Shown: positions 1-37,546 of the stretch, in pieces
How positions within the stretch are numbered: the stretch's first letter is position 1
How the letters are laid out: each line of letters opens with the position of its first letter
Source of the DNA: a virus
Lineage: Duplodnaviria; Heunggongvirae; Uroviricota; Caudoviricetes
Length of the DNA: 37,546 nt
Reading direction: 5' to 3' (one strand)
IMG/VR virus record: IMGVR_UViG_2713896773_000006
Location: 1-37,546 of that record
Translations under genes and position numbers: made by a program
Notes under the pieces: model-generated
Told to the model about the DNA's origin: nothing
What the model saw: only the letters and a program-made list of their open reading frames with translations
Database searches by the model: none

Positions 1-474
1 ACATCCGCTGTGCACGTGGTCTTTCATAGCAGAACCACACATGCAGTAGTCATTGTCAGTATTACTAATGATGTCGATAAGTTGCTGTGTCCGTTGCTTC
101 AACATCGCATTCTCCGCCGCCAGCGCAGAAAACTTCTCGTGCGCCAACTTAACGGCTGCATCTGCCTGCCTCATTGCCTCCATTGCTTTCTCGTTATCAG
201 TTGCTAGCGCCGCGCACTTGGCTTCAAGTTCGGCAAACTTATCAGCCACTGATTTCGGCCCGTCTTCGCCGCAAGCCTGCATCATTGATGACTCCCATGC
301 TCTTTCTGCTGCTTCCGATAGCTTTAATTGCACTTCAAGTAATGCAATCTTTGATTCAAGCTCACCAAATTTACGCACCAGATATTCAGCGTTTGTTTCG
401 TTAACCTTTAAATCACATGGGATGCATTTACCTTTCAGAAAACCATCCATCTCAATTAGTGACATTTGTTTCAT
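1..474 (-). CDS. Ea22-like protein, partial (C-terminus runs off window start)
   Basis: Minus-strand translation from ATG at 474: [42 protein letters not shown]... open to position 1. N-terminus is paralogous to the ORF at 36224..36586. GGGAAG RBS-like upstream. Not in the ORF track because it is open at the edge. Confidence 0.5.
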
Positions 475-635
475 TTCTTCCCACTCCGCAACATTGCATT
501 CAGATATTTGTTTTGATTTACTGACGGAAAATAATTTCTCTTAAGCAATTCCTCTCTCGATGGCATTGGCTTTACGCGTTGGCGAATAATCATTTCTGCC
601 GGAAGAATGCCGGGATTGTATGCAAGCCCTCTCAT
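471..635 (-). CDS. small hypothetical protein (54 aa)
   Basis: Minus-strand [61 protein letters not shown]-overlapped with both neighbours. No family recognised. Confidence 0.25.
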
Positions 636-913
636 GATTTACTCTCCACGAACTGGTCAACAGCCATGCTAAGTGACACACCTAAAGTCTCGATATGTTG
701 CTGAATATCCTGTAGCGTCTGCGCCTGAGATAACAGGATTTCACGGTTGCATAACTCTTTAACCAGATGCTCAAACTTGCTGTAATAACCGATACGACTT
801 AGTGTTTCTTTGCCTGCATTCTCGCATTCTTTGATAATTCCTCTTTCGCTAAGAATCAGATCGTGTTTTGTTCCGGTAATAACGTATTTGCCGAGGTCGA
901 TGTTTAGCTTCAT
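632..913 (-). CDS. hypothetical phage protein
   Basis: 93-aa ORF with ATG start and GGAG RBS 8 nt upstream; sits in the leftward early operon. No family recognised. Confidence 0.5.
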
Positions 914-929
914 TGTTAATTACTCCATG

Positions 930-1244
930 TTAATTTATTCGTATGCCTGCTCTTTCTTCATCGAGTTTTTTTAGCTTGTATCGCATAGCTCTCACTGAAT
1001 AAATTGAGCGGCAGGTTGCAATTGCTATTTCTTCTGCGGAGAACTTACCGAAAAGTGATACTTCGGCTCTTGTCCAGCGTCTTCCACGAAGTCGGCTAAC
1101 AATGTCAGCGCCAATCCTTGTTGCTTTCGCCATTACTGCTTTTTCAGTCCTTTCCAGTTTTTCTGCGATAACTTCAACTGGCATTGTCGCCGCTACCTCG
1201 CGCAAGAAATCGACTTCCCATTTCTCCCATGGAGTCTTTTTCAT
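930..1244 (-). CDS. hypothetical phage protein
   Basis: 104-aa ORF with ATG start in the leftward early operon; basic C-terminus. No family recognised. Confidence 0.45.
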   Translation of the reverse strand: MKKTPWEKWEVDFLREVAATMPVEVIAEKLERTEKAVMAKATRIGADIVSRLRGRRWTRAEVSLFGKFSAEEIAIATCRSIYSVRAMRYKLKKLDEERAGIRIN

Positions 1245-1255
1245 AGGCGATACCG

Positions 1256-1738
1256 TTATTTGATAAGAAGTGAAGGTTTCCCAACTTTGAGTTGAGCGCC
1301 GGGGATATTTATTCCTGCTTTTAGTTGGTGTTTGATTGCCAGTTTGTCGGCTTTAATTGTCGTTTCAAACTCAACGTATTCATGAGGAAGGGCGCTTGAG
1401 TCGATGATTTCTACAGTTTCTGACGGTTTGCGGATTGTTACCTGGTGAATACCTGCTCGAATCTTTTTCTTGCCAACCATTTCAAGCGATGACGCTATAT
1501 ACGCCATAATGCTGTCAATCTTATTTTGAATTACTACGGCTCGCTCATTTAGTGACTTTGCCTCTTCCTTGAGGCGTTCAGCATAACCAGATTCATTTTT
1601 AATAATGGCGAGAAGTTGCTCTATTTTATCGGTAAATTCTCCTTCCATGCCTTCTATTGTGTCAGCAATCATCTCTGGCTCTAAATCTGAATCCATCAAT
1701 TTTGCGTATTCATTGGCAATTTCATATAGTTTGCTCAC
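1256..1738 (-). CDS. Gp157-family protein (siphovirus Gp157-like), recombination-module associated
   Basis: About 160 aa, acidic/helical, immediately downstream of recT; family assignment is from memory. Track start at 1744 is TTG; GTG at 1738 has a GGAGG RBS 6 nt upstream and is preferred. Confidence 0.5.
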   Translation of the reverse strand: MSKLYEIANEYAKLMDSDLEPEMIADTIEGMEGEFTDKIEQLLAIIKNESGYAERLKEEAKSLNERAVVIQNKIDSIMAYIASSLEMVGKKKIRAGIHQVTIRKPSETVEIIDSSALPHEYVEFETTIKADKLAIKHQLKAGINIPGAQLKVGKPSLLIK

Positions 1739-2636
1739 TGGCAACCTCCAGTTTCGCTTTGCATTCTATGTAAATGGCTTGTACGTTCTGCTGCAATTTC
1801 ATTCCAGATGTCAGGCGATATGCTTCTGCAAAATATCGCTTCAAATCATCCATGTTTTCTGCCTGAGCCATTTCATCACAAAGAAGTTGTGCTTTTTCCA
1901 TTATTTCCTGCTGGCGTTTCCGTTCATCTTCGCGGATATCTTCCTCTGATTTGTGCGGCATAACTGGTTCAGTCCACACACCTTCTTCTTCGTTTAGTAC
2001 GTGAATAGCACTATCAAGACGTGATGCCTTAGGCCAATACTTGCTTGCACGCTTTACGACCGTCTTTCGCGCCATCTCATTCCAGTGATTTACCCATGGT
2101 CCTTTATCGCTGAATGCTGCCTTGCTTGTTTTCCTTACAGCCTCAATTTCAGCCAGACTCATCTCTTCCGTTAGATAATCACCTGCTGGCGTCTTAACTG
2201 TGCAGTAAACGCCAACGATATCACCACGATCACCGAAGGCGTTGTATTTATGGGTTGGTGCTTTATCAAGCCCGTTTGACTCATAGGTATCGTTAGCATG
2301 AACAAGTTTTGCCTGACCCCATGAGATAACACCAGACTCCATTGCAATATGGAGCAATCCCATATAGCTGATATCAAGGCAAACCATGCCGTCGCGCGGA
2401 ACCAGATAAGCCAGTTTGCTGGCCGGGTTTAAGGTGATGCCGATCGCCGCAACGTTGATGATAGCGTTCTGTGCGCTGGTCGGATTTGCCAGTGCTGTTT
2501 TAGCCAGGTAATCATTTTTCTGGAAATACTGAATTGCAAATTGGCTTTCCTTAGCCCATGTGACTGATTGGTCTGTAACCGCCCCAACAAAGAGCGGCTC
2601 TTGCTGTTTAACGAACTCAACAATGCTCATGCTCAT
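1722..2636 (-). CDS. recT: RecT-family single-strand annealing recombinase
   Basis: 304 aa; segment GPWVNHWNEMARKTVVKRASKYWP matches the conserved RecT block (E. coli RecT GPWVTHWEEMAKKTAIRRLFKYLP, recalled). GAGGGA RBS. Confidence 0.85.
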   Translation of the reverse strand: MSMSIVEFVKQQEPLFVGAVTDQSVTWAKESQFAIQYFQKNDYLAKTALANPTSAQNAIINVAAIGITLNPASKLAYLVPRDGMVCLDISYMGLLHIAMESGVISWGQAKLVHANDTYESNGLDKAPTHKYNAFGDRGDIVGVYCTVKTPAGDYLTEEMSLAEIEAVRKTSKAAFSDKGPWVNHWNEMARKTVVKRASKYWPKASRLDSAIHVLNEEEGVWTEPVMPHKSEEDIREDERKRQQEIMEKAQLLCDEMAQAENMDDLKRYFAEAYRLTSGMKLQQNVQAIYIECKAKLEVASEQTI

Positions 2637-2638
2637 CG

Positions 2639-2935
2639 TTACTGTCCCTCATCAATATCTGTTTGGTGGCGAGCAATTGTCTCTGCCATGTAGCGAATAA
2701 ATTCAGCGGCCCTTTCCTGAAACTCGACGTCATCATCGAATGCTTTGGAAATGGCATTCTTGCTGGCCCCGCGACGTTGCAACTCGTCAACGCACAACGA
2801 TTCCAGTTTGCTCTGTGGCAATCCTTTTTCGAGGTCATCAGCCAGTTCAGATTCACGCTCTTCTCTGGCTATTTGCTGATAATGGCGCGTCCAGTTCTGC
2901 GCCTCGATACGGTCTTGAACGAGATATGCAGCCAT
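2639..2935 (-). CDS. gam: Gam-like host nuclease (RecBCD) inhibitor
   Basis: From internal ATG at 2935 (AGGAG RBS): [98 protein letters not shown] (98 aa), close to the recalled lambda Gam short form. The upstream 43 codons of the track ORF are probably not translated. Confidence 0.8.
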
Positions 2936-3014
2936 AATAGGCTCCTGAAATTTGGTTGTGCGCTGCCCGTCTGCGATAGCCGGACGAGTAGGGGTAATGG
3001 GTGTTTGGTGTGGT

Positions 3015-3257
3015 TTACTTGCCGAGTGCCTTGTCGATGGCGGAACGAGCCATATCAAACTCATCTGTTTGACGGTCTGCTACTCTAACTACAGCCTGCA
3101 GAGCTTCCAGTAATTCAGGCGCTGCAGTAATGAGAGTCTTGTTTTCCTTTCTCGTCATTTCAAGTGGATATCCCTTTCCAAAGACTATGTGATGCTTGTT
3201 TCCCAAGCCCTCTTCATCCCAAAACCACGGACCGGGAGTTCCTTTAAATTCGCTCAT
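3015..3257 (-). CDS. hypothetical protein, [16 protein letters not shown] family (paralog A)
   Basis: 80 aa, [11 protein letters not shown]...[10 protein letters not shown]...KALGK; paralogous to the ORF at 3903..4190. Lies between kil-like and gam. Confidence 0.55.
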
Positions 3258-3260
3258 AAC

Positions 3261-3410
3261 TCACTTCCTGTGCCACGGAAAACCAATTGCCGCCTTCATA
3301 TCGTTGTAGGCTGACATCCACATTTCACTATCACCAATAAATCGGGCTATTACTGCTTTGTTCTGTGCAGCACGAAGCATCTGGTGATTAATGGCTATTT
3401 CATTGTGCAT
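3261..3410 (-). CDS. kil: Kil-like small protein (putative host cell-division inhibitor)
   Basis: 49-aa ORF below the track cutoff: MHNEIAINHQMLRAAQNKAVIARFIGDSEMWMSAYNDMKAAIGFPWHRK. GGAGG RBS. Resembles lambda Kil (FIGD... core, recalled) and sits where kil sits between cIII and gam. Confidence 0.4.
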   Translation of the reverse strand: MHNEIAINHQMLRAAQNKAVIARFIGDSEMWMSAYNDMKAAIGFPWHRK

Positions 3411-3529
3411 AACGCCTCCAGTTGTTTCTTTGCTGCTCTGATTAATTGTTTAACTCGGCGTGATAATTCAGATTCGTGCGGGTAGAAAGCGGACATGACG
3501 CCGCTACCCGCGAGCTGAAAGTGCATCAT
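3395..3529 (-). CDS. cIII: CIII-like protein (putative FtsH inhibitor stabilising CII)
   Basis: 44-aa ORF from ATG at 3529 with AAGGAG RBS: MMHFQLAGSGVMSAFYPHESELSRRVKQLIRAAKKQLEALCTMK. Same pattern as lambda CIII (AG...PSESLLERI.RKL, recalled). The 79-aa track ORF has no RBS for its longer start. Confidence 0.5.
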   Translation of the reverse strand: MMHFQLAGSGVMSAFYPHESELSRRVKQLIRAAKKQLEALCTMK

Positions 3530-3592
3530 GGGTAACTCCTTATATTTGATTGCATAACGAAAACGCCTCAAGTGAAGCGTTATTGGTATGCA

Positions 3593-3619
3593 TATAAAAA
3601 AGCCCTCACACTGGAGGGC
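3593..3619 (-). terminator. putative intrinsic terminator inside the leftward early operon
   Basis: Minus strand: GCCCTC-cagtgt-GAGGGC hairpin followed by TTTTTTAT. Confidence 0.4.
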
Positions 3620-3714
3620 AAAGAAGATTTCCAATAATCAGAACAAGTCGGCTACTGTTTAGTTACGAGCGACATTGCTCCGTGTATTCACTCGTTGGAA
3701 TGAATACACAGTGC

Positions 3715-3903
3715 TTATTCGTCATGCATTTCAGGTAATTCTTCGTATTCGACTCCCCATACGAGTTTACACCAAGTGACTCGCTCATATCTTTTACAAA
3801 AATCAGACCACATAACTTGTGTTCCATCATGGTTTGTTATTACTTCTGTAATATCACCAACACTAACAAAACTGGTATTAGAAGCAGTTATTTTTACTTT
3901 CAT
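3715..3903 (-). CDS. hypothetical small protein
   Basis: 62-aa ORF with ATG start, TAATG-coupled to the upstream gene. Confidence 0.4.
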   Translation of the reverse strand: MKVKITASNTSFVSVGDITEVITNHDGTQVMWSDFCKRYERVTWCKLVWGVEYEELPEMHDE

Positions 3904-4190
3904 TACTTATCCCCAAGAGCTTTTCTGATTGCTGCAAGACCTTTATTAACAGCTTCATACCATTCTGGATATGTTGTCGTTGTTCTATTTTTGGATTGCT
4001 TAAGTAATAACTGAAGTGCTTCGAGAAGGTCAGGTGCTGCCGCTATCAGTAGCGCATCCTCCCTTTCATTTCTTGTTGCTGCTTCAATGTATGTGTCACC
4101 AATCGTCACACCATGGAACGTAGTCATCATCTCGTTGACGTTTCTAACCGTGTACTTCCATTTACCAGGCGTACCCTTAAACTCTTTCAT
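3903..4190 (-). CDS. hypothetical protein, [16 protein letters not shown] family (paralog B)
   Basis: MKEFKGTPGKW...AAPDLLEALQ...KALGDK. ATG at 4190 with GAGGTG RBS preferred over the GTG track start at 4196. Confidence 0.55.
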   Translation of the reverse strand: MKEFKGTPGKWKYTVRNVNEMMTTFHGVTIGDTYIEAATRNEREDALLIAAAPDLLEALQLLLKQSKNRTTTTYPEWYEAVNKGLAAIRKALGDK

Positions 4191-4221
4191 ATCCACCTCT
4201 GTTGTTTATGCCAAAATAATT

Positions 4222-4464
4222 TTAACCATCAACAAACTCTTCTGGTAATTTATCAACCAGTTGATGACTTATTATCAGCCATTTGCCATCCTTCGTTTCG
4301 TATGCATATTTCTGGTCTTTTATCATCATGTGTTCGGCTACTGCCCTAACTGCCTGATCGGTGACATCTTCTCTCTTTCCTACCCACATTCCTTTTTCAG
4401 TGTTTAATGTTCCTTGAAAAATACGACCGCTTAATGGGCTTGCGCCCATAGTTTTTACTCTCAT
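4222..4464 (-). CDS. hypothetical protein
   Basis: 80-aa ORF with ATG start in the leftward operon. Confidence 0.4.
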   Translation of the reverse strand: MRVKTMGASPLSGRIFQGTLNTEKGMWVGKREDVTDQAVRAVAEHMMIKDQKYAYETKDGKWLIISHQLVDKLPEEFVDG

Positions 4465-4528
4465 GTATCAGCTCTCAAATAATTGGTTTGCTGCCAAAAC
4501 AATGAACCATCCGGAAATTCCAGATAGT

Positions 4529-4753
4529 TCATAATTCACTCTTCAATACTTCCAACTTACTAATCGCCGATAGATATCCGCGCTGATAGGGCATCATCAT
4601 TCCTTCGAGCTTGCCACTTCTTAACTCCTCCCTGAGCAATTGTATTGCTTGATCAATAACCTCTGCCTTAGCGTCCTTTATGGCTTGCTTGCGGGGCTTT
4701 GCTTTCTGCTTTGGCAGATTTCTCAAGCATGATGGAATGTATGTTTGATTCAT
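4529..4753 (-). CDS. hypothetical protein
   Basis: 74 aa from ATG at 4753 (GAGG RBS; track start 4756 is GTG). First intact ORF downstream of the N-like remnant. Confidence 0.45.
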   Translation of the reverse strand: MNQTYIPSCLRNLPKQKAKPRKQAIKDAKAEVIDQAIQLLREELRSGKLEGMMMPYQRGYLSAISKLEVLKSEL

Positions 4754-4756
4754 CAC

Positions 4757-4990
4757 TTACCTCGCTGTAACCTGCTTACTTGTACGATGACCAGCTGCGA
4801 AAAGCGCAACTTCTGGCAGGCAGACAGTACCACTCTTCAAATCAGCCTCCTTTTTCTTTTTCTATATCAAAAAGCTGCTTTGCTTTTGCGACTAAAAGCA
4901 AAAAAGCCTTCTCGCTAATGAGCAGCATTGCCGTTCATCCTGAACCCGCCGCGCTCCCGACGCATGGTTTAATGTCGCGCCGTTCGACAT
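4757..4990 (-). pseudogene. N-like (P22 gene 24-like) antiterminator remnant, reading frame interrupted
   Basis: The last 33 codons in one frame (...KSGTVCLPEVALFAAGHRTSKQVTAR*, stop at 4757-4759) resemble the recalled C-terminus of P22 gp24. Upstream that frame hits TAG at 4862-4864; other pieces (MRRERGGFRM..., MLLISEKAF...EKEKGG*) lie in the other two frames. No ORF of 60 codons or more. Confidence 0.4.
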
Positions 4991-4999
4991 GGCTTAACT

Positions 5000-5045
5000 A
5001 TATCCAAAGCTATTATTTCTGTAAATAGCTATAGTTATAAAATAA
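5000..5045. promoter_or_regulatory. putative OL-type operator region (leftward early promoter)
   Basis: Palindrome AAAGCTATT-n9-AATAGCT at 5006-5032 shares the AGCTATT/AATAGCT half-site with the cI-cro intergenic region. Confidence 0.4.
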
Positions 5046-5121
5046 CTACTTTGGTTATTTAGTTGTTGATATATAATGTAATTTATTTTTCTTGAGTGTG
5101 ATGTTTGGTGTGTTTTGGGCA

Positions 5122-5147
5122 ATAAAAAACCCGCAAAAAGCGGGTTT
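5122..5147 (-). terminator. intrinsic terminator downstream of the repressor gene
   Basis: Minus strand: AAACCCGC-ttttt-GCGGGTTT hairpin followed by TTTTTAT, directly 3' of the cI stop. Confidence 0.55.
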
Positions 5148-5164
5148 GTTGTGGTGTGATGAGG

Positions 5165-5896
5165 TTAGTAATCAACTACAGACCACCAGAAAATTCTTCC
5201 GATGATCTCAATGTCACTTAGATTCTTTTCTTCTTGTGGGTATTCCAGTGAGTTAAAGCTTCTAATGCTTACCTTGTCAGGCCCTGTTCGAAAGAGAATC
5301 TTAATGCGTTTCCAACCGTTCTCGTTAATGGCGTAAATCTTTCCGTCAACTATTTTCTTATCGTTGGTGTTAACAGCAACTGTTGTTCCATCAGGAATGT
5401 TTGGCTCCATGCTGTTGCCACGAGCCGGAAAACAAACAACCCCGCTTCCATCACTGTTCGCGCCAACTCTGCGAAGGGTTGATTTGGAAAAGCGCAACAT
5501 AAAGCCGTTGTGATCTTCATCAATCACCCGACCATCCCCGCATGCAAACTCAATATCTTTAAGGTAAGGAATTTCAACTTCATCACCTCTTAAAGGCGTT
5601 TCTCCATCCCATGGGTCCAAACATCCCCACGTGCTTTCATGAGGAATAGAAGATTTTGGATCATAAGGTTCAACTCCCTCATCACGCATTGGCCCAGTTC
5701 CATCGGAAAGCCATTCCGTACGAACTCCAAGCACTTTTGATATTTCAAAAAGTTTGCGCGTATTGCGTGTTTTTCCAGACGTAAGTTTCCAGACGCTTGG
5801 CTGAGACATGCCAACAGCATTGCCAAGAGAAGCCTGAGTAAACCCAGCCTGATCCATCGCGTATGTAAGCCTTTGAGAAAAAGTATCTAGTTTCAT
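5165..5896 (-). CDS. cI: CI-type prophage repressor (HTH N-terminus, S24 LexA-like autocleavage domain)
   Basis: 243 aa. N-terminal HTH (QASLGNAVGMSQPSVWKL), C-terminal Ser/Lys dyad context (GNSMEPNIPDG ... NGWKRIKIL). Divergent from cro, as in lambdoid immunity regions. Confidence 0.9.
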   Translation of the reverse strand: MKLDTFSQRLTYAMDQAGFTQASLGNAVGMSQPSVWKLTSGKTRNTRKLFEISKVLGVRTEWLSDGTGPMRDEGVEPYDPKSSIPHESTWGCLDPWDGETPLRGDEVEIPYLKDIEFACGDGRVIDEDHNGFMLRFSKSTLRRVGANSDGSGVVCFPARGNSMEPNIPDGTTVAVNTNDKKIVDGKIYAINENGWKRIKILFRTGPDKVSIRSFNSLEYPQEEKNLSDIEIIGRIFWWSVVDY

Positions 5897-5899
5897 TCG

Positions 5900-5990
5900 G
5901 ACAACCTATAGCTACAGCTATTATTAGTCAAATATCTAAAGCTATTTACTTTCTGAATAGCTTTGGCTATTATTCTTGTTGTGAATTCAG
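5900..5990. promoter_or_regulatory. putative OR operators / PR-PRM region
   Basis: Between divergent cI and cro: AAAGCTATT-n9-AATAGCTTT palindrome at 5938-5964, plus ATAGCT-ac-AGCTAT at 5907-5920 and a GGCTATTATT repeat. Promoter hexamers not confidently assigned. Confidence 0.5.
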
Positions 5991-6004
5991 CAGGAGTTAT
6001 TTTT

Positions 6005-6235
6005 ATGGTCAACAAGGCTATTAAAGCGGCTATTGACTCAGTAGGAAGTCAGCAAAAGTTAGCTGATGCCTGCGGTGTTAAGCAGCCGTCTGTATGGGCT
6101 TGGTTGCATGGGAAGAAAAGGGTATCCGCTAAAAATGCCAAGCGCATTGAAATGGCTACCAATGGAAGCATCCCTGCATACCTGATTCGCCCTGATTTAT
6201 CCGATTTGTTCCCCAATCCGAACAAAGCAGCTTAA
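6005..6235 (+). CDS. cro: Cro-like repressor
   Basis: 76 aa from ATG at 6005 (AGGAG RBS 9 nt upstream): MVNKAIKAAIDSVGSQQKLADACGVKQPSVWAWLHGKKRVSAKNAKRIEMATNGSIPAYL... with an HTH. Track start 5963 lacks an RBS. Confidence 0.7.
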   Translation: MVNKAIKAAIDSVGSQQKLADACGVKQPSVWAWLHGKKRVSAKNAKRIEMATNGSIPAYLIRPDLSDLFPNPNKAA

Positions 6236-6354
6236 TAAAGCAAATTTTTATACCGAACGGCCCGGTATACGGTCGGGTGCCCGGCGTGGTCAAGGATGAC
6301 TGTCAATGGTGCACGATAAAAAACCAAATTATTTACCTATGGAGATAGTAAGAA

Positions 6355-6651
6355 ATGACACAAACAAGTTACAGCAAGCCAACACAGCGAGAAATTGATC
6401 GCGCTGAAACTGATTTACTCATCAACCTGTCAACGCTTACCCAGCGCGGTCTGGCAAAGATGATTGGCTGTCATGAATCGAAGATAAGCAGAACGGACTG
6501 GAGATTTATTGCTTCGGTCTTGTGTGCTTTTGGAATGGCATCAGACATCAGTCCGATTAGCATGGCTTTTAAGTATGCGCTTGATGAAATCACAAAGAAA
6601 AAATCCCCGGCCGCCACCGAGGATTTTAAGCAAATTGATATGCAATTCTGA
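6355..6651 (+). CDS. cII: CII-like transcriptional activator
   Basis: 98 aa; C-terminus KKKSPAATEDFKQIDMQF parallels lambda CII KKRPAATERSEQIQMEF (recalled); HTH in the middle. GGAGA RBS. Confidence 0.8.
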   Translation: MTQTSYSKPTQREIDRAETDLLINLSTLTQRGLAKMIGCHESKISRTDWRFIASVLCAFGMASDISPISMAFKYALDEITKKKSPAATEDFKQIDMQF

Positions 6652-6683
6652 GGGAATTACTGGATCAATCCACAGGAGTAATT

Positions 6684-6845
6684 ATGACAAAACGTCGTAA
6701 GAAATACCAGGAAAAAGAAGAGATTCGACACCCTGATTCACCTGAGGGATTAGTGGTAGCCGCAGCAAATAACAGGGCTTTCGCAGAGCGCCTTGTTGGT
6801 GTTTACAGACTAGCCAAAGCAGGAGTGAAACATGGGCGTCGTTAA
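6684..6845 (+). CDS. small hypothetical basic protein (53 aa)
   Basis: MTKRRKKYQEKEEIRHPDSPEGLVVAAANNRAFAERLVGVYRLAKAGVKHGRR; AGGAG RBS. Below the ORF-track cutoff. Confidence 0.3.
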   Translation: MTKRRKKYQEKEEIRHPDSPEGLVVAAANNRAFAERLVGVYRLAKAGVKHGRR

Positions 6846-7722
6846 GTTAGCTGATTACAGGCATAACCCTGTACAACATCAGGAGGCATCCAGTATGGGG
6901 TATGTCTCTATACACCGCCAGTTTATGGACAGCAGGCTCTATAAGGACTCTCAGGCAGTACATCTTTGGCTTCACTTAATCCTCAAGGCTAATCACGAAT
7001 CTACTGTCGTCAATACGGATATCGGTCCGATAACTGTTGATCGCGGTCAGATGATAACTGGACGCCCGTCGCTGGTCAGAGAAACATTCATCCCCGACAA
7101 CAAAGTTAGGAGCTTATTACGGACTTTTGAGTCGAAAGGGATGCTTAATATTTGCTCGATGGGGAAGAAATTTAGCCTGTTTACAATCGTTAAATATGAC
7201 GATTTTCAGGCAAAAAATTGTCCAACGGTTGTCCAACGGTTGTCCAACGCAAACACCAGTAATGGCGCGGCTCTCAGCGGAGATTGTCCAACGGTTGTCC
7301 AACGGTTGTCCATAAACAATAATATAAATAATATCTCTAATACTGACGTATTAGAGAGTGCCACAGCAGACAAAAAGTCTGACAAGAAAAAACCTTCCGT
7401 CAGCTGTCAGGATGTTGTCGATGCTTACCACGAAATCCTTCCTGAAGCGCCAAGAATCCGCGCACTGAATGACAAGCGTAAAAACCAGATCCGAACGTTC
7501 TGGCGCAAAGCCGGAGTGATAACCCGCCAGCTTGACGGGCATGGGTTCACGATGCAGGACTGGAGAAATTATTTGAGCTACGTAGGCGAAAATTGCCGAT
7601 GGATGTTCGAAGAGCGCCCAAACCATCAACGCGGAACCGTCTGGCACAAAAAGGGATTTGATTTCCTGCTTAACGACAATACCTACCTGAAAGTTCGTGA
7701 GGGTGAACACGATGACCGATAA
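6832..7722 (+). CDS. replication initiator (lambda O-like / P22 gp18-like), iterons embedded
   Basis: 296 aa directly upstream of, and overlapping, the DnaB-type helicase gene. The central coding region carries direct repeats, as ori does inside lambda O. Alternative start ATG 6895 has a GGAGG RBS. Confidence 0.7.
   Translation: MGVVKLADYRHNPVQHQEASSMGYVSIHRQFMDSRLYKDSQAVHLWLHLILKANHESTVVNTDIGPITVDRGQMITGRPSLVRETFIPDNKVRSLLRTFESKGMLNICSMGKKFSLFTIVKYDDFQAKNCPTVVQRLSNANTSNGAALSGDCPTVVQRLSINNNINNISNTDVLESATADKKSDKKKPSVSCQDVVDAYHEILPEAPRIRALNDKRKNQIRTFWRKAGVITRQLDGHGFTMQDWRNYLSYVGENCRWMFEERPNHQRGTVWHKKGFDFLLNDNTYLKVREGEHDDR
7218..7345. repeat. candidate replication origin: about six TTGTCCAACGG iterons in two clusters plus an AT-rich tract
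   Basis: Directly visible: TTGTCCAACGG at 7218, 7229, 7240 (variant), 7284, 7295, 7306 (partial), then ATAAACAATAATATAAATAATATCTCTAATA. Confidence 0.6.
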
Positions 7723-10177
7723 TTTTTATGCGCCGCCCCATAGCATCGAGGCAGAGCAGGCGGTGATTGGTGGATTGCTTCTGGATGATGACAGCAGTGA
7801 GCGCGTCCAGAAAGTTCTAGCGATGCTGAAGCCCGATTCATTTTACAGCAGATCACACAAAATCCTTTTCGAAGAAATAACCAGAATGCACCGGGAGCAA
7901 AAGCCAGTAGATGGCCTGACGCTTTTCGATGAACTGGAGCGTAAATCGTTAACGGCGTCTGTTGGCGGTTTTGCTTATATCGCTGAGATCGCAAAGAACA
8001 CGCCAAGCGCCGCAAACATCGTTGCCTATGCAATGCAGGTTCGTGAAACCGCAATGGAACGCTACGCCATCAACCGCATGACTGAAGCGACGGAATTGCT
8101 CTATTCCCGCAACGGAATGACTGCAACGCAGAAGTACGAAGCTATTCAGGCGATTTTCACGCAACTGACAGACCATGCAAAAACCGGATCGCGTCGCGGC
8201 CTTCGCTCATTTGGTGAGGTCATGGAAGACTGGGTTAGCGACCTTGATAAGCGATTTGACCCGTCAGGCGAACAACGAGGAATGAGCACAGGAATACCAT
8301 CGCTGGACAGGATGCTGTCACCGAAAGGTCTGGTGAAAGGCTCTCTGTTTGTCATTGGCGCTCGCCCTAAGATGGGGAAAGCGCAACCGCTTAATTCACG
8401 CATTTTGCTTGCTGATGGTTCATGGACAACATTTCGTGACGTATGTGTTGGAGATTCCCTAGCATCAGTGGATGGACAACCATCATTCGTGTCTGGAGTT
8501 TTTCCTCAAGGGGAGCGAGATATTTACCGAGTTACGTTCTCTGACGGAAGAACCGTTGATTGCGCGGATGATCATTTGTGGGAAATTCATAGTAACCGTA
8601 TTACCGGTGGCGTTGATGTTGTAGACACCTGCCGCCTACGGGACATGATGGAATGCGTTCGCTATCAAAGCCGCATTCATGTTCCTGGTATTAGCGGTGA
8701 CTTCGGATTGCCTGTTGATTTAGGGATTAGCCCATGGCTGTTAGGTGCGTTACTTGGCGATGGAAATCTTGCAGGTACGCCACGAATCAGCATGACGGAA
8801 CCATACATCATTGAGCGAGTAAGATCTGAAGTGGGTGACGATATTGAAGTCAGACATGTTTCTGGCTGCGATTACTCCCTACCTCACAAGTTTAGCCGCA
8901 AATTATCTCTTACGCGGGTTATGCAACGGCTTGGTATCTACGGCCGGATGTCAGAGATTAAAATTATCCCGGATATTATTTTTTCTGCTGATAAGCAAAC
9001 TCGTATTGATGTTCTATGCGGATTACTTGAAACCGATGGTTGGGTTGAAGGAAATAATGCCCTGCGCTTTAGCTCGGCAAGCAAGTTCCTGTCAGATGGT
9101 GTAAAGCGGCTGGTGCATTCTCTTGGTGGCGTGTGTCGTATGACAACCAAACAGGAGCCGAAATTCAGTTATAAGGGAGAAATGCGCAAAGGTATGGATG
9201 CCCATATTTGCGCAATCAGGTTGCCTGATGAGGTTCTATCACACATAAAATCTCCACGCCTGAAGCAAAAATTCACTGCAAAACGCATCAAAACAAGTGA
9301 GCCTGTTATCACGTCGGTTGAGTATATTGGACGTGAAGAGTGCATTTGCATCATGGTATCCCACGAGAGACATTTGTATGCAACTGACGGATACATTCTA
9401 ACCCACAACACCACGCTATACAGCCAGATGGCAATCAATTGCGCAGTGCATGAGAAAAAGCCCGCTCTGATGTTCAGCCTTGAAATGCCAGGTGATCAGA
9501 TACTGGAAAAACTGGTAGGGCAGAAGTCTGGTGTTAACCCGAATATTTTTTACCTTCCGGCGACAAATGACGCCGATGACGGCTATCAGGGTGATTACGA
9601 TGGTGACTTCAACAGGGCGATCGAAACAGCCAATCGCTTGAGTGAAATCGACATGCTTTACATCGACGACACGCCGGGATTATCTCTGGCTCAAATCGTC
9701 AGCGAAAGCCGTCGAATCAAGCGAGAAAAAGGATGTGTTGGCATGATTCTGGTCGATTACCTGACACTAATGACCGCTGAGAAGGCCGATCGCAACGACC
9801 TTGCTTACGGCATGATCACCAAAGGACTGAAGAACCTTGCCAAAGAGCTTGATTGCGTTGTTGTGCTTCTGACACAGCTTAACCGCGCACTGGAAAGCCG
9901 AACCAATAAACGCCCATTACCAAGTGACTCACGAGATACAGGGCAGATTGAACAGGATTGCGATTATTGGGTCGGGATCCATCGTGAAGGCGCTTTTGAT
10001 GACAGTGTTCCACCTGGGGAAACCGAACTAATCCTTCGTCTCAATCGTCATGGCTATACCGGCACGGTGTATTGCATTCAGGCAAATGGCGCTATTTATG
10101 ACACAGACCAACAGTCTGCTGAAATGCGCCGCCGTGAACGTGAGGAACCGCAGTCCAAGAAGAAAGGAGGATTCTGA
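7712..10177 (+). CDS. dnaB: DnaB-family replicative helicase with an intein in the P-loop
   Basis: N-terminus MTDNFYAPPHSIEAEQAVIGGLL is DnaB-like. The Walker A is split: ...GARPKMGK | 343 inserted aa | TTLYSQMAINCAVHEKKPALMFSLEMP... (E. coli DnaB ARPSMGKTTFAMNL...LIFSLEMP, recalled). ATG at 7712 preferred over the GTG track start 7697. Confidence 0.9.
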   Translation: MTDNFYAPPHSIEAEQAVIGGLLLDDDSSERVQKVLAMLKPDSFYSRSHKILFEEITRMHREQKPVDGLTLFDELERKSLTASVGGFAYIAEIAKNTPSAANIVAYAMQVRETAMERYAINRMTEATELLYSRNGMTATQKYEAIQAIFTQLTDHAKTGSRRGLRSFGEVMEDWVSDLDKRFDPSGEQRGMSTGIPSLDRMLSPKGLVKGSLFVIGARPKMGKAQPLNSRILLADGSWTTFRDVCVGDSLASVDGQPSFVSGVFPQGERDIYRVTFSDGRTVDCADDHLWEIHSNRITGGVDVVDTCRLRDMMECVRYQSRIHVPGISGDFGLPVDLGISPWLLGALLGDGNLAGTPRISMTEPYIIERVRSEVGDDIEVRHVSGCDYSLPHKFSRKLSLTRVMQRLGIYGRMSEIKIIPDIIFSADKQTRIDVLCGLLETDGWVEGNNALRFSSASKFLSDGVKRLVHSLGGVCRMTTKQEPKFSYKGEMRKGMDAHICAIRLPDEVLSHIKSPRLKQKFTAKRIKTSEPVITSVEYIGREECICIMVSHERHLYATDGYILTHNTTLYSQMAINCAVHEKKPALMFSLEMPGDQILEKLVGQKSGVNPNIFYLPATNDADDGYQGDYDGDFNRAIETANRLSEIDMLYIDDTPGLSLAQIVSESRRIKREKGCVGMILVDYLTLMTAEKADRNDLAYGMITKGLKNLAKELDCVVVLLTQLNRALESRTNKRPLPSDSRDTGQIEQDCDYWVGIHREGAFDDSVPPGETELILRLNRHGYTGTVYCIQANGAIYDTDQQSAEMRRREREEPQSKKKGGF
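8381..9409 (+). mobile_element. intein (343 aa) with LAGLIDADG homing-endonuclease domain, probably class 3
   Basis: Insert begins with Ala and ends ...ILTHN, with +1 Thr. Two LAGLIDADG-like motifs (LLGALLGDGNL, LCGLLETDGWV). Block-B-like DDHLW, block-F-like Cys (EECICIM) and Thr before the terminal His-Asn give the WCT pattern. Boundaries inferred from the extein alignment. Confidence 0.8.
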
Positions 10178-10275
10178 TGACCATCTACATCACTGAGCTA
10201 ATAACAGGCCTGCTGGTAATCGCAGGCCTGCTGGTAATCGCAGGCCTTTTTATTTGGGGGAGGGTAAATCGTGGC
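10177..10275 (+). CDS. putative small hydrophobic peptide (32 aa)
   Basis: MTIYITELITGLLVIAGLLVIAGLFIWGRVNRG; ATG overlaps the dnaB stop (TGATG). Coding sequence contains an 18-bp tandem repeat (CAGGCCTGCTGGTAATCG x2 plus partial). Confidence 0.3.
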
Positions 10276-10477
10276 TGAGTTAATTTTCTCTGCATTGAGG
10301 ATTCTCGGTGCTATGTGGATGGTGGCGACGTTCATTGTTGTTGCCAGCAGTTTTGTCCTGTTGGTAGGCGAAGGTAAAGACCTGGTGGGTGTGCTTTTCG
10401 GTAGCATTTTCCTGTGGGTGATTATCGGTGTTATGCCTGTTGTCGTAGCAAAAGTGGCGTGGCGTTTTGTGAGTTGA
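10271..10477 (+). CDS. putative small membrane protein (68 aa, two predicted TM helices)
   Basis: GTG start preceded by GGGGGAGGG; hydrophobic throughout. Confidence 0.4.
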   Translation: MAELIFSALRILGAMWMVATFIVVASSFVLLVGEGKDLVGVLFGSIFLWVIIGVMPVVVAKVAWRFVS

Positions 10478-10484
10478 GGTAACG

Positions 10485-10931
10485 ATGAAGCAAATATACA
10501 TGCTTCGCAACGAAGCAATCAGAAACAACGCCATAGACGCAATACTCTCACTTCCGATCGACGACAAGTCACCTCACGAAGTCCACGTTAGAGAACCCAA
10601 ACGCAGCAAAGCGCAGAATGACCGTATGTGGCCGATGCTGAACGATGTTTCGCGTCAGGTGCTATGGCATGGTCAACGGCTGGCGCCGGAAGACTGGAAA
10701 GACCTGTTCACTGCCCTGTGGCTTAAGACCAAAAAACTGGAGCAACGAAGTGTGCCTGGTATCGACGGTGGCGTTGTCATGCTTGGCGTGCGTACCAGCA
10801 AAATGCGAAAGGCCAGCATGACTGAGCTTATCGAAATCATGTTCTGGTTCGGCTCAGAGCGCAACGTGCGGTGGAGTGATGACTCCCGGCGAGAGTATGA
10901 ATGGTCACAACGAAAAGGGAAGGCTGCATGA
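10485..10931 (+). CDS. ninB: NinB (Orf-family recombination mediator)
   Basis: 148 aa; QNDRMWPMLNDVSRQVLWHGQRL...WSD matches the lambda NinB pattern (QNRKLWACLGDVSRQVEWHGRWL, recalled). Confidence 0.85.
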   Translation: MKQIYMLRNEAIRNNAIDAILSLPIDDKSPHEVHVREPKRSKAQNDRMWPMLNDVSRQVLWHGQRLAPEDWKDLFTALWLKTKKLEQRSVPGIDGGVVMLGVRTSKMRKASMTELIEIMFWFGSERNVRWSDDSRREYEWSQRKGKAA

Positions 10932-11455
10932 CTATCAAATCAAATACGCCGGCGTCAGATAGGTATCGGCTTATTGAGGATTATCTGTATTTAGACGGAG
11001 ATACAGTCAGATACAAAAAGGACTCGCTAAAACACCCCAACCACAGCCACCGGGCCGGAGATGAAATTAAAACATCGATAAATGGATCTGGGTATAGACA
11101 GGTGTGTTTTGCAGGCATTCAGATGTTTGTTCACGTAGTTGTTTTTGCGCTGCACAACAAAAGAATGCCATTGAAAAATATTGACCATATTAACGGAAAC
11201 AGGCTGGACAATTCCCCAAAAAATCTTAGGGAGGCAAGCCGGATAGCAAACAGCCGAAATCAGAAAACTAAGTGCAATAGCCGTTCTGGAATAAAAAATG
11301 TTTTATGGAACAAGCAAAAAAATAAATGGGCCGTTCAAGTGCGCACAGATTTTGGCCGGTTGCATTTTGGGTTCTATGAAGATCTTGAGCTTGCTGGTTT
11401 GGTTGCCAGTGAGTCTATCAACAAATATCACGGACAATATGCGAGGGTTGAATGA
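10928..11455 (+). CDS. HNH endonuclease with AP2-like DNA-binding domain (free-standing homing-endonuclease type)
   Basis: ATG at 10928 overlaps the ninB stop. HNH motif context (IDHINGNRLDNSPKNL) followed by an AP2-like segment (GIKNVLWNKQKNKWAVQV...FGFYEDLELA). Locally AT-rich relative to neighbours. Confidence 0.75.
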   Translation: MTIKSNTPASDRYRLIEDYLYLDGDTVRYKKDSLKHPNHSHRAGDEIKTSINGSGYRQVCFAGIQMFVHVVVFALHNKRMPLKNIDHINGNRLDNSPKNLREASRIANSRNQKTKCNSRSGIKNVLWNKQKNKWAVQVRTDFGRLHFGFYEDLELAGLVASESINKYHGQYARVE

Positions 11456-11982
11456 TTAAGCATAAATCAGAAACACCAAAAGAAGTTAGAGACTGCTGGC
11501 AAACGCCGCTTTGGCTTTTTGATGCACTGGATATTGAGTTTGGATTCTGGCTGGATTCAGCTGCTAGCGACAAAAATGCTCTGTGCGCTCACTGGCTAAC
11601 TGAGGCCGACGACGCGCTCAATTCTGAGTGGGTAAGTCACGGTGCAATCTGGAATAACCCACCGTACAGCAATATCAGGCCGTGGGTGGAAAAAGCAGCT
11701 GAGCAGTGCATACAACAGCGACAGACGGTAGTTATGCTTGTGCCAGAGGATATGTCAGTCGGATGGTTCAGCAAGGCTCTGGAGAGTGTCGACGAAGTTC
11801 GCATTATCACTGATGGACGGATTAATTTTATCGAACCATCGACAGGGCTGGAGAAGAAGGGAAACAGCAAAGGCTCCATGCTGCTGATTTGGCGACCGTT
11901 CATCAGTCCTCGACGGATGTTTACTACCGTATCCAAAGCGGCATTGATGGCGATCGGGCAGGGCGTCGTGAGGGCGGCATGA
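11452..11982 (+). CDS. phage DNA N6-adenine methyltransferase (Dam-like)
   Basis: 176 aa with the catalytic NPPY motif ([10 protein letters not shown]); ATGA-coupled on both sides. Confidence 0.8.
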
Positions 11983-12161
11983 GACGACAGCGACGAAGTA
12001 TCACCGACATCATCTGTGAAAACTGCAAATACCTTCCAACGAAACGCTCCAGAAATAAACGCAAGCCAATCCCAAAAGAATCTGACGTAAAAACCTTCAA
12101 CTACACGGCTCACCTGTGGGATATCCGGTGGCTTAGAGAACGTGCGAGGAAAACAAGGTGA
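11979..12161 (+). CDS. ninE: NinE
   Basis: 60 aa from internal ATG at 11979: [60 protein letters not shown], near-identical to recalled lambda NinE. Confidence 0.75.
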
Positions 12162-12328
12162 TTGACCCAAATCGAAGTTACGAACAAGGAAGTGTCGAGC
12201 GGGCTTTAACGTGCGCTAACTGCGGTCAGAAGCTGCATGTGCTGGAAGTTCACGTGTGCTCCGATTGCTGCGCAGAACTGATGAGCGATCCGAATAGCTC
12301 AATGTACGAGGAAGAAGACGATGGCTAA
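12158..12328 (+). CDS. ninF: NinF
   Basis: 56 aa, GTG start overlapping the ninE stop: [56 protein letters not shown], close to recalled lambda NinF. Below the track cutoff. Confidence 0.65.
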
Positions 12329-12926
12329 ACCAGCGCGAAGGAAATGCAAAATATGCAAGGAATGGTTTCACCCGGCATTCTCAAATCAGTGGTGGTGCTG
12401 CCCGGAACACGGAACTCAGTTAGCACTCAAACTACAAAGTAAACAGCGAAAAAAAGCGGAAAAAGCAGCAGAGAAGAAACGACGACGAGAGGAGCAGAAA
12501 CAGAAAGATAAACTGAAGATTCGAAAACTCGCCTTAAAGCCCCGCAGTTACTGGATTAAACAAGCCCAACAAGCCGTAAACGCCTTCATCAGAGAAAGAG
12601 ACCGCGACTTACCATGTATCTCGTGCGGAACGCTCACGTCTGCTCAGTGGGATGCCGGACATTACCGGACAACTGCTTCGGCACCTCAACTCCGATTTGA
12701 TGAACGCAATATTCACAAGCAATGCGTGGTGTGCAACCAGCACAAAAGTGGAAATCTCGTTCCGTATCGCGTCGAGCTGATTATCCGCATCGGGCAGGAA
12801 GCAGTAGACGAAATCGAATCAAACCATAACCGCCATCGCTGGACTATCGAAGAGTGCAAGGCGATCAAGGCAGAGTATCAGCAGAAACTCAAAGACCTGC
12901 GAAACAGTAGAAGTGAGGCCGCATGA
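12321..12926 (+). CDS. ninG: NinG (Rap-like recombination endonuclease)
   Basis: 201 aa; Cys-rich N-terminus and lysine-rich linker typical of lambda NinG; position between ninF and Q. Confidence 0.8.
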
Positions 12927-12969
12927 CGTTCTCAGTAAAAACCATTCCAGATCACAAGGGAGAAGGCGC

Positions 12970-13458
12970 ATGGGCATAAGAGAACTAAACCTCACCAAAG
13001 AACAGCACGAGTGGCTGAATGGCTGGCTTGAACTGTGGGGCGCATGGGTTTATTCAGGTCGTCTGGAAAAGCGCATGAGCAGCGTAATAGCTAAGTTCAT
13101 GGAGAGCGTAGAGCCGGGAAGAGTTATGACAAGGCCAATGTGTAATGATGATGATGGAATGTTGATTTCTCAGGTCGTCGATTCCGTCATGTACATTGAC
13201 AAGAAAGCCTTTGGCATCCTCCTCAGCTACTACGCCCACGGCTCTTCCAAGCACGCCATTGCATCTTACTATCATCGCGTCGCAAGACCTCGCAAGATGT
13301 TATGCCGGGGCGGCGGGCGCATTCAAAAACCATCGCTCGCAACCTGTCGACGGGAAGTTGACGAAATCCTCAATGCCTCGTTGTTTATGATTTACCCGGT
13401 TCTGGATAGTGCGTTAAAAAACCGGAAACGTGTAGAGAAAATTAAACATGTAGCATAG
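12970..13458 (+). CDS. Q: late-gene antiterminator Q (P22 gp23-like)
   Basis: MGIRELNLTKEQHEWLNGWLELWGAWV...MCNDDDGMLISQVVDSVMYID resembles the recalled P22 gp23 WGAW/CCDDD blocks. ATG at 12970 with GGGAGAAGG RBS; GTG 12913 is the longer alternative. Confidence 0.75.
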   Translation: MGIRELNLTKEQHEWLNGWLELWGAWVYSGRLEKRMSSVIAKFMESVEPGRVMTRPMCNDDDGMLISQVVDSVMYIDKKAFGILLSYYAHGSSKHAIASYYHRVARPRKMLCRGGGRIQKPSLATCRREVDEILNASLFMIYPVLDSALKNRKRVEKIKHVA

Positions 13459-13549
13459 AACGTGTTGACATCATTGAGCAAATGAGCAACACTATTCGCA
13501 TAAGCTGCCGTTAGTGACTCTTAAGTTGCAACGGTGGCTTTTTTTATTT

Positions 13550-13624
13550 GGGTCAGTCGTATAAAGGTCATTACGGAAGGCTGTTAACCTTCTTATCGTG
13601 GTTCGAGTCCACGCTGTCCCGCCA
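13550..13624 (+). tRNA. tRNA-Asn(GUU)-like, one acceptor-stem mismatch
   Basis: Hand-folded cloverleaf: acceptor GGGTCAG/CTGTCCC (T-T mismatch at pair 4), anticodon stem GAAGG/CCTTC with loop CTGTTAA, T-arm CGTGG-TTCGAGT-CCACG, 3' GCCA. Confidence 0.5.
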
Positions 13625-13629
13625 AACAT

Positions 13630-13705
13630 GCTGGTTTAGCTCCAATGGTAGAGCAGTCGCCTTGTAAGCGAATGGGTAGCGGTTCAAGTCCGTTAACCAG
13701 CACCA
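13630..13705 (+). tRNA. tRNA-Thr(UGU)
   Basis: Hand-folded: acceptor GCTGGTT/AACCAGC, D-arm GCTC-CAATGGTA-GAGC, anticodon loop CTTGTAA, T-arm AGCGG-TTCAAGT-CCGTT, 3' ACCA. Confidence 0.65.
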
Positions 13706-13792
13706 TAACTGAGCCGTAGCCACTGACTATCCTGAATTCATCAGTGATAGTTACGCTGCGGCCTTCTACACATGATCTTCGTGAAAGCGGGT

Positions 13793-13827
13793 GGCAGGAG
13801 GTTTCGCTAACAACCTCCTGCCGTTTT
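13793..13827 (+). terminator. intrinsic terminator in the late leader (candidate tR')
   Basis: GGCAGGAGG-tttcgctaacaa-CCTCCTGCC hairpin followed by GTTTTG, between the tRNAs and the holin gene. Confidence 0.55.
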
Positions 13828-13947
13828 GCCCGTGCATATCGGTCACGAACAAATCTGATTACTAAACACAGTAGCCTGGATTTGTTCTATCAGTAATCGA
13901 CCTTATTCCTAATTAAATAGAGCAAATCCCCTTATTGGGGGTAAGAC

Positions 13948-14271
13948 ATGAAGATGCCAGAAAAACATGACCTGTTAGCCGCCATTCTCGCGGCAAAGGA
14001 ACAAGGCATCGGGGCAATCCTTGCGTTTGCAATGGCGTACCTTCGCGGCAGATATAATGGCGGTGCGTTTACAAAAACAGTAATCGACGCAACGATGTGC
14101 GCCATTATCGCCTGGTTCATTCGTGATCTTCTCGACCTCGCCGGACTAAGTAGCAATCTCGCTTATATAACGAGCGTGTTCATCGGCTACATCGGTACTG
14201 ACTCGATTGGTTCGCTTATCAAACGCTTCGCTGCTAAAAAAGCCGGAGTAGAAGATGGTGGAAATCAATAA
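13948..14271 (+). CDS. S: holin, lambda S type (dual-start MKM)
   Basis: 107 aa; [63 protein letters not shown]... essentially matches recalled lambda S. Confidence 0.95.
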
Positions 14272-14731
14272 TCAACGTAAGGCGTTCCTCGATATGCTGG
14301 CGTGGTCAGAGGGAACAGATAACGGACGTCAGAAAACCAGAAATCATGGTTATGACGTCATTGTAGGCGGAGAGCTATTCACTGATTACTCCGATCACCC
14401 TCGCAAACTTGTCACGCTAAATCCGAAACTCAAATCAACAGCCGCCGGACGCTACCAGCTTCTTTCCCGTTGGTGGGATGCCTACCGCAAGCAGCTTGGC
14501 CTGAAAGACTTCTCTCCCAAAAGCCAGGACGCTGTGGCACTGCAGCAGATTAAGGAGCGTGGCGCTTTACCGATGATTGATCGCGGTGATATTCGTCAGG
14601 CAATCGACCGTTGCAGTAATATCTGGGCTTCACTTCCGGGGGCTGGTTATGGTCAGTTCGAGCATAAGGTTGACAGTTTGATTGCAAAATTCAAAGAAGC
14701 TGGCGGAATGGTCAGAGAGATTGAGGTATGA
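14255..14731 (+). CDS. R: endolysin, lambda R type (lytic transglycosylase)
   Basis: 158 aa; [52 protein letters not shown]... matches recalled lambda R. Confidence 0.95.
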
Positions 14732-15120
14732 GCAGAGTCACCGCGATTATCTCCGCTCTGGTTATCTGCATCATCGTCTGCCTGTCATGGGCTGTTAATC
14801 ATTACCGTGATAACGCCATGACCTACAAAGAGCAGCGCGATAAAGCCACATCCATCATCGCTGATATGCAGAAGCGTCAACGTGATGTAGCAGAACTCGA
14901 TGCCAGATATACAAAGGAGCTTGCTGATGCTAACGCGACTATCGAAAGTCTCCGTGCTGATGTTTCTGCTGGCCGTAAGCGGCTGCAAGTCGCCGCCACC
15001 TGTGCAAAGTCAACGACCGGAGCCAGCAGNNNNNNNNNNNNNNNNNNNNNNNNNNNNNNNNNNNNNNNNNNNNNNNNNNACTACCTGCAGGAATACATCA
15101 GGACGCAATGCCTGAAATAA
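14728..15120 (+). CDS. Rz: i-spanin Rz, interrupted by an assembly gap
   Basis: [39 protein letters not shown]... is lambda Rz-like. 50 Ns at 15030-15079 fall inside the gene, so the C-terminal frame and true length are uncertain. Confidence 0.75.
14927..15115 (+). CDS. Rz1: o-spanin Rz1 (lipoprotein) embedded in Rz +1 frame, crosses the gap
   Basis: AAGGAG RBS, then [34 protein letters not shown] with a lipobox (LAVSGC) and proline-rich mature region. 3' end undefined because of the N run. Confidence 0.6.
15030..15079. other. assembly gap (50 N)
   Basis: Run of 50 n characters directly visible. Confidence 1.
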
Positions 15121-15326
15121 TTTTTTTGCAAATCACAAAGTCCATTTAATGAGCCTCGCGATGCGGGGCTTTTTTATGTCCGCAGTAAACCGCGCATTCT
15201 CGTGCGCATATCAACCAAGAGCTTTTCGGGATATGAGACAGAGACAGGACGGTGGCTTACATCGTGCCGCTCTTGGGCTGTCCATGTCTGCGAGAACTGG
15301 CTCATATCACCAAAAAGGTAAATACG

Positions 15327-16055
15327 ATGTCCAATATCATCCCGATTGATTTCGAAGGCCATCCCATGCGTTTTTCTGACGATGGCTGGTTTGACGCGAC
15401 TGCGGCAGCTGACAAGTTCAACAAGGAGCCGGCTCAGTGGCTTAGGCTTCCTGAGACTGTCCGTTACATCGAGGCGTTAAAGAGTAGATATGGGAATATC
15501 ACATATGTAAAAACCAGCCGCGCTCGCAAAGACCGTGGCGGCGGAACATGGCTTCACCCAAAACTGGCGGTCAGATTTGCTCGATGGCTTTCTGTAGATT
15601 TTGAGATCTGGTGTGATGAGCAAATTGACGCAATCATTCAGGGTTCCGTTCATCATATCGACGATGAAAGAATAAAGGCTATTTTCCTTCTGGATAAATC
15701 TCAGCCATGGGAAAAGAGGTTTAGCGATCCGTTTTATTCTGCGATGTTCAAAATGTCAGGGCTGCCCCGTCATCGACCAGGTCGTCGCCCCGCACTATTT
15801 GGGATGATCAGTGCCAAGTGGGTATATGGCCAGGTATTACCACCAGAAGTATATGCAGAGGTTAAAAGACGGCTGGCTGCGGGAGACAAAATCCATCAGC
15901 ACCTTAAACCTGACGCGCTGACATTGGTTGAGCGACAGATCATTGCCGTTACCAGCATTGCCAATGGGTGCTCTGATTATCGTGATTTCGAAGCGCGTTG
16001 CATGTCGGCATTCCCGGTGAAAGGGCAGATGAAATTGCTCTATGCGGCGGCCTGA
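15327..16055 (+). CDS. KilA-N domain protein
   Basis: 243 aa from ATG at 15327. N-terminus MSNIIPIDFEGHPMRFSDDGWFDATAAADKF...WLHPKLAVRFARWL fits the KilA-N/APSES-type fold. C-terminal half uncharacterised. Confidence 0.65.
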   Translation: MSNIIPIDFEGHPMRFSDDGWFDATAAADKFNKEPAQWLRLPETVRYIEALKSRYGNITYVKTSRARKDRGGGTWLHPKLAVRFARWLSVDFEIWCDEQIDAIIQGSVHHIDDERIKAIFLLDKSQPWEKRFSDPFYSAMFKMSGLPRHRPGRRPALFGMISAKWVYGQVLPPEVYAEVKRRLAAGDKIHQHLKPDALTLVERQIIAVTSIANGCSDYRDFEARCMSAFPVKGQMKLLYAAA

Positions 16056-16057
16056 TC

Positions 16058-16315
16058 ATGAGCACCCGAATAATAGAATGCGCCTCCAGAGCGGGGCGCG
16101 ACTTCTCAGAGTTCATGAAAGGCGAGAAGGGCATGATGGAAGCATTGGCCTCGGTGGATGAGTTTGGCGAGCAGCTGCGCCTCAACGGCTGTGTCAATCA
16201 TCACTTTGTTAGCTACATGATGCGGAACTCGATCATGCAGGCATTCATGGACATGGCAAAAGCCGAGAGGAAAGAAGAGCGCCGGCGTAAGCGAGCGGAA
16301 GCAAAAGCGAAGTAG
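16058..16315 (+). CDS. hypothetical protein with basic C-terminal tail
   Basis: 85 aa from ATG at 16058, just after the KilA-N stop; ends ERKEERRRKRAEAKAK. Confidence 0.4.
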   Translation: MSTRIIECASRAGRDFSEFMKGEKGMMEALASVDEFGEQLRLNGCVNHHFVSYMMRNSIMQAFMDMAKAERKEERRRKRAEAKAK

Positions 16316-16609
16316 CCATTACAAAGCCCATCTACTGGTGGGCTTGATAATGAAACCGGAATTTATTCTGGGCAACCAGTTACGGAAGTACCGCGAAACA
16401 ACCCAAGCCAGTAAGTGGGGAAATAACACTGGCAGCCACTGAAAGATGAACCTCCAGCCTTATGGCAAAAAAGATTCTTTGTGGTGGCGGACTGATGGAA
16501 AGACATCGGTTATTGCAGAGACCATTCAATGAGTGGTCTCGACAATGGCTTATACCCTACACGGGATAACTTAACTGATATCCCTTTTAACGGATAAACG
16601 GAGCCAACA

Positions 16610-16852
16610 ATGGCAGAGATTATTCCCATGACTGAAGAACAGAAATTCAAGTTAGAAATTTACAAGCTGGTCATGAACCAGAACGCATCCGCAGAAGAAG
16701 CATTTCAATTCATTGGCACTGACGAACTGAAGCTTGAGCTATTCAAAATTCACTTCCAGTCAGGCGGAGCTAATTCAGATATCACGACCAGAACTATCGA
16801 AGCGGTGCGTAAATCGAAGGAAGCGTTAGACCTGTTCACTACCGGAGCATAA
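16610..16852 (+). CDS. hypothetical protein upstream of terminase
   Basis: 80 aa, ACGGAG RBS, immediately 5' of terS. Confidence 0.5.
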   Translation: MAEIIPMTEEQKFKLEIYKLVMNQNASAEEAFQFIGTDELKLELFKIHFQSGGANSDITTRTIEAVRKSKEALDLFTTGA

Positions 16853-16854
16853 AC

Positions 16855-17295
16855 ATGGCGCGCCCAACGAAGTATCAAGAGGCGTATGCCGAACAGGCAC
16901 GCAAACTGTGCTTGCTGGGCTATACAGACGCCGAACTCGCGGACTTCTTTGAAGTTAGCGAGGCAACAATCAACAATTGGAAATTGGAATATCCGGAGTT
17001 TTTAGAGTCCATAAAAAAGGGTAAGGCCGTCGCTGATGCAGAAGTTAGTGATCGTCTTTATCAACGCGCTATGGGCTTTGTGGCTCCAGACATCGATATT
17101 CGTGTTATTGAAAACAGAATTGTCGAAACTCCGCTTGAGAAGTATTACCCGCCTGATACAACCGCCGCCATCTTCTGGCTTAAGAACCGACAGAAGGATA
17201 AATGGCGCGACAAGGTTGATCACGAGCTAACAGGCAAAGACGGCGGCGCAATTCAGATTGAAACATCACCGATGAGTACTCTATTCGGAAAATGA
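16855..17295 (+). CDS. terminase small subunit (Sf6 gp1-like)
   Basis: 146 aa; N-terminal HTH-like ELADFFEVSEATINNWK; C-terminus ...TGKDGGAIQIETSPMSTLFGK recalled as Sf6 TerS-like. Overlaps terL start. Confidence 0.8.
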   Translation: MARPTKYQEAYAEQARKLCLLGYTDAELADFFEVSEATINNWKLEYPEFLESIKKGKAVADAEVSDRLYQRAMGFVAPDIDIRVIENRIVETPLEKYYPPDTTAAIFWLKNRQKDKWRDKVDHELTGKDGGAIQIETSPMSTLFGK

Positions 17296-18707
17296 CCTCG
17301 ATTAATCCTATCTTTGAACCGTTCATTGAGGCGCATCGCTACAAAGTCGCCAAAGGCGGTCGAGGTAGCGGTAAATCATGGGCAATTGCGAGGCTGCTTG
17401 TTGAGGCGGCACGTCGGCAGCCTGTGCGTATTCTTTGCGCTCGTGAACTGCAAAACAGTATCAGCGATTCTGTAATCCGGTTGCTTGAAGATACCATCGA
17501 GCGTGAAGGGTATTCGGCTGAGTTTGAAATTCAGCGTTCAATGATTCGTCATCTCGGAACGAATGCTGAATTCATGTTCTACGGCATCAAAAACAACCCG
17601 ACGAAGATTAAATCGCTCGAAGGCATTGATATCTGCTGGGTGGAAGAAGCGGAAGCGGTAACGAAGGAATCATGGGATATCCTGATTCCAACCATCCGTA
17701 AGCCGTTCTCTGAAATATGGGTGAGCTTTAACCCGAAGAACATCCTCGACGATACCTATCAGCGATTCGTCGTAAATCCTCCTGATGATATTTGTCTGCT
17801 GACGGTGAACTACACCGACAACCCGCACTTTCCTGAAGTTCTCCGTCTGGAGATGGAAGAGTGCAAACGCAGAAATCCGACACTGTATCGTCACATCTGG
17901 CTGGGTGAGCCGGTAAGCGCAAGTGATATGGCAATCATCAAACGTGAATGGCTTGAAGCTGCAACCGATGCGCACAAGAAACTCGGATGGAAAGCGAAAG
18001 GCGCTGTTGTTTCTGCACATGACCCGTCAGATACAGGGCCAGATGCTAAAGGTTACGCATCGCGCCACGGTTCGGTAGTTAAGCGCATTGCCGAAGGTCT
18101 GCTGATGGACATCAACGATGGTGCTGACTGGGCTACTTCGCTGGCGATTGAAGACGGCGCTGACCACTACCTGTGGGATGGTGATGGTGTTGGTGCCGGG
18201 CTACGCAGACAGACAACGGAAGCGTTCTCCGGCAAGAAAATCACCGCCACGATGTTCAAGGGCAGCGAATCGCCATTCGATGAAGATGCACCGTATCAGG
18301 CCGGAGCATGGGCCGATGAAGTCGTACAGGGCGACAACGTTCGCACTATTGGCGATGTATTCCGCAATAAGCGAGCGCAATTCTATTACGCGCTGGCTGA
18401 CAGGCTGTATCTGACATATCGGGCGGTTGTTCATGGTGAGTATGCAGACCCCGACGACATGCTGAGTTTCGACAAAGAAGCGATAGGCGAGAAGATGCTG
18501 GAGAAGCTGTTTGCAGAACTGACGCAGATTCAGCGCAAATTCAATAACAACGGGAAGCTGGAGCTAATGACTAAGGTCGAAATGAAGCAGAAGCTCGGTA
18601 TTCCATCTCCTAACCTGGCTGATGCGCTGATGATGTGTATGCATTGCCCGGAGTCGGCTGCGCAACCCGACTATTCCAGTTACTCAATTCCTTGTGGTGT
18701 AGGTTGA
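17292..18707 (+). CDS. terminase large subunit
   Basis: 471 aa; Walker A KGGRGSGKS near the N-terminus; acidic nuclease-domain motifs in the C-terminal half. Confidence 0.9.
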   Translation: MTSINPIFEPFIEAHRYKVAKGGRGSGKSWAIARLLVEAARRQPVRILCARELQNSISDSVIRLLEDTIEREGYSAEFEIQRSMIRHLGTNAEFMFYGIKNNPTKIKSLEGIDICWVEEAEAVTKESWDILIPTIRKPFSEIWVSFNPKNILDDTYQRFVVNPPDDICLLTVNYTDNPHFPEVLRLEMEECKRRNPTLYRHIWLGEPVSASDMAIIKREWLEAATDAHKKLGWKAKGAVVSAHDPSDTGPDAKGYASRHGSVVKRIAEGLLMDINDGADWATSLAIEDGADHYLWDGDGVGAGLRRQTTEAFSGKKITATMFKGSESPFDEDAPYQAGAWADEVVQGDNVRTIGDVFRNKRAQFYYALADRLYLTYRAVVHGEYADPDDMLSFDKEAIGEKMLEKLFAELTQIQRKFNNNGKLELMTKVEMKQKLGIPSPNLADALMMCMHCPESAAQPDYSSYSIPCGVG

Positions 18708-18708
18708 T

Positions 18709-20907
18709 ATGGCAGAAAAAAAGATGGCTGACTGGCATCGCAAGGTGCTGTGCAACTTTGATAATGCCTGGTCAGCAACGCAGGATATGCGTGAGCAGAT
18801 TATTGAGGCTCAACGTTTCGTCAGGGTGTCCGGCGCACAGTGGGAAGGTAGCACAAACGCTGGTTACTCGTTTGATGAGGGCAGGTTTGAGCATTATCCG
18901 CGCTTTGAACTGAATAAGATTGCCCGTGAATGTGATCGCATCATTGGCGAGTATCGACAGAATCGCATCAGCGTTAAATTCAGGCCGAAGGACGATAAGG
19001 CATCGGAAGCGTTAGCCGAAAAGATGAACGGCAAATTCCGCGCTGACTATCAGGAAACATCCGGTGGCGAAGCGTGTGATAACGCATTTGATGATGCTGT
19101 AACGGGCGGATTCGGTTGTTTCCGCATGTGTGCCGATTACGAAGATGAAATGGACCCAAGTAACGATCAGCGACGCATCAGCCTTCTTCCTGTTTACGAC
19201 CCAGCGACATGCGTCTTCTTCGATCAGGACAGCAAGCAATATGACCGCTCTGATGCTATGTGGGCTATGGAAATGTTCTCCATGACCCCTAAAGCGTTCG
19301 AGGCTGAATACCCTGATTCCATCGCGGCAAGTCTTTCTCGTGATGACACTGGTACTCAATATGACTGGTCAACGCCCGATGCCATCTATGTTGGACGCTA
19401 CTACGAAGTTCGCATAGAGAAGGTGAAGCTCACGGCGTGGCGTAACCCTGTCAGCGGAGAAACGGCAATCTATGATGAAGAGCAAATCAAAGATATTGTC
19501 GACGAGCTGACCGATGGCGCATTCGAACTGATTGGCGAGAGAACGGTGAAGAAACGCAGAGTTTATTGCGGTCTTCTGTCTGGCGCTGAATGGCTGGAAG
19601 AACCGAAGCGTATTCCGGGCGAACATATTCCACTCATCCCGGTATATGGGCGTCGCTCATTTGTTGATAATCAGGAGCGAATCGAAGGCCACGCAGCAAA
19701 AGCGATGGATGCACAGCGTCTTGAGAACCTGATGGTTTCCATGATTGCAGATAACGCTACTCAGGCTGGCGGTGATGGCATTCCTGTAGTTGATGTTGAC
19801 ATGATTCCTGGTCCTCTCGCCAATCATTGGGCGGAGCGCAACAAAAAGCGCCCGGCGTTCCTGCCGATGGTCAGTCTGAAAAACAAAAACGGAGATATTA
19901 CTGCGCAGGCTCAGGTCAGCAGTTATACGCCTCCGACACAAATGCCTCCTGCTCTTGCCGGGCTATTGCAGTACACCGGAACGGCTATTCAGCAAATTAC
20001 AGGTGCGTCGCAGCTTGAGAACATGCCGAGCAACGTCGCCACCGATACCGTTGATAGCATTTTTAACCGGATGGACACGCAGTCCTATATCTACATGGAC
20101 AACATGGCTAAATCCATGCGCCGTGCTGGCGTCGTGTGGCTTTCTATGGCTCGTGAAGTCTATGGCAGCGATACGCCAATGCGCATCGTTAATGAGGATG
20201 GCAGCGATGACGTGGCGCTGATGACTGGTGAAGTGGTTGACCGTCAGACAGGGCAGGTTATCGCGCTTAACGACCTTTCGCAGGGTAACTATGAAGTGAC
20301 TGTCGATGTTGGTCAGTCGTTCGCTACTCGCCGTGATGCAACGGTTAAGTCGTTACTTTCCATGCTGGCACTTATCCCACCAGGAACGCCGAAGCACGAC
20401 CTTGTATCGTCGATGATTCTCGACAATATGGACGGCGAAGGGATGGGCGACCTTAAAGAATACAACCGCAATCAGTTGCTTCTGTCTGGAGTTATCAAGC
20501 CGAGAACACCAGAAGAACAGCAGATGGTTGAGCAGGCGAAACAACAACAGGCCAGTCAGCCAGATCCGGCTATGGTTGCTGCGCAAGGTCAGCTTCTTGC
20601 TGGTCAGGCTGAATTGCAGAAAGCGCAGAACGAACAGGCAGCCATTCAGGTTAAAGCATTCCAGGCACAGACTGATGCTCAGGTTGCAGCGGCAAATGTT
20701 GTGAAAATCCTCGCATCTGCCGATAGCCAGCAAAAATCTGATATCCGTGAGGCGCTGAAACTGCTCGGACAGTTCCAGCAACAGCAAGGAGACAATGCCC
20801 GTGCTGATGCAGAGCTTGTCCTGAAAAGTCAGGCACAGGGCCATGCGCAGCGCATGGACATCAGCAGCATCCTGCAAAAATCAACTCAGCAACAACCACA
20901 GCAGTAA
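18709..20907 (+). CDS. portal protein (P22 gp1 / Sf6 gp3-like)
   Basis: 732 aa with a long Q/A-rich C-terminal barrel-like tail; blocks such as KRRRVY, GEHIPL, EEQQ, DPAMV and QAELQKAQN match recalled P22 portal. Confidence 0.9.
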   Translation: MAEKKMADWHRKVLCNFDNAWSATQDMREQIIEAQRFVRVSGAQWEGSTNAGYSFDEGRFEHYPRFELNKIARECDRIIGEYRQNRISVKFRPKDDKASEALAEKMNGKFRADYQETSGGEACDNAFDDAVTGGFGCFRMCADYEDEMDPSNDQRRISLLPVYDPATCVFFDQDSKQYDRSDAMWAMEMFSMTPKAFEAEYPDSIAASLSRDDTGTQYDWSTPDAIYVGRYYEVRIEKVKLTAWRNPVSGETAIYDEEQIKDIVDELTDGAFELIGERTVKKRRVYCGLLSGAEWLEEPKRIPGEHIPLIPVYGRRSFVDNQERIEGHAAKAMDAQRLENLMVSMIADNATQAGGDGIPVVDVDMIPGPLANHWAERNKKRPAFLPMVSLKNKNGDITAQAQVSSYTPPTQMPPALAGLLQYTGTAIQQITGASQLENMPSNVATDTVDSIFNRMDTQSYIYMDNMAKSMRRAGVVWLSMAREVYGSDTPMRIVNEDGSDDVALMTGEVVDRQTGQVIALNDLSQGNYEVTVDVGQSFATRRDATVKSLLSMLALIPPGTPKHDLVSSMILDNMDGEGMGDLKEYNRNQLLLSGVIKPRTPEEQQMVEQAKQQQASQPDPAMVAAQGQLLAGQAELQKAQNEQAAIQVKAFQAQTDAQVAAANVVKILASADSQQKSDIREALKLLGQFQQQQGDNARADAELVLKSQAQGHAQRMDISSILQKSTQQQPQQ

Positions 20908-20997
20908 TTAACCCATAACGTGCAATGGCTGTCTTTATGAGGCCTGGCACCCTATTGCCTTCCGATGGGCTGAACATCGAGTAAACAGGGGTAACAA

Positions 20998-21891
20998 ATG
21001 GACCAGATGGCAGAAAACACACCAGAAGTTGAAATCGAAACCGACGCGTCAGAGCAGGTTCCTGATGATGTCGAACTGGCTGAAGAAGTCGAAACGGAAG
21101 ATGGCAGTGAGTCCTCCGGCAATGATGCAGAGGAAGCTACTGAAACTGATGACGACGAATCAGAACAGGAATTCTACTTTGGTGACGAAAAGCTGGATTC
21201 GCCAACCAGCGAAGATGGCGCAGAGCATGGACTGGTAAAACACCTGCGCAAGACGATTAAAGAGAAAGACCGTGAGCTGAAAGAGCTGATGCGTCAGTCT
21301 CAGAAACCCGTCGAGCAGCAGCCGGTAATCACTCAACCACCGCGAATGCCAAAACTGGATGATGAGGACATCGGTTTCGATGAAGAAATCTATCAGCAAC
21401 GCATGACTAAGTGGGCAGAGGATAACGGCAAGTACCAGCAACAGGAGATGGCTCGCAAGCAGAAGGAGCATGAGCTTCAGGCTGCCTATCAAGAGCGATT
21501 ATCCAAATATCAGCAACGTGTTAAGGCTCTCAAAGTTCCTGGCTATCAGGAAGCTGAGCAGGCCGTACTCGAGGAAATTCCCATCGAGACACAAAACGCG
21601 ATCCTGTTTGAGTCAGAGAAGCCGGAAATCGTTGTTCTGGCGCTCGGTCGCAACGCTGAACTGCGCAAGCAACTGGCAGAAGCTACCAACCCCGTAGCAA
21701 TTGGTCGTCTGCTGGAACGTATCGAATCGAAGGCCAGAATCATGCCAAAAGCAAAAACCACGGCAGCCACAACCCCGACAGTTAAGGGGAGCAACGGCGC
21801 AGTAATCAATAACCTCGACAAACTGAAAGCCAAGGCGCTGGAAACTGGTGACTGGACGCCGTATTTCGCCGCTAAAAAGGCAAAAAAATAA
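20998..21891 (+). CDS. scaffolding protein
   Basis: 297 aa, highly acidic N-terminus, charged helical body, basic C-terminus; between portal and coat. Confidence 0.8.
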   Translation: MDQMAENTPEVEIETDASEQVPDDVELAEEVETEDGSESSGNDAEEATETDDDESEQEFYFGDEKLDSPTSEDGAEHGLVKHLRKTIKEKDRELKELMRQSQKPVEQQPVITQPPRMPKLDDEDIGFDEEIYQQRMTKWAEDNGKYQQQEMARKQKEHELQAAYQERLSKYQQRVKALKVPGYQEAEQAVLEEIPIETQNAILFESEKPEIVVLALGRNAELRKQLAEATNPVAIGRLLERIESKARIMPKAKTTAATTPTVKGSNGAVINNLDKLKAKALETGDWTPYFAAKKAKK

Positions 21892-21909
21892 CCTATCGGA
21901 GCATTAAGC

Positions 21910-23163
21910 ATGGCTAACCAATTAGCAAAAGACCTTGAAATCATGTTCGAAAACTACGTTGAAGGCTTTGAGGCCGCCTGCGTAGTTTCCCGTAACGCTA
22001 AAAAATTCCGTCCTGGTGATACAGCAATGCAGCGAGCAGGTGATGTTCTGTATCGTCCGCAGCATTACCACATGAACATTGAGGAAGGCCTAGACCTCAG
22101 CGGCAAAACGCCAACAGCACTGGTTCAGCGCCTTGTTCCTTCTGTGTTCAAGGAGCCGAAAAACATTCTGTACACTCTGGATGCGCGTGAAATGCGTGAC
22201 CCGGAACATAAAACTGAAGCTGGTCGCGCCGCAGGTATGCGCCTTGCTGCACAGATTGACTCTGATCTGATTTCCATGGTCACGCAGCGTGCTACTAACG
22301 TGATCACAATGGCTGACTCAACCACTGGTTCACAGGGCCGTGATTTGTGGAACTGTGCGGCAGGTATTGATGCCACCATGACGGCGATTGGTGTACCACA
22401 GGGTATCAACCGCCGCTCTTTCTGGAACCCCTTCAACTATAAAGACCTTGCTGGCGAGCTTGGTCACCGTGCCTATGCTCAGGGCGCAACCCTGACAGCA
22501 TACGAAAAAGCGCAGATCCCTCCGGTTGCGTCCTTCGATAGCTACAAGACCGATATTTCTGGTCGTGTTCCGAAGGGTACAGCAACTTCCCTGACGCTGG
22601 CGGCTAAACCTGCGCACAAGGTTGAAGCGAAAGATGCCAACGATATGCCAGTGGATAACCGACAGGGGACTATTACGGTATCTGCACCTGGTTTGCAGGT
22701 TGGCGATGCGTTCACCATTGCTGGCGTGAATTCCGTACACCAGATCACCAAAGACACCACCGGGCAGCCGCAGGTATTCCGCGTTCTTGCAGTTAGCGGA
22801 ACGACAGTAACTATCTCCCCGAAAATTCTGCCGCCTGACAACGCGGATGTCGCCAGCCGTCCATATGCAAACGTTGATGCTAACGCGGCAAATGGTGCAG
22901 CAATTACCATTCTCAACAAAAATGCCGCACCGGCTAACCTGTTCTGGGCTGATGGTTCTGTTGAACTGATGTACGGCAAACTGGCGTTCCCGACTGGTCA
23001 GGGTCCACAGGTAATGACAGCAACCACCGAGCAGGGCGCTACGCTGATCATGTCTTATGCCTTCGACCACATCAAAGGCGTAACCACTGCTCGTTTCACC
23101 ACTCTGTACGGTTGCTCTGTACTTGTTCCTGAATATACGGGCATCGTTATTGCCGGGCAGTAA
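21910..23163 (+). CDS. major capsid (coat) protein, P22/Sf6 type
   Basis: 417 aa downstream of scaffold; size and position fit P22 gp5 / Sf6 gp5. Confidence 0.85.
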   Translation: MANQLAKDLEIMFENYVEGFEAACVVSRNAKKFRPGDTAMQRAGDVLYRPQHYHMNIEEGLDLSGKTPTALVQRLVPSVFKEPKNILYTLDAREMRDPEHKTEAGRAAGMRLAAQIDSDLISMVTQRATNVITMADSTTGSQGRDLWNCAAGIDATMTAIGVPQGINRRSFWNPFNYKDLAGELGHRAYAQGATLTAYEKAQIPPVASFDSYKTDISGRVPKGTATSLTLAAKPAHKVEAKDANDMPVDNRQGTITVSAPGLQVGDAFTIAGVNSVHQITKDTTGQPQVFRVLAVSGTTVTISPKILPPDNADVASRPYANVDANAANGAAITILNKNAAPANLFWADGSVELMYGKLAFPTGQGPQVMTATTEQGATLIMSYAFDHIKGVTTARFTTLYGCSVLVPEYTGIVIAGQ

Positions 23164-23204
23164 TTTTGGTGGGGCTTCGGCCCCATTTTTATTGGGAGAA
23201 GACA

Positions 23205-23393
23205 ATGGCACGAACAATGCTCTATAAGCCGGGCAACATGATCACCTGTGGTCAGTTTGCTGTCGATTACATCATTGTTGATGACGAAGAAGTTAAATCT
23301 CACCTGAAAAAAGGCTGGGTAAAAACTCCTGAAGAAACCGCAACGAAGCATAAAGTGGCTAAGGCGGAAGAAGATGGCGAAAACGAAGGGTGA
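23205..23393 (+). CDS. hypothetical small protein
   Basis: 62 aa from ATG at 23205 (GGAGAAG RBS), between coat and gp4-like gene. Confidence 0.4.
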   Translation: MARTMLYKPGNMITCGQFAVDYIIVDDEEVKSHLKKGWVKTPEETATKHKVAKAEEDGENEG

Positions 23394-23835
23394 TCTCGTT
23401 CTAAAGGCTTTACGAAAAGCCGGGCTGTATTCCAATGCCACGTTGACAGATGCTGACCCTCAGGCAATTGAAGATGCCATTAATGACCTCGAAGACATGA
23501 TGGCAGCATGGCAGGCTAAAGGTATCGAGCTTGGGTATCAGTTTGCTGATACAGAAAACGGCATCATGCCGTTACCGGACGATGATTCAGGTATCCCTGC
23601 ATGGGCAAATGATGGCGTCGCTTTGAAACTCGCGGTGCAAGTGTGCATGGATAACGTCATTCAGCCGTCAGACGCTCTCCTTACCGCTGCTGACAGTGCA
23701 TATCAGACAATCTGTATCGCTTTAACCAAAATACCACCACTTGAGCGGAGAAATGACATGCCTCGCGGTAGTGGTAACAAAAGCGCGTTTACGTGGAATC
23801 GGTTTTACATCGAGAAAGATGATCCGAGTACGTGA
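23374..23835 (+). CDS. tail adaptor / head-completion protein (P22 gp4-like)
   Basis: 153 aa; KTKGDLVLKALRKAGL...ATLTDADPQAIEDAINDLEDMMAAW parallels recalled P22 gp4. Confidence 0.8.
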   Translation: MAKTKGDLVLKALRKAGLYSNATLTDADPQAIEDAINDLEDMMAAWQAKGIELGYQFADTENGIMPLPDDDSGIPAWANDGVALKLAVQVCMDNVIQPSDALLTAADSAYQTICIALTKIPPLERRNDMPRGSGNKSAFTWNRFYIEKDDPST

Positions 23836-23844
23836 GGTGAATAA

Positions 23845-25263
23845 ATGCCGATTCAGCAACTTCCGCTTATGAAAGGCGTCGGCAAAGACTTTCGAAACGC
23901 CGACTATATCGACTATCTGCCAGTGAATATGCTGGCTACACCCAAAGAAATCCTGAACAGTAGCGGATATCTTCGTTCATTCCCGGGCATTGCCAAACGT
24001 TCTGATGTGAACGGTGTATCTCGCGGTGTCGAGTACAACATGGCGCAGAATGCTGTTTATCGCGTGTGTGGTGGCAAGTTGTATAAGGGCGAAAGTGAAG
24101 TCGGTGATGTTGCCGGAAGTTGTCGCGTATCAATGGCGCATGGTCGGACATCACAGGCGGTAGGCGTTAATGGTCAACTGGTCGAGTATCGCTATGATGG
24201 CACGGTTAAAACCGTCTCAAACTGGCCTACAGACAGCGGATTCACTCAGTATGAGTTAGGTTCGGTTCGTGACATTACGCGCTTACGTGGGCGTTATGCG
24301 TGGTCAAAAGACGGTACTGATTCATGGTTTATCACTGACCTTGAAGATGAATCGCATCCTGACCGCTACAGTGCACAATATCGTGCCGAGTCTCAGCCGG
24401 ACGGCATCATCGGCATAGGTACATGGCGAGACTTCATCGTCTGCTTTGGCTCATCGACGATTGAATATTTTTCCCTGACAGGTGCAACCACCGTTGGTGC
24501 CGCTTTGTATGTCGCACAGCCATCACTGATGGTGCAGAAAGGCATTGCCGGAACTTACTGCAAAACGCCGTTTGCTGATTCCTATGCGTTCATCAGCAAT
24601 CCGGCAACGGGTGCTCCGTCTGTATACATCATCGGCTCCGGTCATGTGTCACCAATCGCCAGCGCGAGCATTGAGAAAATCCTCCGCTCCTACACTGCTG
24701 ATGAACTGGCTGATGGTGTGATGGAATCGCTGCGGTTTGATGCTCATGAGTTGCTGATTATCCACCTTCCTCGCCATGTTCTCGTGTACGACGCATCTTC
24801 AAGCGCCAATGGTCCGCAATGGTGTGTACTGAAAACAGGCTTGTATGACGATGTGTACCGCGCTATCGACTTCATTTACGAAGGAAATCAGATAACGTGC
24901 GGCGATAAGCTGGAATCCGTGACCGGGAAACTGCAATTCGATATCAGCAGCCAGTACGACAAGCAGCAGGAACACCTGCTGTTTACTCCGTTGTTCAAAG
25001 CTGAGAACGCCAGATGTTTTGATCTTGAGGTTGAATCGTCAACTGGCGTTGCGCAGTACGCCGACCGCTTGTTCCTTTCTGCAACCACTGACGGCATCAA
25101 TTACGGGCGTGAGCAGATGATTGAGCAGAATGAACCGTTCGTTTACGACAAACGCGTTTTGTGGAAGCGTGTCGGACGCATCAGGAAAAATGTCGGCTTC
25201 AAATTGCGCGTTATCACTAAGTCACCTGTCACTCTGTCAGGCTGCCAGATAAGGATTGAGTAA
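23845..25263 (+). CDS. tail hub protein (P22 gp10-like)
   Basis: 472 aa; [49 protein letters not shown]... nearly collinear with recalled P22 gp10. Confidence 0.9.
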
Positions 25264-25964
25264 TGGTTGATTCATCACTGAATAATCCTGTCGCGGTTCA
25301 GGCTACGCGCCTTGATGCTTCAATTTTGCCACGCAATATATTCAGCCAGTCTTACCTGCTGTATGTCATAAATCAGGGTGCTGATGTTGGCGCAATTGCC
25401 GGGAAGGCAAATCAGGCTGGTCAGGGCGCTTACGATGCTCAGGTGAAAAACGATGAACAGGATGTCGAACTGGCTGACCACGATGCAAGAATTTCCGCAA
25501 ACACAAAAGCGATAAATCTCCTTGAGGTCAGGTTAACAACTGCCGAAGGGAAGATAGTCGTACTGCGTAGCGATGTTGATTACTTGCTGGATGAGGTTAT
25601 CGATATTCAGGCGCATCTGGTCACTGTTGACCAAAGACTGGATGACGTAGAAAACGATGTCTCTGGCATTAAGAGTGATTACGTATCGAAAACCGTAACC
25701 GAATCGCAGTCTCTTGCGTCACCGCTGGATGTAAAAACATCATATTCAGTTGATGGAATTCAGGTTATTGGAGCAAGAAATACCGGATGGACTGCAGCCA
25801 CAGGTACACCTCTTCTTGGCTCATTCAACGCTAACCAGTCATACACGGTCGGCACTACGTACACACAATCCGAAGTCGCAGCTCTCGCTACAGGTTTGCA
25901 GCAGTCGCGGCAGCGTATTCTGGCGCTTGAAACGGCACTTAGATTACATGGGCTGATTGACTGA
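25263..25964 (+). CDS. tail needle protein (P22 gp26-like)
   Basis: 233 aa; conserved N-terminus ([18 protein letters not shown]) and C-terminus ([20 protein letters not shown]) with a divergent coiled-coil middle. Confidence 0.85.
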
Positions 25965-26419
25965 TGATTACATTCAAACCAACGCGAAACATCGACCTGA
26001 TAGAAGCAGTCGGAAATCACCCTGACATTATTGCCGGAAGCAACAACGGTGATGGATACGACTACAAGCCTGAATGCCGTTACTTCGAGGTGAACGTGCA
26101 CGGGCAGTTTGGCGGCATTGTTTACTATCAGGAGATTCAGCCGCTGACATTCGATTGCCACGCCATGTACCTGCCAGAGATTCGCGGCTTCAGCAAGGAA
26201 ATCGGGCTGGCGTTCTGGCGATACATTCTGACTAACACCACCGTTCAGTGCGTCACATCGTTCGCTGCACGCAAATTCCGCCACGGTCAGATGTACTGCG
26301 CAATGATTGGCCTTAAGCGTGTAGGAACCATCAAGAAATACTTCAAAGGCGTGGATGACGTGACTTTTTACAGCGCCACACGCGAAGAACTAATCGACTT
26401 CCTGAATAACGGGAGATAG
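25964..26419 (+). CDS. P22 gp14-like protein
   Basis: 151 aa in the position of P22 gene 14, between needle and ejection proteins. Confidence 0.6.
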   Translation: MITFKPTRNIDLIEAVGNHPDIIAGSNNGDGYDYKPECRYFEVNVHGQFGGIVYYQEIQPLTFDCHAMYLPEIRGFSKEIGLAFWRYILTNTTVQCVTSFAARKFRHGQMYCAMIGLKRVGTIKKYFKGVDDVTFYSATREELIDFLNNGR

Positions 26420-26421
26420 CC

Positions 26422-27114
26422 ATGTTATATGCATTTAAGCTGGGCAGAAAACTGCGCGGCGAGGAACCTTATTGCCCTGAAAAAGGCGGGAAAGGTGGTA
26501 GCTCTGATAAAAGCGCAAAGTATGCAGCAGAAGCCCAGAAGTATGCCGCAGACCTGCAAAATCAGCAGTTCAATACCATCATGAACAACCTGAAGCCGTT
26601 TACTCCTCTGGCTGGGAAGTATGTCGGCAGCCTTGAGAACTTATCGTCTCTGGAAGGGCAAGGTCAGGCACTTAACCAGTATTACAACTCTCAGCAGTAC
26701 AAAGACCTTGCTGGTCAGGCGCGCTATCAGAGTCTGGCGGCAGCGGAAGCAACAGGTGGATTAGGTTCCACCGCAACCAGTAATCAGTTAGCAACAATCG
26801 CACCAACTCTTGGTCAGCAATGGCTGTCTGGACAAATGAACAATTACAACAACCTGGCAAATATCGGTCTTGGCGCTCTTCAGGGACAGGCAAACGCCGG
26901 GCAAACATATGCCAACAACATGAGTCAGATTTCACAGCAAAGCGCGGCGCTGGCGGCGGCAAACGCCAACCGACCGTCAGCATTGCAGCAGGGTGTTAGT
27001 GGTGCTGCATCCGGTGCGCTTTTGGGTGGTGGCATAGCCAGTGCTCTCGAGCTATCAACTCCGTGGGGTGCTGGTATTGGTGCTGGTCTTGGTCTGCTTG
27101 GTTCACTGTTTTAA
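26422..27114 (+). CDS. ejection (internal virion) protein, P22 gp7-like
   Basis: 230 aa, Gly/Ala/Gln-rich low-complexity protein in the gp7 position. Confidence 0.75.
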   Translation: MLYAFKLGRKLRGEEPYCPEKGGKGGSSDKSAKYAAEAQKYAADLQNQQFNTIMNNLKPFTPLAGKYVGSLENLSSLEGQGQALNQYYNSQQYKDLAGQARYQSLAAAEATGGLGSTATSNQLATIAPTLGQQWLSGQMNNYNNLANIGLGALQGQANAGQTYANNMSQISQQSAALAAANANRPSALQQGVSGAASGALLGGGIASALELSTPWGAGIGAGLGLLGSLF

Positions 27115-27124
27115 GGGTTAATCA

Positions 27125-37240: not shown

Positions 37241-37546
37241 TCAGGCGGTGAAAGTACCAATAAAGGTTTCTACTTTGCTGTCCTTGAATTTCTCAACAAG
37301 CAGATCACGAAATTCGTTAGCCATTTCTTCCTGCACTGCTTCCAGCTGAATAATGCGCAGAACCAGTACAGGACGATCGCCAGTGATAATGCTGAGGCGT
37401 AATTTAAATGGACGTTCTTTCAGGCCTTCAAACGGAACGCATTTAAATTCAAATGCCACTGGCATAATGTCTTTGGTCTTCGCTTCGACAGACTCCATCA
37501 GGGAGCGTTTGCCGCTGAAGTCATTATCTTCAAAATCAGCGGTCTG
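37241..37546 (-). CDS. hypothetical protein, partial (N-terminus beyond window end)
   Basis: Frame stays open from 37498 to the window end (...[32 protein letters not shown]...). Confidence 0.4.

Follow-up and report, generated by a model that had tools for sequence, protein, structure and literature searches.

A Gam-RecT-Gp157 recombination module of a P22-like phage, and a RecT C-terminal tail that appears linked to Gp157

Genes of the recombination module

The window, that is, the whole stretch of DNA that was analysed, appears to be a 37.5-kb P22-like genome (37,546 nt). Its ends join in frame, so it most likely represents a whole, circularly permuted genome with nothing hidden past the ends. 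Three closely spaced genes on the minus strand, encoding Gam (2639-2935), RecT (1722-2636) and a Sipho_Gp157 protein (1256-1738, hereafter Gp157), form the homologous-recombination (Rec) module in the early-left operon of this lambdoid phage of E. coli. Between the gam stop codon and the ATG of recT lie 2 nt, and the 3' end of recT is overlapped by 17 nt by the Gp157 gene. The family calls made for the three products in the first-pass annotation were borne out by Pfam matches to Gam (PF06064), RecT (PF03837) and Sipho_Gp157 (PF05565).

The open reading frame (ORF) at 2639-3064 (minus strand) matches PF06064 with an E-value of 1.5e-50 and 169.9 bits, above the curated threshold of 25, with residues 44-138 aligned to profile positions 1-95 of 98. 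It also matches phrog_259 (E 1.2e-50) and λ Gam (63% identity over 117 aa, E 1e-56). The PF06064 domain begins at the ATG at 2935; 7 nt before this codon lies AGGAG (2946-2942, minus strand). The gene that starts there (2639-2935) encodes a 98-aa, GamS-like form, and loci of Citrobacter and Yokenella have conserved this form. The open frame runs upstream to 3064, as in the 138-aa gam ORF of λ; this long form is distinct from the φ80 "GamL" of Zheng et al. Homology identifies the predicted product as a λ-type inhibitor of the host RecBCD.

The RecT core (residues 1-224; 1965-2636, minus strand) belongs to an ORF that scores 111.9 bits against PF03837 (E 3.9e-32, cutoff 24), 82.5 bits against TIGR00616 (cutoff 52.65) and E 5.2e-90 against phrog_148. 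The equivalog model of the Rac prophage RecT (NF007351) gave 100 bits against a cutoff of 296, and the protein is classified as a member of the family without orthology to Rac RecT. By homology, it is predicted to anneal complementary single strands. The RecT cores of other phages are 67-79% identical to the present one, whatever partner gene these phages encode. The remaining part of the protein (residues 225-304 with the stop codon; 1722-1964, minus strand) constitutes a separate C-terminal domain, referred to below as the tail, for which comparative data suggest a role in docking Gp157.

The ORF at 1256-1744 (minus strand) matches PF05565 over the whole profile (positions 1-162 of 162; E 1.7e-36, 126.1 bits, cutoff 28.6) and phrog_253, "Mu Gam-like end protection" (E 1.5e-52). 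Translation most likely begins at the GTG at 1738, which lies 6 nt after a GGAGG ribosome-binding site read from the sequence within the 3' end of recT (1749-1745, minus strand) and yields a protein of 160 aa, the length of nearly all homologues. Downstream lies a companion gene of 104 aa (p104; 930-1244, minus strand) with matches to phrog_11492 (E 4.6e-23) and phrog_323 (E 2.8e-20). In a BLASTP comparison its product resembles Mu gp9, whose gene adjoins Mu gam (E 5e-5). In the E. coli lineage p104 is the constant downstream neighbour of Gp157, being present in 80 of the 80 best IMG/VR loci and in several genome loci.

Composition of the module and its relation to known systems

The first-pass annotation had described the module as lacking an exonuclease, and this was confirmed over the whole genome. 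Pfam scans of the early, nin, lysis, terminase and virion genes, with some small virion ORFs such as those at 23374-23835 and 25964-26419 lying outside their range, detected no exonuclease, and in the early-left operon they revealed neither a nuclease nor an SSB gene. A six-frame phmmer search using three λ Exo-type nucleases and one PDDEXK_5-annotated protein as queries returned no match at E <= 2. No Exo/RecE/YqaJ-type or PD-(D/E)XK nuclease was found in the 37.5-kb genome by these searches, RecE having been sought via Pfam only. HMM comparison upheld the RecT and Gp157 assignments and gave no exonuclease among the neighbours; a two-component exonuclease and annealase pair of the λ Red or RecET type is absent, with no exonuclease gene beside the annealase. 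A hidden nuclease among the neighbouring genes was also considered and rejected: none of 22 related loci gave a match to λ Exo, and a scan of 33 hand-picked unknown neighbours revealed no member of a nuclease family, the 33 having been selected leaving aside obvious repressors, integrases, methyltransferases and host genes.

The combination of RecT and Gp157 ("MuGam") without a nuclease and without SSB corresponds to the HK140-type lambdoid Rec module (SAP-4 + MuGam), as catalogued in the survey of Zheng, Casjens, Davidson, Amundsen and Smith (2025, PMC12315714), which reports that a nuclease is absent from 84 of 246 lambdoid Rec modules. The earlier implication of an unrecognised kind of module is not tenable, since the type has already been catalogued there and the same Gam-RecT-Gp157 block occurs in Escherichia phage Dewey. 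Modules of this type are carried by phages HK140, mEpX1, Kapi1 and Gally. As in the present genome, a SAP-4 RecT is directly followed by a MuGam-type gene, and RecT, Gp157 and the 104-aa gene share 97% DNA identity (window 900-2633) with the same order and overlaps. The difference lies upstream of recT, where HK140 possesses a gene for a 103-aa acidic protein (gp42) and the present phage a λ-type gam. In the HK140 type the MuGam-type protein is the only RecBCD/end-protection function, whereas here it is accompanied by Gam. In the published panel, as far as it is detailed in the survey, two such functions are combined in HK639 only (PMC12315714).

The description of the module as a hybrid proved justified. 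Blastn placed the mosaic junction, where the Gam segment meets the HK140-type RecT-Gp157 block, at 2633-2638. HK140 and IMG/VR prophages are 97% identical to the window from about 900 to 2633-2636 and then unrelated to it until about 3258 or 3536; the match to the HK140 type breaks off precisely where the recT start codon lies, with gam in place of the usual 103-aa gene, and the Gam segment resembles the gam of a Citrobacter prophage. By these sequence comparisons, the module is a recombinant of a common E. coli RecT-Gp157-p104 block and a Citrobacter-prophage-like Gam segment, joined at the start codon of recT. No gam gene lies upstream of recT in any of the 80 best IMG/VR loci, and no such junction is present in 5,426 complete E. 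coli genomes. Phage Dewey (PQ850600) carries the same Gam-RecT-Gp157-p104 block, which is 98.6% identical over window positions 910-3700 and is annotated as gam-like inhibitor, RecT-like and Mu Gam-like end protection. Within the module essentially nothing distinguishes the two phages; outside it, Dewey has other replication genes, and positions 1-350 of the window are unmatched. The gene arrangement itself is ordinary and already present in GenBank.

HK639 and Klebsiella phage KO-TP1 (GamL, RecT and a MuGam-type protein) share with the present phage the gene order and the presence of two RecBCD/end-protection proteins flanking a RecT with the same tail. They differ in having the φ80-type GamL in place of λ Gam, and their sequences are more distant (75% identity for the RecT core, 49% for the tail and 62% for Gp157).

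The module had been described in the first-pass annotation as differing from both λ Gam-Bet-Exo and P22 Abc/Erf, and the comparison supports this. With λ Red it shares the position in the operon after cIII and kil, a homologous Gam, and an annealase gene followed by an overlapping partner gene. In both systems the annealase has a separate C-terminal domain, which binds the partner in λ and is only proposed to do so here. However, the annealase is RecT and not Bet, there is no exonuclease in place of Exo, and the tail bears no relation to the C-terminal domain of Bet. The P22 Abc1/Abc2-Erf-Arf module is likewise a nuclease-free module of a P22-like virus depending on host nucleases, but Abc2 and Erf are absent here. 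P22 Abc2 redirects RecBCD, while λ Gam inhibits it. Since Gam inhibits rather than redirects RecBCD, the P22 route, i.e. resection by modified RecBCD, is unlikely in the present phage.

Gp157 and the C-terminal tail of RecT

The Sipho_Gp157 family is large (12,223 representatives at E <= 1e-3), and the annealases adjoining its members span four families, RecT, Erf, Sak and Sak4. Beside erf and sak4, the genes of Gp157 and Mu Gam are interchangeable (PMC8093625). The present Gp157 scores 15.2 bits against the Mu Gam family PF07352, a Ku-like binder of dsDNA ends, which is below the cutoff of 28.3 (E 0.022); the weak alignment is co-linear (residues 43-159 against profile positions 33-147). PF07352 is matched by 40 of 143 diverse Gp157 members, with a best E-value of 6.1e-7. 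In hhalign, a profile of diverse Gp157 proteins aligned to Mu Gam with E 5e-4 but a probability of only 31%, the C-terminal domains being in register, and a shallow comparison of a profile of close relatives with the single Mu Gam sequence gave a probability of 1.2%. The AF2 model of Gp157 (pLDDT 82.6) comprises a long helix and a small beta domain. Fold searches gave no confirmation of the kinship: the Mu Gam model (pLDDT 75.5, with a weak beta domain) found nothing significant among viral structures, its own family included.

The two proteins are similar in size and layout, with a long N-terminal helix and a small C-terminal domain, and are further connected by the weak co-linear profile matches and an adjoining gp9-like gene. 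They differ in that Mu Gam works without an annealase and Gp157 is nearly always found beside one. Among the 143 diverse members the nearly invariant positions are L4, K38, Y80, K132, G142 and G147, and Gp157 is under purifying selection (dN 0.13-0.31, with synonymous sites saturated). Most likely, Gp157 is a remote relative of Mu Gam and not a nuclease. It is probably a helical, dimeric protein that binds double-stranded DNA ends; no binding, DNA-end or recombination assays on any member of the clade were found in the literature searched.

Among 20 Enterobacterales loci, essentially all that could be evaluated have RecT directly upstream of Gp157. There are two exceptions, one with a transposase-like ORF at the expected position of recT (L013, by sequence inspection only) and one in which the RecT match is confined to the last ~115 residues (L018). 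The pair is present in 80 of 80 IMG/VR loci, which are the best 80 in the tail scan and consist of near-identical E. coli loci, suited to counts and not to estimates of diversity, and in 264-301 of the 5,426 complete E. coli genomes (~5%).

The tail has no Pfam family, and a search of its profile against PDB and Pfam yielded nothing significant, with a weak hit to "Gp77" of 9y6u (E 1.2). Only 26 phage records contained the tail, and each of them belongs to the set of 27 records whose Gp157 shares 50% or more identity with the present one; in all seven inspected loci Gp157 lies directly downstream of the tail-bearing annealase. RecT cores with 67-76% identity that are followed by λ Exo do not possess this tail and bear a different one. 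For instance, in phage Lys12581Vzw a related RecT core continues into a C-terminal region resembling Bet (41.5% identity to Bet residues 140-261), and Exo follows. The RecT tail also occurs on the ERF-family annealase of Pantoea phage PdC23 (57% identity over 46 aa, E 6e-15), downstream of which lies a Gp157 sharing 62% identity with the present one. [quoted passage not shown] The tail shows no similarity to Bet, and thus the C-terminal domain is not homologous to the Exo-binding domain of Red-beta.

In Vibrio phage 1.148.O a Gp157 (54% identity) follows a Sak-family annealase that has no detectable similarity to the tail (E 0.046, misaligned), and PMG1 gene 54 shows a weak match to it (E 0.0033, 9.8% probability). 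With these two results non-significant or weak, the claim is restricted to RecT and Erf cores. Judging from the sequences compared, the last ~80 residues of RecT appear solely in annealases with a close Gp157 downstream, one Erf-family annealase included. This linkage suggests that Gp157 is a docked partner of RecT. From it, the earlier proposal that Gp157 may be the functional partner of the annealase gains real support as regards a partner binding DNA ends, and none as regards a replacement nuclease.

Proposed mechanism and alternatives

The explanation preferred overall, which on balance seems somewhat probable, is a Rec module of Gam, RecT and Gp157 in which Gp157 is docked on the RecT tail and resection is supplied by the host. 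The ~80-residue tail would serve as a portable docking domain, as the comparative data suggest. Gp157 would fill the slot of λ Exo in the Exo-Beta pair, marking and protecting the DNA end and bringing RecT there. Since no phage nuclease was found, RecT would have to obtain its single strands at replication forks or through the action of host nucleases such as RecJ. A wider proposal can be advanced only tentatively: Gp157/MuGam-type proteins may be dedicated annealase partners docking on a small, portable tail that RecT and Erf cores, at least, have acquired, forming a nuclease-free recombinase of an end-binder and an annealase parallel to Exo-Beta.

The main competitor, possible but rather unlikely, is that Gp157, in the manner of Mu Gam, acts independently to protect ends or block RecBCD without a physical tie to RecT, the tail co-travelling as a neighbour. 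In the classification of Zheng et al. (PMC12315714) the HK140 protein is simply listed as a MuGam-type anti-RecBCD protein, and in Mu and JBD30 Mu Gam functions by itself. As the tail and Gp157 adjoin each other, genetic linkage alone could account for their co-inheritance, and the Sak and Gp157 pair of phage 1.148.O, with no tail similarity, also tells against docking. Against this reading, the breakpoints coincide with the core/tail boundary in three separate contexts (RecT core, tail and Gp157; RecT core, Bet-like tail and Exo; Erf core, tail and Gp157), a pattern that fits what experiments have shown for Exo and its pairing with the C-terminal domain of Bet (PMC11611040). The overlap of the annealase and Gp157 genes is also conserved, and a purely anti-RecBCD Gp157 would be redundant in a phage carrying λ Gam. 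The same apparent redundancy of a second RecBCD blocker weighs on the docked-partner explanation, as does the weakness of the link to Mu Gam for the present protein.

The names given to the family in Pfam and GenBank point to a function outside recombination, as a replication-origin-associated or "phage resistance" protein, and some records do call it "resistance protein" or "Siphovirus Gp157". This reading is improbable. In the original work on S. thermophilus, the resistance phenotype reportedly came from cloned origin DNA and not from the protein, and the adjacency of Gp157 to RecT, Erf, Sak and Sak4 annealases is consistent (partly PMC8093625).

It is still less credible that Gp157 is an unrecognised nuclease replacing Exo or RecE. 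The gene does occupy the place of exo after the annealase gene, and in PMG1 the gene preceding a Gp157 carries the label "exonuclease"; however, the product of this PMG1 gene belongs to no Pfam family and looks mis-annotated. No conserved acidic or histidine column exists across the 143 diverse members, the modelled long helix and small beta domain speak against such a function, and nuclease families show no match to Gp157. Finally, one- and two-gene Rec modules are termed "somewhat suspect" by Zheng et al. (PMC12315714), but a decaying, non-working remnant that has lost its nuclease is hardly conceivable, given intact, overlapping ORFs across many genera, dN far below saturated dS, the isolated, viable carriers Dewey, HK140, mEpX1 and Kapi1, and the frequency of nuclease-free modules in that survey.

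Relative to the known module, the new point is the linkage between the RecT tail and Gp157, which suggests a moderately interesting mechanistic lead. Phages become sensitive to the Gabija system through DNA-end-binding proteins that shield their DNA from RecBCD (PMC12407980). A phage with both λ Gam and a MuGam-type protein is therefore a useful test case. If Gp157 docks on RecT, the pair might provide a new two-gene recombineering cassette. About one third of lambdoid Rec modules are nuclease-free (PMC12315714), and a docked end-binder, if true, would explain how the annealase is delivered to DNA ends in them.

Gene content of the early-left operon and the search for a nuclease

The early-left operon of the phage is located on the minus strand at the left end of the window, and its gene order is that of phage λ. 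Read from the cI-like repressor gene (5165-5896), it contains cIII (within 3395-3634), kil (3261-3410), Gam (2639-2935), RecT (1722-2636), Gp157 (1256-1738), a gene encoding a 104-residue protein, p104 (930-1244), and genes of DUF5405 (632-913) and DUF2737 (471-635). Two phrog_1273 genes, which are paralogues, also belong to the operon; the first copy (3015-3257) lies between kil and Gam and overlaps the long Gam frame, and the second is found at 3903-4196.

The Gam protein (PF06064, E 1.5e-50) shares 63% identity with λ Gam. RecT matches PF03837 (E 3.9e-32) and exceeds the TIGR00616 cutoff, with a score far under the Rac RecT equivalog cutoff, and the PF05565 (Sipho_Gp157) match spans the whole third protein (E 1.7e-36). 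These matches bear out the coordinates and the three family calls of the first-pass annotation. Gam starts with an ATG at 2935, where AGGAG can be read 7 nt upstream, and 2 nt separate its stop codon from the RecT ATG at 2636. The start of Gp157 is most likely a GTG at 1738, 6 nt past GGAGG (1749-1745), so the gene overlaps the 3′ end of recT by 17 nt; the resulting 160-aa product is as long as nearly all its homologues.

Neither a YqaJ/Exo, RecE or PD-(D/E)XK nuclease nor an SSB was detected when the early, nin, lysis, terminase and virion genes, all but a few small virion ORFs, were scanned against Pfam, and a six-frame phmmer search of the window with three λ-Exo-type nucleases and one PDDEXK_5-annotated protein as queries gave nothing at E <= 2. 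The earlier statement that no exonuclease accompanies the module thus holds for its neighbours and for the other genes scanned. The other recombination-related genes are only NinB (10485-10931) and NinG (12321-12926); Pfam also places an HNH_3 endonuclease at 10901-11455. The window most likely represents the whole genome of a P22-like phage, circularly permuted, judging by sequence, because its ends meet in frame (37241-37546 joined to 1-474, minus strand) in a 259-aa Ea22-like ORF with a DUF2303 C-terminal part, and the rest comprises a full P22-like gene set, including portal, coat, stabilisation and ejection proteins, the tailspike head-binding domain and integrase.

Several other features of the genome were recorded. 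The DnaB-type replicative helicase (826 aa; 7697-10177, plus strand) is broken by an intein-like insert, with weak Hom_end_hint and LAGLIDADG_3 matches between its two DnaB_C parts. A minus-strand gene at 36577-37140 with a weak YfbR-like HD-domain match (E 1.1e-4, under the cutoff) adjoins the DUF2303-type ORF (37241..474), an arrangement reminiscent of how yfdQ and yfdR are paired in the E. coli prophage CPS-53. A membrane acyltransferase (Acyl_transf_3; 32987-34180, minus strand) encoded between tailspike and integrase is likely an O-antigen-modifying lysogenic-conversion protein.

Distribution and mosaic origin of the module

As was found by the megablast search against phages, the RecT-Gp157 block occurs in HK140, mEpX1, Kapi1, Gally, Louie and others, and the entire Gam-RecT-Gp157 block in phage Dewey (98.6% identity over 910-3700). 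Among 5,426 complete genomes of E. coli, 264-301 carry RecT-Gp157, and none contains the Gam-RecT junction of the window. All of the 80 best-scoring IMG/VR loci possess the RecT-Gp157-p104 trio, and the gene upstream of recT, where readable, encodes not Gam, but a 103-aa acidic protein without a Pfam family. The same protein is found in HK140 (gp42; 7281-7589 of locus L002) and at about 1524-1844 of the IMG/VR loci L036-L115; it is conserved in E. coli prophages and may likewise counter RecBCD or mimic DNA.

The 97% identity to the common HK140-type block breaks off precisely at the start codon of recT (2633-2636). Upstream, Gam (compared over 2639-3041) is nearly identical to that of two Citrobacter prophages (dN 0.013-0.017), whereas the RecT-Gp157 DNA is only about 76-78% identical to these prophages, and the Gp157 proteins share only 81% identity, with saturated synonymous sites. 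This contrast points to a recent intergenus exchange at the gene boundary, and the module, previously noted as hybrid, is therefore a genuine mosaic.

In 20 species-representative Enterobacterales genomes, virtually all loci that could be evaluated have RecT directly 5′ of Gp157; by sequence only, one locus (L013) has a transposase-like ORF in the expected recT place, and in another (L018) the RecT match is restricted to the last ~115 residues. A Gam or Gam-like gene is present upstream in about seven loci. λ Exo was not found in any of the Enterobacterales loci examined, and none of 33 unidentified neighbour genes, picked by hand, matched a nuclease family in Pfam. Three Gam-less loci carry differing ~100-aa genes without a family directly upstream of recT (L024 4800-5084, L021 4797-5111, L022 904-1227); the N-terminus of the L024 protein, MAAYRAYDHIEDRRW, recalls that of Gam. 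An HNH homing-type endonuclease gene separates annealase and Gp157 in phage PdC23 (L025 3147-3611), and phage Louie has another close to this position; the junction is a possible insertion hotspot.

Among 246 lambdoid Rec modules surveyed by Zheng, Casjens, Davidson, Amundsen and Smith in 2025, 84 lack a nuclease, HK140 is given as SAP type 4 with a MuGam-type anti-RecBCD protein and without SSB or nuclease, and two anti-RecBCD functions occur together only in HK639 (GamL and MuGam); partner-interaction domains were explicitly outside the analysis (PMC12315714). The window differs from the HK140-type kind in its added λ Gam, as does Dewey, whose module is essentially identical. Thus, the families, the missing exonuclease and the mosaic nature in the first-pass reading stand, but the arrangement itself is not new: the module is a Gam-bearing mosaic of an already published kind. 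The window contains a single Chi site (GCTGGTGG; 36411-36418), a number not above chance for 37.5 kb and in keeping with the published rule of no Chi enrichment in Rec-module phages (PMC12315714).

Identity of Gp157

The Gp157 family (12,223 representatives at E <= 1e-3) is labelled ‘Mu Gam-like end protection’ in PHROGs. The window protein matches PF07352 weakly but co-linearly (E 0.022), 40 of 143 diverse members also match it (best E 6.1e-7), and hhalign aligned a diverse Gp157 profile with Mu Gam with the C-terminal domains in register (E 5e-4, 31% probability). The AlphaFold2 model (pLDDT 82.6) shows a helix from residue 21 to 88 and, C-terminal to it, a small domain rich in beta structure, and the Mu Gam model is similar in layout; fold searches gave no confirmation of the kinship. 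The adjacent p104 (phrog_323/phrog_11492) resembles Mu gp9 (L003 2483-2782), whose gene adjoins Mu gam. In Firmicutes phages, Mu gam, sipho_gp157, DUF1351 and DUF2483 share one position beside erf and sak4, from which analogous functions were inferred (PMC8093625). A nuclease role of Gp157 is disfavoured, because none of the columns conserved in the family is acidic or histidine. It seems rather probable that Gp157 is a Mu Gam-like DNA-end binder.

The RecT tail and its proposed partner

The tblastn search found only 25 phage records covering >80% of RecT; many close cores (residues 1-224) align just to about residue 220-234. The last 88 residues, containing the tail (225-304), retrieved 26 phage records only, all of them among the 27 with a Gp157 at least 50% identical. 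The Gp157 HMM matches the downstream gene (E 1e-52 to 1e-55) in HK639, KO-TP1, PA-1, Pseudomonas phage 15b, phiA005, Vibrio 1.247.A and PdC23, directly adjoining the annealase except in PdC23 with its intervening HNH gene. PdC23 joins an ERF-family core (PF04404, E 6e-44) to a window-type tail (57% identity over 46 aa, E 6e-15), followed by a Gp157 62% identical. The RecT of Lys12581Vzw (core 67% identical) has a different tail, with 41.5% identity to Bet residues 140-261, and is followed by a λ Exo homologue and SSB; that of Vibrio 1.198.B (core 76% identical) also has a different tail and is followed by a λ Exo homologue and an OB-fold (SSB-like) protein.

The Red-beta C-terminal domain binds λ Exo (PMC11611040). 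Because the core, tail and partner blocks parallel this system, the comparison suggests that the RecT tail docks onto Gp157, the proposed partner in place of λ Exo. Since the genes are adjacent, the co-occurrence could come from genetic linkage alone. Vibrio phage 1.148.O (L034 1849-3442) encodes a Sak-family annealase, without detectable similarity to the tail, followed by Gp157 (54% identity) and an OB-fold SSB, and Gp157 is therefore paired with annealases of no fewer than four families, RecT, Erf, Sak and Sak4. A weakly suggestive case is gene 54 of Pseudomonas phage PMG1 (L035 1758-2504), directly upstream of Gp157, annotated as ‘exonuclease’ and lacking a Pfam family; its C-terminus weakly resembles the tail, and it is probably a mis-annotated, unclassified annealase. 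The tail profile (alignment A5) also weakly matched residues 129-179 of ‘Gp77’ (PDB 9y6u chain IA, 227 aa; E 1.2), and the pattern of helices is similar; ‘Gp77’ occurs in 48 chains over two PDB entries.

The linkage of the tail with Gp157 is the single lead worth following. Mu Gam-type end binders hold RecBCD off DNA and so license Gabija (PMC12407980). In the proposed mechanism, RecBCD would be blocked by Gam, as homology shows, and DNA ends would be bound by Gp157, a step that has support. On comparative grounds, docking of the tail would then bring RecT to the Gp157-bound ends and, as there is no phage nuclease, single strands for annealing would presumably be supplied by host nucleases or replication forks.

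Follow-up and report, generated by a model that had tools for sequence, protein, structure and literature searches.

Two XkdD/Y8K6 family proteins in the early-left region of a tailed phage, with conserved blocks and reassorting cassettes

Two leftward ORFs in the early-left (PL) accessory region of a tailed phage, ORF A and ORF B, are anciently diverged, distantly related members of the XkdD/Y8K6 family (PF27050, PHROG 1273). This family is already catalogued, and the pair adds members to it, not a new family. Family proteins are built from three near-invariant blocks split by two variable cassettes, V1 and V2, which occur as discrete types and reassort freely between phages by homologous recombination within the central-block DNA. 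The explanation that best accounts for these features, and to which we give a probability of about one half, is that the proteins would be early accessory binders in which a conserved scaffold carries exchangeable specificity cassettes, the two copies representing two specificities.

Two genes in two slots

The window, the whole stretch of 37,546 nucleotides analysed here, carries cI, cro, cII, cIII, kil, gam and recT around both genes. The features relevant to the pair are as follows.

2639..2935, minus strand: gam, lambda-type, 98 aa (PF06064, E=5e-51)
3015..3257, minus strand: ORF A, 80 aa, A-type XkdD/Y8K6 protein in the kil-to-gam slot (phrog_1273; PF27050-tagged representative 98% identical)
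3261..3410, minus strand: kil, 49 aa (phrog_2055, E=1.3e-30)
3395..3529, minus strand: cIII, 44 aa (phrog_550; PF02061 in syntenic loci)
3602..3619, minus strand: tL-like intrinsic terminator hairpin, GCCCTC-loop-GAGGGC then T6
3715..3903, minus strand: 62-aa ORF (phrog_10407), its ATG overlapping the ORF B stop (TAATG)
3903..4190, minus strand: ORF B, 95 aa, B-type XkdD/Y8K6 protein in the P22 orf78 slot (phrog_1273; PF27050-tagged representative 99% identical)

Both ORFs are present where the initial annotation had called them, and the PHROG assignments of cIII and kil bear out its description of a pair bracketing these genes. Shine-Dalgarno sequences precede both ORFs and the operon is tightly packed: the ATG of ORF A lies 3 nt past the kil stop codon, and gam follows directly downstream (the listed 141-aa gam ORF is over-extended). 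ORF B begins MKEFKGTPGKW. A GTG at 4196 is also possible as its start; the ATG at 4190 is favoured because it matches the family consensus start and is preceded by a GAGGTG Shine-Dalgarno sequence.

In pairwise BLASTP the two proteins share 34 identities over 93 positions (37%, E=5e-9), and alignments show in both the three shared motifs, with differing stretches between, that the initial annotation had noted from the sequence. The same profile, phrog_1273, matches ORF A over residues 1-80 (E=3.8e-19) and ORF B over residues 1-94 (E=1.3e-26). With one profile matched end to end by both proteins and a pairwise E-value this low, their likeness is homology and not chance. That the motifs are chance matches, or that the ORFs are not genes, can be given next to no credence: besides the pairwise and full-length profile matches, close homologues number in the hundreds and distant ones in the thousands, purifying selection is evident in the sequences, and both ORFs have ribosome-binding sites within a closely packed operon. 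Nothing was found in favour of this reading, which the results already refute.

Codons are identical at just 14 of the 35 aligned identical residues, which indicates conservation at the protein level and an ancient split between the copies. Comparison of their synonymous sites shows saturation. The description of the genes as a paralogous pair is thus right as to homology and wrong if taken to mean a local duplication, which is ruled out by the saturated synonymous sites and by the lineage-specific slots seen in other phages. A-type and B-type genes are separate lineages, each with its own fixed genomic slot. The B-type slot lies between N/ral and the tL terminator with cIII, as for P22 orf78, and a phrog_10407-type ORF downstream is frequent but not obligatory. 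The A-type slot lies between kil and gam; in each of the five contexts seen, gam is the next gene downstream, and the order kil-Y8K6-Gam recurs in Citrobacter and E. coli prophages. Between the ORF B segment and cIII, kil and ORF A sits the hairpin at 3602-3619; matching DNA is annotated as a terminator in the HK97 and HK106 records, and P22 has its terminator at the equivalent place. In 165 family loci the upstream neighbours include an S24 repressor and N, and the commonest ones downstream are recombination genes (Erf/Rad52-like, RecT, YqaJ-type exonuclease and Gam). The family is typically encoded in the repressor-proximal early-left operon.

Placement and spread of the family

The initial annotation could not place these proteins. 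They belong to PF27050 (Phage_P22_Y8K6), PHROG 1273 and RefSeq XkdD/Y8K6, a family whose founder is P22 orf78. A precomputed PF27050 tag is carried by the near-identical cluster representatives of both ORFs and by all of the 240+ homologues listed, and one further sequence, L002, is 100% identical to ORF B. A Pfam-A scan of both ORFs gave no PF27050 match, the Pfam copy scanned being one without the PF27050 model; local Pfam-A and NCBIfam scans of the two returned nothing relevant, and 139 family members scanned against Pfam gave scattered single matches only. A family HMM was built from 145 family representatives together with ORF A and ORF B. Against the P22 early proteins it detected orf78 (E=1.1e-15) and matched no other protein; P22 EaD, considered as a relative, scored 1.7 bits (E=0.089) and was rejected.

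Profile searching at E<=1e-10 recovered 1,641 representative clusters; with the cutoff relaxed to E<=1e-3 the number rose to 76,054, a count that Ala/Leu-rich helices may inflate. Prophage copies occur in Pseudomonadota, Verrucomicrobiota, Planctomycetota, Bacteroidota, Acidobacteriota, Chloroflexota and others. The proteins are single small domains of ~80-120 aa and usually acidic (median pI 5.3); ORF A has a pI of 5.6 and ORF B is basic (pI 8.9). The members seen are all unnamed, and a search of the literature on family function by family names and identifiers, XkdD, P22 orf78 and the motif found nothing. Few small early proteins of tailed phages and prophages are nonetheless as common as this family, which spans many bacterial phyla and has a member in the well-studied P22; with a phenotype or partner established for any one of its proteins, thousands of phage genes now called "hypothetical" would gain an annotation.

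The founder, P22 orf78, has 78 aa and shares the central and C-terminal blocks, but in place of the canonical FKGTPGxW strap it has IPHW, and its V1 and V2 are its own. Its gene comes after ral and before the tL terminator and c3. P22 has this one family copy, and after kil it carries arf and not a Y8K6 gene. Arf corresponds to ORF A in position, its small gene standing right after kil and right before the recombination module; at 47 aa the protein is without the three blocks and shows no sequence similarity to the family (HMM E=0.47). The RefSeq "XkdD/Y8K6 family phage-associated protein" WP_000394578.1, from an E. coli GS04 prophage with the order N - ral - Y8K6 - 62-aa ORF - cIII - kil, shows 62% identity to ORF B; the two agree in V2 and in the C-terminal half but not in V1, where the GS04 protein has another cassette. 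Bacillus subtilis PBSX XkdD is a putative relative, linked to the family by the RefSeq product name; it likewise belongs to a repressor-proximal early operon, that of PBSX, and is not known to have an assigned function.

Among cultured phages, the pair was found in these two slots in one alone, Escherichia phage Dewey (PQ850600; CDS0038 and CDS0043), where both genes are annotated as hypothetical proteins only. Dewey's counterpart of ORF A is 98.8% identical. Its counterpart of ORF B shows no difference up to residue 60, beyond which V2 and the downstream gene are replaced relative to those of the window. Isolated members also occur, as between the head genes of Jedunavirus phage MEW1, which is accessory or moron behaviour. 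Some phage records label family members "EaD/Ea22-like". Ead/Ea22-like (PF13935) proteins are likewise early-left accessory proteins, but membership in that family is rejected: neither ORF gave a PF13935 match at E<=10, and true Ead_Ea22 genes were found elsewhere in the same prophages as family genes. A "VirE domain protein" label in Salmonella phage 40 comes from an over-extended ORF and is unreliable annotation, not a real fusion.

Conserved blocks, cassettes and predicted fold

Residues, coordinates and supporting evidence for the blocks and cassettes of the two proteins, all on the minus strand, are given below.

4158..4184, minus strand: ORF B N-terminal block EFKGTPGKW, residues 3-11 (alignments)
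4059..4157, minus strand: ORF B cassette V1, type V1-0, residues 12-44 (predicted three-stranded beta meander)
4011..4058, minus strand: ORF B central block DALLIAAAPDLLEALQ, residues 45-60 (alignments)
3939..4010, minus strand: ORF B cassette V2, type V2-0, residues 61-84 (end of helix 1, loop, start of helix 2)
3912..3938, minus strand: ORF B C-terminal block LAAIRKALG, residues 85-93 (alignments)
3225..3251, minus strand: ORF A N-terminal block EFKGTPGPW, residues 3-11 (alignments)
3144..3224, minus strand: ORF A cassette V1, type V1-1, residues 12-38 (low model confidence here)
3096..3143, minus strand: ORF A central block, residues 39-54 (alignments; helix, pLDDT ~90)
3051..3095, minus strand: ORF A cassette V2, short "canonical" type V2-1, residues 55-69
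3021..3050, minus strand: ORF A C-terminal block, residues 70-79 (alignments and model)

ORF A and ORF B carry every invariant or near-invariant position of the three blocks. In the N-terminal block (consensus FKGTPGxW) the Trp is invariant and K5, T7 and G9 are at least 95% conserved across the family; in the C-terminal block (AAIxKALG) the Ile, Lys and Ala are ~99% conserved. Several of the near-invariant positions are polar, namely K5, T7, N39, E/D48, E51, Q54 and K76.

The models predict a small beta unit joined to an Ala-rich alpha-hairpin. In each protein the N-terminal strap (FKGTPGxW) is followed by the variable beta unit (V1) and then by the hairpin, whose two helices bear the central and C-terminal (A.AAI.KALG) blocks and whose loop region is V2. 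The ORF B model (pLDDT 77) has three strands, at residues 11-18, 23-30 and 33-36, and two helices; in the ORF A model the hairpin reaches a pLDDT of ~90. Natural tandem fusions contain either one full unit and a hairpin (P0239, P0249, P0356 and P0371) or two full units (P0279, P0322, P0323 and P0370). A Foldseek search of solved structures in the PDB gave no match (best E=0.49), and a search of predicted structures in BFVD returned only uncharacterised family members. Two weak similarities were rejected. One, between ORF B and residues 1225-1282 of RNA polymerase beta' (phmmer against the PDB, E=0.075), was not reproduced by the family profile and is put down to chance; the other, to a secretin N-domain motif (NALIVTAxPxxLxxL; profile against the PDB, best E=0.12), is at most an analogous strand-turn-helix motif.

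Among 230 members there are 19 V1 types and 44 V2 types, found in 75 combinations. V1-0, the type in ORF B, is paired with 25 different V2 types, and V1-1, that of ORF A, with 28; V2-1, also from ORF A, is paired with 17 V1 types and extends to distant members such as P0314 and P0326. The exchange can be followed in close relatives of ORF B, its V2 being joined to a different V1 in E. coli GS04 and its V1 to a different V2 in Dewey. In the alignment with Dewey DNA, 100% identity stops inside the central block, with the first mismatch at codon 50 (~position 4041). A coupling between V2 type and downstream gene was considered and rejected, as three different downstream genes were found behind one V2 type. 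Within its type, the V1 of ORF B is under strong purifying selection (dN/dS 0.06-0.08 at dS 0.2-1.7). Blocks near-unchanged across phyla, cassettes swapped wholesale and conservation within each type together suggest strong selection on both core and modules.

A proposed exchangeable specificity and competing explanations

We propose that the proteins are non-enzymatic binders, with the strap and hairpin as a common scaffold and with V1 and V2 determining what is bound. The strap and hairpin would probably form a dimerisation unit, to which the one pointer is the natural tandem fusions, including those with an extra hairpin-only unit. Two copies that differ in V1 and V2 would give the phage two specificities. 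As judged from the consensus terminator, expression of ORF B from PL would be immediate and that of ORF A would await read-through of tL, and the two may therefore act at different times. Their function is likely to be accessory and dispensable, in host takeover, counter-defence or competition between phages. One observation sits awkwardly with a scaffold: the near-invariant polar residues are more numerous than a mere scaffold would call for, and may point to a conserved site for a ligand.

A different account makes the conserved blocks themselves the functional site, the strap and hairpin docking on one universal bacterial or phage component, such as the syntenic recombination or replication machinery, while V1 and V2 tune or decorate. 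The blocks, polar residues included, are letter-perfect across phyla, recombination genes are the commonest downstream neighbours in the 165 loci, the A-type gene immediately precedes gam in each of its five contexts, and ORF A has the position of P22 arf, whose product is a cofactor of Erf. Yet the synteny may just mirror the general layout of early-left operons, the family has no similarity to Arf, some members are isolated inserts among structural genes, and P22 runs the same recombination modules without a gene in the kil-gam slot, as does lambda, which is not known to have one there. Moreover, strong purifying selection within the type argues that V1 is not mere decoration, and on balance we regard a conserved docking site as possible but unlikely. 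An anti-defence role for the family, suggested along with host takeover by the initial annotation on grounds of neighbourhood, is plausible in itself: the genes are accessory, mobile and cassette-variable, P22 orf78 is flanked by ral, for restriction alleviation, and gene 17, for escape from resident-prophage exclusion, and the E. coli GS04 gene directly follows ral. One member, AII27858.1 (UDP0123), was also chosen as an accessory gene worth screening, in a set of 200 (bioRxiv 10.1101/2023.04.06.535777). The specific proposal that the proteins inhibit host restriction, defence or prophage exclusion, with arms-race cassettes by which each copy neutralises a different system, nevertheless seems rather improbable to us. 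UDP0123 is never mentioned in the text of that screen (bioRxiv 10.1101/2023.04.06.535777), the family motifs are absent from the supplements of two other anti-defence studies, and PADLOC-DB profiles of defence and candidate defence genes gave no match to ORF A or ORF B at E<=0.1. The cassettes are, besides, swapped wholesale under purifying selection, unlike the point-mutational positive selection typical of arms races.

Very little weight can be given to a nucleic-acid-binding regulator, in which a Rop-like dimer of helical hairpins would act on RNA or DNA to modulate early transcription or the lysis-lysogeny decision. The modelled hairpin is likely to dimerise, the neighbours include the regulators N and cIII, and ORF B is basic, but the family is mostly acidic, ORF A included, and neither Pfam nor NCBIfam gives an HTH or other nucleic-acid-binding signature.

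The reading as binders with exchangeable specificity has a broader form, which we consider doubtful as it stands. The family would then be a general cassette-display scaffold whose core DNA doubles as the recombination joint, so that phages combinatorially assemble binders to variable targets in the host or in rival phages; the phage of the window would carry two such binders, timed by tL. A phenotype or partner for a single member could also expose such modular targeting of host or competitor functions, and the question lends itself to direct testing in Dewey, a cultured phage that has both genes.

Family membership of the two small ORFs

ORF A (3015-3257, minus strand, 80 aa) and ORF B (3903-4190, minus strand, 95 aa) share 37% identity in a pairwise protein alignment (E=5e-9), and PHROG family 1273 matches each of them along its whole length (E=3.8e-19 and E=1.3e-26, respectively). 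All the shared motifs listed in the initial annotation were found, and this alignment confirms that they reflect homology. At the 35 positions where both proteins have the same residue, only 14 codons agree, indicating that synonymous sites are saturated and that the likeness is preserved at the protein level. ORF B starts at the ATG at 4190, which yields the family consensus N-terminus and has GAGGTG just before it; a GTG at 4196 was rejected as the start because it falls within this ribosome-binding site. The calculated pI is 5.6 for ORF A and 8.9 for ORF B, compared with a family median of 5.3 (members are mostly acidic).

The family, which the initial annotation could not place, is XkdD/Y8K6 (Pfam PF27050, 'Phage_P22_Y8K6'), and the membership of both ORFs is near certain from homologue tags and profile matches. 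Homologues in a large protein database, close and distant alike, all carry the single precomputed Pfam tag PF27050; the Pfam scan of both ORFs came back empty because the copy used lacked this model. The founder, P22 orf78, is a 78-aa ORF flanked by ral and orf87/gene 17, with the tL terminator and c3 lying downstream of it. It is matched by the family HMM built here (E=1e-15), which matched none of the other P22 early proteins. The RefSeq name 'XkdD/Y8K6 family phage-associated protein' is attached to an E. coli prophage protein with 62% identity to ORF B, and this RefSeq family is, with P22 orf78 and Escherichia phage Dewey (PQ850600), among the closest known items. P22 Arf is a positional analogue only, with no sequence similarity. 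The 'Ead/Ea22-like' label that annotators have given to some members was not borne out by a Pfam profile scan or the family HMM.

When 1.84 billion representative proteins were searched with a profile, 1,641 clusters passed E<=1e-10; at E<=1e-3 the number was 76,054, which Ala/Leu-rich helices may have inflated. With one genome scanned per species, prophage copies were found in Pseudomonadota, Verrucomicrobiota, Planctomycetota, Bacteroidota, Acidobacteriota, Chloroflexota, Gemmatimonadota and others. Family members have the source name 'hypothetical protein' throughout, and full-text literature on the family names, XkdD, orf78 and the motif yielded no report on function. ORF A and ORF B are new members of this catalogued family.

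Early operon and the two gene slots

The window is from a P22-like or lambdoid Escherichia phage or prophage, with the following leftward gene order.

Features around ORF A and ORF B, in leftward order
5165-5896, cI-type S24 repressor
Between the repressor and the 75-aa ORF, terminator and PL-like promoter
4529-4756 (-), Lys-rich 75-aa ORF (phrog_5305), between PL and ORF B
4222-4464 (-), DUF7446 protein, between PL and ORF B
3903-4190 (-), ORF B, after the DUF7446 gene
3715-3903 (-), 62-aa ORF (phrog_10407), its ATG overlapping the ORF B stop codon (TAATG)
3602-3619, terminator-like hairpin between the 62-aa ORF and cIII
3395-3529, cIII
3261-3410, kil
3015-3257 (-), ORF A, beginning 3 nt past the kil stop
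2639-2935 (-), lambda-type gam, downstream of ORF A
1722-2636, recT
1256-1744, Mu-Gam-like gene

DNA matching the hairpin at 3602-3619 is annotated as a terminator in HK97 and HK106, and P22 has a terminator at the equivalent position. ORF B would lie in the PL-proximal segment, and expression of ORF A would require read-through of this hairpin. The TAATG overlap couples the 62-aa ORF translationally to ORF B; its homologues lie directly 3' of B-type genes (the ORF B lineage) in about eight loci, with other small genes there elsewhere. In the stretch from PL to ORF B, no canonical Arg-rich N protein could be recognised. A hairpin with a 14-bp stem lies at 4502-4532, 3' of the 75-aa ORF. A mechanically called 141-aa gam ORF (2639-3064, minus strand; 4040-4465 in locus L001) is over-extended; Pfam Gam spans the 98-aa version starting at ATG 2935, and in the GenBank annotation of Dewey gam is given in the long form and overlaps the ORF A homologue of that phage.

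B-type genes are repeatedly found between N/ral and cIII, the slot of P22 orf78, and A-type genes, with the first variable cassette (V1) of ORF A, occupy the kil-gam interval in Citrobacter and E. coli prophages and in Dewey, which has both genes. Two copies per genome are unusual: two-copy loci numbered 3 of 82 in a first set, the window and Dewey included, and 3 among the 165 of a wider set, to which is added the adjacent pair L083/L084, merged into one by ORF de-duplication. In phage records, the family was found at 128 places in 122 records. In 5,426 complete E. coli genomes, the 2900-4300 stretch was never found whole. The separate lineages, each in its own slot, and the rarity of two copies indicate that the pair combines two old lineages. 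Of the proposed 'paralogous pair', homology therefore stands and local duplication is rejected.

Two family genes, some directly adjacent, also occur in prophages and viral contigs (L083/L084 5610-6333, L120 4989-5680, L114 and L042). In Klebsiella phage MEW1 (MT894004, Jedunavirus; L169 4001-4315), a member and another small gene on the opposite strand lie between head-morphogenesis and portal genes, a moron-like insertion distant from any early operon.

Cassette anatomy and candidate roles

Family alignments contain three near-invariant blocks, N-terminal (FKGTPGxW), central ((A)-N-A-x-L-I-A-A-A-P-E/D-L-L-E-A-L-Q) and C-terminal (A-x-A-A-I-x-K-A-L-G), parted by V1 and V2, which vary in length and sequence. 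For ORF B, AlphaFold2 (pLDDT 77, pTM 0.65) places the N block in coil, V1 as three short strands, and helices at 42-67 and 76-91; the model of ORF A, from a 139-sequence alignment, shows a helical hairpin (pLDDT ~90), with the N half poorly defined. Sequence, profile and fold searches found no similar solved structure for either, and BFVD returned uncharacterised relatives only. The central block (NA.LI.AAP[ED]LL..L) is reminiscent of a strand-turn-helix motif that is repeated in the N-domains of secretin (GspD; PDB 6hcg_A residues 301-339), probably as an analogous local structure (E=0.12, not significant). Some natural two-unit proteins comprise two complete units, and in others a complete unit is followed by a hairpin alone, which argues that the hairpin is a separable module; it probably pairs with another hairpin. 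One fused two-unit protein, P0382, has 186 aa.

Among 230 enterobacterial members, a sample biased to relatives of the two ORFs, 19 V1 and 44 V2 types occur in 75 combinations; the V1 of ORF B is paired with 25 V2 types, that of ORF A with 28, and the V2 of ORF A with 17 V1 types. Recombination falls in the central block: window and Dewey DNA match at 100% identity over a stretch running from ~30 nt 5' of ORF B through codon 49, diverge within the AAAPDLLEALQ-coding block, differ wholly in V2, in the C block and in the next gene, and regain identity at the stop codon of that gene. E. coli GS04 is the converse, with the V2 and C block of ORF B and a different V1. V2 type was not coupled to the downstream gene in the loci compared. 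The B-type V1 is under purifying selection (dN/dS 0.06-0.08 at dS 0.2-1.7), and so is constrained as a module rather than being a free linker. The placement in a family, the arrangement in two slots, the cassette architecture and its mapped junction, and this selection pattern are new here; the pair itself is ordinary, and the family offers an attractive subject for experiment.

Family membership, the early-operon context, the three-block and two-cassette anatomy, central-block recombination and purifying selection on the B-type V1 are established here. The best explanation would be a non-enzymatic binding protein, in which the N-terminal strap and hairpin may serve as a shared scaffold or as a dimerisation unit and the cassettes would determine specificity; two copies would then give two specificities, possibly at two times. 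We put the whole statement, family membership and anatomy together with this role, at about 0.5, and its binding-scaffold part at about one in three. The main rival is that the conserved blocks form an active site for a universal partner, perhaps tied to the recombination genes that often lie downstream; the conserved polar residues K5, T7, N39, E/D48, E51, Q54 and K76 favour it. Nucleic-acid binding is unlikely because the family is mostly acidic in composition and no such signature was found in Pfam and NCBIfam scans of the two ORFs or in a Pfam scan of family members. An anti-defence role would be a specific version of the binding scaffold, and only the neighbourhood suggests it: ral and gene 17 adjoin P22 orf78, and ral adjoins the family gene in GS04. 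The accessory-gene screen of bioRxiv 10.1101/2023.04.06.535777 included the family member AII27858.1 ('UDP0123'), which is absent from the text of that report and has no phenotype on record.

Other features of the window

A DnaB-type replicative helicase gene (7697-10177, plus strand, 826 aa) is interrupted by an intein bearing a LAGLIDADG_3 homing-endonuclease domain, with the DnaB N and C domains on either side of residues ~230-570. Inside a replication-initiator-like gene (ORF 6832-7722), 11-bp iterons (TTGTCCAACGG) occur at 7206-7323 (plus strand) as two clusters of three with 66 bp between them, and are probably the phage origin. Genes for tRNA-Asn(GTT) and tRNA-Thr(TGT) lie side by side at 13550-13705 (plus strand).

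Follow-up and report, generated by a model that had tools for sequence, protein, structure and literature searches.

The antiterminator RNAs putL and putR of phage HK022 were reportedly described by King, Banik-Maiti and Weisberg in 1996-97. A cryo-EM structure of HK022 put RNA was reported by Hwang et al. in 2022 (PMC9378689), and the RNA binds the β′ zinc-binding domain of RNA polymerase, suppressing pausing as well as intrinsic and Rho-dependent termination with no phage proteins (PMC9378689). In HK022, putL follows the start of PL immediately, and putR lies ~270 nt beyond that of PR (PMC9378689). The outermost paired residues of the RNA are A3 (first) and C72 (last), the residues of putL sensitive to mutation are A9, U28, G35 and U68 together with a -10-like NANNAT at +23 to +28, and the backtracking pause that putL suppresses lies 21 nt downstream of stem II (PMC9378689). 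The gene for Nun (phrog_5632), an exclusion protein that arrests transcription, is found in HK022, HK75 and O276, directly after putL and a hairpin. The other system close to the present locus is the protein-based one of P22 (gp24) and mEpX2 (N), whose antiterminator (PF25694, phrog_271) is encoded by the first gene leftward of PL.

The window (the whole 37,546-nt stretch of phage DNA that was analysed) very probably represents a P22-like (Lederbergvirus-type) temperate coliphage with HK022-style RNA-based early antitermination, in which an N tail is left as a recombination scar. It resembles HK022 in the placement of putL and putR, in its identical putR, in putL from +20 to +74, in the downstream U-run and hairpin, and in the absence of N and nut. 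It differs from HK022 in two compensated pair changes in the first putL helix, in an immunity region (cI and operators) other than that of HK022, in virion genes that are P22-like rather than HK97-like, and in the absence of nun, whose place is taken by an N-gene tail and the start of another gene, here called gene X. With P22 gp24 and mEpX2 N the locus shares the same slot leftward of PL, and with mEpX2 the last 24 N codons, which are identical, and the same 75-aa gene next; unlike those phages, it encodes neither the Arg-rich boxB-binding motif nor the central part of the protein, and has no boxA or boxB. The main value of the analysis lies in correction, from an apparent pseudogene or assembly problem to a complete, well-understood RNA-based antitermination system. 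The locus also provides a clean example of module exchange between N/nut and put among lambdoid and P22-like phages.

The positions of cI, cro and cII set the orientation of PL and PR, with early-left transcription running leftward from just below 5030. The features of the immunity region and of the two put sites are as follows.

5165-5896, minus strand: cI-type repressor (HTH and peptidase S24), with its own terminator at 5147-5127
5996-6235, plus strand: cro
6355-6651, plus strand: cII
4997-5025, minus strand: PL promoter (-35 TTTACA at 5025-5020, 17-nt spacer, -10 TATAGT at 5002-4997)
4918-4989, minus strand: putL antiterminator RNA, ~72 nt (HK022 nt 2-74), directly after PL
4900-4905, minus strand: run of six U (HK022 +87 to +92)
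~4869-4912, minus strand: conserved hairpin after putL (RNAfold), common to HK022, whose shared homology reaches 4860
6251-6316, plus strand: putR antiterminator RNA, in the cro-cII spacer

In a promoter scan, PL was the top sigma-70-like site in 3400-6400 (10 of 12 matches), and by alignment to HK022 PL/putL its transcription would start at the A at 4990. With the PL -10 at 5002-4997, putL begins at ~4989, where a put RNA is expected. A megablast search of 4400-5200 against phage genomes matched 4860-4996 to HK022, HK75 and O276 with 95% identity over 137 nt (E 7e-54), a match that takes in putL and the end of the PL promoter; in alignments the HK022 homology begins at the transcription start (~4990) and ends at 4860. 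The O276 record (MH547045) annotates the matching stretch, beside the PL -10, as a putL misc_RNA, 'antiterminator RNA'.

Residues are numbered here as in PMC9378689, on the HK022 transcript AUAGACGAACGG..., HK022 nt n corresponding to window position 4992-n for n of at least 4. From +20 to +74 the window putL has the HK022 sequence without differences, all changes falling in nt 1-19 (substitutions at nt 5, 17 and 19 and a 1-nt deletion near nt 3). These convert helix S1 from AGACG...CGUCU in HK022 to UGUCG...CGACA in the window, where the 3-7/15-19 duplex is still fully paired because the changes are compensatory (A5-U17 to U-A, A3-U19 to U-A), and no other S1 variant is as common in the 63 putL-bearing loci collected below. 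The mutation-sensitive residues A9, U28, G35 and U68 and the -10-like element (AACCAT at +23 to +28) are all unchanged. The helices of putL fall at 4989-4985/4977-4973 (S1), 4982-4978/4962-4958 (S2) and 4956-4920 (stem II).

Downstream of putL, the U6 run at 4900-4905 is the same in HK022 and O276, and by counting positions from stem II it would be the site of the pause that putL suppresses. The hairpin at 4869-4912 overlaps a feature labelled 'put. nutL equivalent' in the 1989 HK022 record X16093 (L007, 1209-1242); that label dates from 1989, and the hairpin is not an N-utilisation site. The hairpin was also considered as an intrinsic terminator, and fails the terminator scan.

The putR of the window matches that of O276/HK022 at 100% identity, from TACCGAACGG (at 6251) into cII, and lies ~270 nt downstream of the predicted PR (-35 at 5945-5950, -10 at 5968-5973). 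The first-pass annotation, made from the letters alone, had seen no boxA in the cro-cII spacer, and this holds, CGCTCTT being absent from the whole of 2863-7609; boxA is missing from the spacer because putR sits there.

Pairing was examined in nine distinct putL and six distinct putR variants, using a two-stem fold in which stem I comprises 3-7/15-19 and 10-14/30-34, and stem II spans 36-72. PMC9378689 gives the 3-7/15-19 duplex, the boundary pairs of A3 and C72, and U68 as unpaired; the other helix pairs are our own reading of complementarity and go beyond that paper. The variants were aligned by hand, since MAFFT placed the length difference between putL and putR in stem II instead of in the stem I loop, and the 20 helix pairs were counted in Python. 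All 20 are standard both in the window putL and in the window putR. Across the 15 variants, seven of the 20 pairs (4-18, 5-17, 14-30, 37-71, 40-67, 41-66 and 48-58) occur as two or three pair types with pairing kept, pair 5-17 as A-U, U-A and C-G, and frequent mismatches are confined to the terminal pair 3-19. The invariance of the putL stem II core is uninformative, because the loci were collected by an exact 28-mer from stem II. In position, homology and pairing the two elements agree with those of HK022, as putL also does in its key residues, and they constitute, as judged from their sequence, an HK022-type put system.

Rfam 15 gave no match to either put site. Its scans, one of the whole window at the gathering threshold and one of 4700-6450 relaxed to E<=1, yielded nothing beyond two tRNAs and weak chance matches on the cI terminator. 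A put model is apparently missing from Rfam 15, near-identical HK022-type copies being unmatched as well. The RNAfold minimum free energy structure differs from the cryo-EM fold, and the stability of the two regions is not unusual relative to shuffled sequences (z -0.99 for the putL region, -0.24 for the putR region); such a mismatch is no surprise in a pseudoknotted RNA whose folding takes place on the polymerase, and the prediction gives no independent support.

By analogy with HK022, put would act in the window phage as it does there, including its dependence on the β′ zinc-binding domain. Transcription from PL (start ~4990) would immediately yield the ~72-nt putL RNA (4989-4918), and transcription from PR would yield putR (6251-6316) after cro. 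The nascent RNA would fold into two stems, of which the first is a pseudoknot-like helix containing a minor-groove triplex, and would bind the β′ zinc-binding domain of the very polymerase that made it. The modified polymerase would then resist pausing and both intrinsic and Rho-dependent termination for kilobases without a phage protein, an N gene, boxA and boxB not being required, and transcription from PL would be carried past the terminator-like sites at 4532-4502, 3619-3602 and 3581-3562.

The stretch between PL and the 75-aa gene had been described at first pass as lacking any ORF of 60 codons or more and as carrying frame-broken pieces of an N gene. On the leftward strand the first statement stands: the ORFs in 4757-5000 encode 27 aa (4757-4840, from TTG), 28 aa (4842-4928) and 32 aa (4892-4990), with no others, and TAG stops lie where described, at 4864-4862, 4894-4892 and 4917-4915. 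It fails on the plus strand, where an 82-aa TTG-initiated ORF runs at 4780-5028, antisense across putL, the hairpin and the PL promoter; gene callers could report it, and it is almost certainly spurious. The supposed pieces of N in the other frames prove to be the HK022-type putL RNA together with the conserved hairpin that follows it. What reads as 'MRRERGG...' or 'MSNGATLNH...' is a translation of the putL RNA gene, and the Pfam N_peptide profile matches neither of the two upstream ORFs long enough to test at E<=1. The finding that a functional N gene is absent is borne out by Pfam and tblastn, which recover only the C-terminal tail of N.

Searches of the 37.5-kb window with tblastn revealed no N-terminal half of N, no Nun and no lambda N. 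Queried with mEpX2 N and with lambda N, tblastn gave no other N match in the window at E<0.07, and for a Nun homologue after putL the best match in the window to HK022-type Nun has E 0.69. Neither the PL nor the PR leader contains a boxA CGCTCTT(A), the leaders being occupied by putL and putR. The locus is not a member of the N family, since it has just the final quarter of the profile and no nut sites, and the phage would not need N, both putL and putR being present and intact.

What remains of N, and what precedes it, can be read from the following features.

4832-4859, minus strand: gene X remnant (leader, Shine-Dalgarno AAGGAGG at 4852-4846, codons TTG AAG AGT)
4757-4831, minus strand: N 3′-end relic of P22/mEpX2 type, 24 codons and stop
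4757-4840, minus strand: chimeric ORF of 27 codons, the start of gene X fused in frame to the N tail, product MKSGTVCLPEVALFAAGHRTSKQVTAR
4529-4756, minus strand: 75-aa gene (phrog_5305), found after N in mEpX2-type phages, its GTG/ATG start abutting the stop of the relic ORF

The relic ORF matches PF25694 N_peptide at profile positions 76-100 of 100 only (36.6 bits, E 6.5e-9) as well as phrog_271, 'anti-termination protein N-like' (PHROG), and a tblastn search of the whole window with mEpX2 N recovered only aa 58-87, at 4849-4760 (E 2.7e-13). The resemblance of the predicted tail (...VALFAAGHRTSKQVTAR) to N is far beyond chance. The relic lacks the Arg-rich motif and the first ~63 codons, and its predicted product is unable to work as an N protein. 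N homology upstream of 4840 in another frame was considered and rejected, the tblastn match reaching 4849 through non-homologous residues only. An intact N tail of 33 codons had been proposed, of which 24 codons and the stop are N-derived and the remaining upstream codons are not. NCBIfam has nothing for the relic, for mEpX2 N, for Nun or for gene X.

The 28 nt upstream of the N tail align in DNA with the leader of gene X, a 147-aa gene (phrog_13686) that directly follows putL in other put-type prophages and of which only the 5′ end is present here. This segment, AAAAGAAAAAGGAGGCTGATTTGAAGAGT, lies between the end of the HK022 homology (4860) and the N tail and is not part of N. It is identical in the E. 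coli SD134209 and UTAK-1 prophages, where the 147-aa CDS starts at the TTG; gene X also lies directly 3′ of putL in many O111-type strains, and the gene-X-type junction string is present in 11 loci. The start of gene X is real, since its divergent homologues in L042 and L019 keep the MKS...TAMR N-terminus. Gene X itself was seen in L005 (1078-1521, minus strand), L006 (1071-1514, minus strand) and 10 further loci, mostly O111-type and other E. coli prophages; its occupation of the slot of HK022 nun prompts the guess that it has an exclusion function.

The window is a recombinant of two parents, as 4820-5010 is 97-98% identical to gene-X-type prophages and the sequence from 4840 leftward matches mEpX2 (4459-4840, 98% identity by megablast, a match that takes in the last part of the 87-aa N gene and the 75-aa gene next to it). 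The crossover is placed to within about 10 nt, and probably occurred in a short patch (TTGAAG(A)GTG...) where the first codons of gene X resemble the N tail. A cross between a put-type phage with the 147-aa gene after putL and an mEpX2-like N-type phage would leave the ribosome-binding site and TTG of gene X joined to a non-functional N tail; we infer both the direction and the site of this crossover from the sequence alignments.

The same junction recurs elsewhere. A 50-nt string across it is identical in six other sources, namely phage APC_JM3.2 (MG197996), E. coli PEC122 and four IMG/VR contigs. The first of these is a podovirus isolated from a plaque, for which a burst of ~45 was measured and whose genome was sequenced at 1,254x coverage (PMC5754480); its productivity shows that phages with exactly such an N-less early-left region are viable. 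A scan of IMG/VR with the exact 28-mer of the putL core gave 56 loci, and 63 with the annotated loci and the window, in which putL is followed by:

Nun of HK022 type: 7 of 63 loci
divergent Nun-like gene: 2 of 63 loci
gene X directly: 12 of 63 loci
24-codon N tail of window type: 7 of 63 loci
1-nt variant of the window type (L040): 1 of 63 loci
HNH endonuclease (PF13392) and a longer N-derived remnant: 9 of 63 loci
other ORFs and a 45-codon N tail (L011): 1 of 63 loci
full-length N-like ORF (L026): 1 of 63 loci
orf75-like gene without N tail: 2 of 63 loci
none of these types: 21 of 63 loci

The slot after putL is thus variable, holding Nun, gene X, an HNH endonuclease and N tail, or, as in the window, a bare N tail, and N tails adjoin putL in 18 of the 63 loci. 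Five of the longer N remnants beside putL contain an in-frame TAG, and in L040 the loss of one A makes the Shine-Dalgarno-preceded TTG ORF read a different frame of the N tail; on these two grounds the tails are read as decaying scars and not as a conserved peptide. The occurrence of N tails of differing length in about a quarter of putL loci suggests that put cassettes have repeatedly replaced nutL and the 5′ part of N. Within the limited literature searched, no paper describing N-tail relics beside putL was found.

In L008, L013, L015, L018, L021, L035 and L054 (also L030 and L052), a 177-aa HNH endonuclease (PF13392, 56 bits) lies between putL and a 44-codon N tail, an arrangement that spans 62-725 nt downstream of the putL core and in which five of the N tails have an in-frame TAG. 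It suggests that a cassette of putL and HNH endonuclease replaced nutL and the 5′ half of N, possibly by endonuclease-driven conversion. In L052 (Salmonella phage UPF_BP1), the middle of a P22-type N is joined to a tail similar to that of L036. In L036, a divergent relative of HK022 Nun (119 aa, 66% identity) is encoded ahead of a 47-aa ORF, 398-541 nt downstream of the putL core, whose end (...ERKNHRTWYKDANPFGNKIHAVQKSRGKSTPLI) we take to resemble the lambda N C-terminus, which would make it a lambda-type N relic beside putL.

In L026 (IMGVR_UViG_2858461253_000003), put and an apparently intact N coexist on one genome. This contig has an HK022-like PL, a putL core at 3218-3245, a putR-like element at 1975-2040 (minus strand) and an N-like ORF at 3872-4150, which is full-length (92 aa; PF25694, 39 bits), lies ~630 nt after putL and has a hairpin, GCGCCTATACGTGGGCGC, ahead of it. 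Its putR variant has an altered stem II loop, GGUCAGGUAAGACUG, and a tRNA-like 3′ end, GGTTCGATTCTCGC, lies between putL and the N-like ORF.

Among readings other than an inert scar, the one that survives best, though unlikely, is that the 27-codon ORF is expressed and important, either as an RNA polymerase-touching C-terminal peptide of N, which might assist put or hinder N-dependent superinfecting phages, or, more modestly, as an upstream ORF feeding ribosomes to the 75-aa gene. The AAGGAGG noted at first pass is confirmed at 4852-4846, a perfect match 5 nt ahead of the TTG at 4840, and the suggestion of a short TTG-initiated product is indeed conceivable for a 27-aa ORF with so strong a Shine-Dalgarno. 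The ORF also has the same sequence in each of the seven window-type sources (100% conserved), PGAP calls it 'transcriptional antitermination N peptide' in PEC122, and it ends in a TAA directly before the GTGATG of the 75-aa gene; in L040 the alternative-frame ORF ends at the same start, its TGA overlapping the ATG, which fits coupling. Judging from where the ORFs end in the window and in L040, the short ORF may couple translation into the 75-aa gene. Against a role for the peptide, the 1-nt shift of frame in L040 means that it is not the amino-acid sequence that has been kept, in five loci the longer N tails next to putL have in-frame stops, the seven identical copies hold no divergence from which selection could be read, and the peptide has neither the Arg-rich RNA-binding motif nor the central part of N.

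Two further proposals, graded together and quite improbable, are that the free 27-residue C-terminal peptide of N acts on RNA polymerase in trans and that, elsewhere, put cassettes are spread by endonuclease. The C-terminal part of lambda N is its polymerase-contacting region. If true, the 27-residue peptide could, for instance, stand in for Nun in minimal form by interfering with superinfecting phages that depend on N, or modulate the put-modified polymerase, and the recurrent order of putL, HNH gene and truncated N would reflect the spread of put cassettes, with an endonuclease driving the replacement of nutL and the 5′ half of N.

That N was lost and nothing replaced it, leaving a defective or cryptic prophage with no early antitermination at all, would account for the failure to find N, Nun or nut sites in the window, but it is very unlikely: both put sites are intact and correctly placed with only compensatory changes, the productive APC_JM3.2 has the same early-left arrangement, and the replication and virion modules of the window are complete and resemble those of live P22-like phages.

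The first-pass annotation had left open indel errors in a draft assembly; that sequencing or assembly indels broke an intact N gene of ~90-100 codons is now hardly credible. The record is a draft with a 50-N gap, as stated there (located at 15030-15079), and the region does contain a T6 run and an A-rich stretch. However, the T run (4900-4905), although present near a frame junction as described, is conserved in HK022, and the supposed homopolymer at 4851-4860 reads AAAAGAAAAA on the minus strand and is not pure. The stretch from PL to the tail is HK022 putL and hairpin with N in no frame, so that no pattern of indels gives the N-terminal half of N. An assembly error is excluded, as six further sources, independent of this record, carry the same junction, including a phage genome sequenced at 1,254x. 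As for an N-type antiterminator supplied by another phage gene or a co-resident prophage, the L026 contig indicates that put and N can coexist, but the window has no other N match (tblastn, E<0.07) and no boxA in its PL or PR leaders for N to act on, and this reading has next to no probability.

The RNA-based reading thus preferred involves a mechanism that is already known, and the same arrangement is already present, unannotated, in public genomes. Annotation pipelines miss put: Rfam gives no match, the stretch is unannotated in APC_JM3.2, and PGAP labels the 27-codon relic 'N peptide'. What is added here is a precisely mapped crossover between put and N, and recurring N-tail relics beside putL.

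The exact 28-nt core of putL stem II also occurs (L064-L068) in Kluyvera sichuanensis, Siccibacter colletis (twice), Pantoea stewartii and E. coli, and putL segments of 70-77 nt with 97-99% identity were found by megablast in Salmonella phage UPF_BP1 and Erwinia phage phiEt88. The ~72-nt put element, to judge by these matches, travels as a sharply bounded module across the Enterobacterales.

Elsewhere in the window, two adjacent tRNA genes lie at 13550-13621 and 13630-13702 (plus strand; Rfam tRNA, 55 and 61 bits), while its close relative APC_JM3.2 reportedly lacks tRNA genes (PMC5754480). An 826-aa replicative helicase is encoded at 7697-10177 (plus strand). An insert of ~350 aa, which matches LAGLIDADG_3 at threshold (22.5 bits), separates its DnaB N-terminal domain from the C-terminal one, and the protein is accordingly read as an intein-containing DnaB.

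Follow-up and report, generated by a model that had tools for sequence, protein, structure and literature searches.

Class 3 inteins are defined mechanistically by a branched intermediate held through a thioester on a cysteine of splicing block F, and this cysteine (F:4) is absolutely required (PMC2807308, PMC3196547). In the class prototype, the MP-Be DnaB intein of mycobacteriophage Bethlehem, a full-length, phage-borne intein of 341 aa inserted in a P-loop ATPase, experiments have demonstrated splicing, the branched intermediates and the need for Cys320 (PMC2807308). The mycobacterial class 3 inteins at P-loop site b of DnaB (M. smegmatis DnaBi1, 6BS8; M. chimaera DnaB-1, 6RIX) are mini-inteins that lack an endonuclease, reside in cellular DnaB of Actinobacteria and are followed by a serine (Ser+1). 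Tori and Perler reportedly widened the definition of the class in 2011 and are said to have proposed a phage origin. Among the lambdoid phages of E. coli, the P primase-helicase of the Stx2 phages Min27 and phi24B is interrupted by an intein that also occurs in Shigella SfV-like prophages; InBase is reported to list an 'EP-Min27 Primase' intein. The phi24B intein has been noted previously (PMC3430580). PI-SceI (the yeast VMA1 intein), PI-PfuI and TliVMA are class 1 inteins that begin with Cys1 and carry two LAGLIDADG motifs.

Here we describe an intein, itself undescribed, in the DnaB-family helicase gene of an E. coli prophage. In the window (the whole 37,546-nt stretch of viral DNA that was analysed, IMG/VR record IMGVR_UViG_2713896773_000006), the segment 8381-9409 is very probably a full-length class 3 intein with a nested homing endonuclease that is predicted to splice and to home. 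We infer from homology that the intein splices, that a thioester forms on Cys323 and that the endonuclease cleaves DNA.

An insertion within the Walker A motif of a phage helicase

The open reading frame 7697..10177 (+ strand) encodes 826 aa when started mechanically at the GTG at 7697; the true helicase start is likely the ATG at 7712, just downstream of a GAGG, which yields a product of 821 aa and 91.8 kDa (Table 1). The product matches the TIGR03600 (phage_DnaB) profile with 557.4 bits against a curated cut-off of 498.65, and the alignment picks up at profile position 208 right behind the insert (residue 572), as expected of an insertion without loss of helicase sequence. The last nucleotide of the GARPKMGK segment is 8380 and the first of TTLYSQ is 9410, with the insert in frame behind the Walker A Lys and ahead of the Thr. 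With the insert removed, the Walker A motif reads GARPKMGKTT and the spliced sequence is 98% identical to P of the cultured phage HK620; the N-extein is likewise 98% identical to the intein-less HK620 P gene. The insert-free helicase gene is 1452 nt long, which is exactly 2481-1029, and at 98% identity it is present in 87 phage records, including those of Stx phages and HK620, in which the empty site in P reads CCTAAGATGGGGAAAACGACGCTATAC. The exact limits of the insert, its length of 343 aa and the splitting of the Walker A motif, as given in the preliminary description, are thus borne out by the ORF coordinates and by the 98%-identical insert-free alleles, and an ordinary DnaB linker is ruled out, since close homologues lack exactly that segment. 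GC3 is 0.40 in the intein versus 0.51-0.54 in the exteins.

The surrounding prophage encodes integrase, RecT, CI, O, P, NinB, terminase, portal, coat and tailspike, and looks like a P22-like E. coli prophage that is complete by gene content. In the RefSeq (PGAP) annotation, the helicase gene is broken up into two incomplete pseudogene fragments, with nothing annotated over the intein region; this label is an artefact of the protein-alignment-based annotation of PGAP.

Table 1 Features of the helicase gene, the intein and the candidate homing site (window coordinates)
Feature	Position	Strand	Description
Helicase precursor gene, lambdoid 'P', DnaB family	7712..10177	+	TIGR03600 match; 821-aa product, GenBank KPO19587.1
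N-extein	7712..8380	+	223 aa; DnaB N-terminal domain (PF00772), linker, first Walker A half ending GARPKMGK
Split homing site, left half (candidate)	8369..8380	+	AAGATGGGGAAA; sole upstream stretch identical between the two intein-bearing allele types
Intein	8381..9409	+	1029 nt, 343 aa, 38.3 kDa; HINT splicing domain split by LAGLIDADG endonuclease domain
Splicing block B	8546..8587	+	GRTVDCADDHLWEI; His65 (B:10) 8573-8575, Trp67 (B:12) 8579-8581; DDHLW = residues 63-67
LAGLIDADG motif 1	8738..8764	+	LLGALLGDG (residues 120-128); Asp127 aligned to PI-SceI Asp218
Endonuclease block D	8957..8971	+	IKIIP; Lys194 aligned to PI-SceI Lys301; K194 and P197 invariant in homologues
LAGLIDADG motif 2	9014..9040	+	LCGLLETDG (residues 212-220); Asp219 aligned to PI-SceI Asp326; D219 and G220 invariant in homologues
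Splicing block F	9338..9382	+	EECICIMVSHERHLYA; predicted nucleophile Cys323 (F:4) 9347-9349, extra Cys321 9341-9343, then aromatic Tyr333
Splicing block G and junction	9398..9412	+	Leu340-Thr341 (G:5)-His342-Asn343, then Thr+1 (ACC, 9410-9412), which is also the Walker A Thr
Split homing site, right half (candidate)	9410..9417	+	ACCACGCT; C at 9412 is a synonymous marker (ACC)
C-extein	9410..10177	+	255 aa plus stop; remainder of RecA-like ATPase domain, begins TTLYSQ; PF03796 residues 572-792

Sequence signature of a class 3 intein

All five residues of the class 3 sequence definition used here are present in the insert, namely Ala1, Trp67, Cys323, Thr341 and Thr+1 (Tori et al. 2010, PMC2807308; PMC3196547). 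Ala1 is encoded by GCG (8381-8383). The preliminary description had read the Ala start, the His-Asn end followed by a +1 Thr, and a Thr two residues before the terminal His-Asn; these are seen in the translation as Leu-Thr-His-Asn/Thr (here and below, the slash marks the junction), and the Trp that follows the block B His in DDHLW was also correctly placed. His65, Leu66 and Trp67 are unchanged in all 18 aligned homologues, and THN/T is kept in each of the 14 complete ones. The Cys that had been noted in the block F stretch EECICIM is present, but its assignment could be refined: with ECICIM spanning intein residues 320-325, F:4 is the second Cys of CIC (Cys323), which is Cys in all homologues covering that column (14/14), whereas Cys321 is an extra residue at a variable position (C, A, M or T; Ala, Met or Thr in 6/14).

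Searches with phmmer against inteins in the PDB yielded matches with E-values from 1.5e-8 to 1e-5 (gp41-1, 1.5e-8; Msm DnaBi1, 6BS8, 1.8e-6; Mch DnaB-1, 6RIX, 4.5e-6). In the alignments with 6BS8, 6RIX and 6RIZ, Cys323 falls in the column of their block F Cys; we take this residue to be the catalytic one in 6BS8 and 6RIX (Cys118 of Msm DnaBi1). In Pfam, the match to Hom_end_hint falls below the cut-off (19.2 vs 32.1 bits) and the match to LAGLIDADG_3, over motif 2, equals it (22.5 bits), so that the case for an intein stands on the PDB matches and the fold rather than on Pfam. An in-frame insert that has no counterpart in close homologues and that matches, in sequence and in fold, HINT domains and intein-type LAGLIDADG endonucleases supports the intein reading, and the five residues, together with the alignment of the splicing domain with the solved class 3 DnaB inteins, support the assignment to class 3.

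The mycobacterial inteins 6BS8 and 6RIX interrupt proteins of the same family as the present one and share with it the insertion between the Walker A Lys and Ser/Thr, the WCT signature, the THN end and the fold of the splicing domain, with Cys323 falling on their block F Cys. Unlike these mini-inteins, the intein described here contains an endonuclease, and over the N-terminal half it shares only about 27% of residues with them; Cys48, the redox partner in DnaBi1, is absent, the aligned stretch being GERDIY. The closest sequenced phage relative is the Min27/phi24B intein (46% identity over 343 aa), which has the same architecture, Ala1, DHLW, ECLCIMV, THN/T and a site after the P-loop Lys, likewise in E. 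coli lambdoid phages. However, it resides in an unrelated protein, a toprim primase fused to a gp4-like helicase that does not belong to the DnaB family, and its flanks (GVNGHGK/TEVV) differ, so that the homing site differs as well.

The MP-Be intein, compared here by published residue numbers alone, shares Ala1, His65 and Trp67 in identical numbering, and its Cys320, Thr339 and Asn341 correspond to Cys323, Thr341 and Asn343, although it comes from an actinophage and has been characterised by experiment, whereas the present intein is known from its sequence and a model (PMC2807308). In the 30-45 kb region of the Bethlehem genome, the DnaB-like gp62 contains no intein; the sole intein there is of class 1, lies in the gp52 phosphoesterase and ends with LTGN/S, and is apparently the 'RDF' intein of PMC5050341.

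Predicted fold and the endonuclease domain

A single-sequence AlphaFold run gave a pLDDT of 34.5, and the model used is accordingly the AlphaFold (AF2) model built on an 18-sequence alignment (pLDDT 91.7, pTM 0.91). It recovers a predicted HINT plus LAGLIDADG fold, in which a two-lobed alpha-beta-beta-alpha-beta-beta-alpha endonuclease is nested in the splicing domain, as seen from the Foldseek matches. These include PI-SceI (E 1e-16, TMq 0.72) along with TliVMA, PI-PfuI and I-DmoI, and the splicing domain matches 6RIX and 6BS8 with TMt 0.84-0.85. Both LAGLIDADG motifs of the preliminary description were found where it had put them. The residues aligned with PI-SceI Asp218, Lys301 and Asp326, which we take to be the catalytic residues of that enzyme, are all kept. 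Although the whole-protein fold is shared, PI-SceI, PI-PfuI and TliVMA are about 15% identical to the present intein and exceed it in length by about 110 aa, which means that part of their extra DNA-binding elements is probably missing here.

Traces of movement between diverged helicase alleles

The 821-aa protein belongs to a 90% cluster with 449 members in E. coli, Salmonella and Shigella. The intein was found in 16 of 391 E. coli genomes; it is absent from all 87 sequenced phage records with this helicase, but these records are highly redundant and hence weak evidence against the viability of an intein-bearing phage. A scan of one genome per species yielded no close relative of this intein. 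All 12 full copies that were read (the window and loci L001, L004, L005, L011-L016, L019 and L020) are intact ORFs and differ at 3-6 of 1029 nt, the motif residues never being affected; in at least one prophage (P0002), the intein is truncated and fused to a head gene. E. coli ET846 has a second copy of the intein.

A 99.4% identical intein is present in a second type of helicase allele, in which the exteins are only 66% and 70% identical to those described above, and empty sites were seen for both allele types. Identity between the two types is lost no more than 12 nt before the left junction and 8 nt after the right one, placing the exchange boundaries at 4-12 nt on the upstream side of the insertion point and at 3-8 nt on its downstream side. 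Among the matches listed, the synonymous ACC marker immediately downstream of the insertion is found in 7/7 intein-bearing type 1 alleles and in 0/100 empty type 1 sites (Fisher p = 4e-11). The marker corresponds to a change from G to C at +3; positions -4 and +9 are further flank markers. The preliminary description had called the intein potentially mobile; the near-identical copies in diverged alleles and the linked marker in the flank support this and go beyond it, and the intein looks recently mobile, to judge from these sequence comparisons, whose pattern is compatible with homing. The freed intein or its precursor would cut intein-less helicase alleles near AAGATGGGNAAA/ACNACGCT, and repair of the break from an intein-bearing copy would then spread the intein among co-resident lambdoid and P22-like phages.

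Alternative explanations

The same distribution could in principle arise if splicing works while the endonuclease is inactive or plays no part, the intein moving solely by ordinary or RecT/Erf-type homologous recombination among mosaic lambdoid phages. Such phages recombine constantly and this one encodes RecT; the prevalence given above (16/391 genomes, 0/87 phage records) is low, unlike that of an aggressive homing element; LAGLIDADG_3 reaches the Pfam cut-off and no more; and constraint is not evident from the 6 non-synonymous and 4 synonymous changes within the population, from which recent purifying selection is not demonstrable. Nevertheless, we consider this explanation unlikely. The counterparts of the three PI-SceI residues are kept not only here but also in homologues at 27-50% identity, which implies long-term selection on the endonuclease, and exchange boundaries as tight as those observed, in flanks that are 66-70% identical, fit a break at the exact site much more easily than random crossovers.

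That the intein is decaying and does not splice, the helicase being a pseudogene in defective prophages, is what the two incomplete fragments in the PGAP annotation imply, and the absence of the intein from the 87 phage records, the truncated copy in P0002 and the precedent of a class 3-like intein pseudogene, Arthrobacter Arth_1007 (PMC3196547), point the same way. We regard this as highly improbable and rejected it as the main reading: the PGAP call is an artefact, the 821 codons are open in every full copy examined with all catalytic residues present, unlike Arth_1007, which lacks the F:4 Cys (PMC3196547), the prophage gene set is full, and the very recent spread into a second allele needs a working system. 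If the intein does splice, it might still do so by another route, with Thr+1 attacking the N-terminal junction directly, as in class 2, or with Cys321 as the internal nucleophile. Ala1 fits the class 2 (KlbA) inteins as well, and the two Cys of CIC, a CxC arrangement common among relatives, lie two positions apart on the same strand; yet KlbA is the only protein in which class 2 inteins are known, and these have no WCT triplet (PMC2807308, PMC3196547), residue 321 varies among homologues while residue 323 does not, and it is Cys323, not Cys321, that aligns with the presumed catalytic Cys of 6BS8 and 6RIX. Such a route is very improbable, and the Cys323 pathway of class 3 is the one followed below.

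A proposed splicing pathway

Translation would yield the 91.8-kDa precursor, which is presumably inactive because its ATP-binding loop is split. Since Ala1 would be unable to initiate splicing, the thiol of Cys323 (F:4), helped by His65 and Trp67, would be the first to attack, at the Lys-Ala1 bond, giving the thioester branched intermediate. The N-extein would then be transferred to the hydroxyl of Thr+1, producing the standard branched intermediate, and cyclisation of Asn343, aided by His342, would free the 38.3-kDa intein. Finally, an O-to-N acyl shift would restore GARPKMGK-TT in a 53.5-kDa helicase. A dependence of phage replication on splicing, as stated in the preliminary description, would follow only from the split Walker A motif.

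There is a small chance that the intein is more than a passenger in two respects, as a conditional switch responding to redox state or zinc and as a weapon in competition between phages. As a switch, splicing could be made redox- or zinc-sensitive by the CxC pair Cys321/Cys323 and the largely conserved Cys61 of block B. Splicing sensitivity of this kind has been demonstrated for DnaBi1 of mycobacteria. The state of the host would then control, after translation, whether the phage can replicate lytically. As a weapon, the endonuclease could cleave helicase genes that lack the intein in lambdoid phages residing in the same cell or superinfecting it, the target of ~20 bp being present in >100 sampled alleles, and this would provide a tractable example of marker exclusion in E. 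coli.

Discussion

Class 3 inteins, insertion sites in the P-loop and intein-borne LAGLIDADG endonucleases are already established, and the intein described here brings no conceptual change. In surveys of prophage completeness, mislabelling of genes like this one as pseudogenes can make intact prophages appear defective. Helicase alleles that are 98% identical and occur with or without the intein in P22/HK620-type and Stx-type E. coli phages constitute a natural experimental system, which permits in vivo tests of class 3 splicing, homing and co-conversion, processes for which earlier work mostly employed mycobacteria or artificial reporters. The population data provide a snapshot of an intein that appears to be moving between diverged alleles, with conversion tracts of a few nucleotides.

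An insertion within the P-loop of the phage helicase

The long ORF that carries the insert encodes a DnaB-family helicase, which scores 557 bits against NCBIfam TIGR03600 ('phage replicative helicase, DnaB family'; cut-off 499); this match picks up again at profile position 208, that is, residue 572, directly after the insert. Translation probably starts at the ATG at 7712, which is preceded by GAGG, and the 821-aa product from this ATG is identical to GenBank KPO19587.1 ('helicase DnaB [Escherichia coli]'). The Walker A motif is split as proposed in the preliminary description: GARPKMGK ends at nucleotide 8380 and TTLYSQ begins at 9410, and the 8381..9409 insert of 343 aa is exact to the base. 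Its first codon is GCG, the anticipated Ala, and the last four, CTA ACC CAC AAC (Leu-Thr-His-Asn), give the described His-Asn end before ACC, the +1 Thr.

Without the insert, the helicase gene is exactly 1452 nt long, and 87 phage records, HK620, Stx2 phage 86, VT2-Sakai, mEp506 and HK542 among them, carry a P gene that is 98-99% identical to this shortened version. All 87 align as two pieces with 8381-9409 left out; HK620 P differs by 24 substitutions, and the insert is the sole gap. An ordinary DnaB linker is ruled out, given that close homologues lack exactly this segment. The insert also has a lower third-position GC (0.40) than the two exteins (0.54 and 0.51), which fits a history of its own.

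Coordinates of features in the window and in other loci compared
Feature	Position	Strand	Evidence or context
Helicase ORF	7697..10177	+	NCBIfam
DnaB N-terminal domain	residues 13-117 of ORF		Pfam
DnaB_C	residues 572-792 of ORF		Pfam
Free-standing HNH endonuclease gene	10901..11455	+	PHROG 99, E 7e-42; between ninB and DNA methyltransferase gene
Tailspike	31180..32940		
O-acetyltransferase gene	32987..34180	-	PHROG 3333, E 1e-71
Integrase	34529..35692		
RefSeq pseudogene fragments, genome locus L001	3016-3684, 4714-5481		
RefSeq pseudogene fragments, L004 (copy in E. coli ET846) and genome locus L005	2338-3000, 4030-4764		
gp52 'phosphoesterase', mycobacteriophage Bethlehem (L003)	7578..9296	-	separate intein

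Intein fold and the class 3 signature

Both a HINT fold and a LAGLIDADG match, the hallmarks on which the intein assignment had been staked, were found. Taken alone, the Pfam evidence is marginal. When compared with PDB chains using phmmer, the insert matches a gp41-1 helicase intein variant (6RIZ, E 1.5e-8), the class 3 inteins of M. smegmatis DnaBi1 (6BS8, E 1.8e-6) and M. chimaera DnaB-1 (6RIX, E 4.5e-6), and the endonuclease part of PI-SceI (1UM2, 1EF0, 1DFA; E 6e-4). An AlphaFold model based on an 18-sequence alignment reached pLDDT 91.7 and pTM 0.91 (single sequence, pLDDT 34.5). The top Foldseek matches of the model in the PDB are full-length intein endonucleases, PI-SceI (E 1e-16, TMq 0.72) followed by TliVMA, PhoVMA and PI-PfuI; the splicing domain matches the class 3 DnaB mini-inteins 6RIX (TMt 0.85) and 6BS8 (TMt 0.84), and the endonuclease lobe matches I-DmoI and I-Tsp061I.

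Class 3 inteins are defined by five features, namely, a non-nucleophilic residue 1, Trp B:12, Cys F:4, Thr G:5 and Ser/Thr at +1 (Tori et al., PMC2807308; restated in PMC3196547). All five are present here, as Ala1, Trp67, Cys323, Thr341 and Thr+1. The Trp after the block-B His (DDHLW) lies in His65-Leu66-Trp67, and the Thr ahead of the terminal His-Asn in THN, both as originally noticed. The block-F Cys in EECICIM is also present, with the refinement that the motif holds two, of which Cys323 rather than Cys321 is the predicted nucleophile: HMMER pairs Cys323, not Cys321, with the block F Cys of 6BS8, 6RIX and 6RIZ, taken as the catalytic F:4 position (Msm DnaBi1 Cys118). Across the family, position 323 is Cys in 14/14 sequences that reach it, whereas position 321 varies (Cys/Ala/Met/Thr). 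By published residue numbers, His65 and Trp67 are numbered identically in the prototype MP-Be DnaB intein, and its Cys320, Thr339 and Asn341 are the counterparts of Cys323, Thr341 and Asn343 (PMC2807308). Thus, by every criterion testable on sequence, assignment to class 3 is supported.

Two further cysteine features are outside the class 3 definition. Cys61 (8561..8563; block B, VDCADDHLW) is kept in 14 of the 18 homologues, and the block F CxC pair (321/323) recurs in about half of them; these residues may be structural or form a metal or redox site.

In the 91.8-kDa precursor, the Walker A loop is interrupted between Lys and Thr, and the Thr at the right junction is at once part of the P-loop and the +1 nucleophile for splicing. 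This junction layout is shared by the DnaBi1 intein of mycobacteria, at 'site b' (PMC6195587), and such placement has been termed a 'classic' P-loop insertion (PMC5050341). By analogy with characterised class 3 inteins, Cys323 would attack the Lys-Ala1 bond, the acyl group would be transferred to Thr+1, and Asn343 would cyclise; an O-to-N shift would then yield GARPKMGKTT in a 53.5-kDa helicase and free a 38.3-kDa intein endonuclease. Since phages of this type rely on a DnaB-type helicase of their own and the P-loop is split, we infer that replication of the phage needs splicing.

Distribution and apparent mobility of the intein

The two LAGLIDADG-like motifs were correctly recognised and are LLGALLGDG (residues 120-128) and LCGLLETDG (212-220). 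HMMER aligns Asp127, Lys194 and Asp219 with PI-SceI Asp218, Lys301 and Asp326, which we take to be the catalytic residues of that enzyme. All three show little or no variation among homologues of only 27-50% identity, which speaks for sustained selection on the nuclease activity. Recent polymorphisms of the intein comprise 6 non-synonymous and 4 synonymous changes, none of them in a motif, a ratio from which recent constraint cannot be demonstrated.

The helicase allele of the window (type 1) is present in 391 of 5,426 complete E. coli genomes, and 16 of these 391 carry the insert. Insert DNA of at least 99.4% identity occurs in 18 E. coli genomes, comprising those 16 and two more, ET846 and ET791, where the same intein (99.4% identical, with 6 of 1029 nt differing) resides in a diverged helicase allele (type 2), with N- and C-exteins only 66% and 70% identical in DNA to those of the window. 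Type 2 helicases without the intein were found in 7 genomes. An IMG/VR scan added 10 contigs with the intein, representing both extein types, and in every fully readable copy the ORF is intact and departs from the window at 3-6 positions. The intein was not found in the phage collection, where the best tblastn identity is 46%, and the phage records examined include no cultured phage with it; at the 4% genome frequency, ~3.6 of the 87 records would be expected to carry it, although these records are highly redundant.

In the flanks of the intein-bearing type 1 and type 2 alleles, sequence identity extends for just 12 nt on the upstream side of the insert (AAGATGGGGAAA) and 8 nt on the downstream side (ACCACGCT) before it breaks down. 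A degenerate scan for empty sites returned at least 120 loci. Among the matches listed, type 1 empty sites read GAAA/ACG (the slash marks the insertion point) in 100/100, whereas type 1 alleles with the intein and a visible right flank read GAAA/ACC in 7/7, a synonymous difference (7/7 versus 0/100 among the matches listed; Fisher p = 4e-11). Type 2 empty sites among these matches are mostly GGTAAA/ACC; type 2 alleles with the intein have GGGAAA/ACC, a combination also seen in 2 of the listed type 2 empty sites. With exchange boundaries so close to the junctions and flanks so diverged, the pattern points to a break introduced at the insertion site itself. The simplest reading of these sequences is that the intein entered by break repair from a GGGAAA/ACC donor, with co-conversion of only 3-4 nt. 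The near-identity of the intein across diverged alleles, together with the linked flank marker, bears out the suggestion that it is potentially mobile.

Two places in ET846 (NZ_CP100895.1) match the intein as well as the type 2 helicase. This strain may hold two intein-bearing prophages, as would be expected from homing inside a polylysogen.

Prophage context

The prophage looks complete, with genes for integrase, RecT, CI, O, P, NinB, terminase, portal, coat, ejection proteins and tailspike, and resembles HK620, Sf6, CUS-3 and Huey. Compared with phage Min27, the HNH gene is a clean insertion of ~540 nt (roughly 10954..11490) between flanks 96-98% identical, found in 1 of 139 other loci compared (L049); this gene probably represents a second homing element of the replication/nin region, independent of the intein. 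The O-acetyltransferase gene, likely an O-antigen-modifying moron of foreign origin, sits between tailspike and integrase in a low-GC block (GC 0.336 in 33001-34000).

In one 565-aa protein (P0002; NCBI/Logan contig of 235,726 nt), the N-extein and the first ~109 intein residues are fused in frame with a 'phage stabilisation' protein (PF11134) resembling P22 gp10. The fusion has the look of a decayed prophage in which a large internal deletion took out everything from mid-intein to the head genes.

Related inteins and annotation

Functionally, the nearest counterpart is the DnaB site-b intein of mycobacteria; it shares the site and class but lacks an endonuclease. The closest phage sequence relative (46% identity) is the intein of the P primase-helicase of the Stx2 phages Min27 and phi24B, an intein mentioned in PMC3430580; it likewise follows the P-loop Lys, but its host protein is unrelated to the helicase of the window. 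One protein (P0001) has a 50%-identical intein at the same site of a similar helicase, and homologues at 27-40% identity reside in bacterial DnaB, PhoH-like, UvrD-like and terminase proteins.

In mycobacteriophage Bethlehem, gp52 contains a separate intein of class 1 appearance (Cys start after …HD, end …HLTGN/S, penultimate Gly), apparently the 'RDF' intein of PMC5050341. The same stretch includes the DnaB-like gp62, which is free of inteins; the prototype 'MP-Be DnaB' intein must therefore be elsewhere in the Bethlehem genome.

GenBank names the precursor 'helicase DnaB'. RefSeq/PGAP represents the gene as a pair of pseudogene fragments, flagged 'incomplete; partial in the middle of a contig', in all 3 genomes inspected, with nothing called across the 1029-nt intein between them; the intein DNA has no annotated feature in any of the 18 genomes in which it occurs. 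A literature search, with the Tori & Perler 2011 survey outside its reach, found no paper describing an intein in an HK620-type helicase. This kind of intein is already established, and the evidence supports the present copy as a fresh example of class 3; its value lies in a tractable E. coli-phage system and a correction of annotation, more than in the concept.

Follow-up and report, generated by a model that had tools for sequence, protein, structure and literature searches.

The tRNA-Asn/tRNA-Thr pair of coliphage 21 has already been described, and the pair analyzed here is that known feature. In phage 21 (AJ237660; genome in PMC9119081), the Q gene, the -35 hexamer, both TGAGCA repeats, the -10 hexamer, the 50-nt leader, the terminator tR', and the tRNA pair are the same as those of our locus or nearly so. 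The record of the Shigella phage Sf6 (AF547987) presents PR', qut, tR', tRNA-Asn, tRNA-Thr, and a lambda-type holin in the same order and marks them as 'similar to phage 21'. The tR' and the tRNAs of Sf6 are base-for-base identical to those of our locus, whereas its Q-binding element (QBE) is a different allele, with two copies of TTAGCC where our locus has two of TGAGCA, and its Q region is ~90% identical at the DNA level. In the Klebsiella phage ST16-OXA48phi5.2, tRNAs occupy the same slot, from the antiterminator gene to the first late genes, and the array consists of diverged Asn and Thr copies (88% identity) plus Phe and Arg(UCU). Another tRNA island, ileZ-argN-argO, presumably lies downstream of Q in the Stx phage 933W; both this island and that of the Klebsiella phage differ from our locus in their Q families and their tRNA sets. 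Phage lambda follows the same logic, with a constitutive promoter, a short terminated RNA (the 6S RNA, 194 nt), Q-dependent read-through, and the same S-proximal leader with a second hairpin. It differs in having a non-homologous Q and ~170 nt of non-tRNA sequence at the slot of the cassette, in which no tRNA was detected.

The window, that is, the whole analyzed stretch of 37,546 nucleotides (IMG/VR record IMGVR_UViG_2713896773_000006), represents the genome of a P22-like podovirus (Sf101/CUS-3-like), whereas phage 21 is a lambdoid phage with a lambda-type tail (PMC13043305, PMC9119081). Its locus is arranged in the order Q21, pR', tR', tRNA-Asn, tRNA-Thr, lambda S leader with a second hairpin, and holin, and the genes found 3' of the tRNAs are lambda-type S/R/Rz lysis genes. 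Judged from the presence of a Q21-family Q, the QBE, and tR', the locus appears to be a phage 21-type Q antitermination cassette. The best explanation, to which we assign a probability of roughly 0.7, is a phage 21-type tRNA cassette under the control of Q, in which both genes would be functional elongator tRNAs, with charging predicted from their identity elements, and in which the anticodon stems would have been rewritten against Toprim tRNA nucleases of the OLD family.

Promoter, leader, and terminators of the late operon

All features described below lie on the plus strand. The Q antiterminator gene of phage 21 type occupies positions 12970-13458 and encodes 162 aa from the ATG at 12970; the mechanically called open reading frame begins at a GTG at 12913. 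The product was assigned to PHROG 943, 'anti-termination protein Q-like' (E = 1.5e-89), and the DNA is near-identical to the phage 21 Q gene in AJ237660. Directly downstream, the -35 hexamer TTGACA of pR' (13465-13470) corresponds in alignments to the 'pQ promoter' annotated for phage 21 and to PR' of Sf6. The QBE (13475-13488) is formed by two direct TGAGCA subsites at 13475-13480 and 13483-13488. The -10 hexamer AACACT (13488-13493), separated from the -35 hexamer by a spacer of 17 bp, was positioned from the -21/-13 numbering of the QBE and aligns with CATAAT of Sf6. It is weak, with 3/6 matches, yet A-11 and T-7 are kept. According to Shi et al. 2019 (PMC6606751), the QBE is composed of two TGAGCA repeats in which C:G pairs occupy -21 and -13; the oligonucleotide that they used for binding, GCAAATGAGCAACA, matches positions 13478-13491 of the window; in PMC8022706, the QBE of phage 21 is given as ATTGAGCA/AaTGAGCA. 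Both C:G numberings (-21 and -13) place +1 at A13500, which is also the annotated start of the aRNA.

The terminated leader RNA (13500-13549, 50 nt) corresponds to the 50-nt 'aRNA' of AJ237660, which likewise lies directly 5' of the tRNA. It contains tR', consisting of a hairpin at 13502-13540 and a U-tract at 13539-13549 (-20.2 kcal/mol, z = -4.2), at the place where Sf6 annotates tR' and qut. The hairpin ends in a T7-A-T3 tail that adjoins tRNA-Asn. A -10-like hexamer, TAAGCT, at 13501-13506 (+2 to +7) is a candidate for the sigma-dependent pause element; it is kept in the window, Sf6, and 720R6. The tRNA cassette covers +51 to +206 of the pR' transcript, with tRNA-Asn beginning at +51. It is followed by the lambda-type S leader (13706-13947), which is near-identical to the ~240 bp that immediately precede S in lambda and folds into two large structures. 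The first is a long hairpin at 13713-13762. The second is a terminator-like hairpin at 13787-13833 with its core at 13793-13827 (-29.2 kcal/mol, z = -4.9), in which a G+C-rich inner stem of 11 bp (13793-13803/13812-13822) precedes GUUUU and is enlarged by an outer 6-bp extension. The holin/antiholin gene S (13948-14271), whose homologues are the holins of Sf6, JEP4, and lambda, is the first late protein gene. A scan for consensus promoters and terminators gave matches only within Q and, on the minus strand, within S and missed pR', tR', and the second hairpin; these three elements were found through RNA folding and homology. An independent promoter for the tRNAs was considered and rejected, as there is no space for one: +1 is separated from tRNA-Asn by nothing but the terminated leader of 50 nt.

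These elements suggest how the locus may work. The constitutive pR' (+1 at 13500) would produce the 50-nt RNA ending at tR'. Q21 would bind the two TGAGCA sites and load onto the paused polymerase, and Q-modified transcription would then pass tR', both tRNAs, and the second hairpin and enter the lysis and virion genes. Because tR' lies upstream of the tRNAs, they would be made mainly after Q antitermination. We infer that the host machinery excises them from this transcript, with RNase P acting at the 5' ends (U at -1 in both genes, CCA encoded) and an endonuclease followed by exonuclease trimming generating the 3' ends.

The tail of tR' is stronger than that of the second hairpin, and tR' was overlooked in the earlier note on this DNA, which had placed the strong terminator of the region downstream of the tRNAs. 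Its hairpin at 13793-13827 does exist, but the Q-responsive terminator is tR' (13502-13549), upstream of them. Since the 13793-13827 hairpin occurs in the lambda S leader with or without tRNAs, it is not the primary Q-responsive terminator and would instead be a second barrier; that it may act as a terminator is suggested by its folding. A literature search on tandem late terminators of lambda found nothing. The same note had proposed that the tRNAs are transcribed with the late operon, which fits the pR'/tR' layout, and that a TTGACA may belong to a late promoter with a weak -10. The hexamer is the -35 of a phage 21 pR' and the -10 is weak as proposed, but the position given for TTGACA (13466-13471) was one base too far to the right.

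Distribution and structure of the tRNA pair

The same cassette occurs in phage 21, which we take to be a siphovirus, in Sf6 and BTP1, and in hundreds of E. coli and Salmonella prophages. The 156-bp tRNA pair is 100% identical to that of phage 21 and Sf6. Of 5,426 complete E. coli genomes, 283 carry the whole 489-bp leader (coverage ≥80%), and PGAP annotates tRNA-Thr and tRNA-Asn in it. When viral contigs were scanned for the unusual D-arm of tRNA-Asn, at least 119 loci were retrieved, among which Asn is followed by Thr in at least 95; other arrays among the matches listed are Asn with Gly(UCC), Asn-Phe-Thr-Arg(UCU), and similar ones. In all matches listed among these at least 119 viral loci, the cassette starts directly after the T-tract of tR', and the tR' itself may be of the 21 type, of the Sf6/L type, in which the QBE allele differs, or the lambda 6S-RNA terminator. 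The last arrangement, a cassette directly behind a lambda-type tR', is carried by a few viral contigs. JEP4 and S.Inf 5-2 share the end of Q, pR', the QBE, and tR' with the window and are without the tRNAs; in both, ~200 bp of lambda-like sequence free of tRNA lies between the T-tract of tR' and 'AACTGAGCC'. P22 and lambda are also without tRNAs at the corresponding slot. When the spacers of lambda and JEP4 were searched for a decayed tRNA with Rfam, none was found, and S.Inf 5-2 has a 3' tRNA-like half only. From these comparisons, the cassette is portable and accessory.

Across the 37.5 kb of the window, ARAGORN called no tRNA besides this pair, placing tRNA-Asn(gtt) at 13550-13624 and tRNA-Thr(tgt) at 13630-13705 on the plus strand. 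Both genes are well above the Rfam RF00005 gathering score of 29 bits, with 55.3 bits (E = 2e-9) for tRNA-Asn and 61.5 bits (E = 4e-11) for tRNA-Thr. The tRNA-Asn(GUU) is 75 nt long with an encoded CCA, the discriminator G73, and a U4·U69 mismatch in the acceptor stem; its anticodon arm, GAAGG-CUGUUAA-CCUUC, keeps five standard stem pairs. The tRNA-Thr(UGU) is 76 nt long, also with an encoded CCA, and has the discriminator A73, the pairs G1-C72 and C2-G71, and an anticodon arm, GUCGC-CUUGUAA-GCGAA, with a G27·A43 mismatch. The two genes are separated by a 5-nt spacer (AACAT), and their T-loops, GGTTCGAGTCC and GGTTCAAGTCC, are canonical. Both 7-nt anticodon loops, CUGUUAA in Asn and CUUGUAA in Thr, contain U33 and A37 and show 0/7 differences from those of the host isoacceptors. 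In E. coli, the identity elements of AsnRS are G34, U35, U36, and G73, and those of ThrRS are G1-C72, C2-G71, G35, and U36; all of these nucleotides were found in the window sequences. Divergence of tRNA-Thr from its host counterpart is concentrated in the anticodon stem (8/10 positions versus 18/66 elsewhere, p = 0.002), and that of tRNA-Asn is not (7/10 versus 22/54, p = 0.16). Collectively, the model scores, the tRNA-finder calls, the covariation described below, the loops, and the CCA ends identify the two genes as bacterial elongator tRNAs.

Alternative readings of the cassette

Two alternatives would deny one or both tRNAs a role in decoding. The earlier note had given the coordinates and anticodons of both genes exactly, had placed the pair correctly between Q and the lysis cassette, and had recognized a T-T mismatch in the acceptor stem of tRNA-Asn, which is the U4·U69 of the Rfam alignment and the fold; from this mismatch, it had doubted that tRNA-Asn is functional. 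Taken further, the doubt would make tRNA-Asn a decaying pseudogene carried along with a functional tRNA-Thr, in agreement with its U4·U69 mismatch and U13·U22 non-pair, with the fold of minimum free energy of the isolated tRNA, which is not a clean cloverleaf (z only -1.7), and with the demonstrable decay of the neighboring second gene in phage L. However, in 17 distinct tRNA-Asn variants, 94.7% of the cloverleaf cells are paired, the five pairs 5-68, 6-67, 7-66, 28-42, and 29-41 carry compensatory double changes, and the covariation score was reached by 0 of 500 shuffles. Position 4-69 is unpaired, as U·U or U·C, in 15 of these 17 variants. Because the mismatch is conserved while the neighboring pairs covary, it is no sign of decay, and the doubt falls. 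In tRNA-Thr, the pairs 3-70 and 6-67 change from U-A to C-G in Klebsiella-type copies. The 55-bit score of tRNA-Asn, its host-like anticodon loop, its G73 and CCA, the AsnRS identity elements, and its invariable place at the head of all array variants among the at least 119 viral loci also speak against decay, for which we see very little chance. The second tRNA gene of phage L, with an anticodon loop of 4 nt and rejected by ARAGORN, shows what real decay at this locus looks like. The tRNAs could otherwise serve as RNA-processing punctuation, in which RNase P detaches the tR' leader and defines the 5' end of the late mRNA and decoding is irrelevant. The cassette always abuts the T-tract of tR' among the at least 119 viral loci, and a stable hairpin follows tRNA-Thr, both in favor of such a role. 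Yet the anticodon loops and the aminoacylation identity elements are strictly conserved, late-gene expression is normal in phages that lack the cassette, and the phage 21 tRNA-Thr (tRNA-Thr21) restores ACA decoding in vivo (PMC12445682), so that punctuation alone is close to negligible as an explanation.

A further pair of readings accepts decoding and places its benefit elsewhere. The tRNAs might solely raise the readers for codons over-used in the late genes, with no relation to defence. Compared with a computed 42-gene K-12 sample as the host reference, ACA is used 16.7 versus 5.4 times per 1000 codons in the late genes, a 3.1-fold increase that makes it the third most enriched codon, and Asn codons reach 50.4 versus 37.6 per 1000, rising to 60-78 per 1000 in those for injection and the tailspike. 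Array variants contain, in addition, Arg(UCU) and Gly(UCC) for the codons AGA and GGA, whose use is likewise enriched (4.9-fold and 2.2-fold). The host thrU is a single gene described as low-abundance (PMC12445682), and codon supply has been proposed for phage L (PMC8022706). However, JEP4, with identical Q/pR'/tR' and no cassette, has virtually the same demand (ACA 17.4 and AAY 48.2 per 1000), and P22 and lambda are likewise without the cassette. For AGG and AGA, the codons with the highest enrichment, the window has no matching tRNA; AAC shows hardly any enrichment, and E. coli possesses four Asn tRNA genes. Supply alone also leaves unexplained why only the anticodon stems are rewritten and why a stem-shortening mismatch is conserved in tRNA-Thr. 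As codon demand does not separate phages with the cassette from those without it, we rejected supply as the sole explanation and regard it in that form as unlikely; a secondary benefit, in which a scarce ACA reader would be topped up, is plausible. The pair could also be accessory genes expressed in the lysogen, where leaky read-through of tR', stopped at 13793-13827, would supply tRNAs without the lysis genes and benefit the host, for example against tRNase toxins. The two tRNAs are bracketed by two terminator-like hairpins, promoters of the pR' type are constitutively active in lysogens (PMC7547250), and RNA-seq of the BTP1 lysogen (PMC7067206) mentions two tRNA genes alongside genes with TPM above 100. 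Against this, RNA-seq is unreliable for tRNAs, BTP1 induces spontaneously in a fraction of cells, and tR' combines a strong stem with a 7-U tract. The second hairpin belongs to the lambda S leader and is present regardless of the tRNAs, so it is not a design specific to the cassette. We consider lysogenic expression quite improbable as the purpose of the pair; it is compatible with the main explanation and does not exclude it.

Anticodon stems and tRNA-cleaving nucleases

In the explanation that we prefer, a Q-controlled cassette directed against tRNA nucleases, the anticodon loops are kept as in the host isoacceptors and the stems would be rewritten at the recognition and cleavage positions of OLD-family Toprim tRNA nucleases. 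P2 Old, which acts as the effector in P2-lambda interference, was shown by Govande et al. 2025 (PMC12445682) to kill through cleavage of host tRNA-Thr(UGU). The cuts are made at the paired CNG motifs of the anticodon stem (nt 28-30 and 40-42), and host tRNA-Asn(GUU) is a slower substrate. In the same study, phage tRNA-Thr(UGU) genes rescued Old-attacked cells, and tRNA-Thr21, which has a shortened anticodon stem together with C28U/G42A and is near-resistant at cleavage site 1, protected Old+ Gam+ cells; the protection was plasmid-borne and only partial, and resistance needed both the shortening of the stem and the loss of CNG. The window tRNA-Thr is 100% identical to that of phage 21 and shows the same features, namely G27·A43 and CNG on neither strand; its equation with tRNA-Thr21 is based on the text description in PMC12445682 and on the single Thr(UGU) gene of phage 21. 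The G27·A43 mismatch is kept in nearly all tRNA-Thr variants. CNG is lost in both window tRNAs, with UCG/CGA in Thr and AAG/CUU in Asn versus CUG/CAG and CGG/CCG in the respective host tRNAs. Because the stem is shortened in Thr and a full 5-bp stem is kept in Asn, we claim membership in the group of anti-Old rescue tRNAs for tRNA-Thr only. About 10% of the Asn variants elsewhere re-create CNG on both strands (CAG/CUG).

The second nuclease to be considered is AriB of PARIS. Its main targets are Lys(UUU), Thr(UGU), and Asn(GUU), in which the cut site 40|41 adjoins U36AAU39, and it is jointly neutralised by the T5 variants of tRNA-Lys, tRNA-Thr, and tRNA-Asn (PMC12409363). The region of the cut site reads UAAGCG in the window tRNA-Thr and UAACCU in the window tRNA-Asn, versus UAAUCA and UAAUCC in the host. 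In both window tRNAs, U39 is lost, nt 41 is changed, and both CNG motifs are lost, as is also the case for the three T5 rescuers. Both tRNAs thus carry substitutions at or around 40|41 and U36AAU39, which makes them candidates for evasion of AriB. The likeness to the T5 tRNAs that act against AriB (PMC11464382, PMC12409363) extends to the anticodons of the targeted host tRNAs and to the rewritten anticodon stems. Unlike the large, early-expressed tRNA array of the T5 type, the window encodes two tRNAs of a temperate phage, under late Q-antitermination control and without tRNA-Lys. Since no phage tRNA-Lys(UUU) is present, PARIS of the B185 type could not be fully escaped. HepS was also considered as the main selective agent and rejected: it cleaves Thr(GGU) more than Thr(UGU), and its trigger, the J tail-tip proteins of siphoviruses (PMC13043305), makes it unlikely to matter for a podovirus.

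The timing of expression would count against a role in defence, as the tRNAs appear late, behind tR', and Old is triggered early, through RecBCD inhibition. The phage encodes a Mu-Gam-like protein, not lambda Gam, so that it may or may not trigger Old. That tRNA-Asn(GUU) is itself a nuclease-evading replacement, as its kept U4·U69 and its stem without CNG and UAAU may suggest, is a tentative idea toward which we do not lean at present.

The cassette is by itself an ordinary and well-annotated feature, and its interest stems from the recent work of others. For the tRNA-Thr, an antidote activity has been documented against P2 Old, which brings about the classic P2-lambda interference, and PARIS has both tRNA species among its preferred targets. 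Their place behind a Q-controlled terminator might time the spare tRNAs for a rescue of late protein synthesis. If the tentative reading of tRNA-Asn is true, the cassette would be a minimal, Q-timed kit of two tRNAs that counters OLD-family Toprim tRNases. It would cover the primary (Thr-UGU) and a secondary (Asn-GUU) target common to P2 Old and PARIS AriB, and the acceptor mismatch, which is maintained, could additionally confer resistance to another tRNase, one directed at the acceptor stem.

Genome context and the nin region

The window overall is a P22-type podovirus, Sf101/CUS-3-like, with a serotype-conversion module. The early-left operon on the minus strand encodes a Mu-Gam-like end-protection protein and RecT (1256-2636), and a primase/DnaB-helicase fusion of 826 aa is encoded on the plus strand (7697-10177). 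The tailspike gene is followed by an O-acetyltransferase gene on the opposite strand (31180-34180). Within the nin region, a plus-strand HNH endonuclease ORF (10901-11455; PHROG 99, E = 7e-42) is flanked by ninB (10485-10931) on one side and a DNA methyltransferase gene (11452-11982) on the other, and it looks like a mobile insertion between the two. Among the lysis genes, the overlapping Rz/Rz1 spanin ORFs (14728-15120) contain 50 consecutive N at 15030-15079, which is an assembly gap or masked sequence; the Rz and Rz1 ORFs are not readable through because of this stretch.

QBE alleles and the S leader

Two alleles of the Q-binding element (QBE) were identified. The first carries two copies of TGAGCA and is found in phage 21, the window (13475-13488), and JEP4, while the second carries two copies of TTAGCC or TTATCC and is found in Sf6, phage L, and 720R6. 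Sf6 and 720R6 differ from the window in their QBE allele, and the two alleles precede an identical terminator tR' and tRNA cassette. The Q genes paired with the two alleles share around 90% DNA identity, and the two-allele pattern fits the divergence of Q/QBE specificity that PMC8022706 has addressed.

At the other end of the cassette, the tRNA-Thr(UGU) gene (13630-13705) is directly adjoined downstream by a long, stable, imperfect hairpin (13713-13762), and RNA folding of 13706-13792 gave -30.8 kcal/mol (z = -4.3). This hairpin is also kept in the S leader of lambda, and it is possibly a processing site or a 5' stabilizer for the late mRNA.

A possible tRNA relic and tRNA gene variants

In the slot that holds the tRNA genes in the window, Salmonella phage S.Inf 5-2 (locus L004, 1597-1655) carries a tRNA-like 3' half with a perfect T-arm (GCCGGTTCGATTCCGGC) and an acceptor-like strand. 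Rfam matched it in part to the tmRNA clan (20 bits, E = 5.6e-5), and the element may be what remains of another tRNA cassette. The spacers of lambda and JEP4, searched likewise with Rfam, gave no tRNA-like match.

The gene annotated as tRNA-Leu(UAA) in Salmonella phage L (locus L005, 981-1049) is a derivative of the window tRNA-Thr, with 89% identity. A 4-nt deletion leaves it an anticodon loop of only 4 nt; it scores 42 bits with Rfam, yet ARAGORN rejects it, and it is probably non-decoding.

Among the matches listed for the IMG/VR loci (L011-L129), a few tRNA-Thr copies are chimeric: their 5' half is of the phage type, and their 3' half resembles thrU, the host tRNA-Thr(UGU) gene. One chimera carries the full host anticodon arm, and in eight the arm is host-like, its stem reduced to 3 bp by the mismatches A27·C43 and C28·U42. 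These chimeras suggest recombination between phage and host thrU.
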